From assembly GCA_964503955.1 (NCBI GenBank), contig CAZDCG010000004.1:16181-80180 (forward strand): a stretch of DNA of 64,000 bases, in the 5' to 3' direction. The notes beneath the pieces are model-generated. The model was not told the DNA's origin. It did no database searches and saw only the letters and a list, made by a program, of their open reading frames with translations. Source of the stretch: an uncultured Gammaproteobacteria bacterium. GTDB lineage: Bacteria > Patescibacteriota > Patescibacteriia > VMEV01 > CAYQCH01. Both the position numbers and the translations under genes were made by a program. Shown piece after piece: positions 1 to 64,000 of the stretch. Every line of letters begins with the position of its first letter. Positions within the stretch are counted from its first letter, which is position 1.

Positions 1-41
1 AGGCGAAAGCTCTTCTGAATCAAGCGTAAACAAATGAATGT

Positions 42-1538
42 TCATGTGGCTTGTTCGTGTTTTTTAAACGTGAGTAGTTCTGAGATAAACGCTTTTGACA
101 CGGTTCCGCTCAGCAGCAATGCGGCTCCGTACAAGCCGGCCGCGGCAATGATCCGCAGACCGTAATGCCATTCAGGCGTCATCATCAGAAAAATCGACAT
201 CAGCGCGCAGCCGAATATGGCTCCTCCCCAGCGCCTGAAGGACGGCACAATCTTACTGAATTTCACGAAATAGTAAAAGATCATCAATGAGACAAGACCC
301 TCGGTCACGACGGTCATGGCGGCCGCGCCCACGGGACCATAGAGCGGGATGAAAACAAAGTAGCCGACAAGCCCCACGATTGCTGTGATCGCGTAGGCCA
401 CGATAGTCGAACGCTGACGGTTCAGCGCCACGATCGCGTGGGCAAAGACGGCGTTAAAGAAAATAATACCGCTTGCCCAAATCAGCAGCTGCAACAGAAT
501 ACCTGATGAGCGAAAATCTTCTCCGGCGATCAGCGCCATCACGTCGCCGCCCACAAAGAGTGTTCCCACCATAATGGGCCAGGCAAGCAAGCTCATGGTG
601 TCAAAACCCTGCTGAACAAGCAACCGGAAGCGGTTTTTTTCGCCGGTCTGCCAATAGCGCGTCAGCAAAGGAAGCAGCAAGCCGGCAAATAAAACCGGAA
701 AGGTGGTCAGCACTTCAACGACCTTATACGCCGCGCCGTATAACCCCACTTCTTCTGGCGGGCGGACAACCGACAAAACAATGACATCGGTTTTCAAGTA
801 TAAAAGATTCAGCGCGATGCTTACGGCAATGGGCCAGGTTCTGCTCCAGATATCACGCCAGATCGGCAAATCAATGTGCAGGCTGATTCGTCCAAACTTT
901 TTTGCCGGCACGGCGAGCATACCGAATTGAACGATATTGCTTAAAATGACGCTGATCAGAATGCCGGTTAATCCCCATCCAAGGTAAATGGCAAGCAAAG
1001 TCGCAATCAATAAAAAAATACGGTTGCCAACTTCCGCGAGTGACACGTATTGCAAGGAGAGATGTTTTTGGTAAAACCCGAGAAAAATCTGATTGATGCT
1101 CATGAAAAAGAACGAAAGCGTCGTAATGGCAATGCCCGCTTTGACAAAGAACGGATACGGAAAAAAGATAACCAGCAGGGGAGCCAAACCAAGAAAGACA
1201 GCTGCTGAAATAGCTCGCAGAGAGAGGATATTTGCAAAAAGCAGGTCTTCATCCCACTTGCTATGTCCAAGCATTTGCGATGTTGTGAGGCTGAGACCGA
1301 AATCCACCAGGATACCGAAGAATTGTAAGAATCCCATGATGGTGGTGTAATACCCAAAACCCTCTTGGCCAAGCGAGCGGGTAATAAAACCGATTGTGAT
1401 CAATCCTAAAACCGTCCCGATACTCTTTCCGGTATATTGAATGATGGTGTGATGTGCGATGCGGCGGGCAAGCGACATGTTGACAAAGGGGAAGAATTCT
1501 GGCGGTGAACATGATACAATCATTGTACACCAAAACAC
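42..1538 (-). CDS. Polysaccharide/oligosaccharide flippase (Wzx/PST family, MOP superfamily); start may be GTG at 1538 or ATG at 1478
   Basis: 498-aa ORF with about 12-14 predicted TM helices; N-terminal R-x-LG...G-Y motif typical of PST-family flippases. Confidence 0.6.
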   Translation of the reverse strand: MFWCTMIVSCSPPEFFPFVNMSLARRIAHHTIIQYTGKSIGTVLGLITIGFITRSLGQEGFGYYTTIMGFLQFFGILVDFGLSLTTSQMLGHSKWDEDLLFANILSLRAISAAVFLGLAPLLVIFFPYPFFVKAGIAITTLSFFFMSINQIFLGFYQKHLSLQYVSLAEVGNRIFLLIATLLAIYLGWGLTGILISVILSNIVQFGMLAVPAKKFGRISLHIDLPIWRDIWSRTWPIAVSIALNLLYLKTDVIVLSVVRPPEEVGLYGAAYKVVEVLTTFPVLFAGLLLPLLTRYWQTGEKNRFRLLVQQGFDTMSLLAWPIMVGTLFVGGDVMALIAGEDFRSSGILLQLLIWASGIIFFNAVFAHAIVALNRQRSTIVAYAITAIVGLVGYFVFIPLYGPVGAAAMTVVTEGLVSLMIFYYFVKFSKIVPSFRRWGGAIFGCALMSIFLMMTPEWHYGLRIIAAAGLYGAALLLSGTVSKAFISELLTFKKHEQAT

Positions 1539-1540
1539 AT

Positions 1541-3940
1541 ATGAAAAGCGTGTTACGGATGAACCAGGCTTCTGAACAAGCGGCTCTTCATTGGCATTCG
1601 CCGGTGAGCGCTTTGTTTGGTCTTCTCGCGAAAGGCGCGATCTATTTTACAGCCCTTCTGGCTGTTTTTTTGCTGCCATCTCTTGTCTCCGCTCAGGCGG
1701 CAAATACGCATAAAGGGCAGGAAACCGTGCGCAGCCATGGTGTCATCAATCTCAAGCCCGGAGCGGCAATTACCTTTGAAATCCATTTCAAGAATACGGG
1801 AACCGCTGCCTGGAAAAACAGCGGAGCGAATTTTGTTGCTGTGGCAACAGTGGATCCGGAAAAACGGGACAGTGTGTTTGAACATAAATTCTGGGATGCT
1901 TCGTTCCGCCCCGCTTATTTGAAAGAAGCTATTGTCCGTCCGGGAGAAATCGGCACATTCCGTTTCCCGCTGCAGGCGCCAGACAAAACCGGTTCCTATG
2001 AAGAAACTTTTCAGGCGGTAGCTAAGAATCTCGCCTGGATTGGAGGAACAAAATTCACAATCCCGATCAATGTGGTGGAAACAATCGAATTGCCTGCTCC
2101 AATACCGCAAACCGAGGTTCAGACAAATAATGGTTTTGCCATCGCGGTGGATTATCCCGTGCAGGATGCTTCCTATTCCGCACAATGGGTGCAAGGCCAG
2201 AAATTATCACTTGCCGCCGAACCGGGCCAGCAAATTTTACAAACCATTGAAGTAAAGAATACCGGAACTGCAACCTGGAAGAATGCGGGCACGCGCTTTG
2301 TCTCCTTCTATACGGTTCGTCCAAACTATCATGCTTCTCCCTTTCATTCCAATGGCCCCGGGTGGATGAGCAAATCGCAAATCCGCCTTGCTTCAGACAC
2401 GGTAAAACCCGGGGAAACAGGAACCATGGTCGTGCTGCTGCAAGCGCCGTCCGCACCGGGCACGCATAAGGACCGTCTGCGCCTGGCAGCCGAAAACCAT
2501 ACGTGGATGCAGGGCGGAGAGCTTGAAATCGAAATCCAGGTGAATGGCCCGGCTGAGCAGGAATCTGAAACGCCAGGGGAAACCGGCGCGCAGCAATCAA
2601 ATTTGTATCGAGATCAGTCTTACGAAGCCATGATGCTGATCAGTTCGCATCGCAATCTCACGCTTGCGCCCGGCCAGACAATCACTTTTCAGGTTGGATT
2701 TAAGAATGTTGGCGCAAAAGCCTGGAAGAAGTCTGGCAATCGATTCATAAGCATGTATACGATTTCTCCCAATTACCGGGCTTCGCGATTTGCCACTCGC
2801 ACTGCGGCGGTGAATCCTGGCTGGATAACGCCAAGCCAGATCGCCATGTCGGAGGAAACCGTAGAGCCGGGGCAGATCGGATATTTCCGTTTTGATTTGA
2901 CCGCGCCGTCAACGCCGGGATCTTATACGGAACAGTTCCGCCTCGCCGCCGAGGATCATTCCTGGATTAAAGGAGGCGAGTTCACGCTGCCGATTACCGT
3001 ATTGCAAAGCGGCTCATTGCCCGTGATTGACCAGCCTTCAACGGGGCCAACAGATCTCGGTCCGATCATGCGCGTAGGACTCTTTGCATCTGATCAGCCG
3101 CTGAGCATTACCGCGGACAGTCCGTTTCAGGTGCGCTCAGGCTCAGGACAAGTATTGGCGGAAGTGCCGGCAAGAACGGAAGTGCAATTGGCGTACAACC
3201 GCAGCAATGGCATGTATGAGCTGCACTATGCCGCCGCGCATCTGACGACCTCCGACTATCTTGTCGCGCATGCTTTGGATAATCAGACCATCATGGAAAT
3301 TTTGTCGTATGAACGGCGGCTGCCATGGAATCCGGCCGTGAATGAAAATCTTTTCCGTGGCTCAATTGAGATCCGTTACAGCCAGGCGACCAACCAGGTC
3401 TGGGCAATCAACATTCTGCCTATGGAGCATTACCTGCGCGGAATTGCTGAAACCAGCAGTGAATCTCCCGTGGAATTTCTTAAAGTCATGACGGTGGCCG
3501 CCCGCACATACGCCACCTACCACTATGAACGGCAGACAAAGCACGCGGACAAGTATTTCTATGTTGACTCCGAATACGATCAGGTTTATCGTGGCTATGC
3601 TCTGGAGAAACGGCATCCAAGCCTTGTCCAAGCCGTGAACCTGACGACAGGACAGGTCGTTACCTGGACGGATCCGCAAACAGGCGAAACCAAGATCGCA
3701 ATCACTCCGTATTTTTCCAATAGCGACGGCCGCACGCGCGACTGGTCCGAAGTCTGGGGCGGGGAAGTGCCTTGGGCAAAATCTGTGCCTGTTCCGCAGG
3801 ATATCGGCAAAACCTTGCTTGGCCATGGCGTTGGAATGTCCGCCCGCGGAGGCCTCCTCATGGTGGTCAATGACGGCAAGACTTATGACCAGGTGCTGCA
3901 TTATTTCTTCCAGGGCATCCAGATTCAGGATCGGTACTAA
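1541..3940 (+). CDS. Secreted SpoIID/LytB-domain protein with three N-terminal about 110-aa repeats
   Basis: Signal/TM segment; three repeats carrying (F/V)KN(T/V)GTA(A/T)WK; C-terminal AARTYATYHY...YDQVYRGY...TTGQVVTW...YFSNSDGRTRDWSEVWG matches the SpoIID/LytB amidase-enhancer domain. Confidence 0.8.
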   Translation: MKSVLRMNQASEQAALHWHSPVSALFGLLAKGAIYFTALLAVFLLPSLVSAQAANTHKGQETVRSHGVINLKPGAAITFEIHFKNTGTAAWKNSGANFVAVATVDPEKRDSVFEHKFWDASFRPAYLKEAIVRPGEIGTFRFPLQAPDKTGSYEETFQAVAKNLAWIGGTKFTIPINVVETIELPAPIPQTEVQTNNGFAIAVDYPVQDASYSAQWVQGQKLSLAAEPGQQILQTIEVKNTGTATWKNAGTRFVSFYTVRPNYHASPFHSNGPGWMSKSQIRLASDTVKPGETGTMVVLLQAPSAPGTHKDRLRLAAENHTWMQGGELEIEIQVNGPAEQESETPGETGAQQSNLYRDQSYEAMMLISSHRNLTLAPGQTITFQVGFKNVGAKAWKKSGNRFISMYTISPNYRASRFATRTAAVNPGWITPSQIAMSEETVEPGQIGYFRFDLTAPSTPGSYTEQFRLAAEDHSWIKGGEFTLPITVLQSGSLPVIDQPSTGPTDLGPIMRVGLFASDQPLSITADSPFQVRSGSGQVLAEVPARTEVQLAYNRSNGMYELHYAAAHLTTSDYLVAHALDNQTIMEILSYERRLPWNPAVNENLFRGSIEIRYSQATNQVWAINILPMEHYLRGIAETSSESPVEFLKVMTVAARTYATYHYERQTKHADKYFYVDSEYDQVYRGYALEKRHPSLVQAVNLTTGQVVTWTDPQTGETKIAITPYFSNSDGRTRDWSEVWGGEVPWAKSVPVPQDIGKTLLGHGVGMSARGGLLMVVNDGKTYDQVLHYFFQGIQIQDRY

Positions 3941-4139
3941 CGCGTCTTTTATAAAGTTTGTCTAGACGAACGAGATTAAACGTGTTTACTAGAACTTCTG
4001 CTTTCCTGCTTGAGTTTGAACGTCGATTATGCGTTTCCAATTGGAGCAAAGCTCGTAAATGTTCAAATTCAAGTTCAAGCGGAAAGCAAAAGTTCGTGTT
4101 TGGCCAATTTCGCACGTCTAGTTAGACTACATAAAAAAG

Positions 4140-5117
4140 TTGATTATGATCTTGTTTCTCCACGGAGGCGATACGTATCGTTCCCGCCAAAAATTGAAGG
4201 AAATCAGAGAGAAATTTCAAAAAGAGGTTGATCCAAACGGATATAACCTCCTTGTTTTAGATGGAAATACGATCAAATCAGAACACCTTGCGCAGGCAAT
4301 CAGCGCGAGCCCCTTTCTTGCGCCAAAGCGCATGGTGATTGTTGAACAACTCAGCAAACTTTCTCTGTCAGAAGAGGAAGAAGAAAGCCTGGTTGGAGTG
4401 ATCAAGCGCGTCATGGACGAAGAGAATATTCTTGTTGTCTGGGAGGAGGAGCTGAAAAAAAAGGAACTTTCTGCGCCGGTATTCAAGGCGGTGCAAAAGA
4501 CGCAGTTCAATTTCGCTTTTGAACCCTGGAACCATCAGCAAGTAGCCGGCTGGGTTAGGCAGCGGCTCTCCGAACAAGGCATTGATATCGCGCCTGCCGC
4601 CCTGCAGCATCTCTCGCTTTCCGTGGAGGACAATTTATGGCTGGCCGCGCTTGAAACGGACAAGCTGATCCACTACGCGCAGGCAAATGAATTGAAACGC
4701 CTAGATGATTCGCATGTGAAAAACCTGGTAGCCGGAGGAGCGCAGGACAATGTTTTTGCTTTGGTAGACGCGGTAAGCGCGAATGATTTGAAAAAAGGTC
4801 TTTACCTGCTGCAGGATCAGATGAAAGCGGGCAGCCATGAACTTGAAATTCTTTCCCTGCTTTTTCGCCAGTACCGCTTGCTTGCGCAGGCAAAAGACGC
4901 GCAAAAAAAGGGGATGCCGGCAGCAGAAACAGCCAAAGCGTATCAAATGCATCCCTATGTCGCCGGCAAAATGCTTTCGCAGACGCAGCGGTTTTCAGAA
5001 GCTCAGCTGGCCGATACCTACAAGCAGCTCCTGCGCGCGGATAAGCTGATGAAAAGCTCAGGTTTACCAATGGACATACTGCTGACCAAAGCGGTTGCGC
5101 AAATCACGGCAACGTAA
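4140..5117 (+). CDS. holA: DNA polymerase III delta subunit-like (HolA family)
   Basis: 325 aa; N-terminal LFLHGGDTY plus the overall helical pattern of delta subunits; its position next to rpsT is common. Confidence 0.6.
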   Translation: MIMILFLHGGDTYRSRQKLKEIREKFQKEVDPNGYNLLVLDGNTIKSEHLAQAISASPFLAPKRMVIVEQLSKLSLSEEEEESLVGVIKRVMDEENILVVWEEELKKKELSAPVFKAVQKTQFNFAFEPWNHQQVAGWVRQRLSEQGIDIAPAALQHLSLSVEDNLWLAALETDKLIHYAQANELKRLDDSHVKNLVAGGAQDNVFALVDAVSANDLKKGLYLLQDQMKAGSHELEILSLLFRQYRLLAQAKDAQKKGMPAAETAKAYQMHPYVAGKMLSQTQRFSEAQLADTYKQLLRADKLMKSSGLPMDILLTKAVAQITAT

Positions 5118-5142
5118 AAAGCCCCCGCAGGGGCTTTTTTGG
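5118..5142. terminator. Bidirectional rho-independent terminator between holA and rpsT
   Basis: aaaagcccccgcaggggcttttttgg: GC stem with A-run and T-run on either side. Confidence 0.7.
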
Positions 5143-5151
5143 TGGAATCTG

Positions 5152-5415
5152 TTATTTCATGAGCTGCTTCATCTGCTTGATCAAACGCGACTTGCGGCGC
5201 GCGCCGGTATTCTTTTTCACGATGCCTTTCTGGACGGCTTTATCAATGGCCTTGATCGCTGATGTGAGGGAAGCTTCCGCTTTGCTGTTTTTCGCGGTAG
5301 CAAACTTTTTTGTCTGCTTTACCAAAAATTTGATATTGTCGCGAACACTTTGATTGTGAGCCTGTCGTTTGAAGGACTGTCTCAACGCCTTTCGAGCGTT
5401 TTTCATCTGTGGCAT
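5152..5415 (-). CDS. rpsT: 30S ribosomal protein S20
   Basis: 87-aa basic protein MPQMKNARKALRQSFKRQAHNQSVR... typical of S20. Confidence 0.9.
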   Translation of the reverse strand: MPQMKNARKALRQSFKRQAHNQSVRDNIKFLVKQTKKFATAKNSKAEASLTSAIKAIDKAVQKGIVKKNTGARRKSRLIKQMKQLMK

Positions 5416-5543
5416 AAAAACCTATGGAGGAATTAGAAACGGATTATGGGTGGGACTGAGTGATCCTCATTTAACGATAGATTCGCCTTTTTGTCAATTC
5501 CCGTTATCTATTTGCTTCTCCTTATCCTTATCCCCCTCCTTCC

Positions 5544-5855
5544 TTAGGACTGGGGAGGGAACTCTGTTTCCAGCTGGTGCAAAAGCACTCGCTGCATTTG
5601 CAGGTCGCGCTCCAGAAAGGTGATTTCCTGCTGGGATTGGCGTGTTTGCGCGGAGAGAACCTGGGATTCAAATTCCCAGGCATCGATCTCTTCCAATGTT
5701 TCGGCCCGTGAGCAGAGACGCTCAACAAGGCGGTATTTCAACTGAAGTTCTTCATGGTACCGTTCTTCGCGCCCAAGGCGTTCTTCAAGTTCGAAAATGG
5801 TATGGCGCAATTGTTCATTAAGCCGCTGAGCGATTTCAGGAGCGAGAGATTTCAT
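5544..5855 (-). CDS. Small coiled-coil protein (hypothetical), translationally coupled to the upstream LTD protein by an ATGA overlap
   Basis: 103 aa rich in E/L/R/Q heptads; the 4-nt overlap with the stop of the 5852..8050 ORF suggests an operon. Confidence 0.4.
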   Translation of the reverse strand: MKSLAPEIAQRLNEQLRHTIFELEERLGREERYHEELQLKYRLVERLCSRAETLEEIDAWEFESQVLSAQTRQSQQEITFLERDLQMQRVLLHQLETEFPPQS

Positions 5856-8050
5856 ACAAGGAATCGGTTAGTGATGGATTGAAGAAGCGGCCGCAAGGCC
5901 TGGAACACATATTTTTTACCGGCAAAAGCGGCGGCCGCTGAACCGATCAACCAGGGAATGGTTGCGGGAGCAGATTCGCTCTGGCCGGTATCAAGGTCGG
6001 GAGCGACGGTTGTCACTGCTTCAAGAACATATGCATCCCCAACGATATCGTGTGCTGAGCGGGGGATGATCTGCAGGCCGCTTCCGTCTCGATCAAGCAA
6101 ACCGGAAACAGTGATCGCGCTTTCTTCCTTGAATTGAGCCAGAGAAAGCTTTGCCTTTTTTAGATCAACAGACATTTCCTCGCCAAATACCTCGAGCAAA
6201 AGCTGGTCTTTGGCTTGTTCAATGAGGAGGCCGTTCACGAGGATCAGGGTTCCATTGGGCAGATCAGAGATTTCTTTAAGCGAAGCGGGTTCATAGGAAA
6301 AATGCTGGAGCTGGTCCAGAAAAACGATGTCGTCAGCCGAACGAATCAGAAGCCGCTCCGTTGTTTGCGTGACGGATTTTTCTCCGCTTACGCGGATGAT
6401 GCTTCCCGGTTCAAGCTCCGGCCAGAGCGCTTTGTGAAAATATAATTCCACGTTCATGAATGTGTCGGTTGATTGTATGCGCGCGGACCGGGCGGCAAAT
6501 GTGCCTGGCGCAACCGTAATAACTCCCTCAATCGTGACGGCTGTTTTTGGATCAATAGAGGGCCAGTCGTTCATGGAAATAGAGGCGATTGCGGATGCCC
6601 CTGCCTTGACTGCGAAGGATTTTCCTTCGTCCGTGGAATGTGTGGTAAGCGCCGCCGCGGCCTGGGCATTCGGTTCGCCGGGTGTAGGGACCGCTTCAAA
6701 CCAGATACCATCAGCAGACGTTGACCAGCTCAATCCTTCGTTTGATTCCTCATATTCAACTTGATCCAACACCTCTTGTTCATACGATAAAGTCAGCGTA
6801 TCAGCATCATTGTTCAGAGAAATCTTGGTATCGCTGCGATGAAGCAGGAGAAATGCGCCTGGTTCAAGGGAGCCGCTCGGCAGCGCATAGCTTGTTTTTT
6901 CATCCGCGATCGTGACTCCTTTCAGAGCAAGTATTTCTTGGCTTGTATTCAGCAATTCAATCCATTCCTGCGTATCGCTGCCAACGGGATTGGGCAAAAG
7001 CTCATTGATGATTAAGCCGAGGGGCGGAACGGTTGTTTCTTCGGCTTGCTCGATTTCAGAGGGAATTATTTCCGGGCTTTCCTCTTCTGCCGCAGCTTCC
7101 TTCTCCTCTTCTTCCTCGGCTGATTCTTGCTGATTATCATCAAAGTCAGGTGCCGGCCTCTGCGAGTTAATAGTTCCCCCGGTTGGCGCCGCCTCATACC
7201 AGCCTGCATCATCTCTGTTCAGGCTTAGGCCTTCTGTTGATTTTTCATACGATACCTCATCGATCACCGTATCAAAGGGATCAATAAGCCGTACTTGTTC
7301 ATTCGTATTGTTTAACGCAATACCGGTTTGCGTACGAGGCAAAACAAGATGCGCATTAGCAGGAATAATCGTATCTTTGAGAGTGTATGTTTTGCTTGCA
7401 TCAGCAAGCTTCCACATGTGCAAACTCACGGGCTTTGAAGTCGGATTAAACAATTCAATGAATTCCTGGCCGGCTTCGTCCCCCGCCGGATTGGCAAAAA
7501 GCTCATTGATCAGCAGCATGGCCGTTTCTATGACCGGTTCGGGTGCGGGGGATGCTTGAGGAGGAAGAGAAGGGGGTATTTCGTCTTCAACCGGGCATGC
7601 GAGAGGAGCCGGGATCAGGAACAAGTTGGCCCGGCCCGGCGTGGGAGAATCGGTTTTGACAAAACCATGTTCCGATAGGGCAAATGTGTTTCCTTCCATT
7701 GAAAATTGTATTTGATCAACGTTGTTACCAAGCGGATCGCGCAAGATCACATGAGAGGTTTGCGTCGAAATCTCTTTCCAAGCGATGACAAGGTATTGCT
7801 CAGGAGAGATGACGAAATCCAAAAGCAAACCGTCTCCGGTATTGCTGATGATTGACCAGCCAGCCAGATCAACGCGTTTGTCACCGTTGAACGTAAGTTC
7901 AATCCAGCCTGTATCCCCGTCGTATGCGGGCAGGGAAATTTCGCTGAATCGCACGGCAGCATGATCAACCTGCTCTTCCGTCTGGGCAGAGGCGGAAGGA
8001 ACAGGGATGGTAAAAAGAAGGAACAAAAAAACAAGAGCCCATCGCATCAT
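5852..8050 (-). CDS. Secreted lamin-tail-domain (LTD) protein with an acidic linker and C-terminal TM anchor
   Basis: Signal peptide; two INELxxNPxGxDxxxE(F/W)IEL(F/L)N motifs characteristic of LTD domains; an EEEEKEAAAEEE linker; a hydrophobic C-terminus. Confidence 0.6.
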   Translation of the reverse strand: MMRWALVFLFLLFTIPVPSASAQTEEQVDHAAVRFSEISLPAYDGDTGWIELTFNGDKRVDLAGWSIISNTGDGLLLDFVISPEQYLVIAWKEISTQTSHVILRDPLGNNVDQIQFSMEGNTFALSEHGFVKTDSPTPGRANLFLIPAPLACPVEDEIPPSLPPQASPAPEPVIETAMLLINELFANPAGDEAGQEFIELFNPTSKPVSLHMWKLADASKTYTLKDTIIPANAHLVLPRTQTGIALNNTNEQVRLIDPFDTVIDEVSYEKSTEGLSLNRDDAGWYEAAPTGGTINSQRPAPDFDDNQQESAEEEEEKEAAAEEESPEIIPSEIEQAEETTVPPLGLIINELLPNPVGSDTQEWIELLNTSQEILALKGVTIADEKTSYALPSGSLEPGAFLLLHRSDTKISLNNDADTLTLSYEQEVLDQVEYEESNEGLSWSTSADGIWFEAVPTPGEPNAQAAAALTTHSTDEGKSFAVKAGASAIASISMNDWPSIDPKTAVTIEGVITVAPGTFAARSARIQSTDTFMNVELYFHKALWPELEPGSIIRVSGEKSVTQTTERLLIRSADDIVFLDQLQHFSYEPASLKEISDLPNGTLILVNGLLIEQAKDQLLLEVFGEEMSVDLKKAKLSLAQFKEESAITVSGLLDRDGSGLQIIPRSAHDIVGDAYVLEAVTTVAPDLDTGQSESAPATIPWLIGSAAAAFAGKKYVFQALRPLLQSITNRFLV

Positions 8051-8160
8051 AAGAATGCGTTAAGAATAAAAAAGCCCGCTATCGGGTAGATAACGGGTGT
8101 GGGCTTGTTAAAGACATGATAGCACATTTCTGCAAACCCGGAAAGAGGGGGGCCTCGCAA

Positions 8161-8200
8161 CCCTAATTCTTAATTCCTAATTCCCAACCCTAATTCCTCC
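8161..8200. repeat. Tandem TAATTC repeats (ccctaattc ttaattc ctaattc ccaaccctaattc), with an inverted partial copy (attaggaat) about 40 bp downstream
   Basis: Direct reading of the sequence. Confidence 0.4.
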
Positions 8201-8240
8201 CGTCGAAACAGGAAGTATTAGGAATGAGGGGAAAACAAAA

Positions 8241-8262
8241 GCCCCTCGATATGAGGGGCTAG
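8241..8262 (-). terminator. Rho-independent terminator of the GT4 gene
   Basis: On the minus strand: agcccctc-atatc-gaggggct followed by ttttgtttt. Confidence 0.55.
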
Positions 8263-8271
8263 GATATTGGT

Positions 8272-9423
8272 TTATGCAGTCGGTTCAATGGACTTCAGCA
8301 GTTTTCGGAACGGAGCTTTGGCCACTTTGGTATACAGTTCAGTCGTCTCTGCCGCAATCTGATCCCAGTCATAATGACGCTGCACATGGGAGCGGCCCAG
8401 TCGGCGCAATGCATCGGTTTCTTCCGGCTTTTCAAGCAGCTCAATGAGCTTGTCTTTCAGATCTGCCACGTCGCCTGATCGGAAGAACATGCCGACACCT
8501 TCAGCGACTTCGCGGTTTTCAGGAATATCGCTTGCAAGCACTGCCTGACTGTAGCTGAATGCTTCAAGCAGAGCGATAGACAATCCTTCTGAAAGCGAAG
8601 GGTGCACAAAGCAGTACGCATGCGCGAACAGGGAAGCAAGAGCCTCGCCTGACTGTTTATCGGTAAAGATAATGCGGTCGTCGTTTGCGGCAAGCGCATG
8701 CAATTCCTGCACATAGTCATCGGTATATTCCGTACCACCGACAATGACCAGCTTTTTGTCAGTTTCCATTTGCTTGAATGCTTCAATCAGGAAGTGAATG
8801 CCTTTATGGCGGACAAGGCGGCTGATGCTGACGATATATCCCCCCGGAGCAAGGCCCCACTGCGCGAGCGGTTCGGGGGAAACAGATTCCGGGGCAACAG
8901 GAACGCCATTGGGGATATAATGCGCGGCAACCTGATACGCAGCCTGGACATGGTATTTCAACTCCTTTGACACGGTAATGGCCGCGTCTGAAAATTTCGC
9001 GGCAATGCGTTCGCCAAGACGAAGGCTCAATCGGGCAAAGTATCCCCATTTCTGATGGTTGTAGTCGGCGCAATGGATGGTGGCCACAATACGCGTGCGC
9101 GGTTTGATCAACCGGATGAGCGGAATCAGCAGAGACGGGCCAATGGCATGTACATGCACGATATCCGCCTTGCGGGTGGCCAGGTGAAGGATGGAAAAAA
9201 ACGTATGCGTAATCGCTTCCAGATGCTTGGTATAAATGGCGGGCGTATAAATGAGATGAACGCCATTTACGATGTCTGCGTCAGAACCTGTATAATGCTT
9301 TCTCGCATAGGCAAAAACCTCATGTCCATTGGCCGCGATTCGTGACGCAAGCTCCTCGACATGACGTTCTACACCACCGCCTTTGGCGGGCAAACCTTTT
9401 TGTCCGAGAAAGTAAATTTTCAT
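8272..9423 (-). CDS. Glycosyltransferase family 4 (GT-B fold)
   Basis: MKIYFLGQKGLPAKGGGVERHVEELA N-terminus and C-terminal E-x7-E style region typical of GT4; the ATG at 9421-9423 is preferred over the upstream ORF start. Confidence 0.8.
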   Translation of the reverse strand: MKIYFLGQKGLPAKGGGVERHVEELASRIAANGHEVFAYARKHYTGSDADIVNGVHLIYTPAIYTKHLEAITHTFFSILHLATRKADIVHVHAIGPSLLIPLIRLIKPRTRIVATIHCADYNHQKWGYFARLSLRLGERIAAKFSDAAITVSKELKYHVQAAYQVAAHYIPNGVPVAPESVSPEPLAQWGLAPGGYIVSISRLVRHKGIHFLIEAFKQMETDKKLVIVGGTEYTDDYVQELHALAANDDRIIFTDKQSGEALASLFAHAYCFVHPSLSEGLSIALLEAFSYSQAVLASDIPENREVAEGVGMFFRSGDVADLKDKLIELLEKPEETDALRRLGRSHVQRHYDWDQIAAETTELYTKVAKAPFRKLLKSIEPTA

Positions 9424-9613
9424 ACAATTCAACATCTTTGCGGAATTCCGCAATTTAACACAATCCAGGAAAAATGTCAACACTTCAGACCCATCTTGTC
9501 AGCGGTGCTGATGATAGCAAGTTATTGGCTAAAATTAGCCAATAACAATGTAATCTCTGCTGAGAAAACGTGGTTTTATCTCTGCCAAAGTCTGATATAC
9601 TGGGTATAACCGT

Positions 9614-10816
9614 ATGCAATTAGAAATGAAAAAAAGCCCGTTTCTCAGCCAGATGGCGAGAGAGCGCAGACTGATAAGGCTTTGTATCCTGCTTATTTGC
9701 GGGGTCGGCCTGATCGGTCTGATTCTGTATTATGTCACAGTCGGGGCATTTATCCAGTATGTTCATCCTCTCCTGCGCAATGAGACGGAATTTTATCTAT
9801 CGGTAGAAACCGGCTCGCTGCAATTGCCGATCGCAAAAGAATTGCTGGCTTCTCTGCTTGGCGAGGATTCCGTTCAGGAGCTTGAAGAAATGCAAACGGT
9901 ATTTTCGCACACGTCGTTTGAAGGCTACGGAATTCTTCAGGAAGCAGGGGAGCGATACTGGTTTGTGAAGAATCCGCAAGAAGACATTGTTGTTCCCGAA
10001 TCTCTGATGCTTACGGATAAAACGATCAATCATCAGCGATATCTTATTTTTGGCAGCAAGCCCTGGGAACAAGATCAAGCGGCCTTTTCACTTCGGGATT
10101 TCAAAAAACAGCTTAATTACGTCAATAAACAAGGCAAATCTATTTCCCTGCTTTTATTCAGCCGGATGAACGGAGCAGCTCTTTACGGTGTCGCGTATCG
10201 AGAAAACGGAGGGCTGCGCATGGAGATGGGGAAATCAACAAAAGAGTTCTTTCAAGTTCTTGAGCAGCGTGAACAAAGAGCGGGCGTATTCTCTCTTTTC
10301 TCTGAAACAACCCCGGTTATCTTCCCACTCGCTCGTGAAACAGCAGCTCCCCAGCTGGCCTTTGAAGACGCGCTCTGGCCTGGAGAATGGACGCTCTTAG
10401 AGGGCACGCCGGATAATGTATTGCGCAATCCCTATGATGCAGAGTCGCAGTGGTTCTGGTCCGGCCAAGATGAAGATCGGCTGCGCGAAGCCATCCTTTC
10501 GGATTTAGCCTTCTTATATCCGGCGAGCGAACCGCACGAATTGCCGGACGGCTCAATTGTCTTTGAAGTGAGGCGCAGCAGCCCTGAAACCTTTGAACAG
10601 AGCGGCCCCGCGGGCGAGCAATTGCCGATTACCTTTCCCGGCGGACAGGTATTTGTCAGTGAAGGCAAGGTTTCCCGCGGAAGCGAAGACCCCGGAAAGC
10701 GAATAAATACCTGCGTATTGCCTTTGGCATCAAGCTACGGATATCTTCGCTCGGATGCCCTGTGGACAGACTGGCAATTCAGTTTCCGCGACGGGCATTT
10801 TATTGCCTGCTTATAG
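9614..10816 (+). CDS. Hypothetical membrane-anchored extracytoplasmic protein
   Basis: 400-aa ORF with a single N-terminal TM helix (ILLICGVGLIGLILYYVTVGAF); no recognisable domain. Confidence 0.45.
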   Translation: MQLEMKKSPFLSQMARERRLIRLCILLICGVGLIGLILYYVTVGAFIQYVHPLLRNETEFYLSVETGSLQLPIAKELLASLLGEDSVQELEEMQTVFSHTSFEGYGILQEAGERYWFVKNPQEDIVVPESLMLTDKTINHQRYLIFGSKPWEQDQAAFSLRDFKKQLNYVNKQGKSISLLLFSRMNGAALYGVAYRENGGLRMEMGKSTKEFFQVLEQREQRAGVFSLFSETTPVIFPLARETAAPQLAFEDALWPGEWTLLEGTPDNVLRNPYDAESQWFWSGQDEDRLREAILSDLAFLYPASEPHELPDGSIVFEVRRSSPETFEQSGPAGEQLPITFPGGQVFVSEGKVSRGSEDPGKRINTCVLPLASSYGYLRSDALWTDWQFSFRDGHFIACL

Positions 10817-10924
10817 ATTGAATACGGAAATTGTCCGGATTCCCACAGAAGGTTTTCTTCCTGTGGAAAATCCGCAACAATTGCTAATATTAGCTATTGA
10901 TACCAGTGGATAAGTTTGCGGGAC

Positions 10925-10954
10925 TTGCGTCTGCTTGCGGGAAAATAGTATAAT
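10925..10954 (+). promoter_or_regulatory. Sigma70-like promoter (TTGCGT-18 nt-TATAAT) at the start of a 0.55 kb ORF-free transcription unit
   Basis: Near-consensus hexamers with 18-nt spacing; no ORF of 60 aa or more downstream until 11514. Confidence 0.3.
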
Positions 10955-11450
10955 TTGCTCAGAAACAAAAATAAAAGCGAAGACGGATCATTTCCGTCAT
11001 GTGAATCCTTCCATTTTTATTGCTCTTTCCCGTAAAAAAGCTGAGACTTTGCTTCTGAACCCTACGCGCGCTCAGAGCCGATCCCATGATCTGGCCTGAG
11101 GATGAGTCGGAACCGGATTTCTCGGCTGTTCTGCGAAATAAGGGATTGCCTCAACCAATCCTCCTCAAATAAAAAGAAAAGCGAAAAAATATCGTACTCC
11201 TTACCCGGAGAAAGGGTCTTTTGGGGGACAAAAGGCCGAGAAGCGATATCTCATTAGCCGGGGTTTGCGCGAACATCGAATGCGTCGATCAGCGCCGGAC
11301 TGCCGCTGTTATGGGAAAACGCTTAGCCGTCTCTTTAGAAGACGGCACCGCTCAAAGTTGAGACGAGCTGTATCGAAATGTTCCTTCGTCTTACGCGAGA
11401 AAGTCTGTGATTTTCATTGATTTTCTTGCGTAAGGCGAGGAACCCGATCA

Positions 11451-11500
11451 AAGCGGGCTGCGCCTATTTCAGGGCTGTATGCCCGCTTTTCATTTTTCTC
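11451..11500 (+). terminator. Weak terminator-like hairpin (aagcgggc...gcccgctt + ttttcattttt) closing the ORF-free unit
   Basis: 8-bp GC stem, large loop, T-rich tail. Confidence 0.3.
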
Positions 11501-11513
11501 TGTCTGCGGTATA

Positions 11514-11924
11514 GTGTATTTCGACCTGATGGAGAAATCGGGTTTCTCGTCTATCCTTAACAAAAAAGATATGGATCAGAACATACTGAATCAGATCAAA
11601 ACAAGCCTTGAAGATCGTAAAGCCGAGCTGGAAAAAGAGCTCTCTACATTAAGAGAATCCAATGGAGAAGTCCGTTACGATGATATCGGCGATGAAGAGG
11701 ACGCAAATGCACAGGAAGTCACCCAATACAGTGACCGCCTTTCCATTGTGACTGAGCTTGAAAAGCACCTGCAGGATGTGAATAAATCGCTGTCCATGAT
11801 TGAAGAAGGTACCTACGGCATCTGCAAATATTGCAAAAAAGAAATCAATCCGCAGCGTCTGCTTGCACGCCCCGCGTCAAGCTCATGCGTGGAATGCAAA
11901 GCGACCCTGCAAGGGGAACGCTAA
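11514..11924 (+). CDS. DksA/TraR-family C4 zinc-finger protein (alternative starts at 11529 or 11571)
   Basis: Coiled-coil N-terminal part and C-terminal CKYCKKEINPQRLLARPASSSCVECK (CxxC-17-CxxC) typical of DksA/TraR. Confidence 0.6.
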   Translation: MYFDLMEKSGFSSILNKKDMDQNILNQIKTSLEDRKAELEKELSTLRESNGEVRYDDIGDEEDANAQEVTQYSDRLSIVTELEKHLQDVNKSLSMIEEGTYGICKYCKKEINPQRLLARPASSSCVECKATLQGER

Positions 11925-11925
11925 T

Positions 11926-12399
11926 ATGACCACCGTGCTTGCGAAGCACAGTACTGGAGTGATCGCGCTGTTTTTGCTCGATCAACTCTCCAAACAATGG
12001 CTGCGTCTGCATCAAACAGACGCTCTTTTGTTTCAACATGATGTTATTTCCCTCTCTATCAGGGCCAGCCTGAATCATGAGCTGGCCTTTAGCATACCGG
12101 CCCCTCAATGGCTGATTTATGCGATCGTCATGCCATTGCTTGCTATTGTGGGCGCACTTTGGGTTTCACAGGCCAAGGCAATGAAGCCTGGTGCCGTATG
12201 GCTCACGCTTATTCTGGCGGGCGCGCTCGGCAATTTATTCGACCGGCTGGTGCTTGGAGGAGTTGTGGATTTTGTGGAGCTGGCGATTTCGCAATTCAGC
12301 TGGTCAAGCTTTAATCTGGCAGACCTTTTTATTGTGATCGGAATTCTTGGCTGGATTTATTCTGAGTCTTTTCCTTCCCGCTCTCTTGAAAACAACTGA
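11926..12399 (+). CDS. lspA: Lipoprotein signal peptidase (signal peptidase II)
   Basis: 4-TM protein with a FNLAD motif (SWSSFNLADLFIVIGI) and conserved Asn/Asp residues; the ATG at 11926 immediately follows the dksA-like stop. Confidence 0.8.
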   Translation: MTTVLAKHSTGVIALFLLDQLSKQWLRLHQTDALLFQHDVISLSIRASLNHELAFSIPAPQWLIYAIVMPLLAIVGALWVSQAKAMKPGAVWLTLILAGALGNLFDRLVLGGVVDFVELAISQFSWSSFNLADLFIVIGILGWIYSESFPSRSLENN

Positions 12400-12467
12400 A
12401 CGTTTTTTTTCGGAGTCATTGCTGTCAAGTGATAAATCTGCTATACTTGACCTATCAAGCCCACACC

Positions 12468-12495
12468 CCGTTGCCATCAGGCAACGGATTTTTTT
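12468..12495 (+). terminator. Hairpin plus U-run (ccgttgcc-atca-ggcaacgg-attttttt) ending 1 nt before the comM start codon
   Basis: Perfect 8-bp stem followed by T7; its placement against the next start codon is unusual. Confidence 0.5.
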
Positions 12496-13986
12496 ATGGC
12501 CGCAGCAAAAACACTATCAGCCTGCCTTGTGGGGGTGCAGGCTCAGCTCATAGAAGTGGAGGCGGATCAGCGCTCGGGATTTGTCGCCACCCATATCGTC
12601 GGCTTGCCGGACAAGGCCTGCGCGGAAGCAAAGGAGCGGGTAAAAAGCGCCGTTCGCAATACAGGAAATAAATTGCCGCTGGGGCAGTTTACGTTCAACC
12701 TGGCGCCTGCCGACCTGCCGAAAAGCGGAGCGGGATTTGATCTGGCGATGGCCATTGCCATGCTTGTGCGCACCAAGGTGCTTGATCAGCGGCAGGTGGA
12801 GGACGTTCTCTTTCTTGGCGAGCTGGCGCTTGACGGACAATTGCGCTCCGTTCCCGGCGTACTCGCCGCCGTCCAGCTTGCCGCGCAGAAAAACATGCGA
12901 GCATGCGTGGTTCCAAAAGCTAATCAGGTGGAGGCCGGCTTTGTAAAAGGCATGAAGGTATATGCTGCCGAACAATTGAAGGAAGTTATTCTTCATTTAA
13001 AAGGCGGACCTGCTTTGCCGCTGGTCCCTGAACAAACACACCTGAAAACGGAGTCCGCCTACCCGGTTGATCTCAAAGACATTGTCGGGCAGGCATTTTG
13101 CAAACGTGCGCTTGAGATTGCCGCTGTTGCCGGCCACAATGTCCTGCTTTCAGGTCCTCCAGGATCTGGCAAATCCATGCTTGCAAAAGCGCTTATCTCT
13201 TTGCTGCCTCCCATTAAGATAGAAGAGGCTATCGACATTACTCGTATCTACAGCGCCGCCGGCCTGCTGACAAAACAATCTGAATGCATAAGCCGACGCC
13301 CTTTCCGCAGCCCTCATCATAGCGCCTCGGCCGTCGCGTTGATTGGCGGCGGTTCCGTTCCAAAGCCGGGAGAGATCAGCCTCGCACATCGCGGCGTTTT
13401 GTTTCTTGACGAGCTGCTTGAATTTCCACGCCCTGTACTTGAAACGCTCCGCCAGCCGCTTGAAGACAAGGTGGTGAGCATATCGCGCGCGAGACAAAGC
13501 GTGCAATTTCCGGCTGATGTTCTGCTTGTCGGGGCGATGAATCCCTGCCCATGCGGTTATGCCAGCGATCCGGAACGGCAATGCGTCTGTTCAAGCGTGA
13601 GCCTGCGTTCCTATAGGCGCCGGCTTTCAGGGCCATTGCTTGACCGTATCGATCTCTTTTTAGAAGTGCCTCGTCTGCCTTGGAAGGATTTGGTCGATGC
13701 CGGCCAAGAAGAATCGTCGCAAGCCGTGCGCCAGAGAGTTTGTGCCGCAGGAGACGTGCTCGCCTCGGTCAAACAGGCGCTCGACTTAAAAGAATTAAAA
13801 CGTTTGTTGCAGCCAGAAGCAGCCCGGCTCTTGTCACAAGCTCACGAACATTACCAGCTCTCTAATCGTGCCATTGTCCGCCTGCTTCGCGTGGCATTAA
13901 GCATTGCCGCATTGGAAGGAAAGGATTTGATCAGCACGGATTATCTGGCCGAAGCGCTGCAGTATCGTTTGCCGGCAACGGATTGA
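12496..13986 (+). CDS. comM: Mg-chelatase-like AAA+ ATPase ComM/YifB
   Basis: N-terminal Lon-like domain (ACLVGVQAQLIEVEAD), Walker A LLSGPPGSGKSM, and a C-terminal Mg-chelatase subunit ChlI-like region. Confidence 0.85.
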   Translation: MAAAKTLSACLVGVQAQLIEVEADQRSGFVATHIVGLPDKACAEAKERVKSAVRNTGNKLPLGQFTFNLAPADLPKSGAGFDLAMAIAMLVRTKVLDQRQVEDVLFLGELALDGQLRSVPGVLAAVQLAAQKNMRACVVPKANQVEAGFVKGMKVYAAEQLKEVILHLKGGPALPLVPEQTHLKTESAYPVDLKDIVGQAFCKRALEIAAVAGHNVLLSGPPGSGKSMLAKALISLLPPIKIEEAIDITRIYSAAGLLTKQSECISRRPFRSPHHSASAVALIGGGSVPKPGEISLAHRGVLFLDELLEFPRPVLETLRQPLEDKVVSISRARQSVQFPADVLLVGAMNPCPCGYASDPERQCVCSSVSLRSYRRRLSGPLLDRIDLFLEVPRLPWKDLVDAGQEESSQAVRQRVCAAGDVLASVKQALDLKELKRLLQPEAARLLSQAHEHYQLSNRAIVRLLRVALSIAALEGKDLISTDYLAEALQYRLPATD

Positions 13987-14267
13987 CAAAGTCAGGCCTA
14001 TCCTCCAGGGTAAAGGACGGGGGAGGAGGTTTTGGCATGCTCAAGCCGAGGAAGATGACTTCGCTGATGAACTCCACGCTGAGGATCACGTTTCTCAAGC
14101 GCGCGATCGAGATCTTTAGGCTGTATCGCTTCGGGGGAGACGCCCCCAAAACATCAATGGCTCCGCGTTCCGTAAAAGGGAGGCGGAGCCTGTGTCTTTT
14201 CAGGCCTGAAATCTCTTGACAATATTCCTCTTTTACGCTACGATACGACGTTCCTTAAATACACTCT

Positions 14268-14429
14268 ATGCTCCTTATGATCCTCTTGCTGCTGGCAATG
14301 GCTGTATTGGCTCTTGTCTCGTGGCTTGCAAAAGGCGTGGAGGGTCAAACGCTCAGAGCTGAGATGCAGCGCATGGAAATGGAACTCGCCGAATTTGAAC
14401 GTCTGATTAAAGCGTCTCACCGGCAATAA
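14268..14429 (+). CDS. Unannotated 53-aa single-TM small protein (MLLMILLLLAMAVLALVSWLAKG...)
   Basis: Intact ORF below the 60-aa track cutoff, with a perfect terminator immediately downstream; no obvious SD. Confidence 0.4.
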   Translation: MLLMILLLLAMAVLALVSWLAKGVEGQTLRAEMQRMEMELAEFERLIKASHRQ

Positions 14430-14460
14430 AAAAATTCCCTCTTTTGGAGGGATTTTTTTA
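14430..14460. terminator. Bidirectional rho-independent terminator (tccctc-ttttg-gaggga flanked by A6 and T7)
   Basis: Serves the small ORF on + and the M23 peptidase gene on -. Confidence 0.7.
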
Positions 14461-15702
14461 TCTGACGTAGAGGAGAGGATTCTGCCGTACGCCGTTGAGA
14501 TAAATTTCGAAATGCAAATGCGTTCCGGTTGAGAATCCCGTGGTTCCAACCATGGCAAGCACTTCGCCTTTTTCTACGCGTTGGCCCACATTTACAAAAA
14601 TTTTGCTGGCATGTGCATAGCGCGTTTTAAATCCATTCTCGTGATTTACAACAATCTGCAGACCATAGCCTGTGCCCCAGCCGGATACTTCAACCACACC
14701 GGCATCAGACGCGTAAATCGGTGAATCATAATGGCCGTCAATATCAAGACCGGTATGCGTCCATCCCCAGTATTGCGTGATCACTCTGCCCGAAGTCGGC
14801 CAGACCATACCGGAACCTTCTTCCTGAGAAGGTGAGGGTTTGGTAAAGACGGATTGAATTTCGTCGATGGTGGGTGCCGTTCGAACAATGCGCACAGGAG
14901 TCGGCGCCATGCGAGGGGGGCGTCCGCCCGGAACGATAAGTTCTTGTCCCGGCGTAATGGTGTCTTCTTCGTCGAGCTTGTTATACGCGCGGATTTCCGC
15001 TTCGCTGACATCGTAATTATTCGCAAGCTTGCTGAGCGTGTCGCCAGACTTTACCGTATGCTGAACACCGTCGGTAGGGAGAATCGTCAATTCCTGCCCC
15101 GGGCGGATATAATCTCTTGCGCCAAGATCATTGGCCCAAAGAATGGTGCTGCTTGCCAGGCCAAAAAGCGAAGCAATGGTGCTGATGGTGTCTCCGCTTT
15201 TGACAATGTAGACTTCGGTTTTTGTGCGGATTTTTCTTGGACGTTCAACTCCGTTGTCGGCAATACCCGTGGACGGGCTGATGGCAGAAATAGCGCTGCC
15301 TCCGGTAACAAGGAGAGCCTGCTGTTCGGCAACAGGAATAATCTGATCGGAAGCATAAGCAAAAGATGGATTTACTCCATATGCCTGTCCCAAATAGGAA
15401 GAGGTGCTTGCGAGACTGGTCTGAGCTGCGGTTTCTTCAATCAGCTCTAGATCATCTCCTCCGATTGCCTGAAAGAGAAGGCTGCCCTGCCCGCCGCTAT
15501 TTGGAAGAGTGCGGGCTTGGAGGTGTACGGTGGTGAATCCAAAAATCAGCAGCACCATCGCGATATGAATGGCGGGCTTGGCGATCAGCGGGTAGAAGTA
15601 TTTGTTCTTTGCCGGTCCAAGGGATTTTTCAACGCGCTTTTTGGAGCGGAGTCCAAAGGTGTAAACAGGTACAACCAGATGGCGGTAGCATTTTTTTACC
15701 AA
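14458..15702 (-). CDS. Membrane-anchored LysM-LysM-M23 peptidase (peptidoglycan endopeptidase)
   Basis: TM helix; two LysM motifs (YIVKSGDTISTIASLFG, HTVKSGDTLSKLANNY); C-terminal M23 motifs HTGLDI...HLHFEI. Confidence 0.85.
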   Translation of the reverse strand: MVKKCYRHLVVPVYTFGLRSKKRVEKSLGPAKNKYFYPLIAKPAIHIAMVLLIFGFTTVHLQARTLPNSGGQGSLLFQAIGGDDLELIEETAAQTSLASTSSYLGQAYGVNPSFAYASDQIIPVAEQQALLVTGGSAISAISPSTGIADNGVERPRKIRTKTEVYIVKSGDTISTIASLFGLASSTILWANDLGARDYIRPGQELTILPTDGVQHTVKSGDTLSKLANNYDVSEAEIRAYNKLDEEDTITPGQELIVPGGRPPRMAPTPVRIVRTAPTIDEIQSVFTKPSPSQEEGSGMVWPTSGRVITQYWGWTHTGLDIDGHYDSPIYASDAGVVEVSGWGTGYGLQIVVNHENGFKTRYAHASKIFVNVGQRVEKGEVLAMVGTTGFSTGTHLHFEIYLNGVRQNPLLYVR

Positions 15703-16609
15703 CCAAAAAACCGGCCTGAAAACAAACCGGAAAAATACCCTCGCTGCAGTGCCGAGGTATTGGATTGCACGTAGGATTGTTAGTAATACGCGAAAGAAAA
15801 GGCGTTTTACAGGGCGGGGGATAGAGCAAGTCTTTCCCGATTAACCCGAAGGCTCCCACTTTGTCAACAAGATCTCAATGCCGGAAGCTGCCAGAATGCC
15901 GGGAGTTGCTAAGGATTAATTTAACGTAAGAAAAAACAGGAGAGTCGACATCGGCCCTCACTGTTTTGATACACGAATATTAGCGTTTTCTGGCAGAGTT
16001 GTCAACCATTTTCCAGATTTCTTAACTAATGTTAGCACAAAAATGATTAGCATCGAGTATGGCTGGCTTTCCTCTGGCATCTGGTTTCAAGATCCATTTC
16101 TAAATCTAACCCACCCGATACGATCTGACGTTCCAGGTACAAATAAGATGTAAAGGATAAGACATAGATGAGATGGTTCTCTCTCGAGAGAAGCTTCCCC
16201 CCTCTTGAAAAGAGGGGTAAGGATAAACCAAGAGCAAAGATAGATGGTCTTGGGGGATTTCTTTATAAAGCAATCAACAACGAAAAAGCCCCTCAATAAA
16301 GAGGAGCTTTCTTAGCATCCAAAAAGAATGTGCAGAAATAACAGGCGGCGTCATCGTACAGTCACAGAATAAATAGTTGTCTAACTCGTTATGCCGCACT
16401 TGCGGATCGCAAGCATTGGATCCGCTGATAACCTGTTGTTTTTTCGTACCCCGACAAAGGCCGCGCACTGGCTGCGCAATCTTTGTCGAGGGATGAGATG
16501 GTTGCGTACTATCCTTTCCGCCACGTTCATCAGCGATAAACGCAATGGGTAGGTGCCAGGCGGCCGCGCGGGTATGCGCAGCCGCCTGGCGGGGAGCCGG
16601 GATCGTGCT

Positions 16610-16729
16610 CTAGCTGTAGTAGCCCTCCCAGAACTGGCGGTTGGCCCGGCGCATGTGCTCGTGCGCCGTGATCAGGGTGGCGTACTTCTCAGCCAGCTTG
16701 GCGATGCGGTGCTGCTCGTTGTTCAACAT
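16610..16729 (-). CDS. Island ORF P1, 39 aa, hypothetical
   Basis: High-GC3 codons; SD AAGGAGGG 9 nt upstream of the ATG. Confidence 0.35.
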   Translation of the reverse strand: MLNNEQHRIAKLAEKYATLITAHEHMRRANRQFWEGYYS

Positions 16730-16905
16730 GTTAAGGGCCCTCCTTCTTACTTGGCCCCCGCAATCGATCAAGATATCGTCTGTGAATCTGAGAAGTCTTC
16801 AGAGTCTGTAATATCTTGCTCAATTATGGGGGCGCGTCGTTCGTGCATCCAATCCTTGGTGGGGACGGGACGACGAACGACTCGCTTGTGCTGCCCCGGG
16901 AGGGG

Positions 16906-17139
16906 CTAGCGGAGGAAGAACTCGATCTTGCTCTCCTCCTCGTCGAGGCCGATGGCGTCGTTGCTCAGCTCGAGCGAGATGAGCAGGCGCTCGTCCTGCG
17001 GGATGCGAGCGAGAAGGCGGTTGACCCCGCGCTCGTCGCCGTCCTGCACGGCCTTCTTGAACGCATCGCCGAGCCGGGGCTCGACCATCGAGAGAGCGTT
17101 CTGGATCTTCTTGAAGTTGTGCGTGATGGCCCAGTTCAT
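16906..17139 (-). CDS. Island ORF P2, 77 aa (MNWAITHNFKK...), hypothetical
   Basis: High GC3; SD GGAGGGAG upstream; the longer 113-aa ORF in the track probably over-extends the true start. Confidence 0.45.
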   Translation of the reverse strand: MNWAITHNFKKIQNALSMVEPRLGDAFKKAVQDGDERGVNRLLARIPQDERLLISLELSNDAIGLDEEESKIEFFLR

Positions 17140-17362
17140 GGACCTGACCTTTCTCCCTCCAAGGAGGGCGTTGAGAGTTGATCCTTCTTCTTCGGGATAA
17201 TCCCGCAGCTGGCATCCATCAAATGGATGGCAATTGCGGGGGGACAAGAGTTCCTGGGGTGGTTCTCTCGTCCCGAGGGGGAGCGAGCTCGATCTCGCGA
17301 GAGGCAGTCTGCCTCATCTGCAAGAGAGCTCGCTCCCCGGTCGGGTCGCCGGCGGCGAGGTG

Positions 17363-17506
17363 CTAGCGGCGGATGCCGCGCTGGTTCGCCCAGTTCCTGA
17401 CGAACCGGGCGCTGTCGCTCACGTAGTACGGCTTGCGGTCCTCGGCCTGCTTCTCCGTGGAGGTGGCGGGGGTGAGCGCGTCGTTCTTCGTGTTGGGGTT
17501 CGTCAT
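17363..17506 (-). CDS. Island ORF P3, 47 aa, with an Lsr2-like C-terminal DNA-binding motif (FVRNWANQRG versus Lsr2 IREWARRNG)
   Basis: High GC3; SD GAAGGAAAA upstream; motif resemblance recalled from memory only. Confidence 0.35.
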   Translation of the reverse strand: MTNPNTKNDALTPATSTEKQAEDRKPYYVSDSARFVRNWANQRGIRR

Positions 17507-17690
17507 GACGGTTTTCCTTCTTCTCCCAGGCGAACTGCCTGGTCCGGGTTTCCGGACGAGAAGCACAACCTTGTTCTGCTTCTTGTTCGGCCCGGTACAA
17601 CTTGCTTGCGCTGTGTACCGGGTCCCCGGGGGAGCTTCGCGCTCGTCGACTGAGTCGCGCGAAGCTGCCACCCCGGGTTGTCGTGTCGCC

Positions 17691-18224
17691 CTAGCCGACG
17701 TTGCGGATCAGCTTGTGCCGGTCCGAGCAGCGGCGCGGGCGGGGCGAGGCGCCGATGGAGGGCGAGCTCGTCACCGTGGTGACGGTCGTCCAGAGGCGCG
17801 ACTCGTCCGCGATCTTGCCGGCCGCCTCGTAGAGGGCGGCGCGGGCGCGGCGGCTCTTGGGGTTCTTGTCGCTGAGCTCCTGGGCCTTGTCGCGCAGCTC
17901 GCTCAGCTCCTTGCCCGTCGCGGTCTGGAGCTTGGTCTCGATCTCATCGAGCTGCTCGTCGAGCAGGCACTCGGCCTTGGTCTTGTCGTAGTAGGCACGG
18001 TTCTCGGCCCACCTGTTCTTCTCGGCACTGCGGCGCTTGGCCTGCTCGAGCTTCTTGGTGTGCTCGCGCTTGCGGAGCTTGCGCGCGCGGCGGGTCTCGC
18101 CCGTGCCGGACCTGGCGAACTTGCCGCCGGTGTGGCAGACGGGCGAGGGCGCGATGCTCTCGGCGTCCGGGACGGAGCCGAGCAGCTTGAGGAGCGTACC
18201 GACGCGGTTCTTCACGGTCTTCAC
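17691..18224 (-). CDS. Island ORF P4, about 177 aa, basic K/R/E-rich coiled-coil protein (probable GTG start), hypothetical
   Basis: Very high GC3 (aag/gag/ctc/cgc codons); SD GGAAGGAA before the GTG. Confidence 0.5.
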   Translation of the reverse strand: MKTVKNRVGTLLKLLGSVPDAESIAPSPVCHTGGKFARSGTGETRRARKLRKREHTKKLEQAKRRSAEKNRWAENRAYYDKTKAECLLDEQLDEIETKLQTATGKELSELRDKAQELSDKNPKSRRARAALYEAAGKIADESRLWTTVTTVTSSPSIGASPRPRRCSDRHKLIRNVG

Positions 18225-18347
18225 GTATTTCCTTCCTTCTTCTACCGGTTCATCCGGCCAGAGAACATCAAAGGTGATGCGTTCTGGTCGGTCCCGGAGC
18301 CCCACGCGGTTCGCGCGAAGCTCCGGAAGCGTTGCCGCAGCCGACCG

Positions 18348-18626
18348 CTAGGCGGTCTGCAGCTGGGGCGAGATGACGCGCGCGGTCGCCTGTTCGACGA
18401 GCTGGCGCATCCGCTCGCTGAGCCCGAGCGGAGTGATCTTCTCCGCCACGATCTCGATGAGCTCGTCCACGGACTTGACCTTGTCGAGCTCGTCCCTCAG
18501 CCAGCGGACGATCTGGTTGTCGTCCATGCCGACCTGGCTCGCGGGGATCTCCTCGCCGGTCTCGTGATCGACACAGTCCGGGACGAAGCCGTTCAGATTG
18601 CGGAGTTTCCATTCGACGAGAATCAT
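18348..18626 (-). CDS. Island ORF P5, 92 aa, acidic protein (MILVEWKLRNLNGFVPDCVDHETGEEIP...), hypothetical
   Basis: High GC3; SD AAAGGAGA 4-5 nt upstream of the ATG. Confidence 0.5.
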   Translation of the reverse strand: MILVEWKLRNLNGFVPDCVDHETGEEIPASQVGMDDNQIVRWLRDELDKVKSVDELIEIVAEKITPLGLSERMRQLVEQATARVISPQLQTA

Positions 18627-19343
18627 GAGTCTCCTTTGACTCTTGGGGTGGAAGCAGGGCACATGCCCGATTGGAAGGGGAAGGTATGTGAAAGAGCGGC
18701 AGGCATGCGGCCCTTTTTCCACCACAAGAGAAAATGAAAACCCGCCGATGCCAAGATTTTTTCGCTTCCGCCCAAGGCGGATCCGCCTCTGGGGGAAAAG
18801 CTACGAAATCTCAAGAGGTTTTGGCGGGCAGGCCGACTCGCATGAGAAGAGCATATCCTCGTCCCTCCTAAGAGAGCCTTGGGTGATGCGAACGATTTAC
18901 CCAGAACGTAGCCGGAGCCACCTTCTTGGGATAAATTGGACGCGGGACGGGCGTTTGAGCCTTTATGGGGCCTGGGCGCCACGCCGGTCTCTCCTCATGC
19001 GAATCGGCGGTGTCGAGCTTTCAAAGATCAGTCCATCAGCTTGACAAAACACTATATCATATGGTCTAAAATTTGTCAAGACTGGTGAAACAGCTTAGCA
19101 AGAATTTGCTAAAATTAGCGATAAATTCGTGTTAAGATTGTTCAACATCATAAAATAGGACGGACGGGATCTTAGCTTATCTGTACATTTTTGACAAGAG
19201 CAAACATGGGGAAAAAGATCGTTTCATATAAAAAAGCCCTTGTTTTTGTCAGGGATCAAACATGGTGATAGGATTCAATCACGAGAAGAAATGGTCACTG
19301 GACGAGTATTTACCCGTCTAGTGATCTTCATATAAGAGAATTT

Positions 19344-21761
19344 ATGGCCTACGACCACAGAGAAATCGAAGCTAAAATGCAGGCGTACTGGAAAGAAATC
19401 GACGCGTTCAAAACACATGATGCTTCTGGAAAGCCAAAAGCGTATATCCTTGATATGTTTCCCTATCCTTCAGGAGCCGGTTTGCATGTCGGCCATGTTG
19501 AGGGGTATACCGCAACCGATATTCTCGCCCGCTATAAACGGATGAACGGGTTTGAGGTGCTTCATCCCATGGGCTGGGACGCTTTTGGTTTGCCGGCCGA
19601 AAACTACGCCATCAAAGTCAACCGCCATCCGCGCCTGACAACCGACGAGAATATTCAAAACTTCAAGCGCCAGATCAATGCCATGGGAAAAAGCGTTGAC
19701 TGGAGCAGGGAAATCGACACCAGTTCTGAACAGTACTATCGCTGGACGCAATGGTTTTTCCTCTTTTTGTATAAAAACGATTTGGCTTATCGCAAAGAAG
19801 CCCCGGTGAATTGGTGTGAACATGACCAGACCGTTTTAGCCAATGAACAGGTTGTCGACGGCAAATGCGAACGCTGCAAAAACGAAGTGGTGCAAAAAAA
19901 TCTGCCCCAATGGTTCTTCAAGGTGACGTCCTATGCTGACCGCCTGCTCAAAGATTTGGACGCGCTTGATTGGCCTGAGGCGCTCAAAGAAATGCAGCGC
20001 AACTGGATTGGCCGTTCTGAGGGGGCGCGCCTGACTTTCAAAGTTGCAAATGCATCGGCTGAACATACCGGCGAATCCATCGAGGTTTTTACAACACGGC
20101 CGGATACCTTGTTTGGAGCCACGTATCTTGTCTTGGCGCCTGAGCATCCTTTGGTTGAACAGCTCACGACAAAAGAGCAGCTTTTGGCCGTGCAGGCGTA
20201 TCAGGATGAAGCTTCACGGCGGTCTGAACTGGAGCGCGTGGGAACGGATCAGAAGAAAACCGGTGTCTTTACCGGTTCGTATGCTGTACACCCGTTCACC
20301 GGAGACCTCCTGCCGATCTGGATTGCAGACTATGTGCTGATGGGATATGGCACTGGCGCCATCATGGCTGTACCCGCGCATGATGAGCGCGATTACGCCT
20401 TCGCGTCAGCATATGATCTTCCCGTCAAAACGGTCATCGAGCCGGCTGACAAAGAACATACGCAGCATGAGCTGCCATTTACGGGCGAAGGGATTCTGAT
20501 TCATTCCGACGAATTCAGCGGGCTTGAAAGCCATGAAGCAAAAGGCAAGGTCGCGCTTAAAGCAGGCGGTGAAATTGCCGTGAACTATAAAATCCGTGAC
20601 TGGCTTTTATCTCGTCAGCGATTTTGGGGCGCACCAATCCCGATCATCTACTGTGATGCTTGCGGTGTTGTCCCTGTTCCGGAAGATCAGCTGCCGGTTG
20701 TCTTGCCAAAAGAAGCGGATTTCAAATTGCAGGGTGATGGCAAATCGCCGCTGGCGCGCGTTGACGAGTTCGTGAACACCACTTGTCCGAAATGTGACGC
20801 CCCAGCGAAGAGAGAAACCGACACCATGGATGGTTTCGTCGATAACTCATGGTACTTCTTCCGTTATCTTGATCCAAACAATGATCAGGCATTTGCGTCT
20901 GCCGAAACGATCAAGCGCTGGATGCCCGTTGATGTCTATGTCGGTGGCGCGGAGCACGCTGTCGGTCATTTAATCTATTCTCGTTTCTTTACCAAGGTCT
21001 TGTTCGATCATGGGTATATCGATTTTGAAGAGCCGTTCCTGAAACTTGTAAACCAGGGAATCATCCTGGCGGAAGATGGGCAGAAGATGTCGAAGTCTTT
21101 AGGGAATGTGATTAATCCAGATGACGTAATCGCCGAATACGGAGCCGACACATTGCGTCTCTTCGAGATGTTTCTTGGTCCCTTGCAAGACGCAAAACCA
21201 TGGGACACAAAGGGGATTGTTGGCATGAAGCGCTTCTTAGAGCGTGTGCATCGCTTCTTTACCGAAAATCATGTGCGTTCAGATGCCGCTGCAGATCAGC
21301 AGGTAACAGCGCAGCTGCACCGCACCATCAAAAAGGTGACCCATGATATCGAGGCACTTCGTTTCAATACGGCTATCGCTTCGATGATGGAAATGCTTAA
21401 TGCGATGAACAAAAAAGGCGAGCTACCAATGGTTGAGGGTGTGGTTTTCCTCAAGCTGCTTTCTCCGTTCGCGCCGCATCTGGCGGAGTACCTCTACAAC
21501 GAGATGGGGAATGAAAATTCGCTTGGGATGACTGACTGGCCCGCCTATGACGAGAACCTTGTGAAAGAAGAACAGGCGGTGCTCGCCGTTCAGATCAATG
21601 GCAAGGTTCGTGATAAAATCGTTGTGACAAGCGACGCGGACGAAGCAGCTGCAAAGGCCGCCGCGCTCGCGTCTGAAAAAGTCGCTCGTCATCTTGAAGG
21701 ACAGGAAATCAAGAAGGTGATTTATGTGCAGGGAAGAATTATCAGTTTCTTGACGGAGTAA
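19344..21761 (+). CDS. leuS: Leucyl-tRNA synthetase
   Basis: 805 aa; HVGH (HIGH) motif at PYPSGAGLHVGHVEGY, KMSKS motif, and the leucine-specific editing domain pattern. Confidence 0.95.
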   Translation: MAYDHREIEAKMQAYWKEIDAFKTHDASGKPKAYILDMFPYPSGAGLHVGHVEGYTATDILARYKRMNGFEVLHPMGWDAFGLPAENYAIKVNRHPRLTTDENIQNFKRQINAMGKSVDWSREIDTSSEQYYRWTQWFFLFLYKNDLAYRKEAPVNWCEHDQTVLANEQVVDGKCERCKNEVVQKNLPQWFFKVTSYADRLLKDLDALDWPEALKEMQRNWIGRSEGARLTFKVANASAEHTGESIEVFTTRPDTLFGATYLVLAPEHPLVEQLTTKEQLLAVQAYQDEASRRSELERVGTDQKKTGVFTGSYAVHPFTGDLLPIWIADYVLMGYGTGAIMAVPAHDERDYAFASAYDLPVKTVIEPADKEHTQHELPFTGEGILIHSDEFSGLESHEAKGKVALKAGGEIAVNYKIRDWLLSRQRFWGAPIPIIYCDACGVVPVPEDQLPVVLPKEADFKLQGDGKSPLARVDEFVNTTCPKCDAPAKRETDTMDGFVDNSWYFFRYLDPNNDQAFASAETIKRWMPVDVYVGGAEHAVGHLIYSRFFTKVLFDHGYIDFEEPFLKLVNQGIILAEDGQKMSKSLGNVINPDDVIAEYGADTLRLFEMFLGPLQDAKPWDTKGIVGMKRFLERVHRFFTENHVRSDAAADQQVTAQLHRTIKKVTHDIEALRFNTAIASMMEMLNAMNKKGELPMVEGVVFLKLLSPFAPHLAEYLYNEMGNENSLGMTDWPAYDENLVKEEQAVLAVQINGKVRDKIVVTSDADEAAAKAAALASEKVARHLEGQEIKKVIYVQGRIISFLTE

Positions 21762-21927
21762 TCTTGCCCTCCCACTGAGCGCTGACACGCTGATTGCTTG
21801 AGCTGAATTCTGCTCGAGAGCAGCACCCGGCGTCAGTTTCAGCATTCAGCAATCAGCGTTCAGCAAACCAACCACAGTGCTCGTAACCTGTTAAGTCGTG
21901 AACCAGCAAACCCGATAACAACAAAAG

Positions 21928-22923
21928 ATGCTCAAACACTGGCAGGAACATGAATCAACGCAATGGAATGACATCATCGCCCGTCTCGCCAAAGACGGCG
22001 GGCTTTTGCAGTCATGGGAATGGGGGCGCTTTCAGGAATCGCTTGGCAATGCCGTTTACAATCTTTCTCATGAAGAAAAGTGGTACGCGCAATGCATTCA
22101 ACTCAAAGCCGGCAATCAGTGGATTCTCTCCATCCCTCGCGGTCCTGTAACCCCGGTTGCTCATGAGAAGGAATCATTCAAAAACTTTCTTTTTGACCTT
22201 AAAGCATTCGCCAAAGATCGCGGTTGCTTTTTGGTTCGATTCGACCCAGCGTTTGAACTCCCCCTTGCAAAAGAGCTCTCGCTTAAAAAATCCGCTCGCG
22301 AGCGCAATCCGGTGCATACGCTTATCATGAACACGTCCTATGCAGAAGAAGAGCTGCTTGAGCAAATGAAACCGAAGTGGCGCTACAATATCCGCCTCGC
22401 GCAGAAACGGGGAGTCGCCATCCGCCGTTCATGCAATCCGCAGGATGCCACAATGTTTGCATCGCTCATGCAGAAAACAACCGAGCGCCAATCCTTTGCC
22501 ACCTATGATGAGGAGTACTTCACAACCTTCATGAAGGTTTTTGGGAAAAATCAGCAGGCTGAATTTTTCTTTGCGGAATATGAAGGGAAAACCATTGCCG
22601 CAATTTTAGTCGCCTACTTTGGCAAGCGCGCGTATTATCTTCACGGGGGATCGGACAATGCGTACCGCCAGGTGATGGCGCCGCATTTGCTGCAATGGGA
22701 AGCTATTAAAGAAGCTAGAAAGCGAAGCCTGGAATATGACTTCTGGGGTATTGCTGCCGAACCACCGGCCAATAAACAGGAAGCGCAATGGGCGGGGGTG
22801 ACGCGTTTTAAGAAAGGATTTGCTCCGCAAACGGAAGCGACGGAATATATGGGAACGTATGAACTGCCGGTGAGCAAGCTGCTTTTCGTCCTCTACCGTC
22901 TAAGACAGCGGTTAACGGGTTAA
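21928..22923 (+). CDS. FemAB/FemX-family peptidoglycan interpeptide-bridge aminoacyltransferase-like protein
   Basis: 331 aa; LQSWEWGRF N-terminal motif and GNAT-like duplicated fold typical of Fem proteins. Confidence 0.6.
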   Translation: MLKHWQEHESTQWNDIIARLAKDGGLLQSWEWGRFQESLGNAVYNLSHEEKWYAQCIQLKAGNQWILSIPRGPVTPVAHEKESFKNFLFDLKAFAKDRGCFLVRFDPAFELPLAKELSLKKSARERNPVHTLIMNTSYAEEELLEQMKPKWRYNIRLAQKRGVAIRRSCNPQDATMFASLMQKTTERQSFATYDEEYFTTFMKVFGKNQQAEFFFAEYEGKTIAAILVAYFGKRAYYLHGGSDNAYRQVMAPHLLQWEAIKEARKRSLEYDFWGIAAEPPANKQEAQWAGVTRFKKGFAPQTEATEYMGTYELPVSKLLFVLYRLRQRLTG

Positions 22924-22973
22924 AGTGTTCATGAGTTAACGCGTTAACCCATTAACCCGTTAACTCGTTAACA
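22909..22973. repeat. Cluster of about 7 TTAAC/GTTAAC repeats spanning the fem stop codon and the fem-rsmA spacer
   Basis: cggttaacgggttaaagtgttcatgagttaacgcgttaacccattaacccgttaactcgttaac. Confidence 0.4.
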
Positions 22974-22987
22974 TAAAGTTTACGACA

Positions 22988-23908
22988 ATGAACGCACAAG
23001 AAGTTAAGAATATCCTTGCGAGATTAAACATTCGTCCAGCCAGGCAACGCGGACAGAACTTTCTTATTGACGAAGCGTATCTTGACGACATGCTGAACGC
23101 GGCGAACGTCTCAAAAGATGATCTGATTCTTGAAGTCGGTCCGGGTTTGGGCGTGCTGACCCGCAAGCTGGCCGCGGCAGCGCGCAAGGTGGTTTGCGTC
23201 GAATTGGATAAGAAGCTGATCGAGTATGTAAAAACGGACTTGCTTCCCGCGCATCAAAATCTCTCGCTCTTAGAAGGAGATGCTTTGTCGTCCAACGTCT
23301 TTCATCAATTCGCCGCCCTGCTCGCGCGCGACAAAATGCCAGAAATCCATATTGACCGGGAAGATGAAAGTTATCGCGATATTCTTGAATCGCTTGATAA
23401 ATCATACAAAGTGGTTGCCAATCTGCCGTATCAGATTACGTCGCGCGCGCTGAGAACCTTTTTCACCGCGCTGCCGCGGCCGTCCCATGTCGTGGTTATG
23501 GTGCAGAAGGAAGTGGCTGAGCGCATGACAGCAAAAGCAGGGGAGATGAGCTTGCTTGCCTTGGCGACGCAAACAGCTTCTTCAGCCAATATTGTTTCTG
23601 TTGTTCCCAAAGTTGCGTATTTACCTGTGCCAAAAGTCGATTCCGCCATTGTGGCTTGTGATCTGACAAAGCCGAATGCATCGTTTGACGCGCTTACGCC
23701 TGAGGAACAAAGGCTGTTCTGGAAACTCGCGCGCGCGGGCTTTGCGGCCAAACGCAAATTGCTCAAGAAAAATCTTTCATCATTGCGGGGTATCGGCGAG
23801 GTTGACTGGGAAGCGCAGCTTGCTGCCCTTGGCCTTTCGCCAACTGTGCGCGCGCAGGAATTGACCGTGGAGCAATGGGCGGGGCTGGTTAATCGGTTGA
23901 CGAGTTAA
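22988..23908 (+). CDS. rsmA: 16S rRNA (adenine1518/1519-N6)-dimethyltransferase RsmA/KsgA
   Basis: QNFLID motif, SAM-binding ILEVGPGLGVLT, and C-terminal helical domain. Confidence 0.85.
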   Translation: MNAQEVKNILARLNIRPARQRGQNFLIDEAYLDDMLNAANVSKDDLILEVGPGLGVLTRKLAAAARKVVCVELDKKLIEYVKTDLLPAHQNLSLLEGDALSSNVFHQFAALLARDKMPEIHIDREDESYRDILESLDKSYKVVANLPYQITSRALRTFFTALPRPSHVVVMVQKEVAERMTAKAGEMSLLALATQTASSANIVSVVPKVAYLPVPKVDSAIVACDLTKPNASFDALTPEEQRLFWKLARAGFAAKRKLLKKNLSSLRGIGEVDWEAQLAALGLSPTVRAQELTVEQWAGLVNRLTS

Positions 23909-23946
23909 TATACCCTGTTCTGAACTCTGAATCCTGAACTCTGCCT

Positions 23947-24867
23947 GTGGTTCTGAGCCGTCTTAGATCAAGAATTCCGATCCGGAATTCAGAACTCAGA
24001 TTTGCAATCGTTCAAGTGGGGAGACTTCTGCAGGCAGATGTCTTGTTGCTACATCACAAGACATGTTATAATTTCGACAACTGTTGTGAAAAACACATGC
24101 AGGAATTTCCTGAAGATGTTGAGCGTGTTGCTCAGCAAAGCGATGAACAAAGCTTTGCCTATCCCCGCTCGGTTGTTGTCGGGGTCTTTGTCTTATGCGG
24201 TCTCGCTTTGGTTTTGCTCAAAGTGCAACTTGGCGATCGATTGAGTCTTGAAGTGCCAAAGTTCGGACAAGCGGAACTCTCAGGAGATATTTCAAAAAGT
24301 CTGCTTGAAGCGGAAGATGAGCAGCTTAAACGCCAGGATTCCGATGAAGACGGTCTCACGGATTATCAGGAATTGCGCATTTACGGCACAAGCCCGTTTA
24401 TTGCTGATTCCGATTCAGACGGAGAAACAGACGCAGCCGAGATTGCTGCGGGTACTGATCCGAATTGTCCTGAAGGACAGAATTGTTTTCAGCCGCAAAC
24501 GGCTTTTACGGGGGGCACGCTGCAGGAAGTGCTTGCCAATCAGCAGGATCGCCTTCAGGGAGTGCTTGACTCTCCATCAGAAATCCGCCGTCTGCTCATA
24601 GAACAAGGTGCCAGTCCGGCATTGCTGGCCAATATCGATGACCAGTCTCTGCAAATCCTTGCCAATGAAGCCTATCAGGAATATTCCAAGCCGAAAGCGG
24701 AAACCATTGATCTTCTCGCAGGTCTGAATGCTGACCAGCTTCGCGCCCTGCTGGTATCGGCAGGATTAAGCGAGGCGCAAGTGCAAGGCCTGACAGACAA
24801 TGAGCTTACGGATCTTGTGCAATCGGTTTTGACTCAACAAAGAGGACAGATTCAACCCGCGCAATAG
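23947..24867 (+). CDS. Membrane-anchored protein with thrombospondin-type-3-like Ca-binding repeats (DSDEDGLTD, DSDSDGETD); start possibly at 24097
   Basis: TM helix VVVGVFVLCGLALVLL; DxDxDG motifs; stop 3 nt before the giant ORF, so probably co-transcribed. Confidence 0.5.
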   Translation: MVLSRLRSRIPIRNSELRFAIVQVGRLLQADVLLLHHKTCYNFDNCCEKHMQEFPEDVERVAQQSDEQSFAYPRSVVVGVFVLCGLALVLLKVQLGDRLSLEVPKFGQAELSGDISKSLLEAEDEQLKRQDSDEDGLTDYQELRIYGTSPFIADSDSDGETDAAEIAAGTDPNCPEGQNCFQPQTAFTGGTLQEVLANQQDRLQGVLDSPSEIRRLLIEQGASPALLANIDDQSLQILANEAYQEYSKPKAETIDLLAGLNADQLRALLVSAGLSEAQVQGLTDNELTDLVQSVLTQQRGQIQPAQ

Positions 24868-24870
24868 TCT

Positions 24871-27800
24871 ATGCAAACAAGGAAAACAAAAATACTGGTG
24901 GGATTCATGGCGATCGGTCTTTTCATCACGTCTTTTCTTCCAAAGCCGGTTCATGCCGGCCTTCCGGTTTCCGATATCGGATCAATGGTTCAAAGCGCGG
25001 GACAATTTATTAAAAACACGTTTGACAAGATTCAAGAGACATTGTTGGACGAATTGGCAGTTGTTTTTTTCAATAATATCGTTCAGACCTTTGTCAATAA
25101 TCTGGCGGCGGAAACCGCCCAATGGATTGCCAGCGGAGACGAAGGGCAAAAGCCTTTGCTGTTTACCTCCGACTGGCAGGATTATCTTGAGAAAGCCGGT
25201 GAAGACGCGATCGCCTTTGCCGCAATCGGGTTTGCGGACGCGGTTGGCTTAGGAAATATCTGTATTGCTCCGGAAATTGCGATTGACATTATCCTGCCGC
25301 AAATCGAGCAGCCGGGAACAACCAAGCCGCGTTGTAGTCTCGATGATTTAAAGAAAACCTGGGATGTCACAAGCCCGGATTTCTTGCAGAATTTCACCCT
25401 TTCTTTTCAAACCGATCAGAACGACATAGGAATTGCCATTAGCTTCCTTGCGAATCTTGAAAAGGAGAAAACCGAAAAAAAGGAGGCAGCCGAAAATGAA
25501 CGCGATCAAAGCCCTTTTAAAGCCGTGAAAGATGCGATCAGCGGATTAACGGAAACGCCGGCACCTCTGGTTCAGAAGCAGGTGGAAAAAGTTGAAGATG
25601 GCACAACGGTAACTACCTATACATATACCAATCCTATCGGCGTATTGACCGGAGCTATCCAGGTTTTCGCCGGCACCCTCATGGGGCAGTATCTGAATAA
25701 ACTGCAAAGCGGATTTTTCTCCTTGGCTGATGCCGTCCCCGCGGAAGAAGACGTTGCGTCGCTTGTGCGAGGCTCGCTTTCCGATCCTCTTTCCACCGGA
25801 CCAACCGGATCGCAAACAGCACAGCTGAAATTCACCGATGTGTTCAAGCCGAATTTGCGCCAGGCAAATGATTTCAATATTTTGGCTGAACTGGCTGCCT
25901 GTCCTTCTGAAGTTCGATACGCCAGTATTTACAATTGTGTGATTGATTCAGGGTTCATGCAGGCGCTGTCAGGAGGGCGGAATGGATTTTTAACGGTCCG
26001 CGAGGCAGTGCAGCAAAATCTGCTGCATGGAAACTGGGTATTTGGATATGTTAATCCCGGTTCAGGAGCCGAGCCAAGCTATTTGAACGGGTACGCGTAT
26101 AGCAATATGAAAAAGCTGCGCCGGCTCAGAATTGTTCCTGTCGGCTGGGAAATGGCTGCATTGCGCGCACGTTCGCTTGGACAGAGCGTCACCTTGCTTG
26201 ATGTGATCAATTCGTATAACGATCAGGGCTCTCCTTTTTATAAATTGGTTGATCCGGAATGGGTGCTGAAAGTGCCAACCATGCGCTGTGCGGCAAAAGC
26301 ACCTGGGCAGATTCTTCAATCAGGAGGAACCGATCGCGTCGCCGAATGCGTTGATATTCAGGACTGTATTGCCTTTGGCGATGATGGCGAATGCCGAGCG
26401 TGGGCGTATTGTACGGCCGACCAGCGCGAATGGCGATTCCCTGCCGAGCAATGCCCGGAACATTATGCGACCTGCGAACAATTCTATTCTTCCGGCGAAG
26501 ATACGACACAAAATCTCTGGCTTTCTTCCACATTGGAATACGAAGGCTGCAATGCACAGACTGCAGGATGCACATGGTACTCAACGGTTAAAAACTCCGC
26601 CGGCGAATGGCAGGAAACAAATCGTGTCCATTTAACGTCTGCTGTACAGGCCTGTGATCCAAACGATGCGGGATGTCATCTTTATATTCGCATGGGCAAT
26701 GGTTCCAACCTGATCCGTAACGGCAGTTTTGAAGATGATGCGGGGCATAATTATGTGCTCGGACTGGGTGATACGGTTGCGGAAAACAGCATTCCCGACG
26801 GCTGGTCAGCGCGGCAGGCGCTCATCTCACTCAACGATGATGCCCAGCATGGAGAAGCATCCGTCCGCATCCAGCCGCAGCCAGGCGGAGAATGCCGCCC
26901 TGGATTGCAATATGAAGCACCGCTTGGACATTTCGAGATCGGTCAGCAATATACGCTCAGCGGACGCGTCCGAACGGAAAATGTCACTCCGGCAGATTTG
27001 CAGCTGTTCTTTCAGGGAATCACCTTCACCGTTGAAGATGTTAATAATGTTTGGAAATCATTCGCCTTTACCTTTGTCATGCCGTCAACAACACGTTCGT
27101 ACACCTTTGTGCTGGCAGGCAATAACGGGGATTGCGCGAATCTGAATCCAGGCGGAGCGGTTTTCTACGATGCCATCCAGCTTGAACGCAATACCTTGCC
27201 GACCTCCTATAAAGAGTATGGCTCTGTAAACCAGGTCAGCTTGAAGAATGCGCCTGCCTGTACATTTGAAGATGTCGGCTGCCAGCGCTATCTTCCTGTG
27301 GATCGAAAGAACGCGGCAACGGTCACGGGGGTTGCGACAGGACAGGATCTCTGTCCGGCTGAATGTGTCGGGTATGCCACCTACGAACAGCAGGAAACTG
27401 ATCTTGAGCCTGAGCGTATTGTGAATTTTATTCCATCTTCCGCAGATGTTTGTTCCGCTCAGGAAGTCGGTTGTGAGCAGTTCACCAATTTGGACGTAGT
27501 CGCGCGGGGAGGAGAAGGGCTTGAATACTATTCGCAAATCCGCCACTGTGAAAAACCACAGCCGCAATGCCAGACATACTTCGCCTGGGAAGGAAGTGAT
27601 GTAACCGGCTTCCAGCTTGTCAATTTCAGCCTGCTTGCCATCAATGAAGATGGTACGGGCGTGCCGCAAACAACCGATGGCAGCGTCACCTGTGATCCAA
27701 ATGACGCGGATTGCCGCGAGCTGATCGGCGAAGATGGATCACGGTCATTCCGCAATTTGAGCAAAACCATCACCTGTTCGGAAGCCTGCGTGCCGCTGCG

Positions 27801-30800
27801 CGCTCGTCCAGGTCTTGTGAATGAACAGGAATGTATCGCACGGCTTGGCGAATGGGATGCGCTCACGCAGCGCTGTGTTTTCCAGGCGATCGCGTCAGAA
27901 AGCCGTGTCTGCCGCGCCGAAGCGCTTGGCTGCCGCGAGTATCTTGGAACAACCGGCCATAATGTGGCGGTTGTGCTGGCTGAAAACTTTGAGAATGGGA
28001 CAATCGGCGACTGGATCAATGCTTCACTTAGCACAGAGTCTGTCAAAGTCGGCGGCCATTCCATGAAGCTTGGCAATCAGCAGGGAACCATCAATGCGGA
28101 AACCCGAACGGTTGTAGAAGATATCGCCGCCGACACTGCGTATACGCTCGAGCTGAACGCCCGTGCTTCCGTCAGCGATTTCCTCACGGTTACGGCTTAT
28201 CTTGGCAATGCGCCGGTCGAAGCAAACCGCATCGGTAGTTTTGTTACCGGGACCCTGTCATGGAATAAGTACCGTCTCGGGCCGATCACGACTCCTACGG
28301 AGCTTTCAGGCGTTCAGCAGCTGATTCTCGTGGTAGAAGGAGCCTCTAATAAGCCGGATATTATCAGCCTATTTGCGGACGATATCACCTTGCGCCGCAT
28401 CAATAGCAGTTTGTATCTCGCAAAAGATTCTTGGGAAACACCAAATACATGTGAAACAAATCCTCCGCTGGCCGGCGGTTCAGCTTCGCGTTCTATGGTG
28501 GGATGCCAGGCATACCGGATTGAGGGAGACACTTCAAATCAGACGCAGTTTCTCAAATCATTTACACGGCTTTGTTCAGAAGACAAGATCGGATGTGAAG
28601 CCCTGATTGACACGCATAATTCTGTTGCGCCATACCGCGAAGTGTATCAGCCCGGCAATCTCGCCGAAGTTGTTGTGCCTGAAGATAGTGTTACCTATCT
28701 GGTTAATAGAAAAGAGTATCGATGCCAGGCGGAACAAGTGGGCTGCATGGAACTTGGCAAGCCGGTTTTTGACCAGAACAATCAGATTACTTCATTCAAC
28801 TCCGTCTATCTCAAAAATAATCCGGACCAGTACGCAAGTATTCTCTGTCCGCAGGAATCACTGCGATGCGAAGCATTTACCAATAGCCGCAATGAAGTCG
28901 TATACGCCAAGAATCCGGGTCTGCAGCAATGTGAATACCGCGAAGTGCCAAATTCCTTCCCGGTGCGCTACGCATGGTTCAAGGTCGGTGGAACCGAAGA
29001 AAATCCTGTCGACTGTTTGCAGGCAAAGGATAATAGCTATGTGAACCGATGTGTTCCTTCAGCCGTGAGCTGTACGCAGTTTTATGAACCGATTACGCAG
29101 CAGTCATATTATTACAAGAAGAGCACCTTGCCGGGGACAGCGGCTTCTGAATGCAATGGCGTGGTGGACTGGAAGAAAGGCTGCGTCTTGTTTGATGATC
29201 AGAGCGTACGCAGCAAGTATTTCAAATCCGGTGACGATATTGATATCGTCGGCGCGGCGCAGGGCTGCCAGACAGGCGATGTCGGCTGCAATACAAATAC
29301 CTTGCTTCGCGTTCAGCTTGACCGTGTCTGCAGCCAGTGGCTGACCGGTGTCAGCTCAGGTTATTCCTGGGATCAGAATCTGCAGACCTACAAATCATTT
29401 AATTACGATATTGGACGTTGTCTGGAATATGATCCACTCAATCCTGCGGTTTGTCTGCAATGGGATAATGCGGATGACAAGCCGTTGCTCACAGAAGAAT
29501 TCTACAAAAACCGCGATACATCATGGGTGGGCGATGATTATACCGGATACTCCATTCCATTTGCTTATCCTGTTGAAACGCTCAAGCAATACAGTCTGAA
29601 TATCACTGAAGACGGCACTCCGTCCGAGTATCGTCTGGCATATCTTGAAGTTCCTCCGAATCAGCAAAGCTGTCTTACCTCTGCCGATTGTCCGCAGGGA
29701 GGCGGCATTGAGCAGGTTTGCCGTTTGGAATTGAATCCGGACAGCGGAGATTTCCAAGGATCATGTTTCATCAACCGCGGAATCTCACGTGGAGGAACAG
29801 CATCTGAGGGAGAATGCCGCGCGTATCCGGAAAACGATTCTCCATTCCCTCCATCGGTTGCCACCTTCTATCCTGATACAGATGCCGAAAATCCGGGAGG
29901 CATCAGCTCAGTCAATCCGCTCTTTGCCAATGCCAATATCGGTACGGCCGGAGAGAATGTCGAATGTAATTACGTCAAAGCCTACTATGCGGGTGATCGC
30001 CGCTATTACTCGCTTGATACGATTATTCCATCAACCATTACCGTGCGAGGCGAGCCGCAAAAATTCGACAAAAAAGAAGTCTATTACGGCTGGGAAGGCT
30101 ATTGTCTGGAACGAGACAATTCCCGCATCATTAATGGAGACCGTTCACAAACTGCTTGCTTGACCTGGTATCCGGTTGATCTCATCCAGGGCGCGAGAGA
30201 CTTGAACAATACCGATATCAATGCGGGATACTACGCGGATCATGAACAGACCATGTACTGCGCGCAGGCGGTCTTTGCCGAATATCTCACTCCAAGGGAA
30301 TCCTGCGGGGCATGTCCTTCACCACACTATGAAACCATCGTTCAGCGCAGCGGCACCTGTACGCATCCGTTTAAGGCTCCCGACTTGCTTGAATCAACCG
30401 GCACAAGATTCTTGAATCTCAATGAGACAGATCAAACGATTATTTTCGGCCTTGTTTCATTCTTCAGCTTTGGCGCGGGAGCAAGCATATTCCAGGCCCT
30501 GGCAGCCTTTGGCGTGCTGGATCTGGCAAGCGATCTGCTTGGAACGGATGAATATCCTGAAGTGACCTGTATTCCGCGTTACGGCGAAGGGTGGTATCCA
30601 AAAGTCTATCCAAATCCTCCGTTTGATCCGGAAAATCCGAACAATGCCCTTATGTGCAGCGTGGTGGCGCGTATCCAAAGCCCAGCTGGCGTGAACAAAG
30701 CCTATACAGACCGCATCCATGATACTGAATATATCGTGCCGGAGCTTGGCTGGACATACATCCAGCAAAACGTTCCGTTTGGCAGCGTTCGTGCGGGAAC

Positions 30801-32370
30801 AGAAAAGCTTGAAGAACTTGTTGAACCATTATTGCTGAAGCCGGCAACGCAGTTTGTAGAATGCAATGACTGCCGCGTTCCAGGTGAAGATCCTGAAAAT
30901 CCGGATCCATTGAAATTCGGTGTTTGCCAGGATCGTGATCCAAATAAGAAAGGACGTCCATGTCCGCTCTTCCCGAATGCCGGTTCGCCGTACAGTCTGC
31001 TCTCGCTTTATCCGCAATGGGCCAATAATGATTGGGTCCGCGTGCGAGCCGATAATCAGGTCTGGACAGATCAGGCCATCAATCAGCCATATACGCGAAC
31101 CGAACAGTTGGAAGACGGCACAAGACGGCTGCAGGAACTCTTTGCTAAATCCTACGGGGTCTGGTATTGGCAGCTCGGATTTGAAGCGGTTTGCGTCGGA
31201 ACATGCCAGGGAGGACCAAGAGAAGGTGAATTCTGCAAATCAGTCAACGAATGCGGTGATACGGATTCATCTATTGCCTATACATGCCAGCAGGCCAACC
31301 AGGAAACCGGCCTCTGTGTCGGCGGAGTAAAACACACATATTCATGCACAAGCGATCTGGATTGTTCCGGACCAGCCATTGAGGATCTCCAGACCGACTT
31401 TGTTGATATTCCCGGCTTCAACTGTGTTGAAGCGCCTGATGACGCGAATAGCGTGTTCATCTGTGAAGGAGGTCCATGGAAAGGCAATGCGTGCCAAACC
31501 GATGCCGACTGCGCTCCGCCGGTTCTTGACGGTAAATGCGATTTCACGCAGAACCGCTGTGTCGGCCAGGTCAATGGCCAGACAATCTGGTCCGCGAATT
31601 CCGGACAGATCTGCAATAACTCAGCTGAGTGCAATGCGGTTGCCACCTGCCGCGTGGATCGATGTTCCACCGAGATTGGTAAACCAAATACCGGGCTCTG
31701 CGACGGCTTGCAGGCCGGACAAGCATGCGGTGATTCTTCCGGACGAAATCAGTATGTTCAGGATGATGCCATTGGCTGGGACCTGATCCGTGACAATCCA
31801 TCCGTTGCCGAGCCGCCTGTGATTCAGCCGACCATTCCAGATTCCACCAGTCCAAACGGCTATGCGGAAGGATTCATTGCGAATGATGGCGGATTCTCCG
31901 TCAATGGAAGGGTAAACGGCACAATCACGAGCACGGAAGGGCGCGCGCCGGTAACCGTCAGCTTCTATGCCTATAACAGCAATGGAGAACAAATGCCATT
32001 GCGTGTGATCATGGTTGATTGGGGCGACAATACTGACCTGTCTACCTCGGTTGGTTCCTTCAAGAATCATAAACATGTCTGCCGGCGCTCCTGCAGCTAT
32101 AATGTCCTGATCTCCTGTGATGCGGACAGAGATTGCCAGAACCAGCAATTCCCTGACGCGACCTGTAATCCGGAAAATTTCGGCGACAGCCTTGATGCAT
32201 GCGTAGAAGACACGGAAAATGAATTCGGTTTCTTCTCCTTCTCTCATACCTATACGTGTGAAGGCGCAACCGACTGTGTTTACACGCCTCGCGTACTGGT
32301 ACGTGATAACTGGGGAGCCGTCACGCGCGTGACATGGCCTGGACAAATCGTGGTCTCTCCAAGACAGTAA
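24871..32370 (+). CDS. Giant (2499 aa) cysteine-rich extracellular protein with an N-terminal signal-anchor and at least two CBM4/9-like (galactose-binding-like) modules; putative adhesin/surface protein
   Basis: Uninterrupted 7.5 kb ORF; N-terminal TM; more than 100 Cys in CxxC/CxnC patterns; NGSFEDDAGHNY...SVRIQP and ENFENGTIGDW...SMKLGN resemble CBM_4_9 starts. Confidence 0.8.
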   Translation: MQTRKTKILVGFMAIGLFITSFLPKPVHAGLPVSDIGSMVQSAGQFIKNTFDKIQETLLDELAVVFFNNIVQTFVNNLAAETAQWIASGDEGQKPLLFTSDWQDYLEKAGEDAIAFAAIGFADAVGLGNICIAPEIAIDIILPQIEQPGTTKPRCSLDDLKKTWDVTSPDFLQNFTLSFQTDQNDIGIAISFLANLEKEKTEKKEAAENERDQSPFKAVKDAISGLTETPAPLVQKQVEKVEDGTTVTTYTYTNPIGVLTGAIQVFAGTLMGQYLNKLQSGFFSLADAVPAEEDVASLVRGSLSDPLSTGPTGSQTAQLKFTDVFKPNLRQANDFNILAELAACPSEVRYASIYNCVIDSGFMQALSGGRNGFLTVREAVQQNLLHGNWVFGYVNPGSGAEPSYLNGYAYSNMKKLRRLRIVPVGWEMAALRARSLGQSVTLLDVINSYNDQGSPFYKLVDPEWVLKVPTMRCAAKAPGQILQSGGTDRVAECVDIQDCIAFGDDGECRAWAYCTADQREWRFPAEQCPEHYATCEQFYSSGEDTTQNLWLSSTLEYEGCNAQTAGCTWYSTVKNSAGEWQETNRVHLTSAVQACDPNDAGCHLYIRMGNGSNLIRNGSFEDDAGHNYVLGLGDTVAENSIPDGWSARQALISLNDDAQHGEASVRIQPQPGGECRPGLQYEAPLGHFEIGQQYTLSGRVRTENVTPADLQLFFQGITFTVEDVNNVWKSFAFTFVMPSTTRSYTFVLAGNNGDCANLNPGGAVFYDAIQLERNTLPTSYKEYGSVNQVSLKNAPACTFEDVGCQRYLPVDRKNAATVTGVATGQDLCPAECVGYATYEQQETDLEPERIVNFIPSSADVCSAQEVGCEQFTNLDVVARGGEGLEYYSQIRHCEKPQPQCQTYFAWEGSDVTGFQLVNFSLLAINEDGTGVPQTTDGSVTCDPNDADCRELIGEDGSRSFRNLSKTITCSEACVPLRARPGLVNEQECIARLGEWDALTQRCVFQAIASESRVCRAEALGCREYLGTTGHNVAVVLAENFENGTIGDWINASLSTESVKVGGHSMKLGNQQGTINAETRTVVEDIAADTAYTLELNARASVSDFLTVTAYLGNAPVEANRIGSFVTGTLSWNKYRLGPITTPTELSGVQQLILVVEGASNKPDIISLFADDITLRRINSSLYLAKDSWETPNTCETNPPLAGGSASRSMVGCQAYRIEGDTSNQTQFLKSFTRLCSEDKIGCEALIDTHNSVAPYREVYQPGNLAEVVVPEDSVTYLVNRKEYRCQAEQVGCMELGKPVFDQNNQITSFNSVYLKNNPDQYASILCPQESLRCEAFTNSRNEVVYAKNPGLQQCEYREVPNSFPVRYAWFKVGGTEENPVDCLQAKDNSYVNRCVPSAVSCTQFYEPITQQSYYYKKSTLPGTAASECNGVVDWKKGCVLFDDQSVRSKYFKSGDDIDIVGAAQGCQTGDVGCNTNTLLRVQLDRVCSQWLTGVSSGYSWDQNLQTYKSFNYDIGRCLEYDPLNPAVCLQWDNADDKPLLTEEFYKNRDTSWVGDDYTGYSIPFAYPVETLKQYSLNITEDGTPSEYRLAYLEVPPNQQSCLTSADCPQGGGIEQVCRLELNPDSGDFQGSCFINRGISRGGTASEGECRAYPENDSPFPPSVATFYPDTDAENPGGISSVNPLFANANIGTAGENVECNYVKAYYAGDRRYYSLDTIIPSTITVRGEPQKFDKKEVYYGWEGYCLERDNSRIINGDRSQTACLTWYPVDLIQGARDLNNTDINAGYYADHEQTMYCAQAVFAEYLTPRESCGACPSPHYETIVQRSGTCTHPFKAPDLLESTGTRFLNLNETDQTIIFGLVSFFSFGAGASIFQALAAFGVLDLASDLLGTDEYPEVTCIPRYGEGWYPKVYPNPPFDPENPNNALMCSVVARIQSPAGVNKAYTDRIHDTEYIVPELGWTYIQQNVPFGSVRAGTEKLEELVEPLLLKPATQFVECNDCRVPGEDPENPDPLKFGVCQDRDPNKKGRPCPLFPNAGSPYSLLSLYPQWANNDWVRVRADNQVWTDQAINQPYTRTEQLEDGTRRLQELFAKSYGVWYWQLGFEAVCVGTCQGGPREGEFCKSVNECGDTDSSIAYTCQQANQETGLCVGGVKHTYSCTSDLDCSGPAIEDLQTDFVDIPGFNCVEAPDDANSVFICEGGPWKGNACQTDADCAPPVLDGKCDFTQNRCVGQVNGQTIWSANSGQICNNSAECNAVATCRVDRCSTEIGKPNTGLCDGLQAGQACGDSSGRNQYVQDDAIGWDLIRDNPSVAEPPVIQPTIPDSTSPNGYAEGFIANDGGFSVNGRVNGTITSTEGRAPVTVSFYAYNSNGEQMPLRVIMVDWGDNTDLSTSVGSFKNHKHVCRRSCSYNVLISCDADRDCQNQQFPDATCNPENFGDSLDACVEDTENEFGFFSFSHTYTCEGATDCVYTPRVLVRDNWGAVTRVTWPGQIVVSPRQ

Positions 32371-32405
32371 TAATTGACAAAGAAACAACCTAATCGTACA
32401 GTACA

Positions 32406-32434
32406 AAACGTGCCAGCCAGGCACGTTTTTGTTT
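32406..32434 (+). terminator. Rho-independent terminator of the giant gene (aaacgtgcc-agcca-ggcacgttt-ttgttt)
   Basis: 9-bp stem plus T-run 35 nt after the stop. Confidence 0.7.
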
Positions 32435-32521
32435 CCCTTTGCCGGGGTGGTGGAACCCGCCGTCCATCGGTCGTCGAACTCCCTTAGGACTGGCGGGCAG
32501 GTTGGCAGACACAATTTATAT

Positions 32522-32608
32522 GCCGGGGTGGTGGAATTGGTAGACACGCGTGGCTTAGGACCACGTGGGGTAAAACCTGTGCAGGTTCGAGTCCTGTCCC
32601 CGGTACCA
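32522..32608 (+). tRNA. tRNA-Leu (anticodon TAG), class II with long variable arm, CCA encoded
   Basis: GCCGGGG acceptor stem, GTGGAATTGGTAGAC D-arm, anticodon loop CTTAGGA, long variable arm, GGTTCGAGTCC T-arm, ...CCCCGGTACCA. Confidence 0.85.
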
Positions 32609-32779
32609 GCAAAGCTCCCGCATGATTGTATGCGGGGGCTTTGCTTTTATTCAGAGGACTCGAACCTTGGGAAAGGGGCGTGGGGAAAACGGAAGTTTTC
32701 ACCACTGGGCGGTTTTTGAGGAAGGGGTACAGCGAAGCGCCATAGGGGAAACGCCGTTTCCCCTTGGAGAGCGAAGCGA

Positions 32780-32806
32780 CGGTTTGATGTCCTGTCCCCG
32801 GTACCA
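32780..32806 (+). repeat. Duplicate of the tRNA-Leu T-arm/3' acceptor end (ggtttgatgtcctgtccccggtacca), about 180 bp downstream of the intact gene
   Basis: 18/18 identity over gtcctgtccccggtacca plus a diverged T-loop; this resembles the att-core scar of a tRNA-targeting integrative element. Confidence 0.5.
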
Positions 32807-33107
32807 CAAAAAAACGCACTCTGTGCGTTTTTTTGCTCTAGTGTCTGATTTCTCTGTCTACATCTATATCTAAACATCGTCATAATCTCTTGTGTCTCTT
32901 AGATAGAGAAGTAGACCTGGAAAATAGAGGTAGATCACGGTGTCGCTTCGCGAGCTTTTCAATGCAGCAGCAGAAAAACGCTTGTGTTTGTCTGCAGATC
33001 TCAGGAGCCTGTTATGTCTTTAAAGTCTGCCCAACGCTCACCCACCTTGCTTCAATCTCCCACATCTGTTGAAATATCACATCCCGAGGATTCCAACAGG
33101 AGGAGAA

Positions 33108-33320
33108 ATGTTTTACGTGGGACGACTCATCTGGCTCTTGTCGTTTGCCATGTTCAGTCTTACCGTTTACGTCCAGGTTGCCCACTCGGACTGGTCGCCT
33201 CCGGATCTTCTGCTGATCCAGATCAGGCAGGGGTTGTTCATGATCGCACTCTTTGGGGTGGGGATCATGAGCATGGATCGGAACCGTGAGCGGGACGAGC
33301 GGCAACGCCCTCAGCGGTAG
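33108..33320 (+). CDS. Small (70 aa) two-TM membrane protein, hypothetical
   Basis: SD AGGAGGAG immediately upstream of the ATG; hydrophobic helices LIWLLSFAMFSLTVYV and LFMIALFGVGIM. Confidence 0.4.
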   Translation: MFYVGRLIWLLSFAMFSLTVYVQVAHSDWSPPDLLLIQIRQGLFMIALFGVGIMSMDRNRERDERQRPQR

Positions 33321-33480
33321 GGCATTTAGGACGGCACAGCGATGCAGATTGCTCGTGCCGTTCGCCCTTTATAAGCTGAATTTCAGGCGGTAGATTGCTG
33401 TTTATAGCCCGCTGCAGATTCTTTTACCTGCAACCAAAACCTCCAAACGAACAGCTATCCACCGGCTATCCCCAAAAGAC

Positions 33481-33509
33481 TTGACGTGTTTTTCCTTCTT
33501 TGCTACAAT
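33481..33509 (+). promoter_or_regulatory. Strong sigma70-type promoter (TTGACG-17-TACAAT), probably the rRNA operon promoter
   Basis: Near-consensus -35/-10 with 17-nt spacing, about 380 nt upstream of the mature 23S 5' end. Confidence 0.5.
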
Positions 33510-34522
33510 CTGTCTACCAATGAAATGTCCGATTTCTTAGAAATGCGGACCTCTTTCTGGGAATTATCTTATGCAAAATCTCCAAAGTGAACAGAATACT
33601 GTTTTCTAGGCAAGTCGCATAATGATTTCTGGAAAGGAAATCCTTGCGGCTGGCTTACGGGCCAGTTTTTTCGTCCCTCAAATTTCACCCCCGAGACTGG
33701 ATGATCCGGTCATTCGATCCCGGTTGTGAAGACTGCATTTTGACAATTGAATATAACGCAATACAAACCAGTAATGTCACATGCATCTTTGTGAAGATAC
33801 ATGCGACGCAAATGCAATTTACAATGCAGTGTCTTAAATGACACTGCTGCTACAAATGCTTATTGTGGCCATTCAAGTTCATTGAATGGTTACCTCAATA
33901 AGGGCAAATGTGTGAATGCCTAGACATCTGGAGACGATGAAGGACGTGGCAGCCTGCGAAAAGCTTCGGTGAGGTGGCAAGCAACCTGTGACCCGGAGAT
34001 GTCCCAATGGGGAAACCCGGCCGTGTAAAGCACGGTCATCACATGACTGAATACATAGGTCAGTGAAGACAACCTAGGGAACTGAAACATCTTAGTACCT
34101 AGAGGAAAAGAAAACAGCAAGACCCTTTATAAATCTGCAGACATCACTTCGGTGCTGACTGTCAGATTTATAAAGGACGTGATTCCCTTAGTAGCGGCGA
34201 GCGAACGGGGAAAAGCCTAAACCCTATCGGTGGGCCTTTCTGTAAGATGTGGGATTTATCTTATATCAAGCAGTCAGGTTAAAGGATTGTGCCGTTGCCG
34301 ATTCGGTGTTGTGAGGCGAGTCGTTAGGAATCACAATATTCCTAGATAGTTGGAGTTCATATAGAAGAAGTTCCTGGAATCGGAACGCCAAAGAAGGTGA
34401 TAGCCCTGTAATCGAAATATGCTTCTCCACCTATGGACTATGTCCTCAAGTACAGCGGGACTCGTGAAATCCTGTTGGAATCAGGGGTGACTATGCTCCA
34501 AGGCTAAATACTACCAGATGAT

Positions 34523-34559
<37 letters not shown>

Positions 34560-36061
34560 CACCCCGGTGAGGGGTCGTGAAATAGACCTGAAACCATTTG
34601 CCTACAAGGAGTCGAAGGTCCTTCGGGACTGACGGCGTGCCTATTGAAGAATGAGCCAACGAGTTTGTTCTATGTTGCTTGTTTAATCTCTATATAGAGA
34701 GAAGGCATAGTGAAAGCGAGGCTTAACCGCCGAACTGAGAGGAATAATTCCCGTCTCGGGTCATTGACCCGTCCGGGGATTTATTCCTCTCTTCTGCAGC
34801 ATAGACAAGACCCGAAGCCGGGTGATCTATCCATGGCCAGGTTGAATCTCATCGAAAGATGAGAGGAGGACCGAACCCACGCGCCGTGCAACACGCGGGG
34901 ATGAGTTGTGGATAGCGGAGAAATTCCAATCGAACTCGGCTATAGCTGGTTCTCCCCGAAACAGTTTTTGGACTGGCCTGCGATCGTCCCCTCTGGGGGT
35001 AGAGCACTGTTTGAGGTTCGGGCCTTCGGGTACCGTCCACAGACAAACTCCGAATACCGGAGGATTATAATCGCAGAGTTACACTATGGGGGCTAAGCTC
35101 CATTAGTGAAAAGGGAAACAGCCCAGATCGCCAAATAAGGTCCTTAAATCTTCGTTAAGTGTGAAAGGTGGTGAGGCGGCTTATACAACGAGGAGGTTGG
35201 CTTAGAAGCAGCCATCCTTTAAAGAAAGCGTAATAGCTCACTCGTCCAGCTGCCTTGCGCCGAAAATGTAACGGGGCTAAACGAAGTACCGAATTTGCGG
35301 GTCTATACCTTTCGAGGTATGGGCGGTAGGGGAGCGTTCTTATCTGCGTTGAAGCCCAAACGTGAGAATGGGTGGAGTGATAAGAAGTGAGAATGTTGGC
35401 ATAAGTAGCAGAAATGCGGGTGAGAACCCCGCACACCGAAAACCCAAGGTTTCCTGGGCCATGAAAATCAGCTCAGGGTTAGTCGGTCCTAAGGCGAGGC
35501 TGAAAAGCGTAGTCGATGGACAGCAGGTTAATATTCCTGCACCACGGTGTTGACTGATGGAGTGACGCTTGATCAAAGTCTCCGCGTAGTTTGGTTATCT
35601 ACGTTGGGGCAGGCAACTGGCGCTATTGGCAAATCCGTAGCGCAATACAGAAGCCTGCATCTGAAGAGGAAGCCCTCGGGTGGAATCGACGGAGGCGGAG
35701 GTTGAGCCAAGAAAAACTTCTAGGGTTAATCAGCATCGTGTCCGTACCGTAAACCGACACAGGTGGGTGAGGCGAGAAGCCTCAGGTGAACGAGAGAAAC
35801 ATGGTTAAGGAACTCGGCAAAACAGCGGTCGTACCTTCGGTATAAGGCCTGCCTACGCCCTTCGGGGTTGTAGGTCGCAGCGAAAGACTCCAAGCGACTG
35901 TTTACCAAAAACACAGGTCCCTGCTAAAGCGCAAGCTGATGTATAGGGGCTGATGCCTGGCCAGTGTCCGAACGTTAAGAGGAGAGGTGATCCAATTTAT
36001 TGGCGTAGCCTTGAATCCAAGCGCGGATGAACGCCGGCGATAACTATAATCGTCCTAAGGT

Positions 36062-36831
36062 GAATTTGTTGCCTTAGTGGGGTGAAAGCCCCCTCTTCCG
36101 AACTGCCTATGCCGGGCAGATGTAGGAGAAAAATCTGGCTATATGCTGGAATATCTGGAGAATTCTGTGCTCCTAGGGTATACTGTCACCATAGTATGCC
36201 TAGGAAAAACGCCACAGATGTAGCTTTGGTTGAAGATTTACCAAAGTTGCCAGACAATCAGCAGGAAAGACCAGAAATGATTGGTTGGATTGTAGGATTT
36301 ACTGACGGTGAAGGTTGCTTCTCTGTTAGTCTTATCCGTAACAAAACAACCTCTACTGGGTGGCAGGTGTTTCCTGAGTTTGTTATCACGCAAGGAGAGA
36401 AAAGCAGATCAGCGCTTGAATTACTTCAAAAACATTTCAAATGCGGACAGCTAATCCTCAATAAGCGCTATGACAATCATCGCGAACATCTAATAAAATA
36501 CTGCGTCAGGTCTCGTAGAGACTTGAAAGAAAAAATTATTCCCTTCTTCAAAAAAGCTCAGCTTTTGACGGCGAAGAGAAATGATTTTGAAATCTTTTGT
36601 AAGATCATCGTTCTTATGGAAGAACGAAAGCATCTGCATCTTTCAGGATTGAAAACAATCGCGAAACTGATCGAACAGATGAACCGCAGAAAACCCTCCT
36701 CATTTCTGGAATCCTCAGAGACTACACGCCGGAACGATACATAATCGTAAGATATAGTCCGACCCCTATGGCGACATAGGGAGAATGGCAGAAATGACCA
36801 TTCCTCTACATGTGGTAGAAGTAACAAATTG
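36062..36831 (+). mobile_element. Group I intron inserted after U of CCTAAGGU (E. coli about position 1917) in 23S rRNA, ending in omega-G
   Basis: 23S exon sequence breaks after cgtcctaaggt and resumes exactly at agcgaaattccttgtcggg; the intron houses a LAGLIDADG ORF. Confidence 0.7.
36196..36744 (+). CDS. LAGLIDADG-family homing endonuclease (single-motif type); the better SD-supported start is at 36277 (MIGWIVGFTDGEGCF)
   Basis: IVGFTDGEGCF LAGLIDADG motif and overall I-CreI-like size (about 155-180 aa). Confidence 0.8.
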   Translation: MPRKNATDVALVEDLPKLPDNQQERPEMIGWIVGFTDGEGCFSVSLIRNKTTSTGWQVFPEFVITQGEKSRSALELLQKHFKCGQLILNKRYDNHREHLIKYCVRSRRDLKEKIIPFFKKAQLLTAKRNDFEIFCKIIVLMEERKHLHLSGLKTIAKLIEQMNRRKPSSFLESSETTRRNDT

Positions 36832-36884
<53 letters not shown>

Positions 36885-37109
36885 GGAGACTGTCTCAACC
36901 ATGTACTCGGTGAAATTGCATGACGAGTAAAGATGCTCGTTACGCGTAGCAGGACGAAAAGACCCCGTGAAGCTTTACTACAGCTTGATATTGTCTTATT
37001 GCTTCAACTGTTCAGCATAGGTGGGAGCCTTCGGGCGCCAGTGAGATACCACCCTGTTGTCGTGGTAAGGCTAACCTTGCGCCGTCTATCCGGTGCGGGG
37101 ACAGTATCT

Positions 37110-37144
<35 letters not shown>

Positions 37145-37363
37145 AAGTAACGGAGGCGTTTACAAAGGTTGGCTAGCTCCGGATGGAAATCGGAGCGATA
37201 GTGTAAAGGCACAAGCCAGCTTTACTGCAAGACAGACACGTCGCGCAGTTACGAAAGTAGAACTTAGTGATCCGACGATCCAATATAGGATGGTCGAAGC
37301 TCATCGGATAAAAGTTACTCCGGGGATAACAGGCTGATCGCGCCCAAGCGTCCACAGCGACGG

Positions 37364-37425
<62 letters not shown>

Positions 37426-37438
37426 TGGCTGTTCGCCA

Positions 37439-37490
<52 letters not shown>

Positions 37491-38032
37491 CTATCCGCTA
37501 TGCGCGTTAAGATTTGAGAACCTCCTTCTCTAGTACGAGAGGACCGAGAAGGACGAACCTCTAGTGTACCAGTTGTCCCACCAGGGGCACCGCTGGGTAG
37601 CTATGTTCGGGTCGGATAAGTGCTGAAGGCATCTAAGCACGAAGCCGTGTTCAAGATTAGATCTTTATTCCTCCTGGGAGACGACCAGGTTGATAGGCTG
37701 CAGGTGTAAGCCCCGTGAGGGGTTCAGCCGAGCAGTACTAATGGATTGAGGTAACCTTTCAGTGAATTTCTCTGCGTCATATTTCGCGCGCTTCTTTGTT
37801 GAGAGCTCCGGTGCTCGACGCCGTACATCAGTACGGTTTACTCCGCACCTCGCTCTCGCCTCGAATCGCACTGAAATCTGAACGAGATTAAAGCCGCTGA
37901 AAAGATAGCATAAATACGTTTGCGATCACATGCGACTCGCAAAGGTGCAGTTGATATTATTGGAAGTATTGCGTTCAGAGAAATGGAATGGAAAGAGACG
38001 ACTAATCATCTAGTCTGCTCCTTCTGGTGCCA

Positions 38033-38140
38033 TTTCCAGAGGGGTCACACCTGTTCCCATCCCGAACACAGCAGTTAAGCCCTCCAGGGCCGATGGTAGT
38101 GCACAGCGCGAGAGTAGGTCGGTGCCAGGTTATGAAAAGA
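38033..38140 (+). rRNA. 5S rRNA
   Basis: UCUGGUGCC...GGUCACACCUGUUCCCAUCCCGAACAC...GCCGAUGGUAGU...GAGAGUAGGUCGGUGCCAGG, with helix I pairing between the ends. Confidence 0.8.
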
Positions 38141-38147
38141 GACGCGT

Positions 38148-38175
38148 TAATACGCGTCTTTTTTCTTTAGGCTCG
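38148..38175 (+). terminator. rRNA operon terminator (agacgcgt-taat-acgcgtct-tttttc)
   Basis: Perfect 8-bp palindromic stem plus T6 directly after the 5S gene. Confidence 0.75.
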
Positions 38176-38632
38176 TGATTTTACCGTACTTCTTTGTCAG
38201 CGGATGCGGTCCGCACTCGACGTACATTTCAGTACGCCTCGTTTGCGATCCTCCCGCTTCCTCGAATCACGGTAAACTTACGAGCCTTTTAAGAGAAGGT
38301 GTAGACTAGCGAGCATTGTTTGGATATAGAATGGGCATCCTTACTTTGGACGCATCATTGTATTCCAGTACGCTTCACTCCGGTACTCGGTTTTCCTTGA
38401 ATCTCATCGAAAGCTGAGATCTTATGGAAAAATCCTCCATCTTCCTCAAGCCCCTCGGAGCCTGCATGCCTCTTGCATATTGGATTGCTTGCGTAAAAAC
38501 CTTTGCCGCCTGTGATGTCTCCAGCGTCTGACAAGTCTGTAATGTCTCCGCCCTCGGGGCGGAAATTGTCGTCACTTTTTGCAAATGTTTTGATTGGCTC
38601 AGGTAACTTTGTTATGATACGGTTGTCTGCAT

Positions 38633-39175
38633 ATGGCTATTGGCTTTCTTACCTCAAGTGAAAAAAAATTCCGCGAGGCGCAGGCGATCATTCCATCGCT
38701 TGAACAAATACAGATCGATCTGGATGAGATTCAGCATGAAGATCCGAAATTCGTGATCAAGAAGAAGCTGGAACAGGCAAAAGCCTATGCAAGAGGGGAA
38801 TTTATCGTAGAGGATTCCGGTTTGTATCTGGAATGCCTGAATGGCTGGCCCGGGCCTTTTACCCGATGGTTTCTGTCAAAAGTTGAACACGCGCGCTTGT
38901 ACGATATTGCCGCATGTTTTAGCAATCATTACGCGGAAGCCAAAACCGTGATCGGGTATTTGGACGATCAGGGGCGTGATCATTACTTTGAAGGTTCGGT
39001 GCGAGGATTGATCGTTCAACCAAGAGGTGAATTCGGGTTTGGGTGGGATCCTATTTTTCTTCCTGAAAATGCCACAAAAACATTCGCGGAAATGTCTTTT
39101 GAAGAGAAGAATCAACTGAGTATGCGCCGCCGCGCTCTTTCTGAATTCAGAGACTTCCTCGCCAAGAAAAAATAA
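38633..39175 (+). CDS. rdgB: Non-canonical purine NTP pyrophosphatase (RdgB/Ham1/ITPase family)
   Basis: 180 aa; FEGS...GEFGFGWDPIF signature of Ham1-like proteins. Confidence 0.85.
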   Translation: MAIGFLTSSEKKFREAQAIIPSLEQIQIDLDEIQHEDPKFVIKKKLEQAKAYARGEFIVEDSGLYLECLNGWPGPFTRWFLSKVEHARLYDIAACFSNHYAEAKTVIGYLDDQGRDHYFEGSVRGLIVQPRGEFGFGWDPIFLPENATKTFAEMSFEEKNQLSMRRRALSEFRDFLAKKK

Positions 39176-39177
39176 TT

Positions 39178-40344
39178 ATGCGATCCATCGTTGATCTCTC
39201 AATGAAGGGCAAAATCGCCCTTCTTCGTTTAAATCTGAACGTTCCGTTAAAAGACGGGATGATCGTTGACGATTTTCGCATCAAAACAATCTTGCAAACG
39301 GTTGCTTATGCGGCAGGCCGCGCCAAGAAAACCGTGATCATCGCGCATCTGGGACGGCCGCAGCGGCGTGATCCGCAATGTTCGCTGATGCCGGTCGCCA
39401 GAAGAATGCAGGAGTTGCTTGGGCAGGAAGTCCGATTTCTATCTGATTGCGTCGGGCGGGAAGTGGAACACCATATTGAAGATGCGCCAGACGGAACAAT
39501 TTTTCTTCTGGAAAATCTCCGGTTTCACGAAGGAGAACGAAAAAACGACAAGGACTTCGGATGCCAGTTGGCACGGCTTGGCCATGTTTTTGTTAATGAC
39601 GCTTTTGCCGACAGCTATGAATCCTATGCCTCGGTTATCTGGCCGCCAAAACTCATGCCGGCTGCCGCAGGGTTTCGCCTGCAACAAGAGTTGGGGCATC
39701 TGAATTCGCTTCGAGACGAGCCGGAGCAGCCATTTGTCATTCTCGTCGGCGGCGCCAAAATAAAAGAAAAAATGGGGGCTTTGCGCGTGCTTGGAGAAAA
39801 AGCCGATACTCTTCTTATGGGGGGGGCAATCGCGAATACATTGTTTGCCGCTCAGGGGTATAAGATCGGCGCGTCCTTAGTCCAGCCCGAAGAACTTGAT
39901 CTGGCTAAGCAACTTATGGAGGAGTTTTCTGGGAAGATTATTCTGCCCTCTGACGTGGCGGTCGCCGAGAAGAAGGAAGGAGAGATTGTGATCAAAACAC
40001 TGAAACATTTTCAGATGCGTCATCTTGAAGAGCAGGAAGCCATTCTTGATATCGGTCCTGCGAGCGTGGCTGCTTATAAAGGGATCGTGCAAAAAGCTAA
40101 AACGATTTTTTGGGCCGGCCCCATGGGCTATATCGAAGAGGAGCAAACACGGCAGGGCTCTTATGCACTGATCGAAACTCTGTCTGTTCATTCAGGGATG
40201 GTTTTAATCGGAGGGGGGGAAACAGGTGCATTGATTGCCGATCTCGGGATGCTGGATGAGTTTGATTTCATCTCAACAGGTGGCAGTGCCGCGTTGAAGT
40301 TTTTGTCAGGGGAATCATTGCCTGGTATCGAAGCTTTAGGATGA
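39178..40344 (+). CDS. pgk: Phosphoglycerate kinase
   Basis: 388 aa; N-terminal LRLNLNVPL, and GGGA/GGGE hinge and nucleotide-binding motifs. Confidence 0.9.
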   Translation: MRSIVDLSMKGKIALLRLNLNVPLKDGMIVDDFRIKTILQTVAYAAGRAKKTVIIAHLGRPQRRDPQCSLMPVARRMQELLGQEVRFLSDCVGREVEHHIEDAPDGTIFLLENLRFHEGERKNDKDFGCQLARLGHVFVNDAFADSYESYASVIWPPKLMPAAAGFRLQQELGHLNSLRDEPEQPFVILVGGAKIKEKMGALRVLGEKADTLLMGGAIANTLFAAQGYKIGASLVQPEELDLAKQLMEEFSGKIILPSDVAVAEKKEGEIVIKTLKHFQMRHLEEQEAILDIGPASVAAYKGIVQKAKTIFWAGPMGYIEEEQTRQGSYALIETLSVHSGMVLIGGGETGALIADLGMLDEFDFISTGGSAALKFLSGESLPGIEALG

Positions 40345-40469
40345 TTGTAGAAAATATTCTTCAAAAATCTCCATTTTTTGGACCTGATCTTAGCAAAAAT
40401 CAGGTTTTTTATTTTATTTTGCAGATAAAAAGTTGACAGGATATATGGATAGGCTATGATGAGCTGAGT

Positions 40470-41231
40470 ATGGTCACGCCTGAATTATTTCTCCATGGTT
40501 TGGGGCTTTCTCCCAAAGAAGTGTCCGTCTATCTGGCCTTGCTGCGCAGGGGGCCCAGTTCAGTTCGCCAATTGTCCGAAGTTTCCGGGGTCAACCGCGG
40601 AACGACCTACGACATTCTCAAATCGCTGCAGGAACGAGGCGTTGTTTCCTTCTACGATGAATCAAAGAAAACATACTTTGTGGCAGAAGATCCTGGATCG
40701 CTCGCGCAAATGATTGATGACCGCCGCCAGGAAATTCTTCAGCTGCAGCAGCAATTGCAGGACGTTTTGCCTCAGCTTTCATCGATCGCCAAACAGGCGG
40801 CAAAATCAAAACCGGTTGCACGGTATTACCATGGAGCAAAGGCTATTCGTTCTATTCTCCTTGAGGTGCTCAGTGATGTATCGCAATTACCGAAGAAGGA
40901 ATATTTCGTCTATTCTTCTTCCGTCATTGCGCAGCATCTTTACGACGCGATCCCCGATTTCACAAAACGGCGGACACAAGCGGGCATTTTCGTCTCGGTG
41001 ATCGCCCTTGGACCGGGGGGATCGAATCATGAGCAGCTTGCCCAGCGACGCTGGCTGAGCAAAGAAGCCAGAGCTATGACCTACACCATTATTTTTGGAA
41101 GTAAAACAGCGTTCATTTCGCTTGATGACCAGGAGCAGCCGCACGGGGTGATCCTTGAAGACAGCAATGTCGCGCAGACCCAGGTTCTGCTATTTCAATC
41201 AATGTGGGAGACGCTTAATGAACATGTATGA
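40470..41231 (+). CDS. TrmB-family sugar-responsive transcriptional regulator
   Basis: N-terminal wHTH LGLSPKEVSVYLALLRRGPSSVRQLSEVSGVNRGTTYDILKSL plus C-terminal effector domain; overlaps the downstream nucleotidyltransferase gene by 4 nt. Confidence 0.65.
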   Translation: MVTPELFLHGLGLSPKEVSVYLALLRRGPSSVRQLSEVSGVNRGTTYDILKSLQERGVVSFYDESKKTYFVAEDPGSLAQMIDDRRQEILQLQQQLQDVLPQLSSIAKQAAKSKPVARYYHGAKAIRSILLEVLSDVSQLPKKEYFVYSSSVIAQHLYDAIPDFTKRRTQAGIFVSVIALGPGGSNHEQLAQRRWLSKEARAMTYTIIFGSKTAFISLDDQEQPHGVILEDSNVAQTQVLLFQSMWETLNEHV

Positions 41232-41980
41232 AAGTCCTCATTCTTGCTGCCGGAAAAGGAACGCGCATGAAATCTGAAATGCCAAAAGTGCTCACGCCGC
41301 TTGCCGGTAAATCGCTGATTGAGCATGTGCTTGGCGCGGTGAAATCGAGCGGCCTTGATCCCAAGCCAACGATCATTGTTGGCCATGGAGCGGATCAGGT
41401 AAAAGCCCATTTGAAGGATCATGATGTTCATTTTGTGGAACAGCATCAGCAGCTTGGGACCGGACATGCGGTTGCCGTTTGCGAGCACGCGGTTGATCCT
41501 AATGAAGATGTCATCATTGTCTACGGAGATCATCCCGCAGTCAGGCCTTCTACCTTGAAGCGACTGGCGGAAATGCTGCAATACAGCCGCGGTCCGATTG
41601 CCATGGTTACCTATCGTATTCCGCATTTTGGCATCCATGAAGGCCAATTCAGCCGCTATGGCCGCATTCTGCGCGACGAGGACGAGAATATCTGCGCGAT
41701 CCGCGAAGCCAAAGACGCGTCGGATACGGAGCTTGACGTGAAAGAAATCAATCCGGGCTACTACGCGTTTCACGGGCCTTGGCTTTGGCAGAATATCAAG
41801 CGCCTTTCAAAGGCAAACGCTCAGGGCGAATATTATCTGACGGAATTAATTGAGCTTGCGATTAAGCAGGGAGAAATTCTTGATACCATGATCGGCGATG
41901 ACCTCGTCGAAGCGATGGGGGTCAATACTCCTGAACAGCTGGCCATGGTCGAAAAGCTTCTTAAACGGAATTCTCCATAA
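41228..41980 (+). CDS. Sugar-1-phosphate nucleotidyltransferase resembling the GlmU N-terminal (UDP-GlcNAc pyrophosphorylase) domain, without the acetyltransferase domain
   Basis: MKVLILAAGKGTRMKSEMPKVL matches the GlmU/RmlA G-x-G-T-R-M motif; only 250 aa. Confidence 0.75.
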   Translation: MKVLILAAGKGTRMKSEMPKVLTPLAGKSLIEHVLGAVKSSGLDPKPTIIVGHGADQVKAHLKDHDVHFVEQHQQLGTGHAVAVCEHAVDPNEDVIIVYGDHPAVRPSTLKRLAEMLQYSRGPIAMVTYRIPHFGIHEGQFSRYGRILRDEDENICAIREAKDASDTELDVKEINPGYYAFHGPWLWQNIKRLSKANAQGEYYLTELIELAIKQGEILDTMIGDDLVEAMGVNTPEQLAMVEKLLKRNSP

Positions 41981-42002
41981 TTTCTCATCTCGTCTAAGCT
42001 TT

Positions 42003-42626
42003 ATGCGAATTATTCTCGACTTTGATCATACCCTCTTTGACATGCAGCGCATGCATCAGGAGCTTATTAGCGCGCTGGAGCGGATCGGCATCCCTGAAAA
42101 GATGTACAAAGAGGCCTATAGCCTTGAAACGCACTGGAAAGTGTTTACCGTGCAGGGATTTGCGAATCGACTGGCTTCTAAATCAGGCATCGCTCAGGAA
42201 ATCATTGAAAAAACGTTGTGGGATGTTGCCAAATCGAGCGGTCACTGCCTCTACCCGGATGTGATGGAGGTCTGCAGGGAACTCAAATCAGTCGGTCATA
42301 CGCTCATTCTTTTATCCTGGGGCGATGAAGATTGGCAGGGAGCAAAAATCGAGCAATCAGGCGTCCGTTCTTTTTTTGATGAAATTGTCACGATTACGGA
42401 TTTGAAAGCGGATTACCTAAAAGGGCGAGGCAATGGCAGGCCGGTTGTCCTGGTGGATGACAAGCCGGCTGAACTGAAATCCGTTCAGGAGGCAAGACCC
42501 GATATTCAGCTTGTCCGTATGCGAAGGCCCAATGCCAAATATTCTGATACGCCAACGCCGGACGGCATGACGGAAGTAACTTCCATGAGGGAATTGCAAG
42601 CTCATCTTCGAAATTCATCTTCATAG
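42003..42626 (+). CDS. HAD-superfamily hydrolase (putative sugar-phosphate phosphatase)
   Basis: DFDHTLFD motif I at the N-terminus (MRIILDFDHTLFD); the longer upstream ORF extension overlaps the previous gene and is unlikely. Confidence 0.6.
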   Translation: MRIILDFDHTLFDMQRMHQELISALERIGIPEKMYKEAYSLETHWKVFTVQGFANRLASKSGIAQEIIEKTLWDVAKSSGHCLYPDVMEVCRELKSVGHTLILLSWGDEDWQGAKIEQSGVRSFFDEIVTITDLKADYLKGRGNGRPVVLVDDKPAELKSVQEARPDIQLVRMRRPNAKYSDTPTPDGMTEVTSMRELQAHLRNSSS

Positions 42627-42629
42627 CGT

Positions 42630-44396
42630 ATGTGTGGGATTATCGCCTATAAAGGGAATCGCAATGCGGTTCCTATGCTTCTTGAGGGATTGCAGCATCT
42701 TGAATACCGAGGGTATGACTCCTGGGGGATCGCGGTATCTTCAAGTCCCGTGCGCGTGATCAAGCGCGTGGGAAAAGTGGGCGATATTTCCTTAGAGCAG
42801 GTTTTGTCGCTTGGCGAACATGCGCTGGGCATTGGCCATTCCCGCTGGGCCACGACTGGATCCGTAACGGAAGAGAATGCGCATCCGCATCTCAGCAATA
42901 ATGGGCGGTACGCGCTTGTGCACAATGGCATCGTAGAGAATTTTCAGGAATTGAAAGAAGAATTGTTGGGAGAACAATATTCGTTTACTTCAGAAACAGA
43001 CTCCGAAGTGATCGCAAACTTGATTCAGCGATACGCTTCTGAAATGGAATTTTTACCCGCGGTGCAAAAAGCCTTTTTACGGCTTGAAGGAAGAAACGCG
43101 ATTGTTGTGATTGATAAGGATCTACACCGTTTAGTTGGCGTGCGATTCGGATCTCCATTGATTGTGGGAATCGGAAATGATGAATGCTTCATTGCGTCAG
43201 ATGTTCCGGCCTTCCTTGCGCATACAAGAGAGGTGAATTATCTCGATGATTATCAAATGGTAGTGGTGGATGACGCCCCTCGTTACTATGATGTGAGAAC
43301 GCTGCTGCCGGTTGAGCGCCGAACCGTGACCATTGATTGGAACGCGGAGCAAGCGGAGAAAGGCGATTATCCTCATTTCATGATCAAAGAAATTCATGAG
43401 CAGCGTGAGACAATCCGGCGCGCAATCGAACAGGATGAGGAAGAGATCATGAAGGCGGTGCAAATGATCAAAGATTCCCGCGGAGCATTTCTTTCTGGTT
43501 GCGGCACGGCGGGCAAGGTATGCCATATTGGCGAATACTTTTTTAACGCCATCGCGCGCCGGCATACCAATTTTGTGATCGCGTCGGAATTCAGCAACTA
43601 CACCCCATTTTTGAACGAAAAAAGTTTATTGATGGTCGTTTCTCAAAGCGGCGAAACCGCAGACGTTCTCGAGGCCATCGAACAGGCAAAGGCAAAGGGA
43701 GTGAATATTCTTTCGCTGGTGAATGTGCGAGGCTCATCCATTATGCGCGCCTCCGACCTGTCTCTTTTAGTTAATGCGGGACCTGAGCAGGCGGTTGCGT
43801 CTACAAAGGCAACGACGGCCCAGATGTCGCTGCTCGCCTTGCTGGCATACGCGGTGAATGGACGACTGAAGGAAGGCAAGCTGCGTCTTACCGAGCTGGT
43901 TGGTCAGATCAACGAATGGTTGAACCCGCGCTATGAAGAGCATATTCAGAAACTGGCTGAACGGTTGCAAAACGAAACCGATATGTATTTTATCGGTCGT
44001 GGCGTGAACTATCCGCTGGCTTTGGAGTGCGCGATCAAGGTGCAGGAAGTCAGCTATATTCACGGCGAAGGTTTTGCGGGCGGTGAACTGAAGCATGGCC
44101 CTTTGGCGCTGATTAAAGAAGGAACACCGGTTGTTGCTTTAGTCGCTGATGATGGCAACAAGGCAGCGATTCTTTCAAATGCGCAGGAAGTAAAATCCCG
44201 CGGAGGGTATATCATTGGTGTTTCACCGACCAATGAGCCGGTCTTTGATTACTGGTTGCGCGTGCCCAATGAAGACGTGCTTTCACCGATTGTGAATATC
44301 ATCCCCGTGCAAATGCTGGCCTATCATCTGGGCGTTCTGCGGGGTAATAATCCTGATAAACCTAGAAACTTGGCAAAGAGTGTGACGGTGAAGTAG
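42630..44396 (+). CDS. glmS: Glutamine--fructose-6-phosphate aminotransferase (isomerising)
   Basis: MCGIIAY N-terminal nucleophile Cys, and two SIS domains (VSQSGETAD). Confidence 0.95.
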   Translation: MCGIIAYKGNRNAVPMLLEGLQHLEYRGYDSWGIAVSSSPVRVIKRVGKVGDISLEQVLSLGEHALGIGHSRWATTGSVTEENAHPHLSNNGRYALVHNGIVENFQELKEELLGEQYSFTSETDSEVIANLIQRYASEMEFLPAVQKAFLRLEGRNAIVVIDKDLHRLVGVRFGSPLIVGIGNDECFIASDVPAFLAHTREVNYLDDYQMVVVDDAPRYYDVRTLLPVERRTVTIDWNAEQAEKGDYPHFMIKEIHEQRETIRRAIEQDEEEIMKAVQMIKDSRGAFLSGCGTAGKVCHIGEYFFNAIARRHTNFVIASEFSNYTPFLNEKSLLMVVSQSGETADVLEAIEQAKAKGVNILSLVNVRGSSIMRASDLSLLVNAGPEQAVASTKATTAQMSLLALLAYAVNGRLKEGKLRLTELVGQINEWLNPRYEEHIQKLAERLQNETDMYFIGRGVNYPLALECAIKVQEVSYIHGEGFAGGELKHGPLALIKEGTPVVALVADDGNKAAILSNAQEVKSRGGYIIGVSPTNEPVFDYWLRVPNEDVLSPIVNIIPVQMLAYHLGVLRGNNPDKPRNLAKSVTVK

Positions 44397-44751
44397 ATGA
44401 GATTAATTATCGCCCACCCCTCGCCCCTCCTAAGCACGGAGGGGTGATTTGTAAGGATAAAACCTTCCCTTCCATTTAGGAGAGGCGAGGGGTGGTATTT
44501 TGAGAAATCAATAATGTTGATCATCATGAGCATCTTTACGACTCACCATCTCACGAGAGAAGATCCCTGGGCTGGCGCTCGGGCTTACGAGGATGGGGCC
44601 GGGGATGTAGACGCGACCTAAAATCGCGGCATCCTCGGCGAACATCAATCTTTCAAACCACCCGTTCGGGTGTTTTTTGACTTGCCGGTTATCTTGACAA
44701 ATATCCCTTTTTATGTCAGGGTGATTCTAAATCCAAATCAGGAGAACTTCA

Positions 44752-45294
44752 ATGGATGCAGGATTGCGTGACCTCGAGCGTGATGCGCTGAGCAACGGCG
44801 ATCCTCATGCCGAGGCTCGCCTGCTAAGGGAAAAAATTCGTTCCGGAGAGCTCAACCCTCACCTCGTGATGGCTGTTGCCTCCCTCGAGCATCCGGCCGC
44901 TTGCCTGGTCTATCCTGATCAGGCTCTGGGAGCTCACCCCTTCTCGGTGTCGCTGGTTGAAGCGGGGCGGCTGCATGTGGTGCGCGTCTTGTTCGCTGTT
45001 ACCATTAAGCTGCAGACGCAAGATGAACAGGAACGAGCTCTGATTAACGCTGTCTCTCATTGGCTTGCCTGTCCTTGTCGTGAGCACAAGCATGCCGTTG
45101 CCATGGCAAACCTTACGACGCCTAAGCACCCGGCGGGCGGATACTTCGTTCATTCGCTGGGTAGCTCAGTGACAAGGCTTCGCGACAAGCGTCTCAGAGC
45201 TGCTATCGCTTCCCACTGCTTCGTTTACGCTGGACTCAGCATGCCTCAAGGTCTTGTCCGGCAGACAGCATTGGATGCGATCCTGACAACCTAA
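44752..45294 (+). CDS. Hypothetical protein with elevated local GC (about 57 %); followed by an ORF-free structured region
   Basis: Good SD (AGGAGAAC-4-ATG); no recognisable domain. Confidence 0.45.
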   Translation: MDAGLRDLERDALSNGDPHAEARLLREKIRSGELNPHLVMAVASLEHPAACLVYPDQALGAHPFSVSLVEAGRLHVVRVLFAVTIKLQTQDEQERALINAVSHWLACPCREHKHAVAMANLTTPKHPAGGYFVHSLGSSVTRLRDKRLRAAIASHCFVYAGLSMPQGLVRQTALDAILTT

Positions 45295-45299
45295 CAAGC

Positions 45300-45550
45300 C
45301 CGGTAGAGTCGATGAGGGATACAACCGGGTGTAGATCCCTCCGCTGTTCACCAAGTGGGAACCGTGATGAGCAGCGAGTCGAGTGTTCCTGTACCCTTCG
45401 GGGTTCTATCATAGCCTGGCATTCTTTCGCTTTCGGGCGAAGGTCAACCGCGGGCACTTCTGCTTGACCTCACAGGTACAGTTTCAGGGCGCGGGTCGTG
45501 AGACCTTCGCCCATCGAGCCACTTCTTTCGGGAGGTGGCTCGTTCTTTTT
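45300..45550 (+). ncRNA. Candidate structured ncRNA (about 250 nt): several UUCG-capped hairpins, an 11-bp long-range stem (gggcgaaggtc/gaccttcgccc) and its own intrinsic terminator; class not identified
   Basis: No ORF; acccTTCGgggt, cTTTCGggcg, 45432-45515 hairpin; terminator gagccac...gtggctc + tcttttt at 45516-45550. Confidence 0.3.
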
Positions 45551-45605
45551 AACAAGTTTTTTATTGTTGGCGATGATAACCCATTCCTGCTAAACTGATC
45601 TTCCT

Positions 45606-46583
45606 ATGGAACAGAAAAAGATCGTTTTTTTAGGCGGAGGGGGAGGAGCAACCAATATCCTTCCCGGTTTGCGCGATGACTTTGATGTCACTGCCATTGT
45701 AACCACTTTTGATGACGGGGGAAGTTATGGATATCTTCGCCGCGATTATAAATCGCCATTAAGCGGAGATATCCGACGGGCTTTGGCGGCGCTCTCAACC
45801 AATGATCTTAAAGCAAGCGCAGAATTCCGTTTTCCTGAAGGCGGGTTGAAAGGGCATACCCTTGGCAATCTGCTCTTAGCATCCGAGTGGATACGGCATG
45901 AAGATGCTGAGGTGGCGATGGAATCGCTGCACCGGATTTTTGCCGTTAAAGGAAATGTGCTTGGCGTGTCCTATCAGCTGGCTGAATTGACGGCTGAGTT
46001 GATGGATCGAACCATTATCCGTGGCGAGGGAAAAATCGACGAACCGCATGCAAAATCGCATATCCGCATTCAGCGCGTTTGGCTTGATCCGGATCCAAAA
46101 CCCGCGCGAGGAGTGCTTGAAGCGATCGCGCAGGCCGATCTGATTATCATGGGGCCGGGCGATATTTATACAAGCATTATTCCTTGTCTGCTTGTTGAAG
46201 GCATTGCGCAAGCTATTCAGGCAAGCAAGGCAAAAACCATTTATTTTTGTAATCGCTTTACCAAGCATGGTCAGACAAATGGCTTTACAGCCGGCGATCA
46301 TTTGCTCGCGATCGAACAATATCTGCAAAAACGGCTCGATCTGGTTGTTCTTGAAATCTCGGAATTGCCAGAAGAGCTGATTGCTTTTCATGAAACACAA
46401 CTGGAAAAGCCTGTTTTATACGACATTGAACGGCTTCAGGCCGCGGGTTATGATATCAGGGAGGCGAAGCTGTTGGACGGCATAATCCATGAAAAAGCTG
46501 ATTCAGACCCGTTGAAAAGAAGCAAGATACGATATAAACCGGAGCTGGTAAGAGATGTGGTAGATCAGATTTCTGAACGCTGA
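45606..46583 (+). CDS. YvcK/CofD-like (UPF0052, gluconeogenesis factor family) protein
   Basis: N-terminal GGGGGATNILPGL and TTFDDGGSYGYLRR...GDIRRAL motifs typical of YvcK/CofD. Confidence 0.7.
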   Translation: MEQKKIVFLGGGGGATNILPGLRDDFDVTAIVTTFDDGGSYGYLRRDYKSPLSGDIRRALAALSTNDLKASAEFRFPEGGLKGHTLGNLLLASEWIRHEDAEVAMESLHRIFAVKGNVLGVSYQLAELTAELMDRTIIRGEGKIDEPHAKSHIRIQRVWLDPDPKPARGVLEAIAQADLIIMGPGDIYTSIIPCLLVEGIAQAIQASKAKTIYFCNRFTKHGQTNGFTAGDHLLAIEQYLQKRLDLVVLEISELPEELIAFHETQLEKPVLYDIERLQAAGYDIREAKLLDGIIHEKADSDPLKRSKIRYKPELVRDVVDQISER

Positions 46584-46676
46584 ATACTGAATGCCGACAC
46601 GCTGCCGCTGAGCGCTCAGTAATCAGCGGCCAGCCATGAAATTTCGTCTGTGTTCTGAGAAGTCTATGATGTCTGT

Positions 46677-47903
46677 GTGTCTATGTATTTAACCGAGGGC
46701 GAAGGAAAAACCTTATTCAAGGAGGCTGGTATACCCGTACCAGACTTTTTCTTTCATGAGAAAGGCGCAACGCTTCCTTCTCATGTCGCGTATCCGGCAA
46801 TGCTCAAAGCGCAGACGTTGAGCGGGTCGAGGGGGAAAGCTGGGCTCATTAAAGAAGCTGCCGACGCGCATGAAGCAGAAGCGATCCTTACAAAAATGTG
46901 GAAACAGCAAAGCCCGCGGCGATATTTTGAATCAATCCTGATTGAACCTCGTCTTCAGGCAAAAAGAGAATTCTATCTTAGTGTCACCTATGACACACTG
47001 TTGCGAAAGCCCATGCTAATGCTCAGCAAATTCGGAGGGATGGATATTGAGCTGGTGGCTAAACGGCAGCCAGATGCGGTTGTACAGATGGAACTCAGTT
47101 TGCTCCATCCGATCTCGCAACAGGAACTGGAACAAACATTTGTAAAAGCCGAGGTCCGCCCGGAACTGTTTCCATCGCTGTCAGAGATTGTTCACCATTT
47201 GTACCGGCTCTTTTTGCAATATGACTGCGAGCTGGCTGAAATCAATCCGTTGATAGAAACTGAGAATGGCTTTATGGCGGTCGACGCAAAGATCATTTTG
47301 GATGATACTGCTCTTTATCGGCACGAGCTCCCGTTTCCAAGACGAATGGGCGGTCGTCCACTTACGACAATGGAAGAACAAGCCCGAGCCATCGATGGAC
47401 GTTCACACCGCGGTGTAGTTGGAAGAACCTTTATCGAGCTTGATGGTAATATTGCCGTTCTTTCTTCCGGCGGGGGAGCCAGCGTTACTTGTCTGGATGC
47501 CTTAATCCATTACGGAGGCCGCCCCGCCAACTTTGCGGAGTATAGCGGGAATCCTGAGCGCGAAGATGTGCGCGATCTCACCAAACTCTTGCTTTCCAAA
47601 GAGGGGCTGGCCGGATTATGGGTGGTTGGTCCCACTGCCAATTTCACCGATGTACACGAAACAATTGGCGGGATTATCGATGCGCTCAAAGAAGTGAAGC
47701 CGAGCTTCCCGGTTGTCATCCGCCGCGCCGGCCCTAATGACGAAAAAGCCCGCGAACTGGTTGAGCATGTCAAAAAGGAAACCGGGCTTGATATCACTTT
47801 TTATGGTGAAGAAATTCCGATGACCGAGACCGCGAAGATTCTGTTGGAAAAATGCGATCCCAACCGAAGTGCCAGCGGAGCGGAGGCAGAGCATTTGTCG
47901 TAA
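46677..47903 (+). CDS. Succinyl-CoA synthetase beta-subunit-like ATP-grasp protein (SucC/citryl-CoA synthetase large-subunit-like); start GTG 46677 or ATG 46683
   Basis: ATP-grasp N-terminal half (LTEGEGKTLFKEAGIPVP...SGSRGKAGLIK) and C-terminal CoA-ligase domain. Confidence 0.7.
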   Translation: MSMYLTEGEGKTLFKEAGIPVPDFFFHEKGATLPSHVAYPAMLKAQTLSGSRGKAGLIKEAADAHEAEAILTKMWKQQSPRRYFESILIEPRLQAKREFYLSVTYDTLLRKPMLMLSKFGGMDIELVAKRQPDAVVQMELSLLHPISQQELEQTFVKAEVRPELFPSLSEIVHHLYRLFLQYDCELAEINPLIETENGFMAVDAKIILDDTALYRHELPFPRRMGGRPLTTMEEQARAIDGRSHRGVVGRTFIELDGNIAVLSSGGGASVTCLDALIHYGGRPANFAEYSGNPEREDVRDLTKLLLSKEGLAGLWVVGPTANFTDVHETIGGIIDALKEVKPSFPVVIRRAGPNDEKARELVEHVKKETGLDITFYGEEIPMTETAKILLEKCDPNRSASGAEAEHLS

Positions 47904-47961
47904 CTCGGTTTTATCTTAGGATGAGATCCATCCTGTCGGCGCTTGGGATGACGAAACTACT

Positions 47962-48411
47962 ATGTACAAAGCAGTCATTTTCGATTTCCTTGGAACGCTT
48001 TTCTTTGAAACTTCCTCGCTTGCTCCCGGCGCGGAGGATCTTTTACAATTCTGCAGGGAAAAAGGCTTAATGCTGGCCGCGGTTACAGCCGGGCAGTATG
48101 ATACAACCGAACTCAGCCGCCTTAAGCTTGATCAATATATTCCTCTGATCCGCATGGTTCAGACCTATGAAAGCAAGACACCAGAACTCTTTTCTGAGGT
48201 AATCAGCCAGCTTGGCGTAGAACCTAAGGAAGTGATCGGTGTGGGAGATTTGCTCCATAGAGAAATCAAATCGCTGAATCAGCTTGGAGCAACAACCATC
48301 AGCGTACACACGGAGCGGGCAGCAAGGGATGGATATGAGGAACCGCATTATAGGGCGAGGGATTTGTATGCTGTGAAGAAAATCATCCATTCTTTAATGT
48401 CTGAAAACTGA
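47962..48411 (+). CDS. HAD-like hydrolase (short), inserted between the SucC-like and SucD-like genes
   Basis: MYKAVIFDFLGTLF motif I; 149 aa. Confidence 0.55.
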   Translation: MYKAVIFDFLGTLFFETSSLAPGAEDLLQFCREKGLMLAAVTAGQYDTTELSRLKLDQYIPLIRMVQTYESKTPELFSEVISQLGVEPKEVIGVGDLLHREIKSLNQLGATTISVHTERAARDGYEEPHYRARDLYAVKKIIHSLMSEN

Positions 48412-48503
48412 ATCCTGATTTCTCGCTCTGGATTTGAGCCGCTTCAGAATCAGAAACGCAGGTCCAGTATTCAGAGATCAGATCTATCTTGATCAGACTA
48501 TAT

Positions 48504-49427
48504 ATGTCCATCTTCATCAATCAAGAAACACAATTCATTATCCAAGGCATCACCGGCAAGGAAGGACAACGCGCTGCTGCCTTCATGCAGGCGGCCGGAT
48601 CGCATGTGGTCGGCGGAGTGCGTCCCGGCAAAGCGGGAGAGGTGGTGGAGGGCGTGCCAGTTTTTGATACGGTGCGGGATGCTGTGGATGCATCAGGCAC
48701 GCCAAACCTTACGGCCGCGGATTTACCCTATGCGTTAGCGTCTGTTATTGTCGTGCCGCCGGCCGTGGTCAAGGCCGCCGTGGAGGAAGCGATTCTTGCG
48801 GGTGTGAAATTTGTTATCCCAATCGCGGAAGGGGTACCGGTCAGAGATATGTCGTATCTTTATGAGCTTGCTCAGCAGCACGATGCGCGTATTTTAGGAC
48901 CGAATACCGTTGGCATGATTATTCCGGGAATGTGCAAAGCAGGAGTGATCGGCGGAGCGGATAACCGCGCTTTTATGCCCGGCCCTGTCGGCATCATTTC
49001 AAAAAGCGGAGGCATGACCAGCGAAACGGCCCGGCTGCTCACGGCTGCCGGGTTCGGGCAATCAGCCTGCGTGAACATCGGCGGAGATAAGCTCATTGGT
49101 ACCGATTTCGTTGATTGTTTAAGAGCATTTGCGGATGATGAACAGACAAAGGTTGTGGTTCTGTTTGGAGAGATTGGAGGGCGCTATGAAGAAGAGGCAG
49201 CGCGGTTTATCAAAGAATCAAACTATGCAAAACCGGTGATTGCGTTTATTTCAGGAGCGTCGGCCGAGCGTTTTAAAGGGATGACATTAGGGCATGCCGG
49301 CGCGATCATTCATGGACAGCAGGGGACAAGGACCAGCAAGGTCCGCGCTTTGCAGGATGCGGGCGTGATGGTTGTTGACGTGCATCATGAGATCCTGGGG
49401 GAGGTGCGAAAAGCTCTGGATCTCTAA
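48504..49427 (+). CDS. Succinyl-CoA synthetase alpha-subunit-like CoA-binding protein (SucD/citryl-CoA synthetase small-subunit-like)
   Basis: IQGITGKEGQ...VGGVRPGKAG...VPVFDTVRDAV and the phospho-His loop region GHAGAII. Confidence 0.8.
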   Translation: MSIFINQETQFIIQGITGKEGQRAAAFMQAAGSHVVGGVRPGKAGEVVEGVPVFDTVRDAVDASGTPNLTAADLPYALASVIVVPPAVVKAAVEEAILAGVKFVIPIAEGVPVRDMSYLYELAQQHDARILGPNTVGMIIPGMCKAGVIGGADNRAFMPGPVGIISKSGGMTSETARLLTAAGFGQSACVNIGGDKLIGTDFVDCLRAFADDEQTKVVVLFGEIGGRYEEEAARFIKESNYAKPVIAFISGASAERFKGMTLGHAGAIIHGQQGTRTSKVRALQDAGVMVVDVHHEILGEVRKALDL

Positions 49428-49496
49428 ACTCTGGAGATCTAGAATCTGGATCTCTAGATCAAAGAGATCAAGAGTAACTGAAAACACCAGGTCCCC

Positions 49497-49904
49497 CTAG
49501 GCCTGGTGCTCTTTGTCTTCACGCAGCAGGGCGCAAAGATGCATAAGAAATTGTCCCTCCAAATCCGTGTGGAGTTCGCCGAACGAATGCTGTGCGAAAC
49601 GCATTGAATAGTAGAGCGTTTCAGCCCGAGCCCCTTTCAGAAGCTCGATGAGCTCGTGGCGGTCGCGCCGCTTCCAAATGAGTCTTGCAAATTGCAGGAT
49701 CTCGTCCACGACGCCGGCGGGGTACGGATTGCCGATAACGAAGTTGACCCAGAATCTGAGAAACCGCTTCTGCCGCTCGTATGGCAGGATTCTAAGCAGG
49801 GCAATGCTGGTATCAATGAGACGGATCAGATTATGCCGGTCTCGGCATTGCCACATGTCCACAAGGACCCGATACGATTGCTTCTCCTTGTCGCAACTTG
49901 ACAC
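49497..49904 (-). CDS. Hypothetical protein with an internal repeat (CRDRHNLIRLID / RRDRHELIELLKG), opposite strand inside the CoA-ligase cluster
   Basis: SD AAGGAGGGGG upstream of a GTG; about 55 % GC; no known domain. Confidence 0.4.
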   Translation of the reverse strand: MSSCDKEKQSYRVLVDMWQCRDRHNLIRLIDTSIALLRILPYERQKRFLRFWVNFVIGNPYPAGVVDEILQFARLIWKRRDRHELIELLKGARAETLYYSMRFAQHSFGELHTDLEGQFLMHLCALLREDKEHQA

Positions 49905-49974
49905 GCCCCCTCCTTGGTGGAAAGCTTGATGAGATAAACCTATTGTTCACAAAGCTATACGATTTGTCAAAACT

Positions 49975-50646
49975 ATGGAACAACCAACCATTCGTGAAAA
50001 GCTGATCGAGGACATCCTCTCTGAAATGAGCTTTGCGCAAGCCCTTTATTTCACCTGGACCGGCCGAAAGCCAAATACGGCACAGAACGAGCTTCTGGAA
50101 GCGATCTTTATTGTATTGCTTGATCATGGCTCGGAGGCGCTTTCCACAAAAACAGCCCGCCTGGCCGCCTCCGGAGGGGCAGCATTTCACGCAGCACTTG
50201 CGGCCGGTCTGATAGCGGCGGGCAAGCATCATGGTTCAATTCCTTTGCAAGAGGCAATGCGGCTTTTTCAAACAGCGGTCAGAGAAAAAACACCGGCGGA
50301 TCAACTGGTTGCAGACGTTTTGTCGGCAGGCAAGCGGTTCCCGGGCTATGGGCATCGAGTGTATGAAACCGATCCTCGCACCATGCTTTTATTAAAGAAA
50401 GCAGAAGCACTGGGCATGTGGGATAACCATGTTGAATTTGCGTTGTCCGTGGAACAGGAACTTGAAAAGCAAAAAGGCAAAAAACTTTGTTTAAATGTCG
50501 ACGGCATGGTTGGAGCATTGCTCCCAGGTCTTGGGCTGTCTGCAGAGATTGCGCCTGCTGTCTTTTTGGTCGCTCGTTCTATTGGCATGGCCATGCATAT
50601 CGCCAATGAGCAAAAAGAAAAGCCCGCGTCTTTGCGCGAAGCCTGA
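49975..50646 (+). CDS. Short citrate-synthase-fold protein resembling citryl-CoA lyase (Ccl) or the C-terminal domain of ATP-citrate lyase
   Basis: GYGHRVYETDPR citrate-synthase signature and C-terminal LNVDGMVGALLPGLGL...ARSIGMAMHIANE helices; only 223 aa. Confidence 0.65.
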   Translation: MEQPTIREKLIEDILSEMSFAQALYFTWTGRKPNTAQNELLEAIFIVLLDHGSEALSTKTARLAASGGAAFHAALAAGLIAAGKHHGSIPLQEAMRLFQTAVREKTPADQLVADVLSAGKRFPGYGHRVYETDPRTMLLLKKAEALGMWDNHVEFALSVEQELEKQKGKKLCLNVDGMVGALLPGLGLSAEIAPAVFLVARSIGMAMHIANEQKEKPASLREA

Positions 50647-50677
50647 AAGGTAACCGTAAAGGGCAAGCCTCCGGTCT

Positions 50678-50899
50678 CTAGGAGATCGAAGGCCTTATCT
50701 GCCCGCGTATGCGTCTTGACGGTTTCTTCGAGGCTTTGTCATGTTCCGATGAAACGTTCTCTTTGACAAGACCGGTCATGGCCTGGATCAGAGCAACGAA
50801 TATCAGAACGATGATCTTGATGATCATGAAGACAATAGCCAGAACGATAACAACGCACAGCAGCAGATACTGGATGGCCGTACCGATATGGCCGGACAT
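50678..50899 (-). CDS. Small (73 aa) two-TM protein with a highly basic C-terminus (holin-like topology), hypothetical
   Basis: Perfect SD AAGGAGGG-4-ATG; TM1 AIQYLLLCVVIVLAIVF, TM2 IIVLIFVALIQAM. Confidence 0.5.
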   Translation of the reverse strand: MSGHIGTAIQYLLLCVVIVLAIVFMIIKIIVLIFVALIQAMTGLVKENVSSEHDKASKKPSRRIRGQIRPSIS

Positions 50900-51003
50900 G
50901 CCGCCCTCCTTTCTGCCGGCATTATCACAAGAATATCCTGAATTGGCAAATGCAATTTCGGCCTAAAAAGAAGCGAGCCCAGTCGCACTATGCGACCGGG
51001 CTC

Positions 51004-51222
51004 TCAACGAATCTCCCCCAAACGGACAACCGCTCCGATGACGTAGAACACCCCCGCGGGACAGGACATCATCAGGATCGATTGCACCGGGGCATTGCGG
51101 AAGTCCGCCAGCATCCAAGCGAAAAACCCGAAGGCGCTTGAAATGACCAGCCGCAGTCCCACCTCGACCCAGTCGATCCCATCGTCGCCGGTATCCTCGT
51201 CTGCCGTCTGCTCGTTTTGCAT
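51004..51222 (-). CDS. Small (72 aa) membrane protein with an acidic N-terminus, hypothetical
   Basis: SD AAGGAGGGAGC-ATG; two hydrophobic segments. Confidence 0.5.
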   Translation of the reverse strand: MQNEQTADEDTGDDGIDWVEVGLRLVISSAFGFFAWMLADFRNAPVQSILMMSCPAGVFYVIGAVVRLGEIR

Positions 51223-51319
51223 GCTCCCTCCTTGCTGGGCTCAGCTTGCCTTATGAGCAGGGGATATGTCAAACAACTGGATTTGCGGCAACTTCATTCT
51301 TTGCTTATGATAGAAACAT

Positions 51320-51874
51320 ATGTATGAAATTTCTTCTTTGATCGTGACATTTCTCAAAGAGCATCTCGGCCAGATTGCCGGCATCATCTTACTTTTTCTG
51401 TTCGGCAAACTGCTTCTGAAGAGGCTGGTGCGAAAGATCGCCAGGCTGATCGGCAATCATGGAAGTACTCCCACCAAACAAAAAAGAAAAGAGCAGCAGA
51501 TGCGCACATTCGCCCAGGTGGTGATCACCACGGGCAATGTGATGATTTACAGCGTGATCGTATTCATGATTCTTGATTTGTTCAATGTCAATCTCGGGCC
51601 TGTGTTAACCGGAGCAGGAATCATCGGCCTTGCGGTGGGTTTTGGTTCTCAAACATTGGTGAAAGACTTCGTTTCCGGGTTGTTTATTATCATGGAACAG
51701 CAATACGGTATTGGCGATGAAGTGAAAATCGGTGACGCGGAAGGCGAGGTGATAAAGATGACCATGCGTTCGACTGTGCTCAAAGACAAAGAAGGAAACC
51801 GCATTTTTTTAACGAATGGAACGATTACCAAGGTGATCAATCGTTCTCAGGGAATGGAAAAAGCCGGAAAATAA
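51320..51874 (+). CDS. Small-conductance mechanosensitive channel (MscS family, short form)
   Basis: TM3-like GAGIIGLAVGFGSQTLVKDFVSGLFIIMEQQYGIGDEV and beta-domain GEVIKMTMRSTVLKDKEGNRIFLTNGTI. Confidence 0.75.
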   Translation: MYEISSLIVTFLKEHLGQIAGIILLFLFGKLLLKRLVRKIARLIGNHGSTPTKQKRKEQQMRTFAQVVITTGNVMIYSVIVFMILDLFNVNLGPVLTGAGIIGLAVGFGSQTLVKDFVSGLFIIMEQQYGIGDEVKIGDAEGEVIKMTMRSTVLKDKEGNRIFLTNGTITKVINRSQGMEKAGK

Positions 51875-51957
51875 GGTTATCTCCGAAGATAGCTCAGCCA
51901 AGGTTGATTTTGTTCCTGTTCTGTGATCAAATATGACGTGGGCGGAAGGAGCTTACC

Positions 51958-52122
51958 ATGCTTGAGCTCATTGGCTTCACGGTTGCGGCAAGTGTCGCGC
52001 TGGGGGTTGTCTACGTCTATGACAAACCTCAGGAGACCAAGCGGCCTCCGTGGTGGCGGTCGGATGTCTGGCACCAGATGGAAAGCAAACGCAATCCATT
52101 CCATCCGAAGTATCCGCACTGA
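51958..52122 (+). CDS. Unannotated 54-aa single-TM small protein
   Basis: SD GGAAGGAG-6-ATG; TM LIGFTVAASVALGVVYVY; local GC about 58 %. Confidence 0.4.
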   Translation: MLELIGFTVAASVALGVVYVYDKPQETKRPPWWRSDVWHQMESKRNPFHPKYPH

Positions 52123-52370
52123 CAGGAGGTGCACACATGAGGAGGTTAGAAGAACCTCCATAGCGCATCGCTTCCCCGAGCAAGGGTAGTCGATGCGCTT
52201 CGCTTTCCAGGCAAGAATTGACGTGTTAGGATAGCCCCAAAAGGGGCATTTTTTGATGGGGACGAATCGCGAATCTGTACAAATGTACGGATAATCCAGT
52301 ATCTCCGTCTACATGTCTTGGCTAAATGAGATCATTGTGCCGAACAGGAGAAGGAATTGATCAGCAGTTT

Positions 52371-53063
52371 ATGAATGTAAACAACATTTTCCCTCATGCG
52401 TCTGAATCCACGAAAGAAGTGCTCGCAAATCTGCCCGCTCTTTCCTGGGCTGATATTTTCCAGCGCCACGCATCATTTAAACAAGAGGGGAAATGCCATT
52501 CCACAAGCATTATCTCTGACCGGGTTGGTATCGGCATGGGGACGGAAATCGGCCCTTTCGTGGTTATTGAAGACAATGTGCTTATCGGAAAAAATTGCGT
52601 TATTCGCGCCGGCGCGCTTATTCGTTCCAATACGATTATCGGCGATGATTGCGTGATTGGGCATGGCGCAGAGATCAAACACGCATTCATTTTTGATCAG
52701 GCAAAAATCCAGGGCAATGTTTTCGTGGGGGATTCCATTATCGGCAAAGGCGCGCGCCTTGGAACAGGCGTGGTGATCGGAAATCGCCGTTTTGATCAGC
52801 AGGAAATTTCCTGGCAAACCGAAGATGGTCTGGTGGCTTCCGGTTCAGACAAAGTCGGCGCATTGATCGGTGATTACGCGCGTTTGGGGGCCAATGTCAC
52901 CACGAATCCCGGAACGGTCATCGGGGCATTTACCTGGATCATAGGTGGACAGGCAATTGGAGGGTTCATTCCGGCCAGGACGTTCGTGAAAGGGAAGGGA
53001 GAGCTGGTGGAGAATCTTCATGCAAAAGAGCTATCGGCCGTTGACAAGAATGGACAATATTAA
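52371..53063 (+). CDS. Hexapeptide-repeat (left-handed beta-helix) acyltransferase resembling the GlmU C-terminal acetyltransferase domain
   Basis: Repeated [LIV]-G-x-x-x-x-[IV] hexads (IGKNCVIRAGALIRSNTIIGDDCVIGHGAEI...); the start is uncertain (52326 or 52371). Confidence 0.65.
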   Translation: MNVNNIFPHASESTKEVLANLPALSWADIFQRHASFKQEGKCHSTSIISDRVGIGMGTEIGPFVVIEDNVLIGKNCVIRAGALIRSNTIIGDDCVIGHGAEIKHAFIFDQAKIQGNVFVGDSIIGKGARLGTGVVIGNRRFDQQEISWQTEDGLVASGSDKVGALIGDYARLGANVTTNPGTVIGAFTWIIGGQAIGGFIPARTFVKGKGELVENLHAKELSAVDKNGQY

Positions 53064-53106
53064 ACACGTCCACGTGTTCGCACATACATCTGTAAACACC
53101 TTTACG

Positions 53107-54393
53107 ATGATTACCGACCTCCACATTCATTCTAAATATGCCCGTGCCTGCTCCAAACTTCTGGATCTGGAGCATATTTTTTTCTGGTGCCAAATCAAGG
53201 GCATTGATCTGGTTGCTTGCGGCGACTTTACGCATCCTGCCTGGTTTAAGGAAATCGAAAACAAGCTGGAGCCTGAAGGAAACGGTTTTTTTCAATTACG
53301 TTCAGAGGAGACAATCGCCGTGAGCCGGTCAATCGGCTTTGCGCCGCCCTCGCCTAAACCAGTTCGTTTCCTGCTTGGGACCGAGATATCCTCAATTTAT
53401 TCACAAGGAGGCAAAGCGCGCCGCATTCATCTGCTGATTCTGTTTCCTGAATTGGCGCACGTAAAGCGATTCAATCAGGAATTAATCAGGCGGGGTGCGA
53501 ATTTGCACGCAGACGGGCGTCCGATTCTTGGCCTGTCAGCCCAGGAAATTGCATCAATTTGCCTGGACATTTCAGATCGGGCTCTGCTTATCCCCGCGCA
53601 TGCCTGGACCCCCTGGTACGCGATATTCGGATCCAAATCCGGCTTTGATTCCGTTGAAGAATGCTTTGGCGAATACGCTCAATTCATTTATGCCTTTGAA
53701 ACCGGATTGTCTTCCGATCCAAAAATGAATTGGATGCTTTCTCAAAATGACCGCTATGCCGTTGTATCAAATTCCGATGCGCATAGCCTGGACAATTTAG
53801 GACGGGAAGCCAATGTTTTTTCGTTTCCTGAAATGACTTATGACCAACTTGTTTCCGCTATCAAGGACAAGGATCCCCAGCGGTTTTTATTTACGATCGA
53901 GTTTTACCCCGAAGAAGGGAAATACCACTTGGACGGGCATCGAATATGTGGCTTTTCCTGCATGCCCGAGGAAACAAAAAAACTCAATGGACGCTGTCCA
54001 AAATGCGGCAGGCTGCTGACGGTTGGCGTGCATCATCGCATCTCCGAATTGGCGGACCATCCATTCGGCCGCGAGCCCAAACAAAAGATTCCGTATAAAA
54101 GCATTGTTCCTTTGCAGGAAATGATTGCAGATATGCTTGCCGTGGGAAAGAAAACCAAGAAAGTTCAGCAGTTGTACCAAAAAGCGATCACCCGGCTCGG
54201 AAATGAATTTCACATTTTGCTTGAAAACGAGATGGAAGAGATTGCACAAGTTGATTCTTTGCTTGCCGAAGGTGTTCGTCGCATGAGATCAGGAGAAGTG
54301 CATATAAAACCGGGATATGACGGTGAATATGGAACGATGAAAATTTTTGATGAAAAAGAGCCTGCTCAAGAGAAGCAGGGGAGTTTGATTTGA
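53107..54393 (+). CDS. PHP-domain nuclease resembling endonuclease Q (EndoQ / TIGR00375 family) with a Cys4 zinc ribbon
   Basis: DLHIHSKYA, HLLILFP, PAHAWTPW, SNSDAHS PHP motifs, then C-x2-C...CPKCGRLLTVGVHHRI; the upstream in-frame extension overlaps the previous gene. Confidence 0.55.
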   Translation: MITDLHIHSKYARACSKLLDLEHIFFWCQIKGIDLVACGDFTHPAWFKEIENKLEPEGNGFFQLRSEETIAVSRSIGFAPPSPKPVRFLLGTEISSIYSQGGKARRIHLLILFPELAHVKRFNQELIRRGANLHADGRPILGLSAQEIASICLDISDRALLIPAHAWTPWYAIFGSKSGFDSVEECFGEYAQFIYAFETGLSSDPKMNWMLSQNDRYAVVSNSDAHSLDNLGREANVFSFPEMTYDQLVSAIKDKDPQRFLFTIEFYPEEGKYHLDGHRICGFSCMPEETKKLNGRCPKCGRLLTVGVHHRISELADHPFGREPKQKIPYKSIVPLQEMIADMLAVGKKTKKVQQLYQKAITRLGNEFHILLENEMEEIAQVDSLLAEGVRRMRSGEVHIKPGYDGEYGTMKIFDEKEPAQEKQGSLI

Positions 54394-54722
54394 GTCCGAA
54401 GAAGAAAAGCTCGCGAAACGCCCCCATGATGCAATATCTAAATTCTACGTCTACATCTATATCTAAGCCACAATTGGCAGTCAGATCGGCAGATCCAGAA
54501 GGAGATGTAGACAGTAGATGGTTATAAAACCGCCATATTTTGATGAAATGCGAGGAGATGACGAGAAACGCAAGTGAAGCGTACGTGAGTGTACGCTGAA
54601 TGCGTATCGGGGTCATTGACGAAGCAGATCGCGAAATATGGCGGTTTTACAATCAAAAAACCCCCACAAGCATGCAGGGATTTTTTGTATTTTTCCGACC
54701 GGAAAAAGGTCGTTAGAAGTGT

Positions 54723-54897
54723 TTACTTCTTGCGCTTCGCAGCTTTACGCTTTGCTGGCTTTTTAGCCGCTTTGCGCTTTGCTGGCTTACGCTTTGCAGC
54801 CTTACGCTTCGCTGGCTTCTTCGCCATCTTGCGCTTTGCTGGTTTACGCTTCGCAGCTTTTTTCTTTGGAGCTGCTTTTCGTTTCTTTGCTGGCATG
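54723..54897 (-). CDS. Histone H1/Hc1-like lysine-rich DNA-binding protein (58 aa; KAAKRKPAKRK repeats)
   Basis: Low-complexity K/A/P/R repeats; SD GGGAGGTGA-5-ATG; the longer ORF start is unlikely. Confidence 0.6.
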
Positions 54898-54922
54898 TAT
54901 ATCACCTCCCTTCTTTGTCGAG

Positions 54923-54968
54923 TGACAAGAACTTTTTCAAAAAATGTTTTTAAAGAAGTTCTTGTCAC
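54923..54968. promoter_or_regulatory. Perfect 13-bp inverted repeat GTGACAAGAACTT-N20-AAGTTCTTGTCAC in the divergent promoter region between the histone-like gene and polA; putative operator
   Basis: Exact reverse-complement arms; a third half-site-like copy, gagtgaca, lies 20 bp downstream. Confidence 0.45.
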
Positions 54969-55136
54969 GCTTTGTTTTTATTTTTCAACGAGTGACATAG
55001 ATATTATATGACGACTTCTTTGATCATACAACAAAAATTTGTCAAGGGAGTCAACAAAATATTGTGACAAAATTTGTTTGAGCGCCACGCAAGTTCCCTA
55101 TACGAAAAAAGAATAATCGGCTATGATGAGCGCGTT

Positions 55137-57860
55137 ATGAAGAAACAGAAAACATTTATCATCATCGACGGCAACGCGATTCTGCATCGCGCATGGCATG
55201 CATTACCGCCAACGCTCATGACCAAAGACGGATTGATCGTGAATGCAGTCTTTGGTTTTACATCGATTCTACTCAAGGTTTTCAGCGATCTTAAGCCCGA
55301 TTTTATTGCGGTTGCGTGGGATACGGCGGCCAAGACCGTACGCGCGGAAAAGTATGTTGACTACAAAGCAACACGCGAAAAAAAGGAGCAGGAGCTCTAC
55401 GATCAAATCGAATTGATCCAGGAAATCGTGGCGGCATTTGCCATTCCAAATCTCATGAAAGACGGGTATGAAGCAGATGATATGATCGCGACATTGGCAA
55501 AGCGGGCGAAAAAAGAGGGGCTTTCAACCATCATCGTGACTGGGGATATGGATTTGCTTCAGCTTGTGGATGAATCAACGTTTGTGTACGCATTAAAGAA
55601 AGGAATTTCGCAAACGATTCTGTTTGATCGGGCCGCCGTAAAAGAACGTTATGGATTGTCGCCATTGCAAATCATCGATTATAAGGCGCTCAAAGGCGAT
55701 CCATCTGACAATATCAAAGGAGTAAAAGGAATCGGCGAAAAGAGCGCGATCGAACTGCTGCAGCAATTTGAAACGGTGGAAGGCATTTATGAAGCGATTG
55801 AGTCGGGCAAAACAGCATCCATCAAGCCGGCTCAGCTCAAGAAATTGGTTGATGGGAAAAAAGATGCCCTGCTTTCAAAAGAAATTGTCACATTATATTC
55901 GGATGTACCATGCAAATTTACCTTTGAAGAGGCGGCATTTGGCCGATATAACTTGAATGACGTATTTGAATTGTTCCAACGTTACGAATTCAGGTCTTTG
56001 TTAAGCCGCGTCCCCAAACCTCAGCAGGCGCTTGATTTCGACTCGTCCGCGCCTAAAACTGCCGGATATGTTTACGTGACCACGCCGGATGAATGCGACA
56101 AGGTTGCGGCTTTGCTCAAACAAGCAAAGGCATTCGCCTTTGATACGGAAACAACAGGCTATCGTCCGCTCTATGATGAAATGCTTGGATTAAGCGTAAG
56201 TTTTGAGGAGGAAAAAGCATTTTACATCCATGCAAAAGCCGTCACCGATGCATTAAAGGGGGTGTTTGCTGATTCACAGATCAAGAAAATCGCGCATCAG
56301 GCAAGATTTGACCTGGAGGTGCTCATGAAGGCCGGATTTGAAATCAATAATCTTGTCTTTGATACGAAAATCGCGGCCTATCTGCTTAATCCGGGCAGCA
56401 CATCAACCGGCTTGAAAGATTTGGCCTTTGAAGAATTCGGCGTGCAGATGACCAAGCTTGAGGATTTGCTTGGAAAAGGGAAGAACGCGTTGACGATGCC
56501 TCAGCTGGCTGAACAAAAATCTGAGCAGCTGGCAGAGTATGCTGCAGCCGACGCCGATTTTACCTTCCGGCTCTGGCCGATTCTTGCGAAACGGCTAAAA
56601 GAAGAAGGCTTGGAAACAGTTTTTGCCGAGATAGAAATCCCGCTGATCAGGGTACTGGTCGATATTGAACAAAACGGTGTCGTGCTTGATAAAAGCGTTC
56701 TTGCAAAACTTGCCAAGACATTCCGCAAGCGCATGGACACCATGGAGGAAGAAATTTATACATTGAGCAAAGGTGAATTTAATATCAACTCGCCCCGTCA
56801 ATTAGCCGAAGTCTTGTTTGATCGTTTAGGTTTGCCAACGGAGGGCATCAAAAAAACGAAAAGCGGCTATTCAACCGCGGCCTCTGAACTGGACAAACTC
56901 GCCCCCTTGCATCCGCTGATCAGTTTGATCGGGGATTACCGTGAATTGGCGAAGCTGAAAAGCACCTATATCGATTCACTGCCTGAATTGATTCACCCCA
57001 AAACCGGGCGTGTCCATGGCAGCTTCCATCAGACCGTAGCGGCGACCGGCCGTCTTTCGTCCTCTGATCCGAATCTGCAGAATATTCCGATTCGAACCGA
57101 AGAAGGCAAAAAAATCCGCGAAGCATTTATTGCTCCAAAAGGATACTATCTGCTCAGCTGCGATTATTCGCAATTTGAACTTCGCATTGTCGCTTCGCTC
57201 GCGCAAGATCCTGAAATGATTGATGCCTTCAAAAAAGGAGAAGACATCCACCGCCGCACAGCTGCGCTGATTAACGAAATCAAGCCTGAGCAAGTGACGG
57301 ATGCCATGCGCTATGCCGCCAAAGCAGTGAATTTCGGGATTATTTATGGGCAGGGGCCATGGGGATTATCGCAAACCGCAAAAATCCCTCTGAATGAAGC
57401 GAAAATGTTCATTGAGAAGTACTTTAAAAAGCATGCGGCCATTGAGCGGTATCTGGACAAGGCAAAAGCGGACGCGAAGAAGAAAGGGTATGCGCAGACC
57501 ATGTTCGGACGAAAACGCTATTTGCCTGAAATCAATTCATCCGTGCCGGCTGTCAGAGCGGCTGCAGAGCGCATGGCCATCAATATGCCGATTCAAGGCA
57601 GCCAGGCGGATATCCTCAAAATGGCCATGATCCAGCTGCATGAAGCACTGAAATCACGCTTTTCCCGCGACGAAGTCCGCATGATTTTAACCGTGCATGA
57701 CGAGCTGGTTTTTGAAGTAAAAAAAGAACGGCTCAAGGAAGCCGCTCAGTTTATTCGTGAAGCTATGGAGCATCCAAAAGGTGTCAAGTTGAAGGTACCA
57801 ATGAAAGTGGATGCGGAATTCGGTGAAAACTGGGGAGAAATGCAGCCGGTTGCATTTTAG
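55137..57860 (+). CDS. polA: DNA polymerase I (5'-3' exonuclease, 3'-5' exonuclease-like and polymerase domains)
   Basis: FIIIDGNAILHRAWHA 5'-nuclease N-terminus; polymerase motifs DYSQFELRIVA (motif A), RRTAALINE (motif B-like), and ILTVHDELVFE (motif C). Confidence 0.95.
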   Translation: MKKQKTFIIIDGNAILHRAWHALPPTLMTKDGLIVNAVFGFTSILLKVFSDLKPDFIAVAWDTAAKTVRAEKYVDYKATREKKEQELYDQIELIQEIVAAFAIPNLMKDGYEADDMIATLAKRAKKEGLSTIIVTGDMDLLQLVDESTFVYALKKGISQTILFDRAAVKERYGLSPLQIIDYKALKGDPSDNIKGVKGIGEKSAIELLQQFETVEGIYEAIESGKTASIKPAQLKKLVDGKKDALLSKEIVTLYSDVPCKFTFEEAAFGRYNLNDVFELFQRYEFRSLLSRVPKPQQALDFDSSAPKTAGYVYVTTPDECDKVAALLKQAKAFAFDTETTGYRPLYDEMLGLSVSFEEEKAFYIHAKAVTDALKGVFADSQIKKIAHQARFDLEVLMKAGFEINNLVFDTKIAAYLLNPGSTSTGLKDLAFEEFGVQMTKLEDLLGKGKNALTMPQLAEQKSEQLAEYAAADADFTFRLWPILAKRLKEEGLETVFAEIEIPLIRVLVDIEQNGVVLDKSVLAKLAKTFRKRMDTMEEEIYTLSKGEFNINSPRQLAEVLFDRLGLPTEGIKKTKSGYSTAASELDKLAPLHPLISLIGDYRELAKLKSTYIDSLPELIHPKTGRVHGSFHQTVAATGRLSSSDPNLQNIPIRTEEGKKIREAFIAPKGYYLLSCDYSQFELRIVASLAQDPEMIDAFKKGEDIHRRTAALINEIKPEQVTDAMRYAAKAVNFGIIYGQGPWGLSQTAKIPLNEAKMFIEKYFKKHAAIERYLDKAKADAKKKGYAQTMFGRKRYLPEINSSVPAVRAAAERMAINMPIQGSQADILKMAMIQLHEALKSRFSRDEVRMILTVHDELVFEVKKERLKEAAQFIREAMEHPKGVKLKVPMKVDAEFGENWGEMQPVAF

Positions 57861-58429
57861 GCTTGCGTATCGTGTTGCACGTGATAGGTACGGTATTCGT
57901 AGGCGATACGGTTGACTTCGCGCGAAATCATTTCCGGCTGGGGAATTTGCTGGAACTGGAAGAGATTTTTCGCGGCGGCGGATTGTACCAGCACATTGCC
58001 GTAATTCAGAATGGTTGGAAAAAATCCTTTCACGGTCGCAGACACATCCTGTACCTGGGAGAGATTCTGCTCAGAGACACGGATATTGAATAATCCTTTC
58101 TGCTCTCGATCAACAATGCGGTGGGAGGTGACAATCCATAAATCAAGGTAATAATCGATAAAAACCGTAAACGCGATCACCCAGAGGAAAAGGTAGTACA
58201 GGCTGGCCAGCAGCGTAAGGATCGCCCGGGTCGATTCTGTTTGAAAAAGGGAAGGGAATGAGTCGTCGAAGAAGAAATAGAGCACGACGGGGATGACGGC
58301 AAACATCAAGAGAAAGAGGTATTTCCCGACGATGACAAACCAATGGCGTCTAAGAAAATAGAGAATACGTTCATCGCCGATGCGCTTTTGATTCGGGAGC
58401 CATCTCTCCCAGAGCTGTTGCTGGCTCAT
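57857..58429 (-). CDS. Membrane protein with bacterial PH-like (YdbS/YdbT, DUF304-type) topology, hypothetical
   Basis: Two N-terminal TM helices followed by a roughly 100-aa soluble domain; overlaps the upstream gene by 4 nt. Confidence 0.4.
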   Translation of the reverse strand: MSQQQLWERWLPNQKRIGDERILYFLRRHWFVIVGKYLFLLMFAVIPVVLYFFFDDSFPSLFQTESTRAILTLLASLYYLFLWVIAFTVFIDYYLDLWIVTSHRIVDREQKGLFNIRVSEQNLSQVQDVSATVKGFFPTILNYGNVLVQSAAAKNLFQFQQIPQPEMISREVNRIAYEYRTYHVQHDTQA

Positions 58430-58701
58430 AATGAGAAGTCATTAAAGGAAGCGGGTGATTGAAAGCTTCCGGATCCGGAAAAAACACTCAAGGAATCACT
58501 CCAGTTCACTTGCAGCAGGAAGGTTGATGACGCAAAGAGGATGAACAAAAATCCGGCCAGGAAAATGCCGGTGGCAAAGTAGCTGAGCCTGTCGAAATGT
58601 CCGAAGCGAAACATGTGGTACAGGTTGAAGAGGGCATAGATAACCGCGAGTCCGCAAAGGACAAGGTAAACTGTCAGGAAAAAAGAAAGAGGAATGCCCA
58701 T
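58426..58701 (-). CDS. Small three-TM membrane protein, hypothetical; in an operon with ruvB
   Basis: 91-aa hydrophobic ORF 3 nt downstream of ruvB and overlapping the next gene. Confidence 0.4.
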   Translation of the reverse strand: MGIPLSFFLTVYLVLCGLAVIYALFNLYHMFRFGHFDRLSYFATGIFLAGFLFILFASSTFLLQVNWSDSLSVFSGSGSFQSPASFNDFSL

Positions 58702-58704
58702 ACG

Positions 58705-59709
58705 CTAGGGTTGTTTTAAGCCAAGATGTTTGTAAGCAAGCGATGTGACGAGTCTTCCCCGCGGGGTGCGCTCAATCAGGCCGGCTTGAAGCAAAAAGGG
58801 TTCGCAGACTTCTTCGACCGTGCCGACTTCCTGATCAGTTGCCGCGGCTATGGTGGTTAAACCGACCGGTCCGCCGGAGAATTTATTGATAATGGTGGTA
58901 AGGATCAGGCGGTCAACTTTATCAAGGCCGAGCAAATCAACTTCAAGCAAATCCAGTGCTTCAGACGCGATTTTTGGAGTGAGGTTCCCGCCATGTTTGA
59001 CCTGGCTGTAATCACGGACGCGCTTGAGAAGGCGATTGGCAATGCGCGGCGTTTTCCGTGCGCGGGCGGCAATAGACAGAGCGGTTTCCTGTTCAATTGG
59101 AACGGAGAGCATATGCGCATTGCGTTTGAGAATGGACGCGATTTCTTCGTCTTCGTAGAACGAAAGGTGGAGCAGATTGCCAAAGCGGTCGCGAAGCGGG
59201 GAAGAGAGCAGGCTCATGCGCGTTGTCGCGCCGATAAGTGTGAATTTAGGCAAATCAAGGCGGATCGTTCGCGCGGAAGGGCCTTTTCCAATAACGAGAT
59301 CCAGTGCGTAATCTTCCATGGCGGGATACAGCATTTCTTCAACCGTGCGGTTGAGACGGTGGATTTCATCAATGAATAGAATATCTCCCGGCTGCAAATT
59401 TGTGAGCAGCGCGGCCAGGTCGCCCGTGCGTTCAAGGGCAGGACCGGACGTAATCACAATCTGCGCACCCATTTCCTTGGCGATGATATGCGCCAGGGTT
59501 GTTTTCCCAAGTCCGGGAGAGCCGTACAGGAGCACATGATCAAGCGATTCTTTGCGCTGCTTTGCGGCTTCAATTGCGATCAGCAAATTCGCCTTGATCT
59601 TTTCCTGGCCGACATACTCATCGAGATTTTTCGGGCGCAAAGATTGCTGAAACTGCTGTTCTTCAGCCAATTCGACGCGCTGGGTGGTTTCACTGACAAA
59701 ATCTTGCAT
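58705..59709 (-). CDS. ruvB: Holliday junction branch-migration ATPase RuvB
   Basis: Walker [21 protein letters not shown] sensor region, and C-terminal winged helix. Confidence 0.95.
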
Positions 59710-59853
59710 ATACGCAATTATAACGGAAAAATGAGTTGATTTCTACCGCCAAGGCCTACCCTGTAATTCCTCGATTTACATCCAGTCTTCCCTCTCTACT
59801 TACGTTTAAATCCAAACAGAGAAGTAGCCATGAGTCCGTTTAGATAGATAAAC

Positions 59854-59882
59854 AAAGACGGTCCAGCTTGTGGACCGTCTTT
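59854..59882. terminator. Perfect 12-bp hairpin (aaagacggtcca-gcttg-tggaccgtcttt) flanked by A/T runs; bidirectional terminator-like
   Basis: Direct reading of the sequence. Confidence 0.55.
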
Positions 59883-60506
59883 GAATAACACGTATCGTCT
59901 TTGCGGCTCCGAAAGGAGCCTGCTCTCATCGTGGAGGTGCATCCGCTTTGCGGATGTTGTTTGTTTAATGGTTATCGCCCCCTAGGCTTTTTGGGACGAT
60001 ATACCCGGCTATTGGAACAATTTTCCAAAAACGTCGACTGTGGCATATCGCTCCAGGTGAAAAGGTATGATACACAGATGCAAGTTCTGTATGAATTCCG
60101 TTTCACGAAGACCTTACTGGATACCATCCAAGAAACCCAGATTCGGGAGAGATGGGGCATTGCTTCCTCCTCTGGTGGCTTTCTTGATCGAGACGCTTAG
60201 AGCTACCGAAGTGACAGGTCTTTCTATTGAACGACCAACGGCTCCGGAGACGAGATGAGGAGGAAGCGTCTCTCCCGTACGTCTCGGCGTCAAGAAAGCC
60301 CAGAGGGGAAAACAATGTTGTTAAAAGGGCAGAGTGATTCGAGACTATCTTAACATGGGGGAGCTGGTCTGCAAGTTGTGCTAATATTAGATAAAAAATG
60401 GGGCATTGTGGACACGGTGTGAACAACTCAGGGATAAATGGATAACCGCGCAGCATCAATAATTTATACAATTTCCCTAAGGAAAACTTACGCAGAATAC
60501 ACCGCA

Positions 60507-60806
60507 TTAAGCGGATGGATTCTGCGCGCCGGCTTTGAGCGCGTCTTTTAGCGCTTTTCCGGCTTTAAATTTTGGAATGGTAACGGCCGGAATTTGGATG
60601 CGTTCTTCGGGCTTCTGCGGATTCACACCCATGCGCGCTGAACGAAATTTTGCGGAGAAGGTGCCAAAGCCGGTTAATGTGACTTCATTCCCTTTTGTCA
60701 GGGAATCCGTAATGACATCCAGCATGGTGCGGATAATTTGTTCAACATCTTTTTTGGGAAGGCCGGTTCGCGCAACAATCGCGTCTGCCAGTTCAAATTT
60801 ATTCAT
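60507..60806 (-). CDS. hup: DNA-binding protein HU
   Basis: MNKFELADAIVARTGLPKKDVEQII...GFGTF...RNPQT-like arm (GVNPQKPEERIQIPA). Confidence 0.9.
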   Translation of the reverse strand: MNKFELADAIVARTGLPKKDVEQIIRTMLDVITDSLTKGNEVTLTGFGTFSAKFRSARMGVNPQKPEERIQIPAVTIPKFKAGKALKDALKAGAQNPSA

Positions 60807-60896
60807 AGAGGAGGCGATTAAGTGGTTGAAATAGGTTGAATCATTATAAAAGGTTTGGTCAAGGAATGGTAGTGGAAATCCTTGCGCATGCAAAGC

Positions 60897-61688
60897 TCAG
60901 ACGGCTATTTCCGTTTGCAGCTGGGTGAAGTTGACGGCTTTGTAGTCTTCGCCGGTTTCAAGCAGCACGGCATTGATCATGCAGACGCCTTCTTCCGCAT
61001 AGCGAAAGCCGATCTTTTCTCCGGTCACAAATCGTTTAACAATCACGTCTTTGTCTACGCCGATCACCGAATCTTTTGGGCCAACCATACCTACATCGGA
61101 TATATACGCTGTACCATCGGGCAATATTCTGGCATCTGCGGTTGGAACATGCGTATGGCTGCCGACAACGCACGAAACGCGTCCGTCCAGATGCCATCCT
61201 AAAGCGACTTTTTCAGAGGTGGTTTCCGCGTGGAAATCCACAAAAATGGCGGCGTATTTATGTGGAGGATAGCTTGCCAGAATATGATTTGCGGCAAGAA
61301 ACGGATTGTCGACTTCTTCTTTCATGAAGACCTGTCCCTGCAGATTGATGATGAGCACTTTTTTCCCGCCAATTTCAAGCTCGGCAATGCCTTTGCCTGA
61401 GCGGCGGCTGCCATAATTTTCCGGACGGATCACAACCGGCTTTGATTCCTGCAGGAGTTCCTCACCATTGGGTTTATCCCAGACATGGTTTCCGGACGTG
61501 AAGAATTGCACGCCCGCCTGCTGCAATTCATGAACAGTTTTTGGCGTGATACCTGCTCCATGAGCCACATTTTCCGCATTGGCGATAATCAGGTCGGGTT
61601 GATATTCCTTGATCCATTGCGGGAGTATTGCCCGCACGCCAGCCCGTCCAACCTTGCCAACCACATCGCCGAAGTAGAGGATTTTCAT
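60897..61688 (-). CDS. ymdB: YmdB-family metallophosphoesterase (2',3'-cyclic-nucleotide phosphodiesterase-like)
   Basis: MKILYFGDVVGKVGRAGV...ANAENVAHG...GNHVWD motifs; lies immediately downstream of rny as in Firmicutes. Confidence 0.8.
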   Translation of the reverse strand: MKILYFGDVVGKVGRAGVRAILPQWIKEYQPDLIIANAENVAHGAGITPKTVHELQQAGVQFFTSGNHVWDKPNGEELLQESKPVVIRPENYGSRRSGKGIAELEIGGKKVLIINLQGQVFMKEEVDNPFLAANHILASYPPHKYAAIFVDFHAETTSEKVALGWHLDGRVSCVVGSHTHVPTADARILPDGTAYISDVGMVGPKDSVIGVDKDVIVKRFVTGEKIGFRYAEEGVCMINAVLLETGEDYKAVNFTQLQTEIAV

Positions 61689-61788
61689 ATCAGGAGACGA
61701 ACAGACACACAGACTTTTCAGACGCACAGACCTACTCGCACTGTATCTTGGTCTGTGAGTCTGGCGTTCTGTGATGTCTGTGAGTCTA

Positions 61789-63303
61789 TTATCGAGCGTA
61801 TTCCACGAAACGCTTTTCACGAATCAAATTCACTTTGATTTCACCTGGGTAATTGAGCTCGGTCTGGATATCGTTGGCGATATCGCGGCAAAGCTTCATG
61901 GCCGCCCAGTCATCGACCTTGTCAGAAGCAACAAAGACACGGATTTCTCGTCCTGCCTGAATCGCGTAGGCTTTCTCAACAGAATCGCGGCGGGTTGCGA
62001 CATTTTCAAGTTCGGTCAGGCGCTGGATATACAGCTCATGCGTGTCTCTGCGCGCGCCTGGCCGCCCGCCTGAGATCATATCGGCAACTTTCACGATGAG
62101 CGCTTCAAGGGTCGGAGGAACATCGTCATGATGATTGGCAATCGGGTAGATAATTTCCTCGGGCAAACCGAATTTGCGCCCAAGCACGGCGCCGATTTCC
62201 GGATGCGTTCCCTGTACTTCGTGATCAACCGCTTTTCCGATGTCATGCAGCAGACCTCCTTTGCGGGCAACTCCAACGTCCGCGCCAAGCTCTTCGGCCA
62301 GCAGAGCCGCAAGGTGCGCCACTTCAATCGAATGAAGCAAGACGTTCTGGCCATAACTTGTGCGGTATTTGAGGCGGCCCAGGATGGCGATGATATTTTT
62401 ATCAAGTCCCGCAACGCCGGCTTTATAGGCTGCTTCTTCTCCGGCGCGCTTAAGATCAAGCGCCATTTCCTTTTTGGCGGTTTCAACCACTTCTTCAATG
62501 CGCGCCGGCTGGATGCGTCCGTCGGCAAGCATTTTTTCAAGCGCGCGCTTTGCCAAATGGCGTCGGATGGGGCTGAACGAAGAAATGGTGATGACCTGAG
62601 GGGTATCGTCCACGATCAGCTCAACACCGGTAAGGCGCTCAAGCGTTTTGATATTGCGGCCTTCTTTGCCGATAATACGGCCCTTCATTTCATCGGAAGG
62701 CAAATCCACGATGGTGGTAGTGACTTCCGCAATATGCGATTGCGCCACGCGCTGGATGACATTAGCCAAGACTTTTTTGGCCTTGATTTCCATTTCTTCC
62801 GCAGTCTCGTCTTGCAACTTTCTGACGCGCTGTAAAATTTCAGGCCCCCATTCTTTCTCAACAGACTGCATCAGAACATTCTTTGCGTCTTCACGGCTCA
62901 GCGCTGCCACGCGTTCAAGCTTGGCCAGCTGCTCTTCCTTGATTTTGCGGATTTCTTCCTTGTTTTTTTCGATATCCTGAGCCTTTTCTTGCAAAGCTTC
63001 CTGTTTATCCTGCAATTCCAAAATCTTCTTATCAAAGGCCTCTTCGCGCTGCTCAATGCGCTTCTGCTGCTGGGCGATTTCCTGGCGGCGCTGCTGCTCT
63101 TGCTGGCGCGCTTCATCAAGCGCTCGTTGCGCTTCTTTTTTCGCATTCAGGACCAGGTCTTCGGCCTGGCTCTTTGCTTTCTTTAAAAGATCCTGCGCTT
63201 TTTCTTCCGCGTTCTCGGTCGTCTTTTTGGCAAGCGACTGTCTGAGAACATAGCCCGCGCCGGCTCCAACCAGGAGACCGATCACGATATAAACGAGTTG
63301 CAT
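61789..63303 (-). CDS. rny: Ribonuclease Y
   Basis: N-terminal TM, long coiled-coil, KH domain (GRIIGKEGRNI), and HD domain (LLHDIGKAVDHE). Confidence 0.95.
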   Translation of the reverse strand: MQLVYIVIGLLVGAGAGYVLRQSLAKKTTENAEEKAQDLLKKAKSQAEDLVLNAKKEAQRALDEARQQEQQRRQEIAQQQKRIEQREEAFDKKILELQDKQEALQEKAQDIEKNKEEIRKIKEEQLAKLERVAALSREDAKNVLMQSVEKEWGPEILQRVRKLQDETAEEMEIKAKKVLANVIQRVAQSHIAEVTTTIVDLPSDEMKGRIIGKEGRNIKTLERLTGVELIVDDTPQVITISSFSPIRRHLAKRALEKMLADGRIQPARIEEVVETAKKEMALDLKRAGEEAAYKAGVAGLDKNIIAILGRLKYRTSYGQNVLLHSIEVAHLAALLAEELGADVGVARKGGLLHDIGKAVDHEVQGTHPEIGAVLGRKFGLPEEIIYPIANHHDDVPPTLEALIVKVADMISGGRPGARRDTHELYIQRLTELENVATRRDSVEKAYAIQAGREIRVFVASDKVDDWAAMKLCRDIANDIQTELNYPGEIKVNLIREKRFVEYAR

Positions 63304-63650
63304 AAGGGGGATGCCCCTTCAAATACTGCGATGGATGTCTAAAAACGAAAAGCACGCTGCCTTAGCAGAGCAGCGTCTTAGGATACGGAGTAGTGGTGTA
63401 ATCCGTTCGAGTTGTGTTCGCGTTGTGGCGGTCTGATACCGTCATAATTGTGCGAATGTTAGCTGTATACACCAGAGTTTCTGAGGCAATTCCACCGGAT
63501 CTGAAAGGACGGTTTAATAACAGATGAACAAGCAAACGATAACAGGTTTTTCTCTTCTGGTCAATCGTGTTAAATAGGCGTGGAATATCTTTGTTTTTAG
63601 ACCGTCCTTGTATCCTTATCTTCCTTCATCCTTCTTCTTAATACATGTCA

Positions 63651-63682
63651 CAATCAAAAACACCCTTGGATGAGCAAGGGTG
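63651..63682 (-). terminator. Rho-independent terminator of clpP (cacccttg-ctcatc-caagggtg + tttttgattg on the minus strand)
   Basis: 8-bp stem plus T-run about 20 nt after the clpP stop. Confidence 0.7.
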
Positions 63683-63703
63683 TTCTCGTAGACGAGGGCG
63701 GAT

Positions 63704-64000
63704 TTACTTCTTCTCGATAATCTTATCAACCAGTCCGTACTTCTGGGCTTCAGGAGCTCCCATGAAATAATCGCGGTCCGCGTCTTTTTCAATCGTCTTC
63801 ATGTCCTGGCCGGTATGCTTTGAGAGGATTTCGTTCAGCTTATTTTTGATTTTGAGGATATGCTCGGCATGAATCTGAATGTCGGAAGCTTGTCCCTGTG
63901 CGCCCCCCATGACCTGATGGATCATGATTTCCGCATTTGGCAAGGCAAAGCGTTTCCCGGCTGCCCCTGAAGCGAGCAGGACTGCGCCCATGCTGGCCGC
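63704..64000 (-). CDS. clpP: ATP-dependent Clp protease proteolytic subunit (C-terminal part; the gene continues beyond the window)
   Basis: ...[81 protein letters not shown] matches the ClpP C-terminus. Confidence 0.9.

Follow-up and report, generated by a model that had tools for sequence, protein, structure and literature searches.

Gene content of the locus

Genes encoding a putative ATP-dependent citrate-cleaving system are colocated on the forward strand of the 64-kb window, that is, the whole stretch of DNA analyzed, and all five ORFs listed in the preliminary description were recovered at the coordinates given.

46677 to 47903, forward strand: CcsA-like citryl-CoA synthetase large (beta-like) subunit, 408 aa
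47962 to 48411, forward strand: cap-less HAD-fold protein (HAD2), 149 aa, between ccsA and ccsB
48489 to 49427, forward strand: CcsB-like citryl-CoA synthetase small (alpha-like) subunit, 312 aa
49485 to 49508, unstranded: GC-rich terminator-like hairpin, 9 pairs with a T-rich tail, between the convergent ccsB and orf135
49497 to 49904, reverse strand: orf135, hypothetical protein, 135 aa, in the slot between ccsB and ccl
49975 to 50646, forward strand: citryl-CoA lyase (Ccl), 223 aa

Translation of ccsA probably begins at the ATG at 46683, for a length of 406 aa, the same as P0047, and ccsB probably starts at 48504 (307 aa). Pfam domain matches of the cluster ORFs were far beyond chance; the hairpin scan as a whole gave no excess over the shuffled expectation. 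The window looks like that of a CPR bacterium: FemAB, SpoIID, and LysM/M23 genes are present, the 23S rRNA carries insertions of about 950 nt, including a LAGLIDADG ORF, and a 61%-identical homolog is labeled 'Parcubacteria group bacterium'. A downstream block of the window keeps the gene order around RNase Y/YmdB in relative L107, the window ORF itself lying outside the scan.

The opposite-strand repeat protein noted previously, orf135, does contain two RDRH(N/E)LI(R/E)L motifs and had no match in Pfam or NCBIfam. However, the repeat is not conserved in its sole homolog (L005, 29 to 31% identity), and the ccsB-ccl slot is variable, holding unrelated small ORFs or nothing in other relatives. 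orf135 is lineage-specific and outside the core of the citrate-cleaving system.

Affiliation of the synthetase and lyase proteins

Sequence comparisons support a large subunit of the citryl-CoA synthetase (CCS)/ACL type rather than the succinyl-CoA synthetase (SCS) type. Pfam matches comprised ATP-grasp_2 (8e-35) and Citrate_bind (PF16114; 4e-26), with no match to the Ligase_CoA domain of SCS in the same scan, and the top PDB match was the Hydrogenobacter thermophilus CCS large subunit (6hxq_B, 182.3 bits, versus 142.3 bits for SCS-beta). In alignments, the large subunit displayed the ACL/CCS-type motifs SGGGAS, EYSGNP, TANFTDV, and RRAGPN, whereas NGAGL, DIGGGA, NIFGGIT, and RVAGT, which occupy the equivalent positions in SCS, were absent. 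The Asn and Thr of ANFT and the Arg of RRxGP, which we take from Sun et al. 2010 to be the citrate-binding residues of human ACLY, were also retained in these alignments. The small subunit matched CoA_binding, Succ_CoA_lig, and Ligase_CoA in Pfam and retained the GHAGA phosphohistidine motif together with GEIGG and the CoA-binding motif. Judged by sequence, it is equally close to SucD and CcsB, its PDB score being slightly nearer to SCS-alpha (226.9 bits) than to H. thermophilus CcsB (197 bits).

The 223-aa protein is identified as a citryl-CoA lyase by sequence, phylogeny, catalytic residues, and predicted fold. The citrate synthase signature reported earlier was found at residues 124 to 135 (GYGHRVYETDPR), and the Pfam Citrate_synt match (1e-37) spanned only profile positions 145 to 349 of 357. 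The proposal that its architecture is that of Ccl, and not of a bona fide citrate synthase, held up: in a neighbor-joining tree it grouped with genuine CCLs, apart from citrate synthases (bootstrap 100%), its top PDB match by sequence was H. thermophilus CCL (6hxp, 145.8 bits, versus 77.7 bits for the best citrate synthase), and the AF2 model (pLDDT 92.4) had 6HXP as its top Foldseek match (TM 0.88, rmsd 1.6 Å). It belongs to a family of 219 to 235 aa proteins sharing 48 to 69% identity, in which the catalytic His, His, and Asp (H51, H127, and D176) are invariant, as are the citrate-synthase-type oxaloacetate/citrate ligands His, His, Asp, and Arg.

Homologs are publicly annotated as succinate--CoA ligase or citrate synthase, and these labels, like the best score of the alpha subunit, would fit an ordinary SCS accompanied by a decaying citrate synthase fragment. 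That reading is effectively refuted by a beta subunit with Citrate_bind in place of the SCS motifs and Ligase_CoA, and by a 223-aa protein whose catalytic residues are intact and whose complete fold is predicted with confidence. A truncated or decaying citrate synthase is ruled out by the conserved family, the invariant His/His/Asp, and the grouping with CCLs.

All three proteins scored below curated NCBIfam cut-offs (Ccl, 183.9 versus 212 bits for its top family, citryl-CoA lyase NF004869; SucC, 216 versus 375.55; SucD, 302.6 versus 336). CPR and DPANN large subunits also formed their own clade (100% support), separate from characterized CcsA and AclB, and the lyase is 25 to 45 aa shorter than characterized CCLs. 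These features would fit a ligase and lyase that act on another hydroxy-acid, such as malate, citramalate, isocitrate, or 2-methylcitrate. We consider such a substrate quite improbable, given the retained ACLY citrate-binding residues, the invariant lyase ligands, and the match of the predicted lyase fold to CCL.

A recurrent HAD-fold partner of CcsA

HAD2 lies between the synthetase subunits, as first described, but it is no random insertion: it is a recurrent partner, which in other lineages forms a fusion with CcsA. Orthologs occur in L005 and L106, and HAD2 aligns from end to end with the HAD domain at the C terminus of the CcsA-HAD fusions P0093 (E 5e-8) and P0106 (E 2e-10). Its Pfam match was HAD_2 (2.7e-9), the AF2 model consists of a HAD Rossmannoid core with no cap, and motif I reads DFLGT, so that the catalytic Asp+2 is missing. 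HAD2 is probably an accessory partner of the synthetase.

Colocalization with UDP-GlcNAc biosynthesis genes

The ccsAB-ccl genes are embedded among genes for UDP-GlcNAc synthesis, in the order GlmU N-terminal half, HAD, GlmS, YvcK/GlmR, ccsA, HAD, ccsB, ccl, and archaeal-type GlmU acetyltransferase half.

40470 to 41231, forward strand: TrmB-family transcription regulator (Pfam TrmB, 2e-16), opening the conserved block
41228 to 41980, forward strand: stand-alone N-terminal (uridylyltransferase) half of a bacterial-type GlmU (NCBIfam TIGR01173)
41898 to 42626, forward strand: HAD hydrolase 1, conserved beside GlmS (Pfam HAD matches from residue 38)
42630 to 44396, forward strand: GlmS, glutamine--fructose-6-phosphate transaminase (NCBIfam)
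44752 to 45294, forward strand: lineage-specific ORF, 180 aa, in a variable, non-core slot
45606 to 46583, forward strand: YvcK/GlmR-type UDP-GlcNAc-binding protein (CofD family), directly 5' of ccsA
51320 to 51874, forward strand: small MscS-type channel (Pfam MS_channel), a conserved neighbor of ccl
52326 to 53063, forward strand: stand-alone left-handed beta-helix (LbH) acetyltransferase, archaeal-type GlmU C-terminal half, probable start 52371
53020 to 54393, forward strand: PHP/TIGR00375 (MJ0043_C) protein, a conserved neighbor that overlaps the acetyltransferase gene at its 3' end

The GlmU half covered only profile positions 1 to 238 of 452 (TIGR01173 glmU, 220.9 bits). GlmS exceeded the cut-offs of NF001484 (647.7 versus 381 bits) and TIGR01135 (623.5 versus 418 bits), and the YvcK/GlmR-type protein that of TIGR01826 (247.9 versus 196 bits). 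The acetyltransferase, presumed to be the acetyl-CoA consumer, matched positions 232 to 391 of 393 of TIGR03992 Arch_glmU (128.8 bits) and shares 31% identity with the LbH domain of the GlmU-like protein of L053. HAD hydrolase 1 probably starts about 100 nt further 3', its orthologs being 203 to 208 aa, and a HAD likewise lies between GlmS and an NTP-transferase in the DPANN loci L053 and L088. The 180-aa ORF had no Pfam or NCBIfam match and no homolog in any related locus, where the slot is taken by unrelated genes. GlmM was not found within the 64-kb window.

Gene order was kept in all eight clade loci with sufficient flank. The TrmB-family gene holds an equal position in L105, L106, L107, L109, and L116, the MscS-type gene in L107, L108, L109, and L110, and the acetyltransferase gene is conserved 3' of ccl in L005 and L106 to L110; the PHP/TIGR00375 gene follows the LbH gene in L106, L108, L109, and L110 too, and closes the compact operon of L116. 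Between yvcK and ccsA, relatives have a gap of 1 to 8 nt (44 nt in L110) or an overlap. The window has 1.7 kb between ccl and the acetyltransferase gene 3' of it, containing two small opposite-strand ORFs and the MscS gene; since opposite-strand ORFs part ccl from ccsB and the acetyltransferase gene from ccl, a single operon cannot be assumed. The top-scoring promoter-like sequence in this region (40433 to 40460) is just 5' of the TrmB-family gene, in a scan that overall did no better than chance.

Clade synteny is weak evidence alone, because the block also holds the unrelated housekeeping genes PGK, PolA, and RuvB. Among divergent CPR and DPANN lineages, 6 of about 15 have a GlmU-type acetyltransferase or GlmS gene neighboring ccsAB-ccl. 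A GlmU-type LbH gene lies directly 5' of ccsA in marine Parcubacteria L116 (3-nt gap; above the alt_bact_glmU cut-off), archaeon L088, Woykebacteria L113 (64-nt gap, beside the dcw/Mur cluster), and Aenigmatarchaeota L053 (4-nt overlap), and one gene away from ccsA in Daviesbacteria L114. Gene order varies among these five loci, whose CcsA and Ccl proteins belong to separate subclades.

Inferred role in acetyl-CoA supply

Taken together, the system probably performs split ATP-dependent citrate cleavage in a Parcubacteria-type bacterium, with acetyl-CoA mainly feeding UDP-GlcNAc synthesis. By homology, the CcsA-like and CcsB-like proteins would form a citryl-CoA synthetase, in which ATP would phosphorylate the His of the GHAGA loop of the small subunit, the phosphate would pass onto citrate bound by the large subunit in its citrate-binding domain, and attack by CoA would yield citryl-CoA, ADP, and Pi. 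Ccl would then split citryl-CoA into acetyl-CoA and oxaloacetate at its citrate-synthase-type His/His/Asp site. Gene context suggests that acetyl-CoA would go mainly to the stand-alone GlmU-type acetyltransferase of the same block, which would work with the GlmU uridylyltransferase half, GlmS, and the YvcK/GlmR-like protein to make the UDP-GlcNAc of the cell envelope. The cell presumably scavenges its citrate from a host or from the environment; no citrate transporter was found within the 64-kb window, and in L105 and L006 a gene for a CitMHS citrate transporter is 4.4 kb away from ccl.

The position among UDP-GlcNAc genes suggests that the job of the system is to supply the acetyl group of that sugar. 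It is unlikely, in our estimation, that the adjacency lacks specific functional meaning and that the system is a general citrate-scavenging entry to central metabolism, supplying acetyl-CoA and oxaloacetate for any need (pyruvate or PEP, acetate plus ATP, or other acetylations). Hexosamine genes were found beside ccsAB-ccl in none of the remaining 9 of about 15 lineages, GNAT acetyltransferases rather than GlmU are near in L111 and L115, and PGK sits within the conserved block, all of which would suit general scavenging. Citrate scavenging by ACL was proposed earlier for a Gracilibacterium that has citrate transporters (PMC6851277) and for Patescibacteria and DPANN that carry ACL (PMC13014828), a precedent for either reading. 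Against general scavenging, six divergent lineages from two domains share the adjacency, in differing gene arrangements and often with overlap between stop and start codons, a pattern that is hard to explain without functional coupling.

If it ran backward, the system would be a citrate synthase that conserves ATP (acetyl-CoA + oxaloacetate + ADP + Pi to citrate + CoA + ATP) and would provide a fermentative cell with one extra substrate-level ATP, but this appears improbable. The ACL and CCS/CCL reactions are near equilibrium, and the ATP-citrate lyase of Desulfobacter postgatei reportedly runs in this direction, according to Moller, Schauder, Fuchs, and Thauer in 1987. CPR bacteria also depend on substrate-level phosphorylation (PMC6851277). 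However, aconitase, IDH, and other citrate-consuming genes were not found nearby, the recurrent neighbor is an acetyl-CoA consumer and would compete for substrate, and relatives have a citrate importer-type gene near the cluster.

Acetyl-CoA supply for amino-sugar acetylation is, given the hexosamine neighbors, a likelier role than any other considered, including a reductive TCA cycle. CO2 fixation by that cycle, possibly shared with a partner organism, is suggested by homology to Aquificae enzymes, by the fumarase gene adjoining ccl in Iainarchaeota L007 (Iainarchaeota and the unassigned metagenome locus L082 have fumarase or glutamate dehydrogenase neighbors), and by the syntrophic, shared rTCA put forward for DPANN and their hosts (bioRxiv 10.1101/2022.10.25.513756). 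We regard it as very improbable: no TCA genes were found among the scanned ORFs of the window, nor TCA or rTCA genes beyond this system in the eight clade loci, Parcubacteria are mostly fermentative and lack the TCA cycle (PMC6851277), and the genomic setting is one of amino-sugar and cell-envelope synthesis.

Comparison with known systems

The arrangement of a split citryl-CoA synthetase-like ligase and a stand-alone lyase, as in Hydrogenobacter, where CCS/CCL serve the rTCA cycle, agrees with the CCS/ACL-type large subunit and the CCL identity of the lyase. The resemblance to the Hydrogenobacter-type CCS itself is closer for the large subunit than for the small one, which scores slightly nearer to SCS-alpha. 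The system, initially called unexpected in a genome that otherwise looks metabolically minimal, is not unprecedented in CPR and DPANN, CCS/CCL or ACL homologs having been noted there in surveys (bioRxiv 10.1101/2022.10.25.513756; PMC6851277; PMC13014828). What appears to be new is the gene context, with ccsAB-ccl inside a UDP-GlcNAc cluster, and HAD2 as a recurrent CcsA partner without Asp+2.

Candidate citrate-cleavage genes lie within a hexosamine gene block

Read with NCBIfam and Pfam profiles, the genes for a putative citryl-CoA synthetase (CCS; ccsA and ccsB) and citryl-CoA lyase (CCL; ccl) are part of a conserved block that starts with a TrmB regulator and ends with an acetyltransferase. 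All five ORFs from ccsA to ccl in the preliminary description were recovered with unchanged boundaries.

Conserved gene block of the window, in order
40470-41231, TrmB regulator, start of the block
41228-41980, GlmU N-half (uridylyltransferase, bacterial type; glmU positions 1-238 of 452, 220.9 bits)
Between GlmU N-half and GlmS, HAD hydrolase
42630-44396, GlmS (647.7 bits, cut-off 381)
44752-45294, + strand, orf180, lineage-specific ORF between GlmS and YvcK
45606-46583, YvcK/GlmR-type UDP-GlcNAc-binding protein (TIGR01826, 247.9 bits, cut-off 196)
46677-47903, + strand, ccsA, predicted synthetase large subunit
47962-48411, + strand, HAD2, HAD-fold protein
48489-49427, + strand, ccsB, predicted synthetase small subunit
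49497-49904, - strand, orf135
49975-50646, + strand, ccl, predicted lyase
Next, - strand, two small membrane ORFs
Next, small MscS
52326-53063, GlmU C-half (acetyltransferase, archaeal type; Arch_glmU positions 232-391 of 393, 128.8 bits)

GlmS and YvcK/GlmR both exceeded their curated cut-offs, and the two GlmU halves scored under the full-length cut-offs because each covers only half of its model. The acetyltransferase formed by the C-half of GlmU is predicted to perform the acetyl-CoA-consuming step of UDP-GlcNAc synthesis. GlmU appears to be encoded in the window by two genes of differing ancestry, 10 kb apart, with a bacterial N-half and an archaeal C-half; the same split occurs in a Woykebacteria locus (L113), and a marine Parcubacteria locus (L116) has a stand-alone N-half. 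No PGM/PMM-family ORF was present among the window ORFs scanned, and GlmM may be encoded elsewhere in the genome.

Block order was kept in all eight loci of close relatives (the window clade) with enough flanking sequence. Among relatives, yvcK and ccsA overlapped or lay 1-8 nt apart, with 44 nt between them in L110. The 3' end of the acetyltransferase gene is overlapped by a gene for a PHP-domain/TIGR00375 (MJ0043_C) protein (53020-54393). This conserved partner also follows the left-handed beta-helix (LbH) acetyltransferase gene in L106, L108, L109, and L110, and in L116 it is the last gene of the compact glmS-glmU-ccsAB-ccl operon.

The short lyase groups with citryl-CoA lyases

Ccl (223 aa) matched PF00285 only across profile positions 145-349 of 357, making it a short stand-alone protein in which only the last two-thirds of citrate synthase are represented. 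Six NCBIfam CCL models matched, four of them being the top four matches overall, and every CCL score was under the curated cut-off (best NF004869, 183.9 bits vs 212). Compared with all PDB sequences, Ccl was nearest to the CCL of Hydrogenobacter thermophilus (6hxp, 145.8 bits); the best citrate synthase reached 77.7 bits, and ATP-citrate lyase (ACL), through its CCL module, 54.7 bits. Its relatives form a conserved family of 219-235 aa proteins sharing 48-69% identity. Across 22 family members, H51, H127, and D176, the equivalents of the catalytic residues of citrate synthase, were invariant, as were the ligand residues H86 and R201, with R128 and R221 nearly so; these active-site residues line up with their counterparts in both 6hxp and citrate synthase 2c6x.

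Phylogeny, which the preliminary description had named as a check, bore out its assignment of the lyase: short CCLs of the window clade, DPANN archaea, and Aquificae split from citrate synthases with 100% bootstrap, and the window clade itself was supported at 98%. The trees for Ccl and CcsA were simple neighbor-joining (NJ) trees, computed in numpy from Kimura-corrected distances and bootstrapped, and their deep nodes lack support. The AlphaFold model of Ccl (pLDDT 92.4) gave 6hxp as its best Foldseek match (TM 0.88, rmsd 1.6 A); Chlorobium ACL and human ACL came next, through their CCL modules (TM 0.83-0.88), ahead of citrate synthases (TM 0.70-0.76). Because sequence, family conservation, NJ tree, and predicted fold all point to CCL, and the catalytic residues are intact, a pseudogenized citrate synthase was ruled out. 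By homology, Ccl is predicted to cleave citryl-CoA into acetyl-CoA and oxaloacetate.

A large subunit with a citrate-binding domain and a SucD-like small subunit

CcsA spans 408 aa as an ORF (46677-47903), with a probable start at 46683 that matches database entry P0047. It combines ATP-grasp_2 (PF08442) with a C-terminal "ATP citrate lyase citrate-binding" domain (PF16114, 92.2 bits vs a cut-off of 26.8), and the Ligase_CoA domain of SucC had no Pfam match in it. The best PDB match was the large subunit of H. thermophilus CCS (6hxq_B, 182 bits), against 142 bits for the beta subunit of Thermus succinyl-CoA synthetase (SCS) and 138 bits for Chlorobium AclB. At four diagnostic positions CcsA carries SGGGAS, EYSGNP, TANFTDV, and RRAGPN, which are of the CCS/ACL type, and none of the corresponding SCS motifs (NGAGL, DIGGGA, NIFGGIT, RVAGT). 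In alignments, SGGGAS, EYSGNP, ANFT, and RRAGPN were common to CcsA, 6hxq_B, and 6hxj_A and not found in SCS. In the human ACLY citrate complex, Asn and Thr from ANFT, together with Arg from RRxGP, are reported to be citrate ligands. The proposal of a split CCS/CCL system therefore holds for the large subunit, on domain content, motifs, and nearest structure. That the enzyme acts on a substrate other than citrate appears quite unlikely, with a citrate-binding domain and these motifs in CcsA on one side and, on the other, scores for CcsA, CcsB, and Ccl that all fall under NCBIfam curated cut-offs.

CcsB (312 aa, 48489-49427) matched CoA_binding, Succ_CoA_lig, and Ligase_CoA, as SucD-type alpha subunits do; its translation contains LGHAGAII, with the phosphohistidine loop GHAGA, and GEIGG, and it aligns to SCS-alpha. 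It was no closer to H. thermophilus CcsB than to SucD, scoring slightly better against SCS-alpha 2yv2 (226.9 bits) than against H. thermophilus 6hxq_A (197 bits), and it is at this subunit that the CCS assignment is weakest. An ordinary SCS accompanied by a remnant citrate synthase would accommodate this alpha-subunit similarity; it is nonetheless hardly credible, as SucCD identity is contradicted by equivalog scores that are too low and by a beta subunit without SCS motifs. CcsA scored 216.3 bits vs 375.55 for TIGR01016 (subfamily) and 207.1 vs 370 for NF001913 (equivalog), and CcsB reached 302.6 bits vs 336 for the SucD equivalog.

In the NJ tree of beta subunits, sequences of the window clade grouped with those of DPANN archaea and one bacterial MAG (L029) at 100% support, in a clade that excluded both CcsA of H. 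thermophilus and AclB of Chlorobium, and the window clade was nested among mostly archaeal sequences (support 90/83/99%). In this tree the beta subunit belongs to a separate clade of Patescibacteria-type bacteria (CPR) and DPANN; the alpha subunit scores nearer to SCS-alpha. By homology, CcsAB would use ATP, through a phosphohistidine, to couple citrate to CoA as citryl-CoA.

A cap-less HAD protein recurs with the synthetase

The 149-aa ORF between ccsA and ccsB encodes a HAD-fold protein, HAD2, whose AF2 model, built from a shallow alignment of three sequences, consists of a HAD core without a cap. Its motif I reads DFLGT in the window and DFNGT in L005 and L106, so that the general acid/base at Asp+2 is missing. 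Three of the eight clade loci contain HAD2, in each case between the genes for the two synthetase subunits. Two CcsA homologs, P0093 (566 aa) and P0106 (561 aa), carry a fused C-terminal HAD domain to which HAD2 aligns over its full length (26% identity, E 5e-8 and 2e-10), and these domains likewise lack Asp+2 (DFGYT, DFGHT).

Natural CcsA fusions to a cap-less HAD domain without Asp+2
L111, 7361-9046, CcsA-HAD fusion
L112, 236-1921, CcsA-HAD fusion

Downstream of the fusion gene, L111 carries ccsB, CutA1, ccl, a gene of the inositol-monophosphatase family, and a GNAT gene. The HAD gene had been regarded as inserted between the two subunit genes; its recurrence in relatives and its fusion to CcsA elsewhere speak against a chance insertion. 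Since HAD2 is present in three of eight clade loci and has counterparts fused to CcsA homologs, it is a recurrent partner of the synthetase. Profile searches of the PDB and AF2/Foldseek comparison for HAD2 function returned generic HADs alone (PH1655, NANP, dehalogenases). A HAD subunit might regulate or proofread the intermediates, phospho-enzyme or acyl-phosphate, that the synthetase forms.

A different HAD fusion was seen in Aenigmatarchaeota (L053, 3938-5899), where a 653-aa protein begins with a full GlmU-like part (NTP-transferase and LbH) and ends with a HAD domain whose DxD motif is canonical; its gene lies directly upstream of ccsA, with a 4-nt overlap.

Variable slots and regulatory signals

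The conserved block is interrupted by three variable slots, between GlmS and YvcK, between ccsB and ccl, and between MscS and the LbH gene, whose contents are unrelated from lineage to lineage. In the window they include orf180 (44752-45294) and orf135 (49497-49904); elsewhere they hold a HisKA sensor and a PBP (L107, 3514-6338) or a MATCAP protein (L109, 5016-6410). No homolog of orf180 was found in any related locus searched. For orf135, no Pfam or NCBIfam match was obtained and the sole homolog, in L005, shares about 30% identity; in other relatives its slot holds unrelated small ORFs or none. Its position on the opposite strand was as first described, but the RDRH..LI..L "repeat" attributed to it is not conserved in the L005 homolog, and the two copies are not a repeat at the DNA level. 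With no family, a single homolog, and a slot of varying content, orf135 was not counted as a core part.

A promoter and terminator scan of 40000-54500 gave counts no higher than shuffled expectation, and a hairpin after ccsB was weakly supported. Three copies of a near-palindromic TCTGGATCTCTAGA-like unit that contains AGATCT and TCTAGA lie at a spacing of 15 nt at 49415-49473, covering the ccsB stop codon and the spacer ahead of a GC-rich hairpin (49485-49508). They might serve as an operator or fold into an RNA structure.

Source organism

The source is a CPR/Patescibacteria bacterium. A CcsA homolog with 61% identity carries the NCBI label "Parcubacteria group bacterium", and the bacterial 23S rRNA gene (33888-37758) measures 3871 nt vs a 2925-position model, with about 950 nt of insertions, one of which contains a LAGLIDADG homing endonuclease ORF (36082-36744). 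A 5S rRNA gene (38023-38130) and tRNA-Leu (32522-32608) were also present, and no 16S gene lies beside the 23S rRNA gene in the window. Other window genes encode FemAB, SpoIID, LysM/M23, large surface proteins, PolA, and RuvB, and, judged by synteny with L107, probably HU, YmdB, and RNase Y.

Three MAGs labeled "uncultured Gammaproteobacteria bacterium" (L005, L006, and L029) carry the Parcubacteria-type, TrmB-led hexosamine block and share synteny with the window in PolA and further markers; given this gene content, their labels look wrong. Large proteins of the surface type that is typical of episymbiotic CPR include a 732-aa protein with three lamin-tail domains (5852-8050), a TSP3-repeat protein (23947-24867), and, putatively, the product of a 2499-aa ORF (24871-32370). 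At 16000-18800 GC peaks at 58.7% vs about 50% and ORFs overlap on both strands; the 434-aa ORF there (17433-18737), rich in Ala, Gly, Arg, and Leu and without a family match, is probably spurious.

Hexosamine genes accompany ccsAB-ccl in several lineages

We also scrutinized ccsAB-ccl neighborhoods outside the window clade, and hexosamine genes turned up again in distant lineages, in differing gene orders. In the tightly packed marine Parcubacteria locus L116 (CcsA 39% identity), the order is TrmB, GlmS, alt_bact_glmU (280.9 bits vs a cut-off of 225.3), ccsA, ccsB, ccl, and GlmU N-half. Woykebacteria L113 encodes an archaeal-type LbH acetyltransferase followed by ccsA, ccsB, and ccl, divergent from a dcw/Mur cluster that includes the GlmU N-half, and in Daviesbacteria L114 an Arch_glmU-like gene lies one gene upstream of ccsA. 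Among archaea, Aenigmatarchaeota L053 has GlmS, HAD, NTP-transferase, CofD/YvcK, the GlmU-like-HAD fusion, ccsA, ccsB, ccl, and PGI with 4-nt overlaps, and archaeal loci L040/L088 have GlmS, HAD, NTP-transferase, GlmM-like (best Arch_GlmM, 369.6 bits, under the cut-off of 439), GlmU-like (best Arch_glmU, 291.4 bits, just under the cut-off of 292.1), ccsA, ccsB, and ccl. Archaeal and bacterial carriers of the hexosamine link formed separate subclades in both the Ccl and CcsA trees. The link is not universal, being found in 6 of about 15 lineages sampled; in the nine others, the neighbors of ccsAB-ccl were unrelated to hexosamine synthesis (fumarase, glutamate dehydrogenase, GNATs, and others).

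Two related loci have a gene of the CitMHS (citrate:cation symporter) family downstream of ccl, at a distance of about 4.4 kb.

CitMHS genes near ccl
L105, 15059-16354, - strand, CitMHS
L006, 5770-7062, - strand, CitMHS

A tblastn search of the 64-kb window with the L105 CitMHS found none, and two large unannotated window ORFs that were checked are not polytopic transporters. General citrate scavenging, with no particular tie to amino sugars, would suit the nine lineages with unrelated neighbors, and would leave the six with hexosamine genes to be explained otherwise; we regard it as rather doubtful.

Proposed role and significance

The best-supported role, each step of which we infer, is supply of acetyl-CoA for UDP-GlcNAc from scavenged citrate, because the predicted GlcN-1-P acetyltransferase, GlmS, and a GlmS regulator recur beside these genes, often translationally coupled to them. 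CcsAB would convert scavenged citrate to citryl-CoA at the expense of ATP and CoA, Ccl would split this into acetyl-CoA and oxaloacetate, and the acetyl-CoA would feed UDP-GlcNAc acetylation and hence peptidoglycan and the cell envelope. Oxaloacetate and gluconeogenesis might also give the hexose skeleton, with PGK, PGI, and GAPDH as neighbors. The same enzymes run in reverse would yield ATP, an unlikely mode for genes that recur beside an acetyl-CoA consumer. More broadly, the split CCS/lyase clade of CPR and DPANN may be a recruited "citrate-to-amino-sugar" module, with citrate as the acetyl source for UDP-GlcNAc, that moved between domains together with GlmS/GlmU and acquired the cap-less HAD as a new subunit, a proposal that we make tentatively and as something short of an even chance.

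How CPR and DPANN, which are host-dependent and lack most of central metabolism, obtain building blocks is a central open question. If the proposal is true, citrate would be a concrete metabolite that a partner or the environment must provide, the "TCA-like" genes of genomes without a TCA cycle would be accounted for, and widespread misannotation would be mended, homologs being labeled succinate--CoA ligase, acetate--CoA ligase family, citrate synthase, or hypothetical. The enzymes would form a third, compact citrate-cleaving lineage with the shortest CCLs among those compared here, which is relevant to the scheme of evolution from CCS/CCL through ACL to citrate synthase, and the recurrent HAD partner offers a testable lead to an accessory function. 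Enzyme identity by itself is of moderate interest; confirmation of the HAD subunit and of a link from citrate to amino sugars would raise it.

Comparison with known systems

The CcsA/CcsB and Ccl of H. thermophilus were reportedly described by Aoshima et al. in 2004. Like that CCS/CCL system (6HXQ, 6HXP), the window encodes three separate polypeptides, namely a large subunit with ATP-grasp and citrate-binding domains, a small subunit with GHAGA, and a short lyase of citrate-synthase fold. Unlike it, the lyase has 223 aa vs 268 aa in the crystallized chain (about 36% identity), and the small subunit (312 vs 353 aa) has no counterpart to the C-terminal extension of H. thermophilus CcsB and scores nearer to SucD. 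No ccsA or ccsB homolog was detected near ccl in the Aquificaceae loci retrieved, whereas the window genes are clustered. The window genes stand in a UDP-GlcNAc context, with an accessory HAD, rather than in that of the autotrophic reductive TCA (rTCA) cycle.

Mis-annotation of CCS/CCL homologs in DPANN and CPR as SCS and citrate synthase was reported earlier, with syntrophic rTCA proposed (bioRxiv 10.1101/2022.10.25.513756); for the window, where the genes lie among hexosamine genes, an rTCA cycle seems very improbable. Patescibacteria and DPANN have also been listed among ACL-bearing citrate consumers (PMC13014828). The window enzymes are a new lineage of the CCS/CCL kind whose presence in CPR/DPANN was already noted. 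In a literature search of incomplete coverage, no paper was found that ties CCS/CCL genes to GlmU, GlmS, or UDP-GlcNAc or names the HAD partner.

SucCD shares with the window proteins the two-subunit form, the predicted phosphohistidine mechanism, and high alpha-subunit similarity; it differs in lacking the citrate-binding domain and ACL/CCS motifs of the beta subunit and the CCL partner. With AclAB of Chlorobium limicola (6HXJ) and eukaryotic ACLY the window proteins share the domain set and, as predicted, the chemistry, and in EYSGNP and ANFTDV window CcsA is even nearer to AclB than to H. thermophilus CcsA. Unlike AclA and ACLY, in which they are fused, the CcsB-like part and the CCL are separate ORFs with a minus-strand ORF between them, the ccsB/ccl split being present in all relatives checked, and the window proteins score lower against ACL than against CCS/CCL sequences. 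A putative two-subunit ACL with citrate transporters has been described in a Gracilibacterium (Sieber et al. 2019, PMC6851277), likewise a CPR bacterium, and no hexosamine link is reported there. In contrast to that two-gene ACL, the window combines a three-gene CCS/CCL split with a HAD gene amid hexosamine genes.
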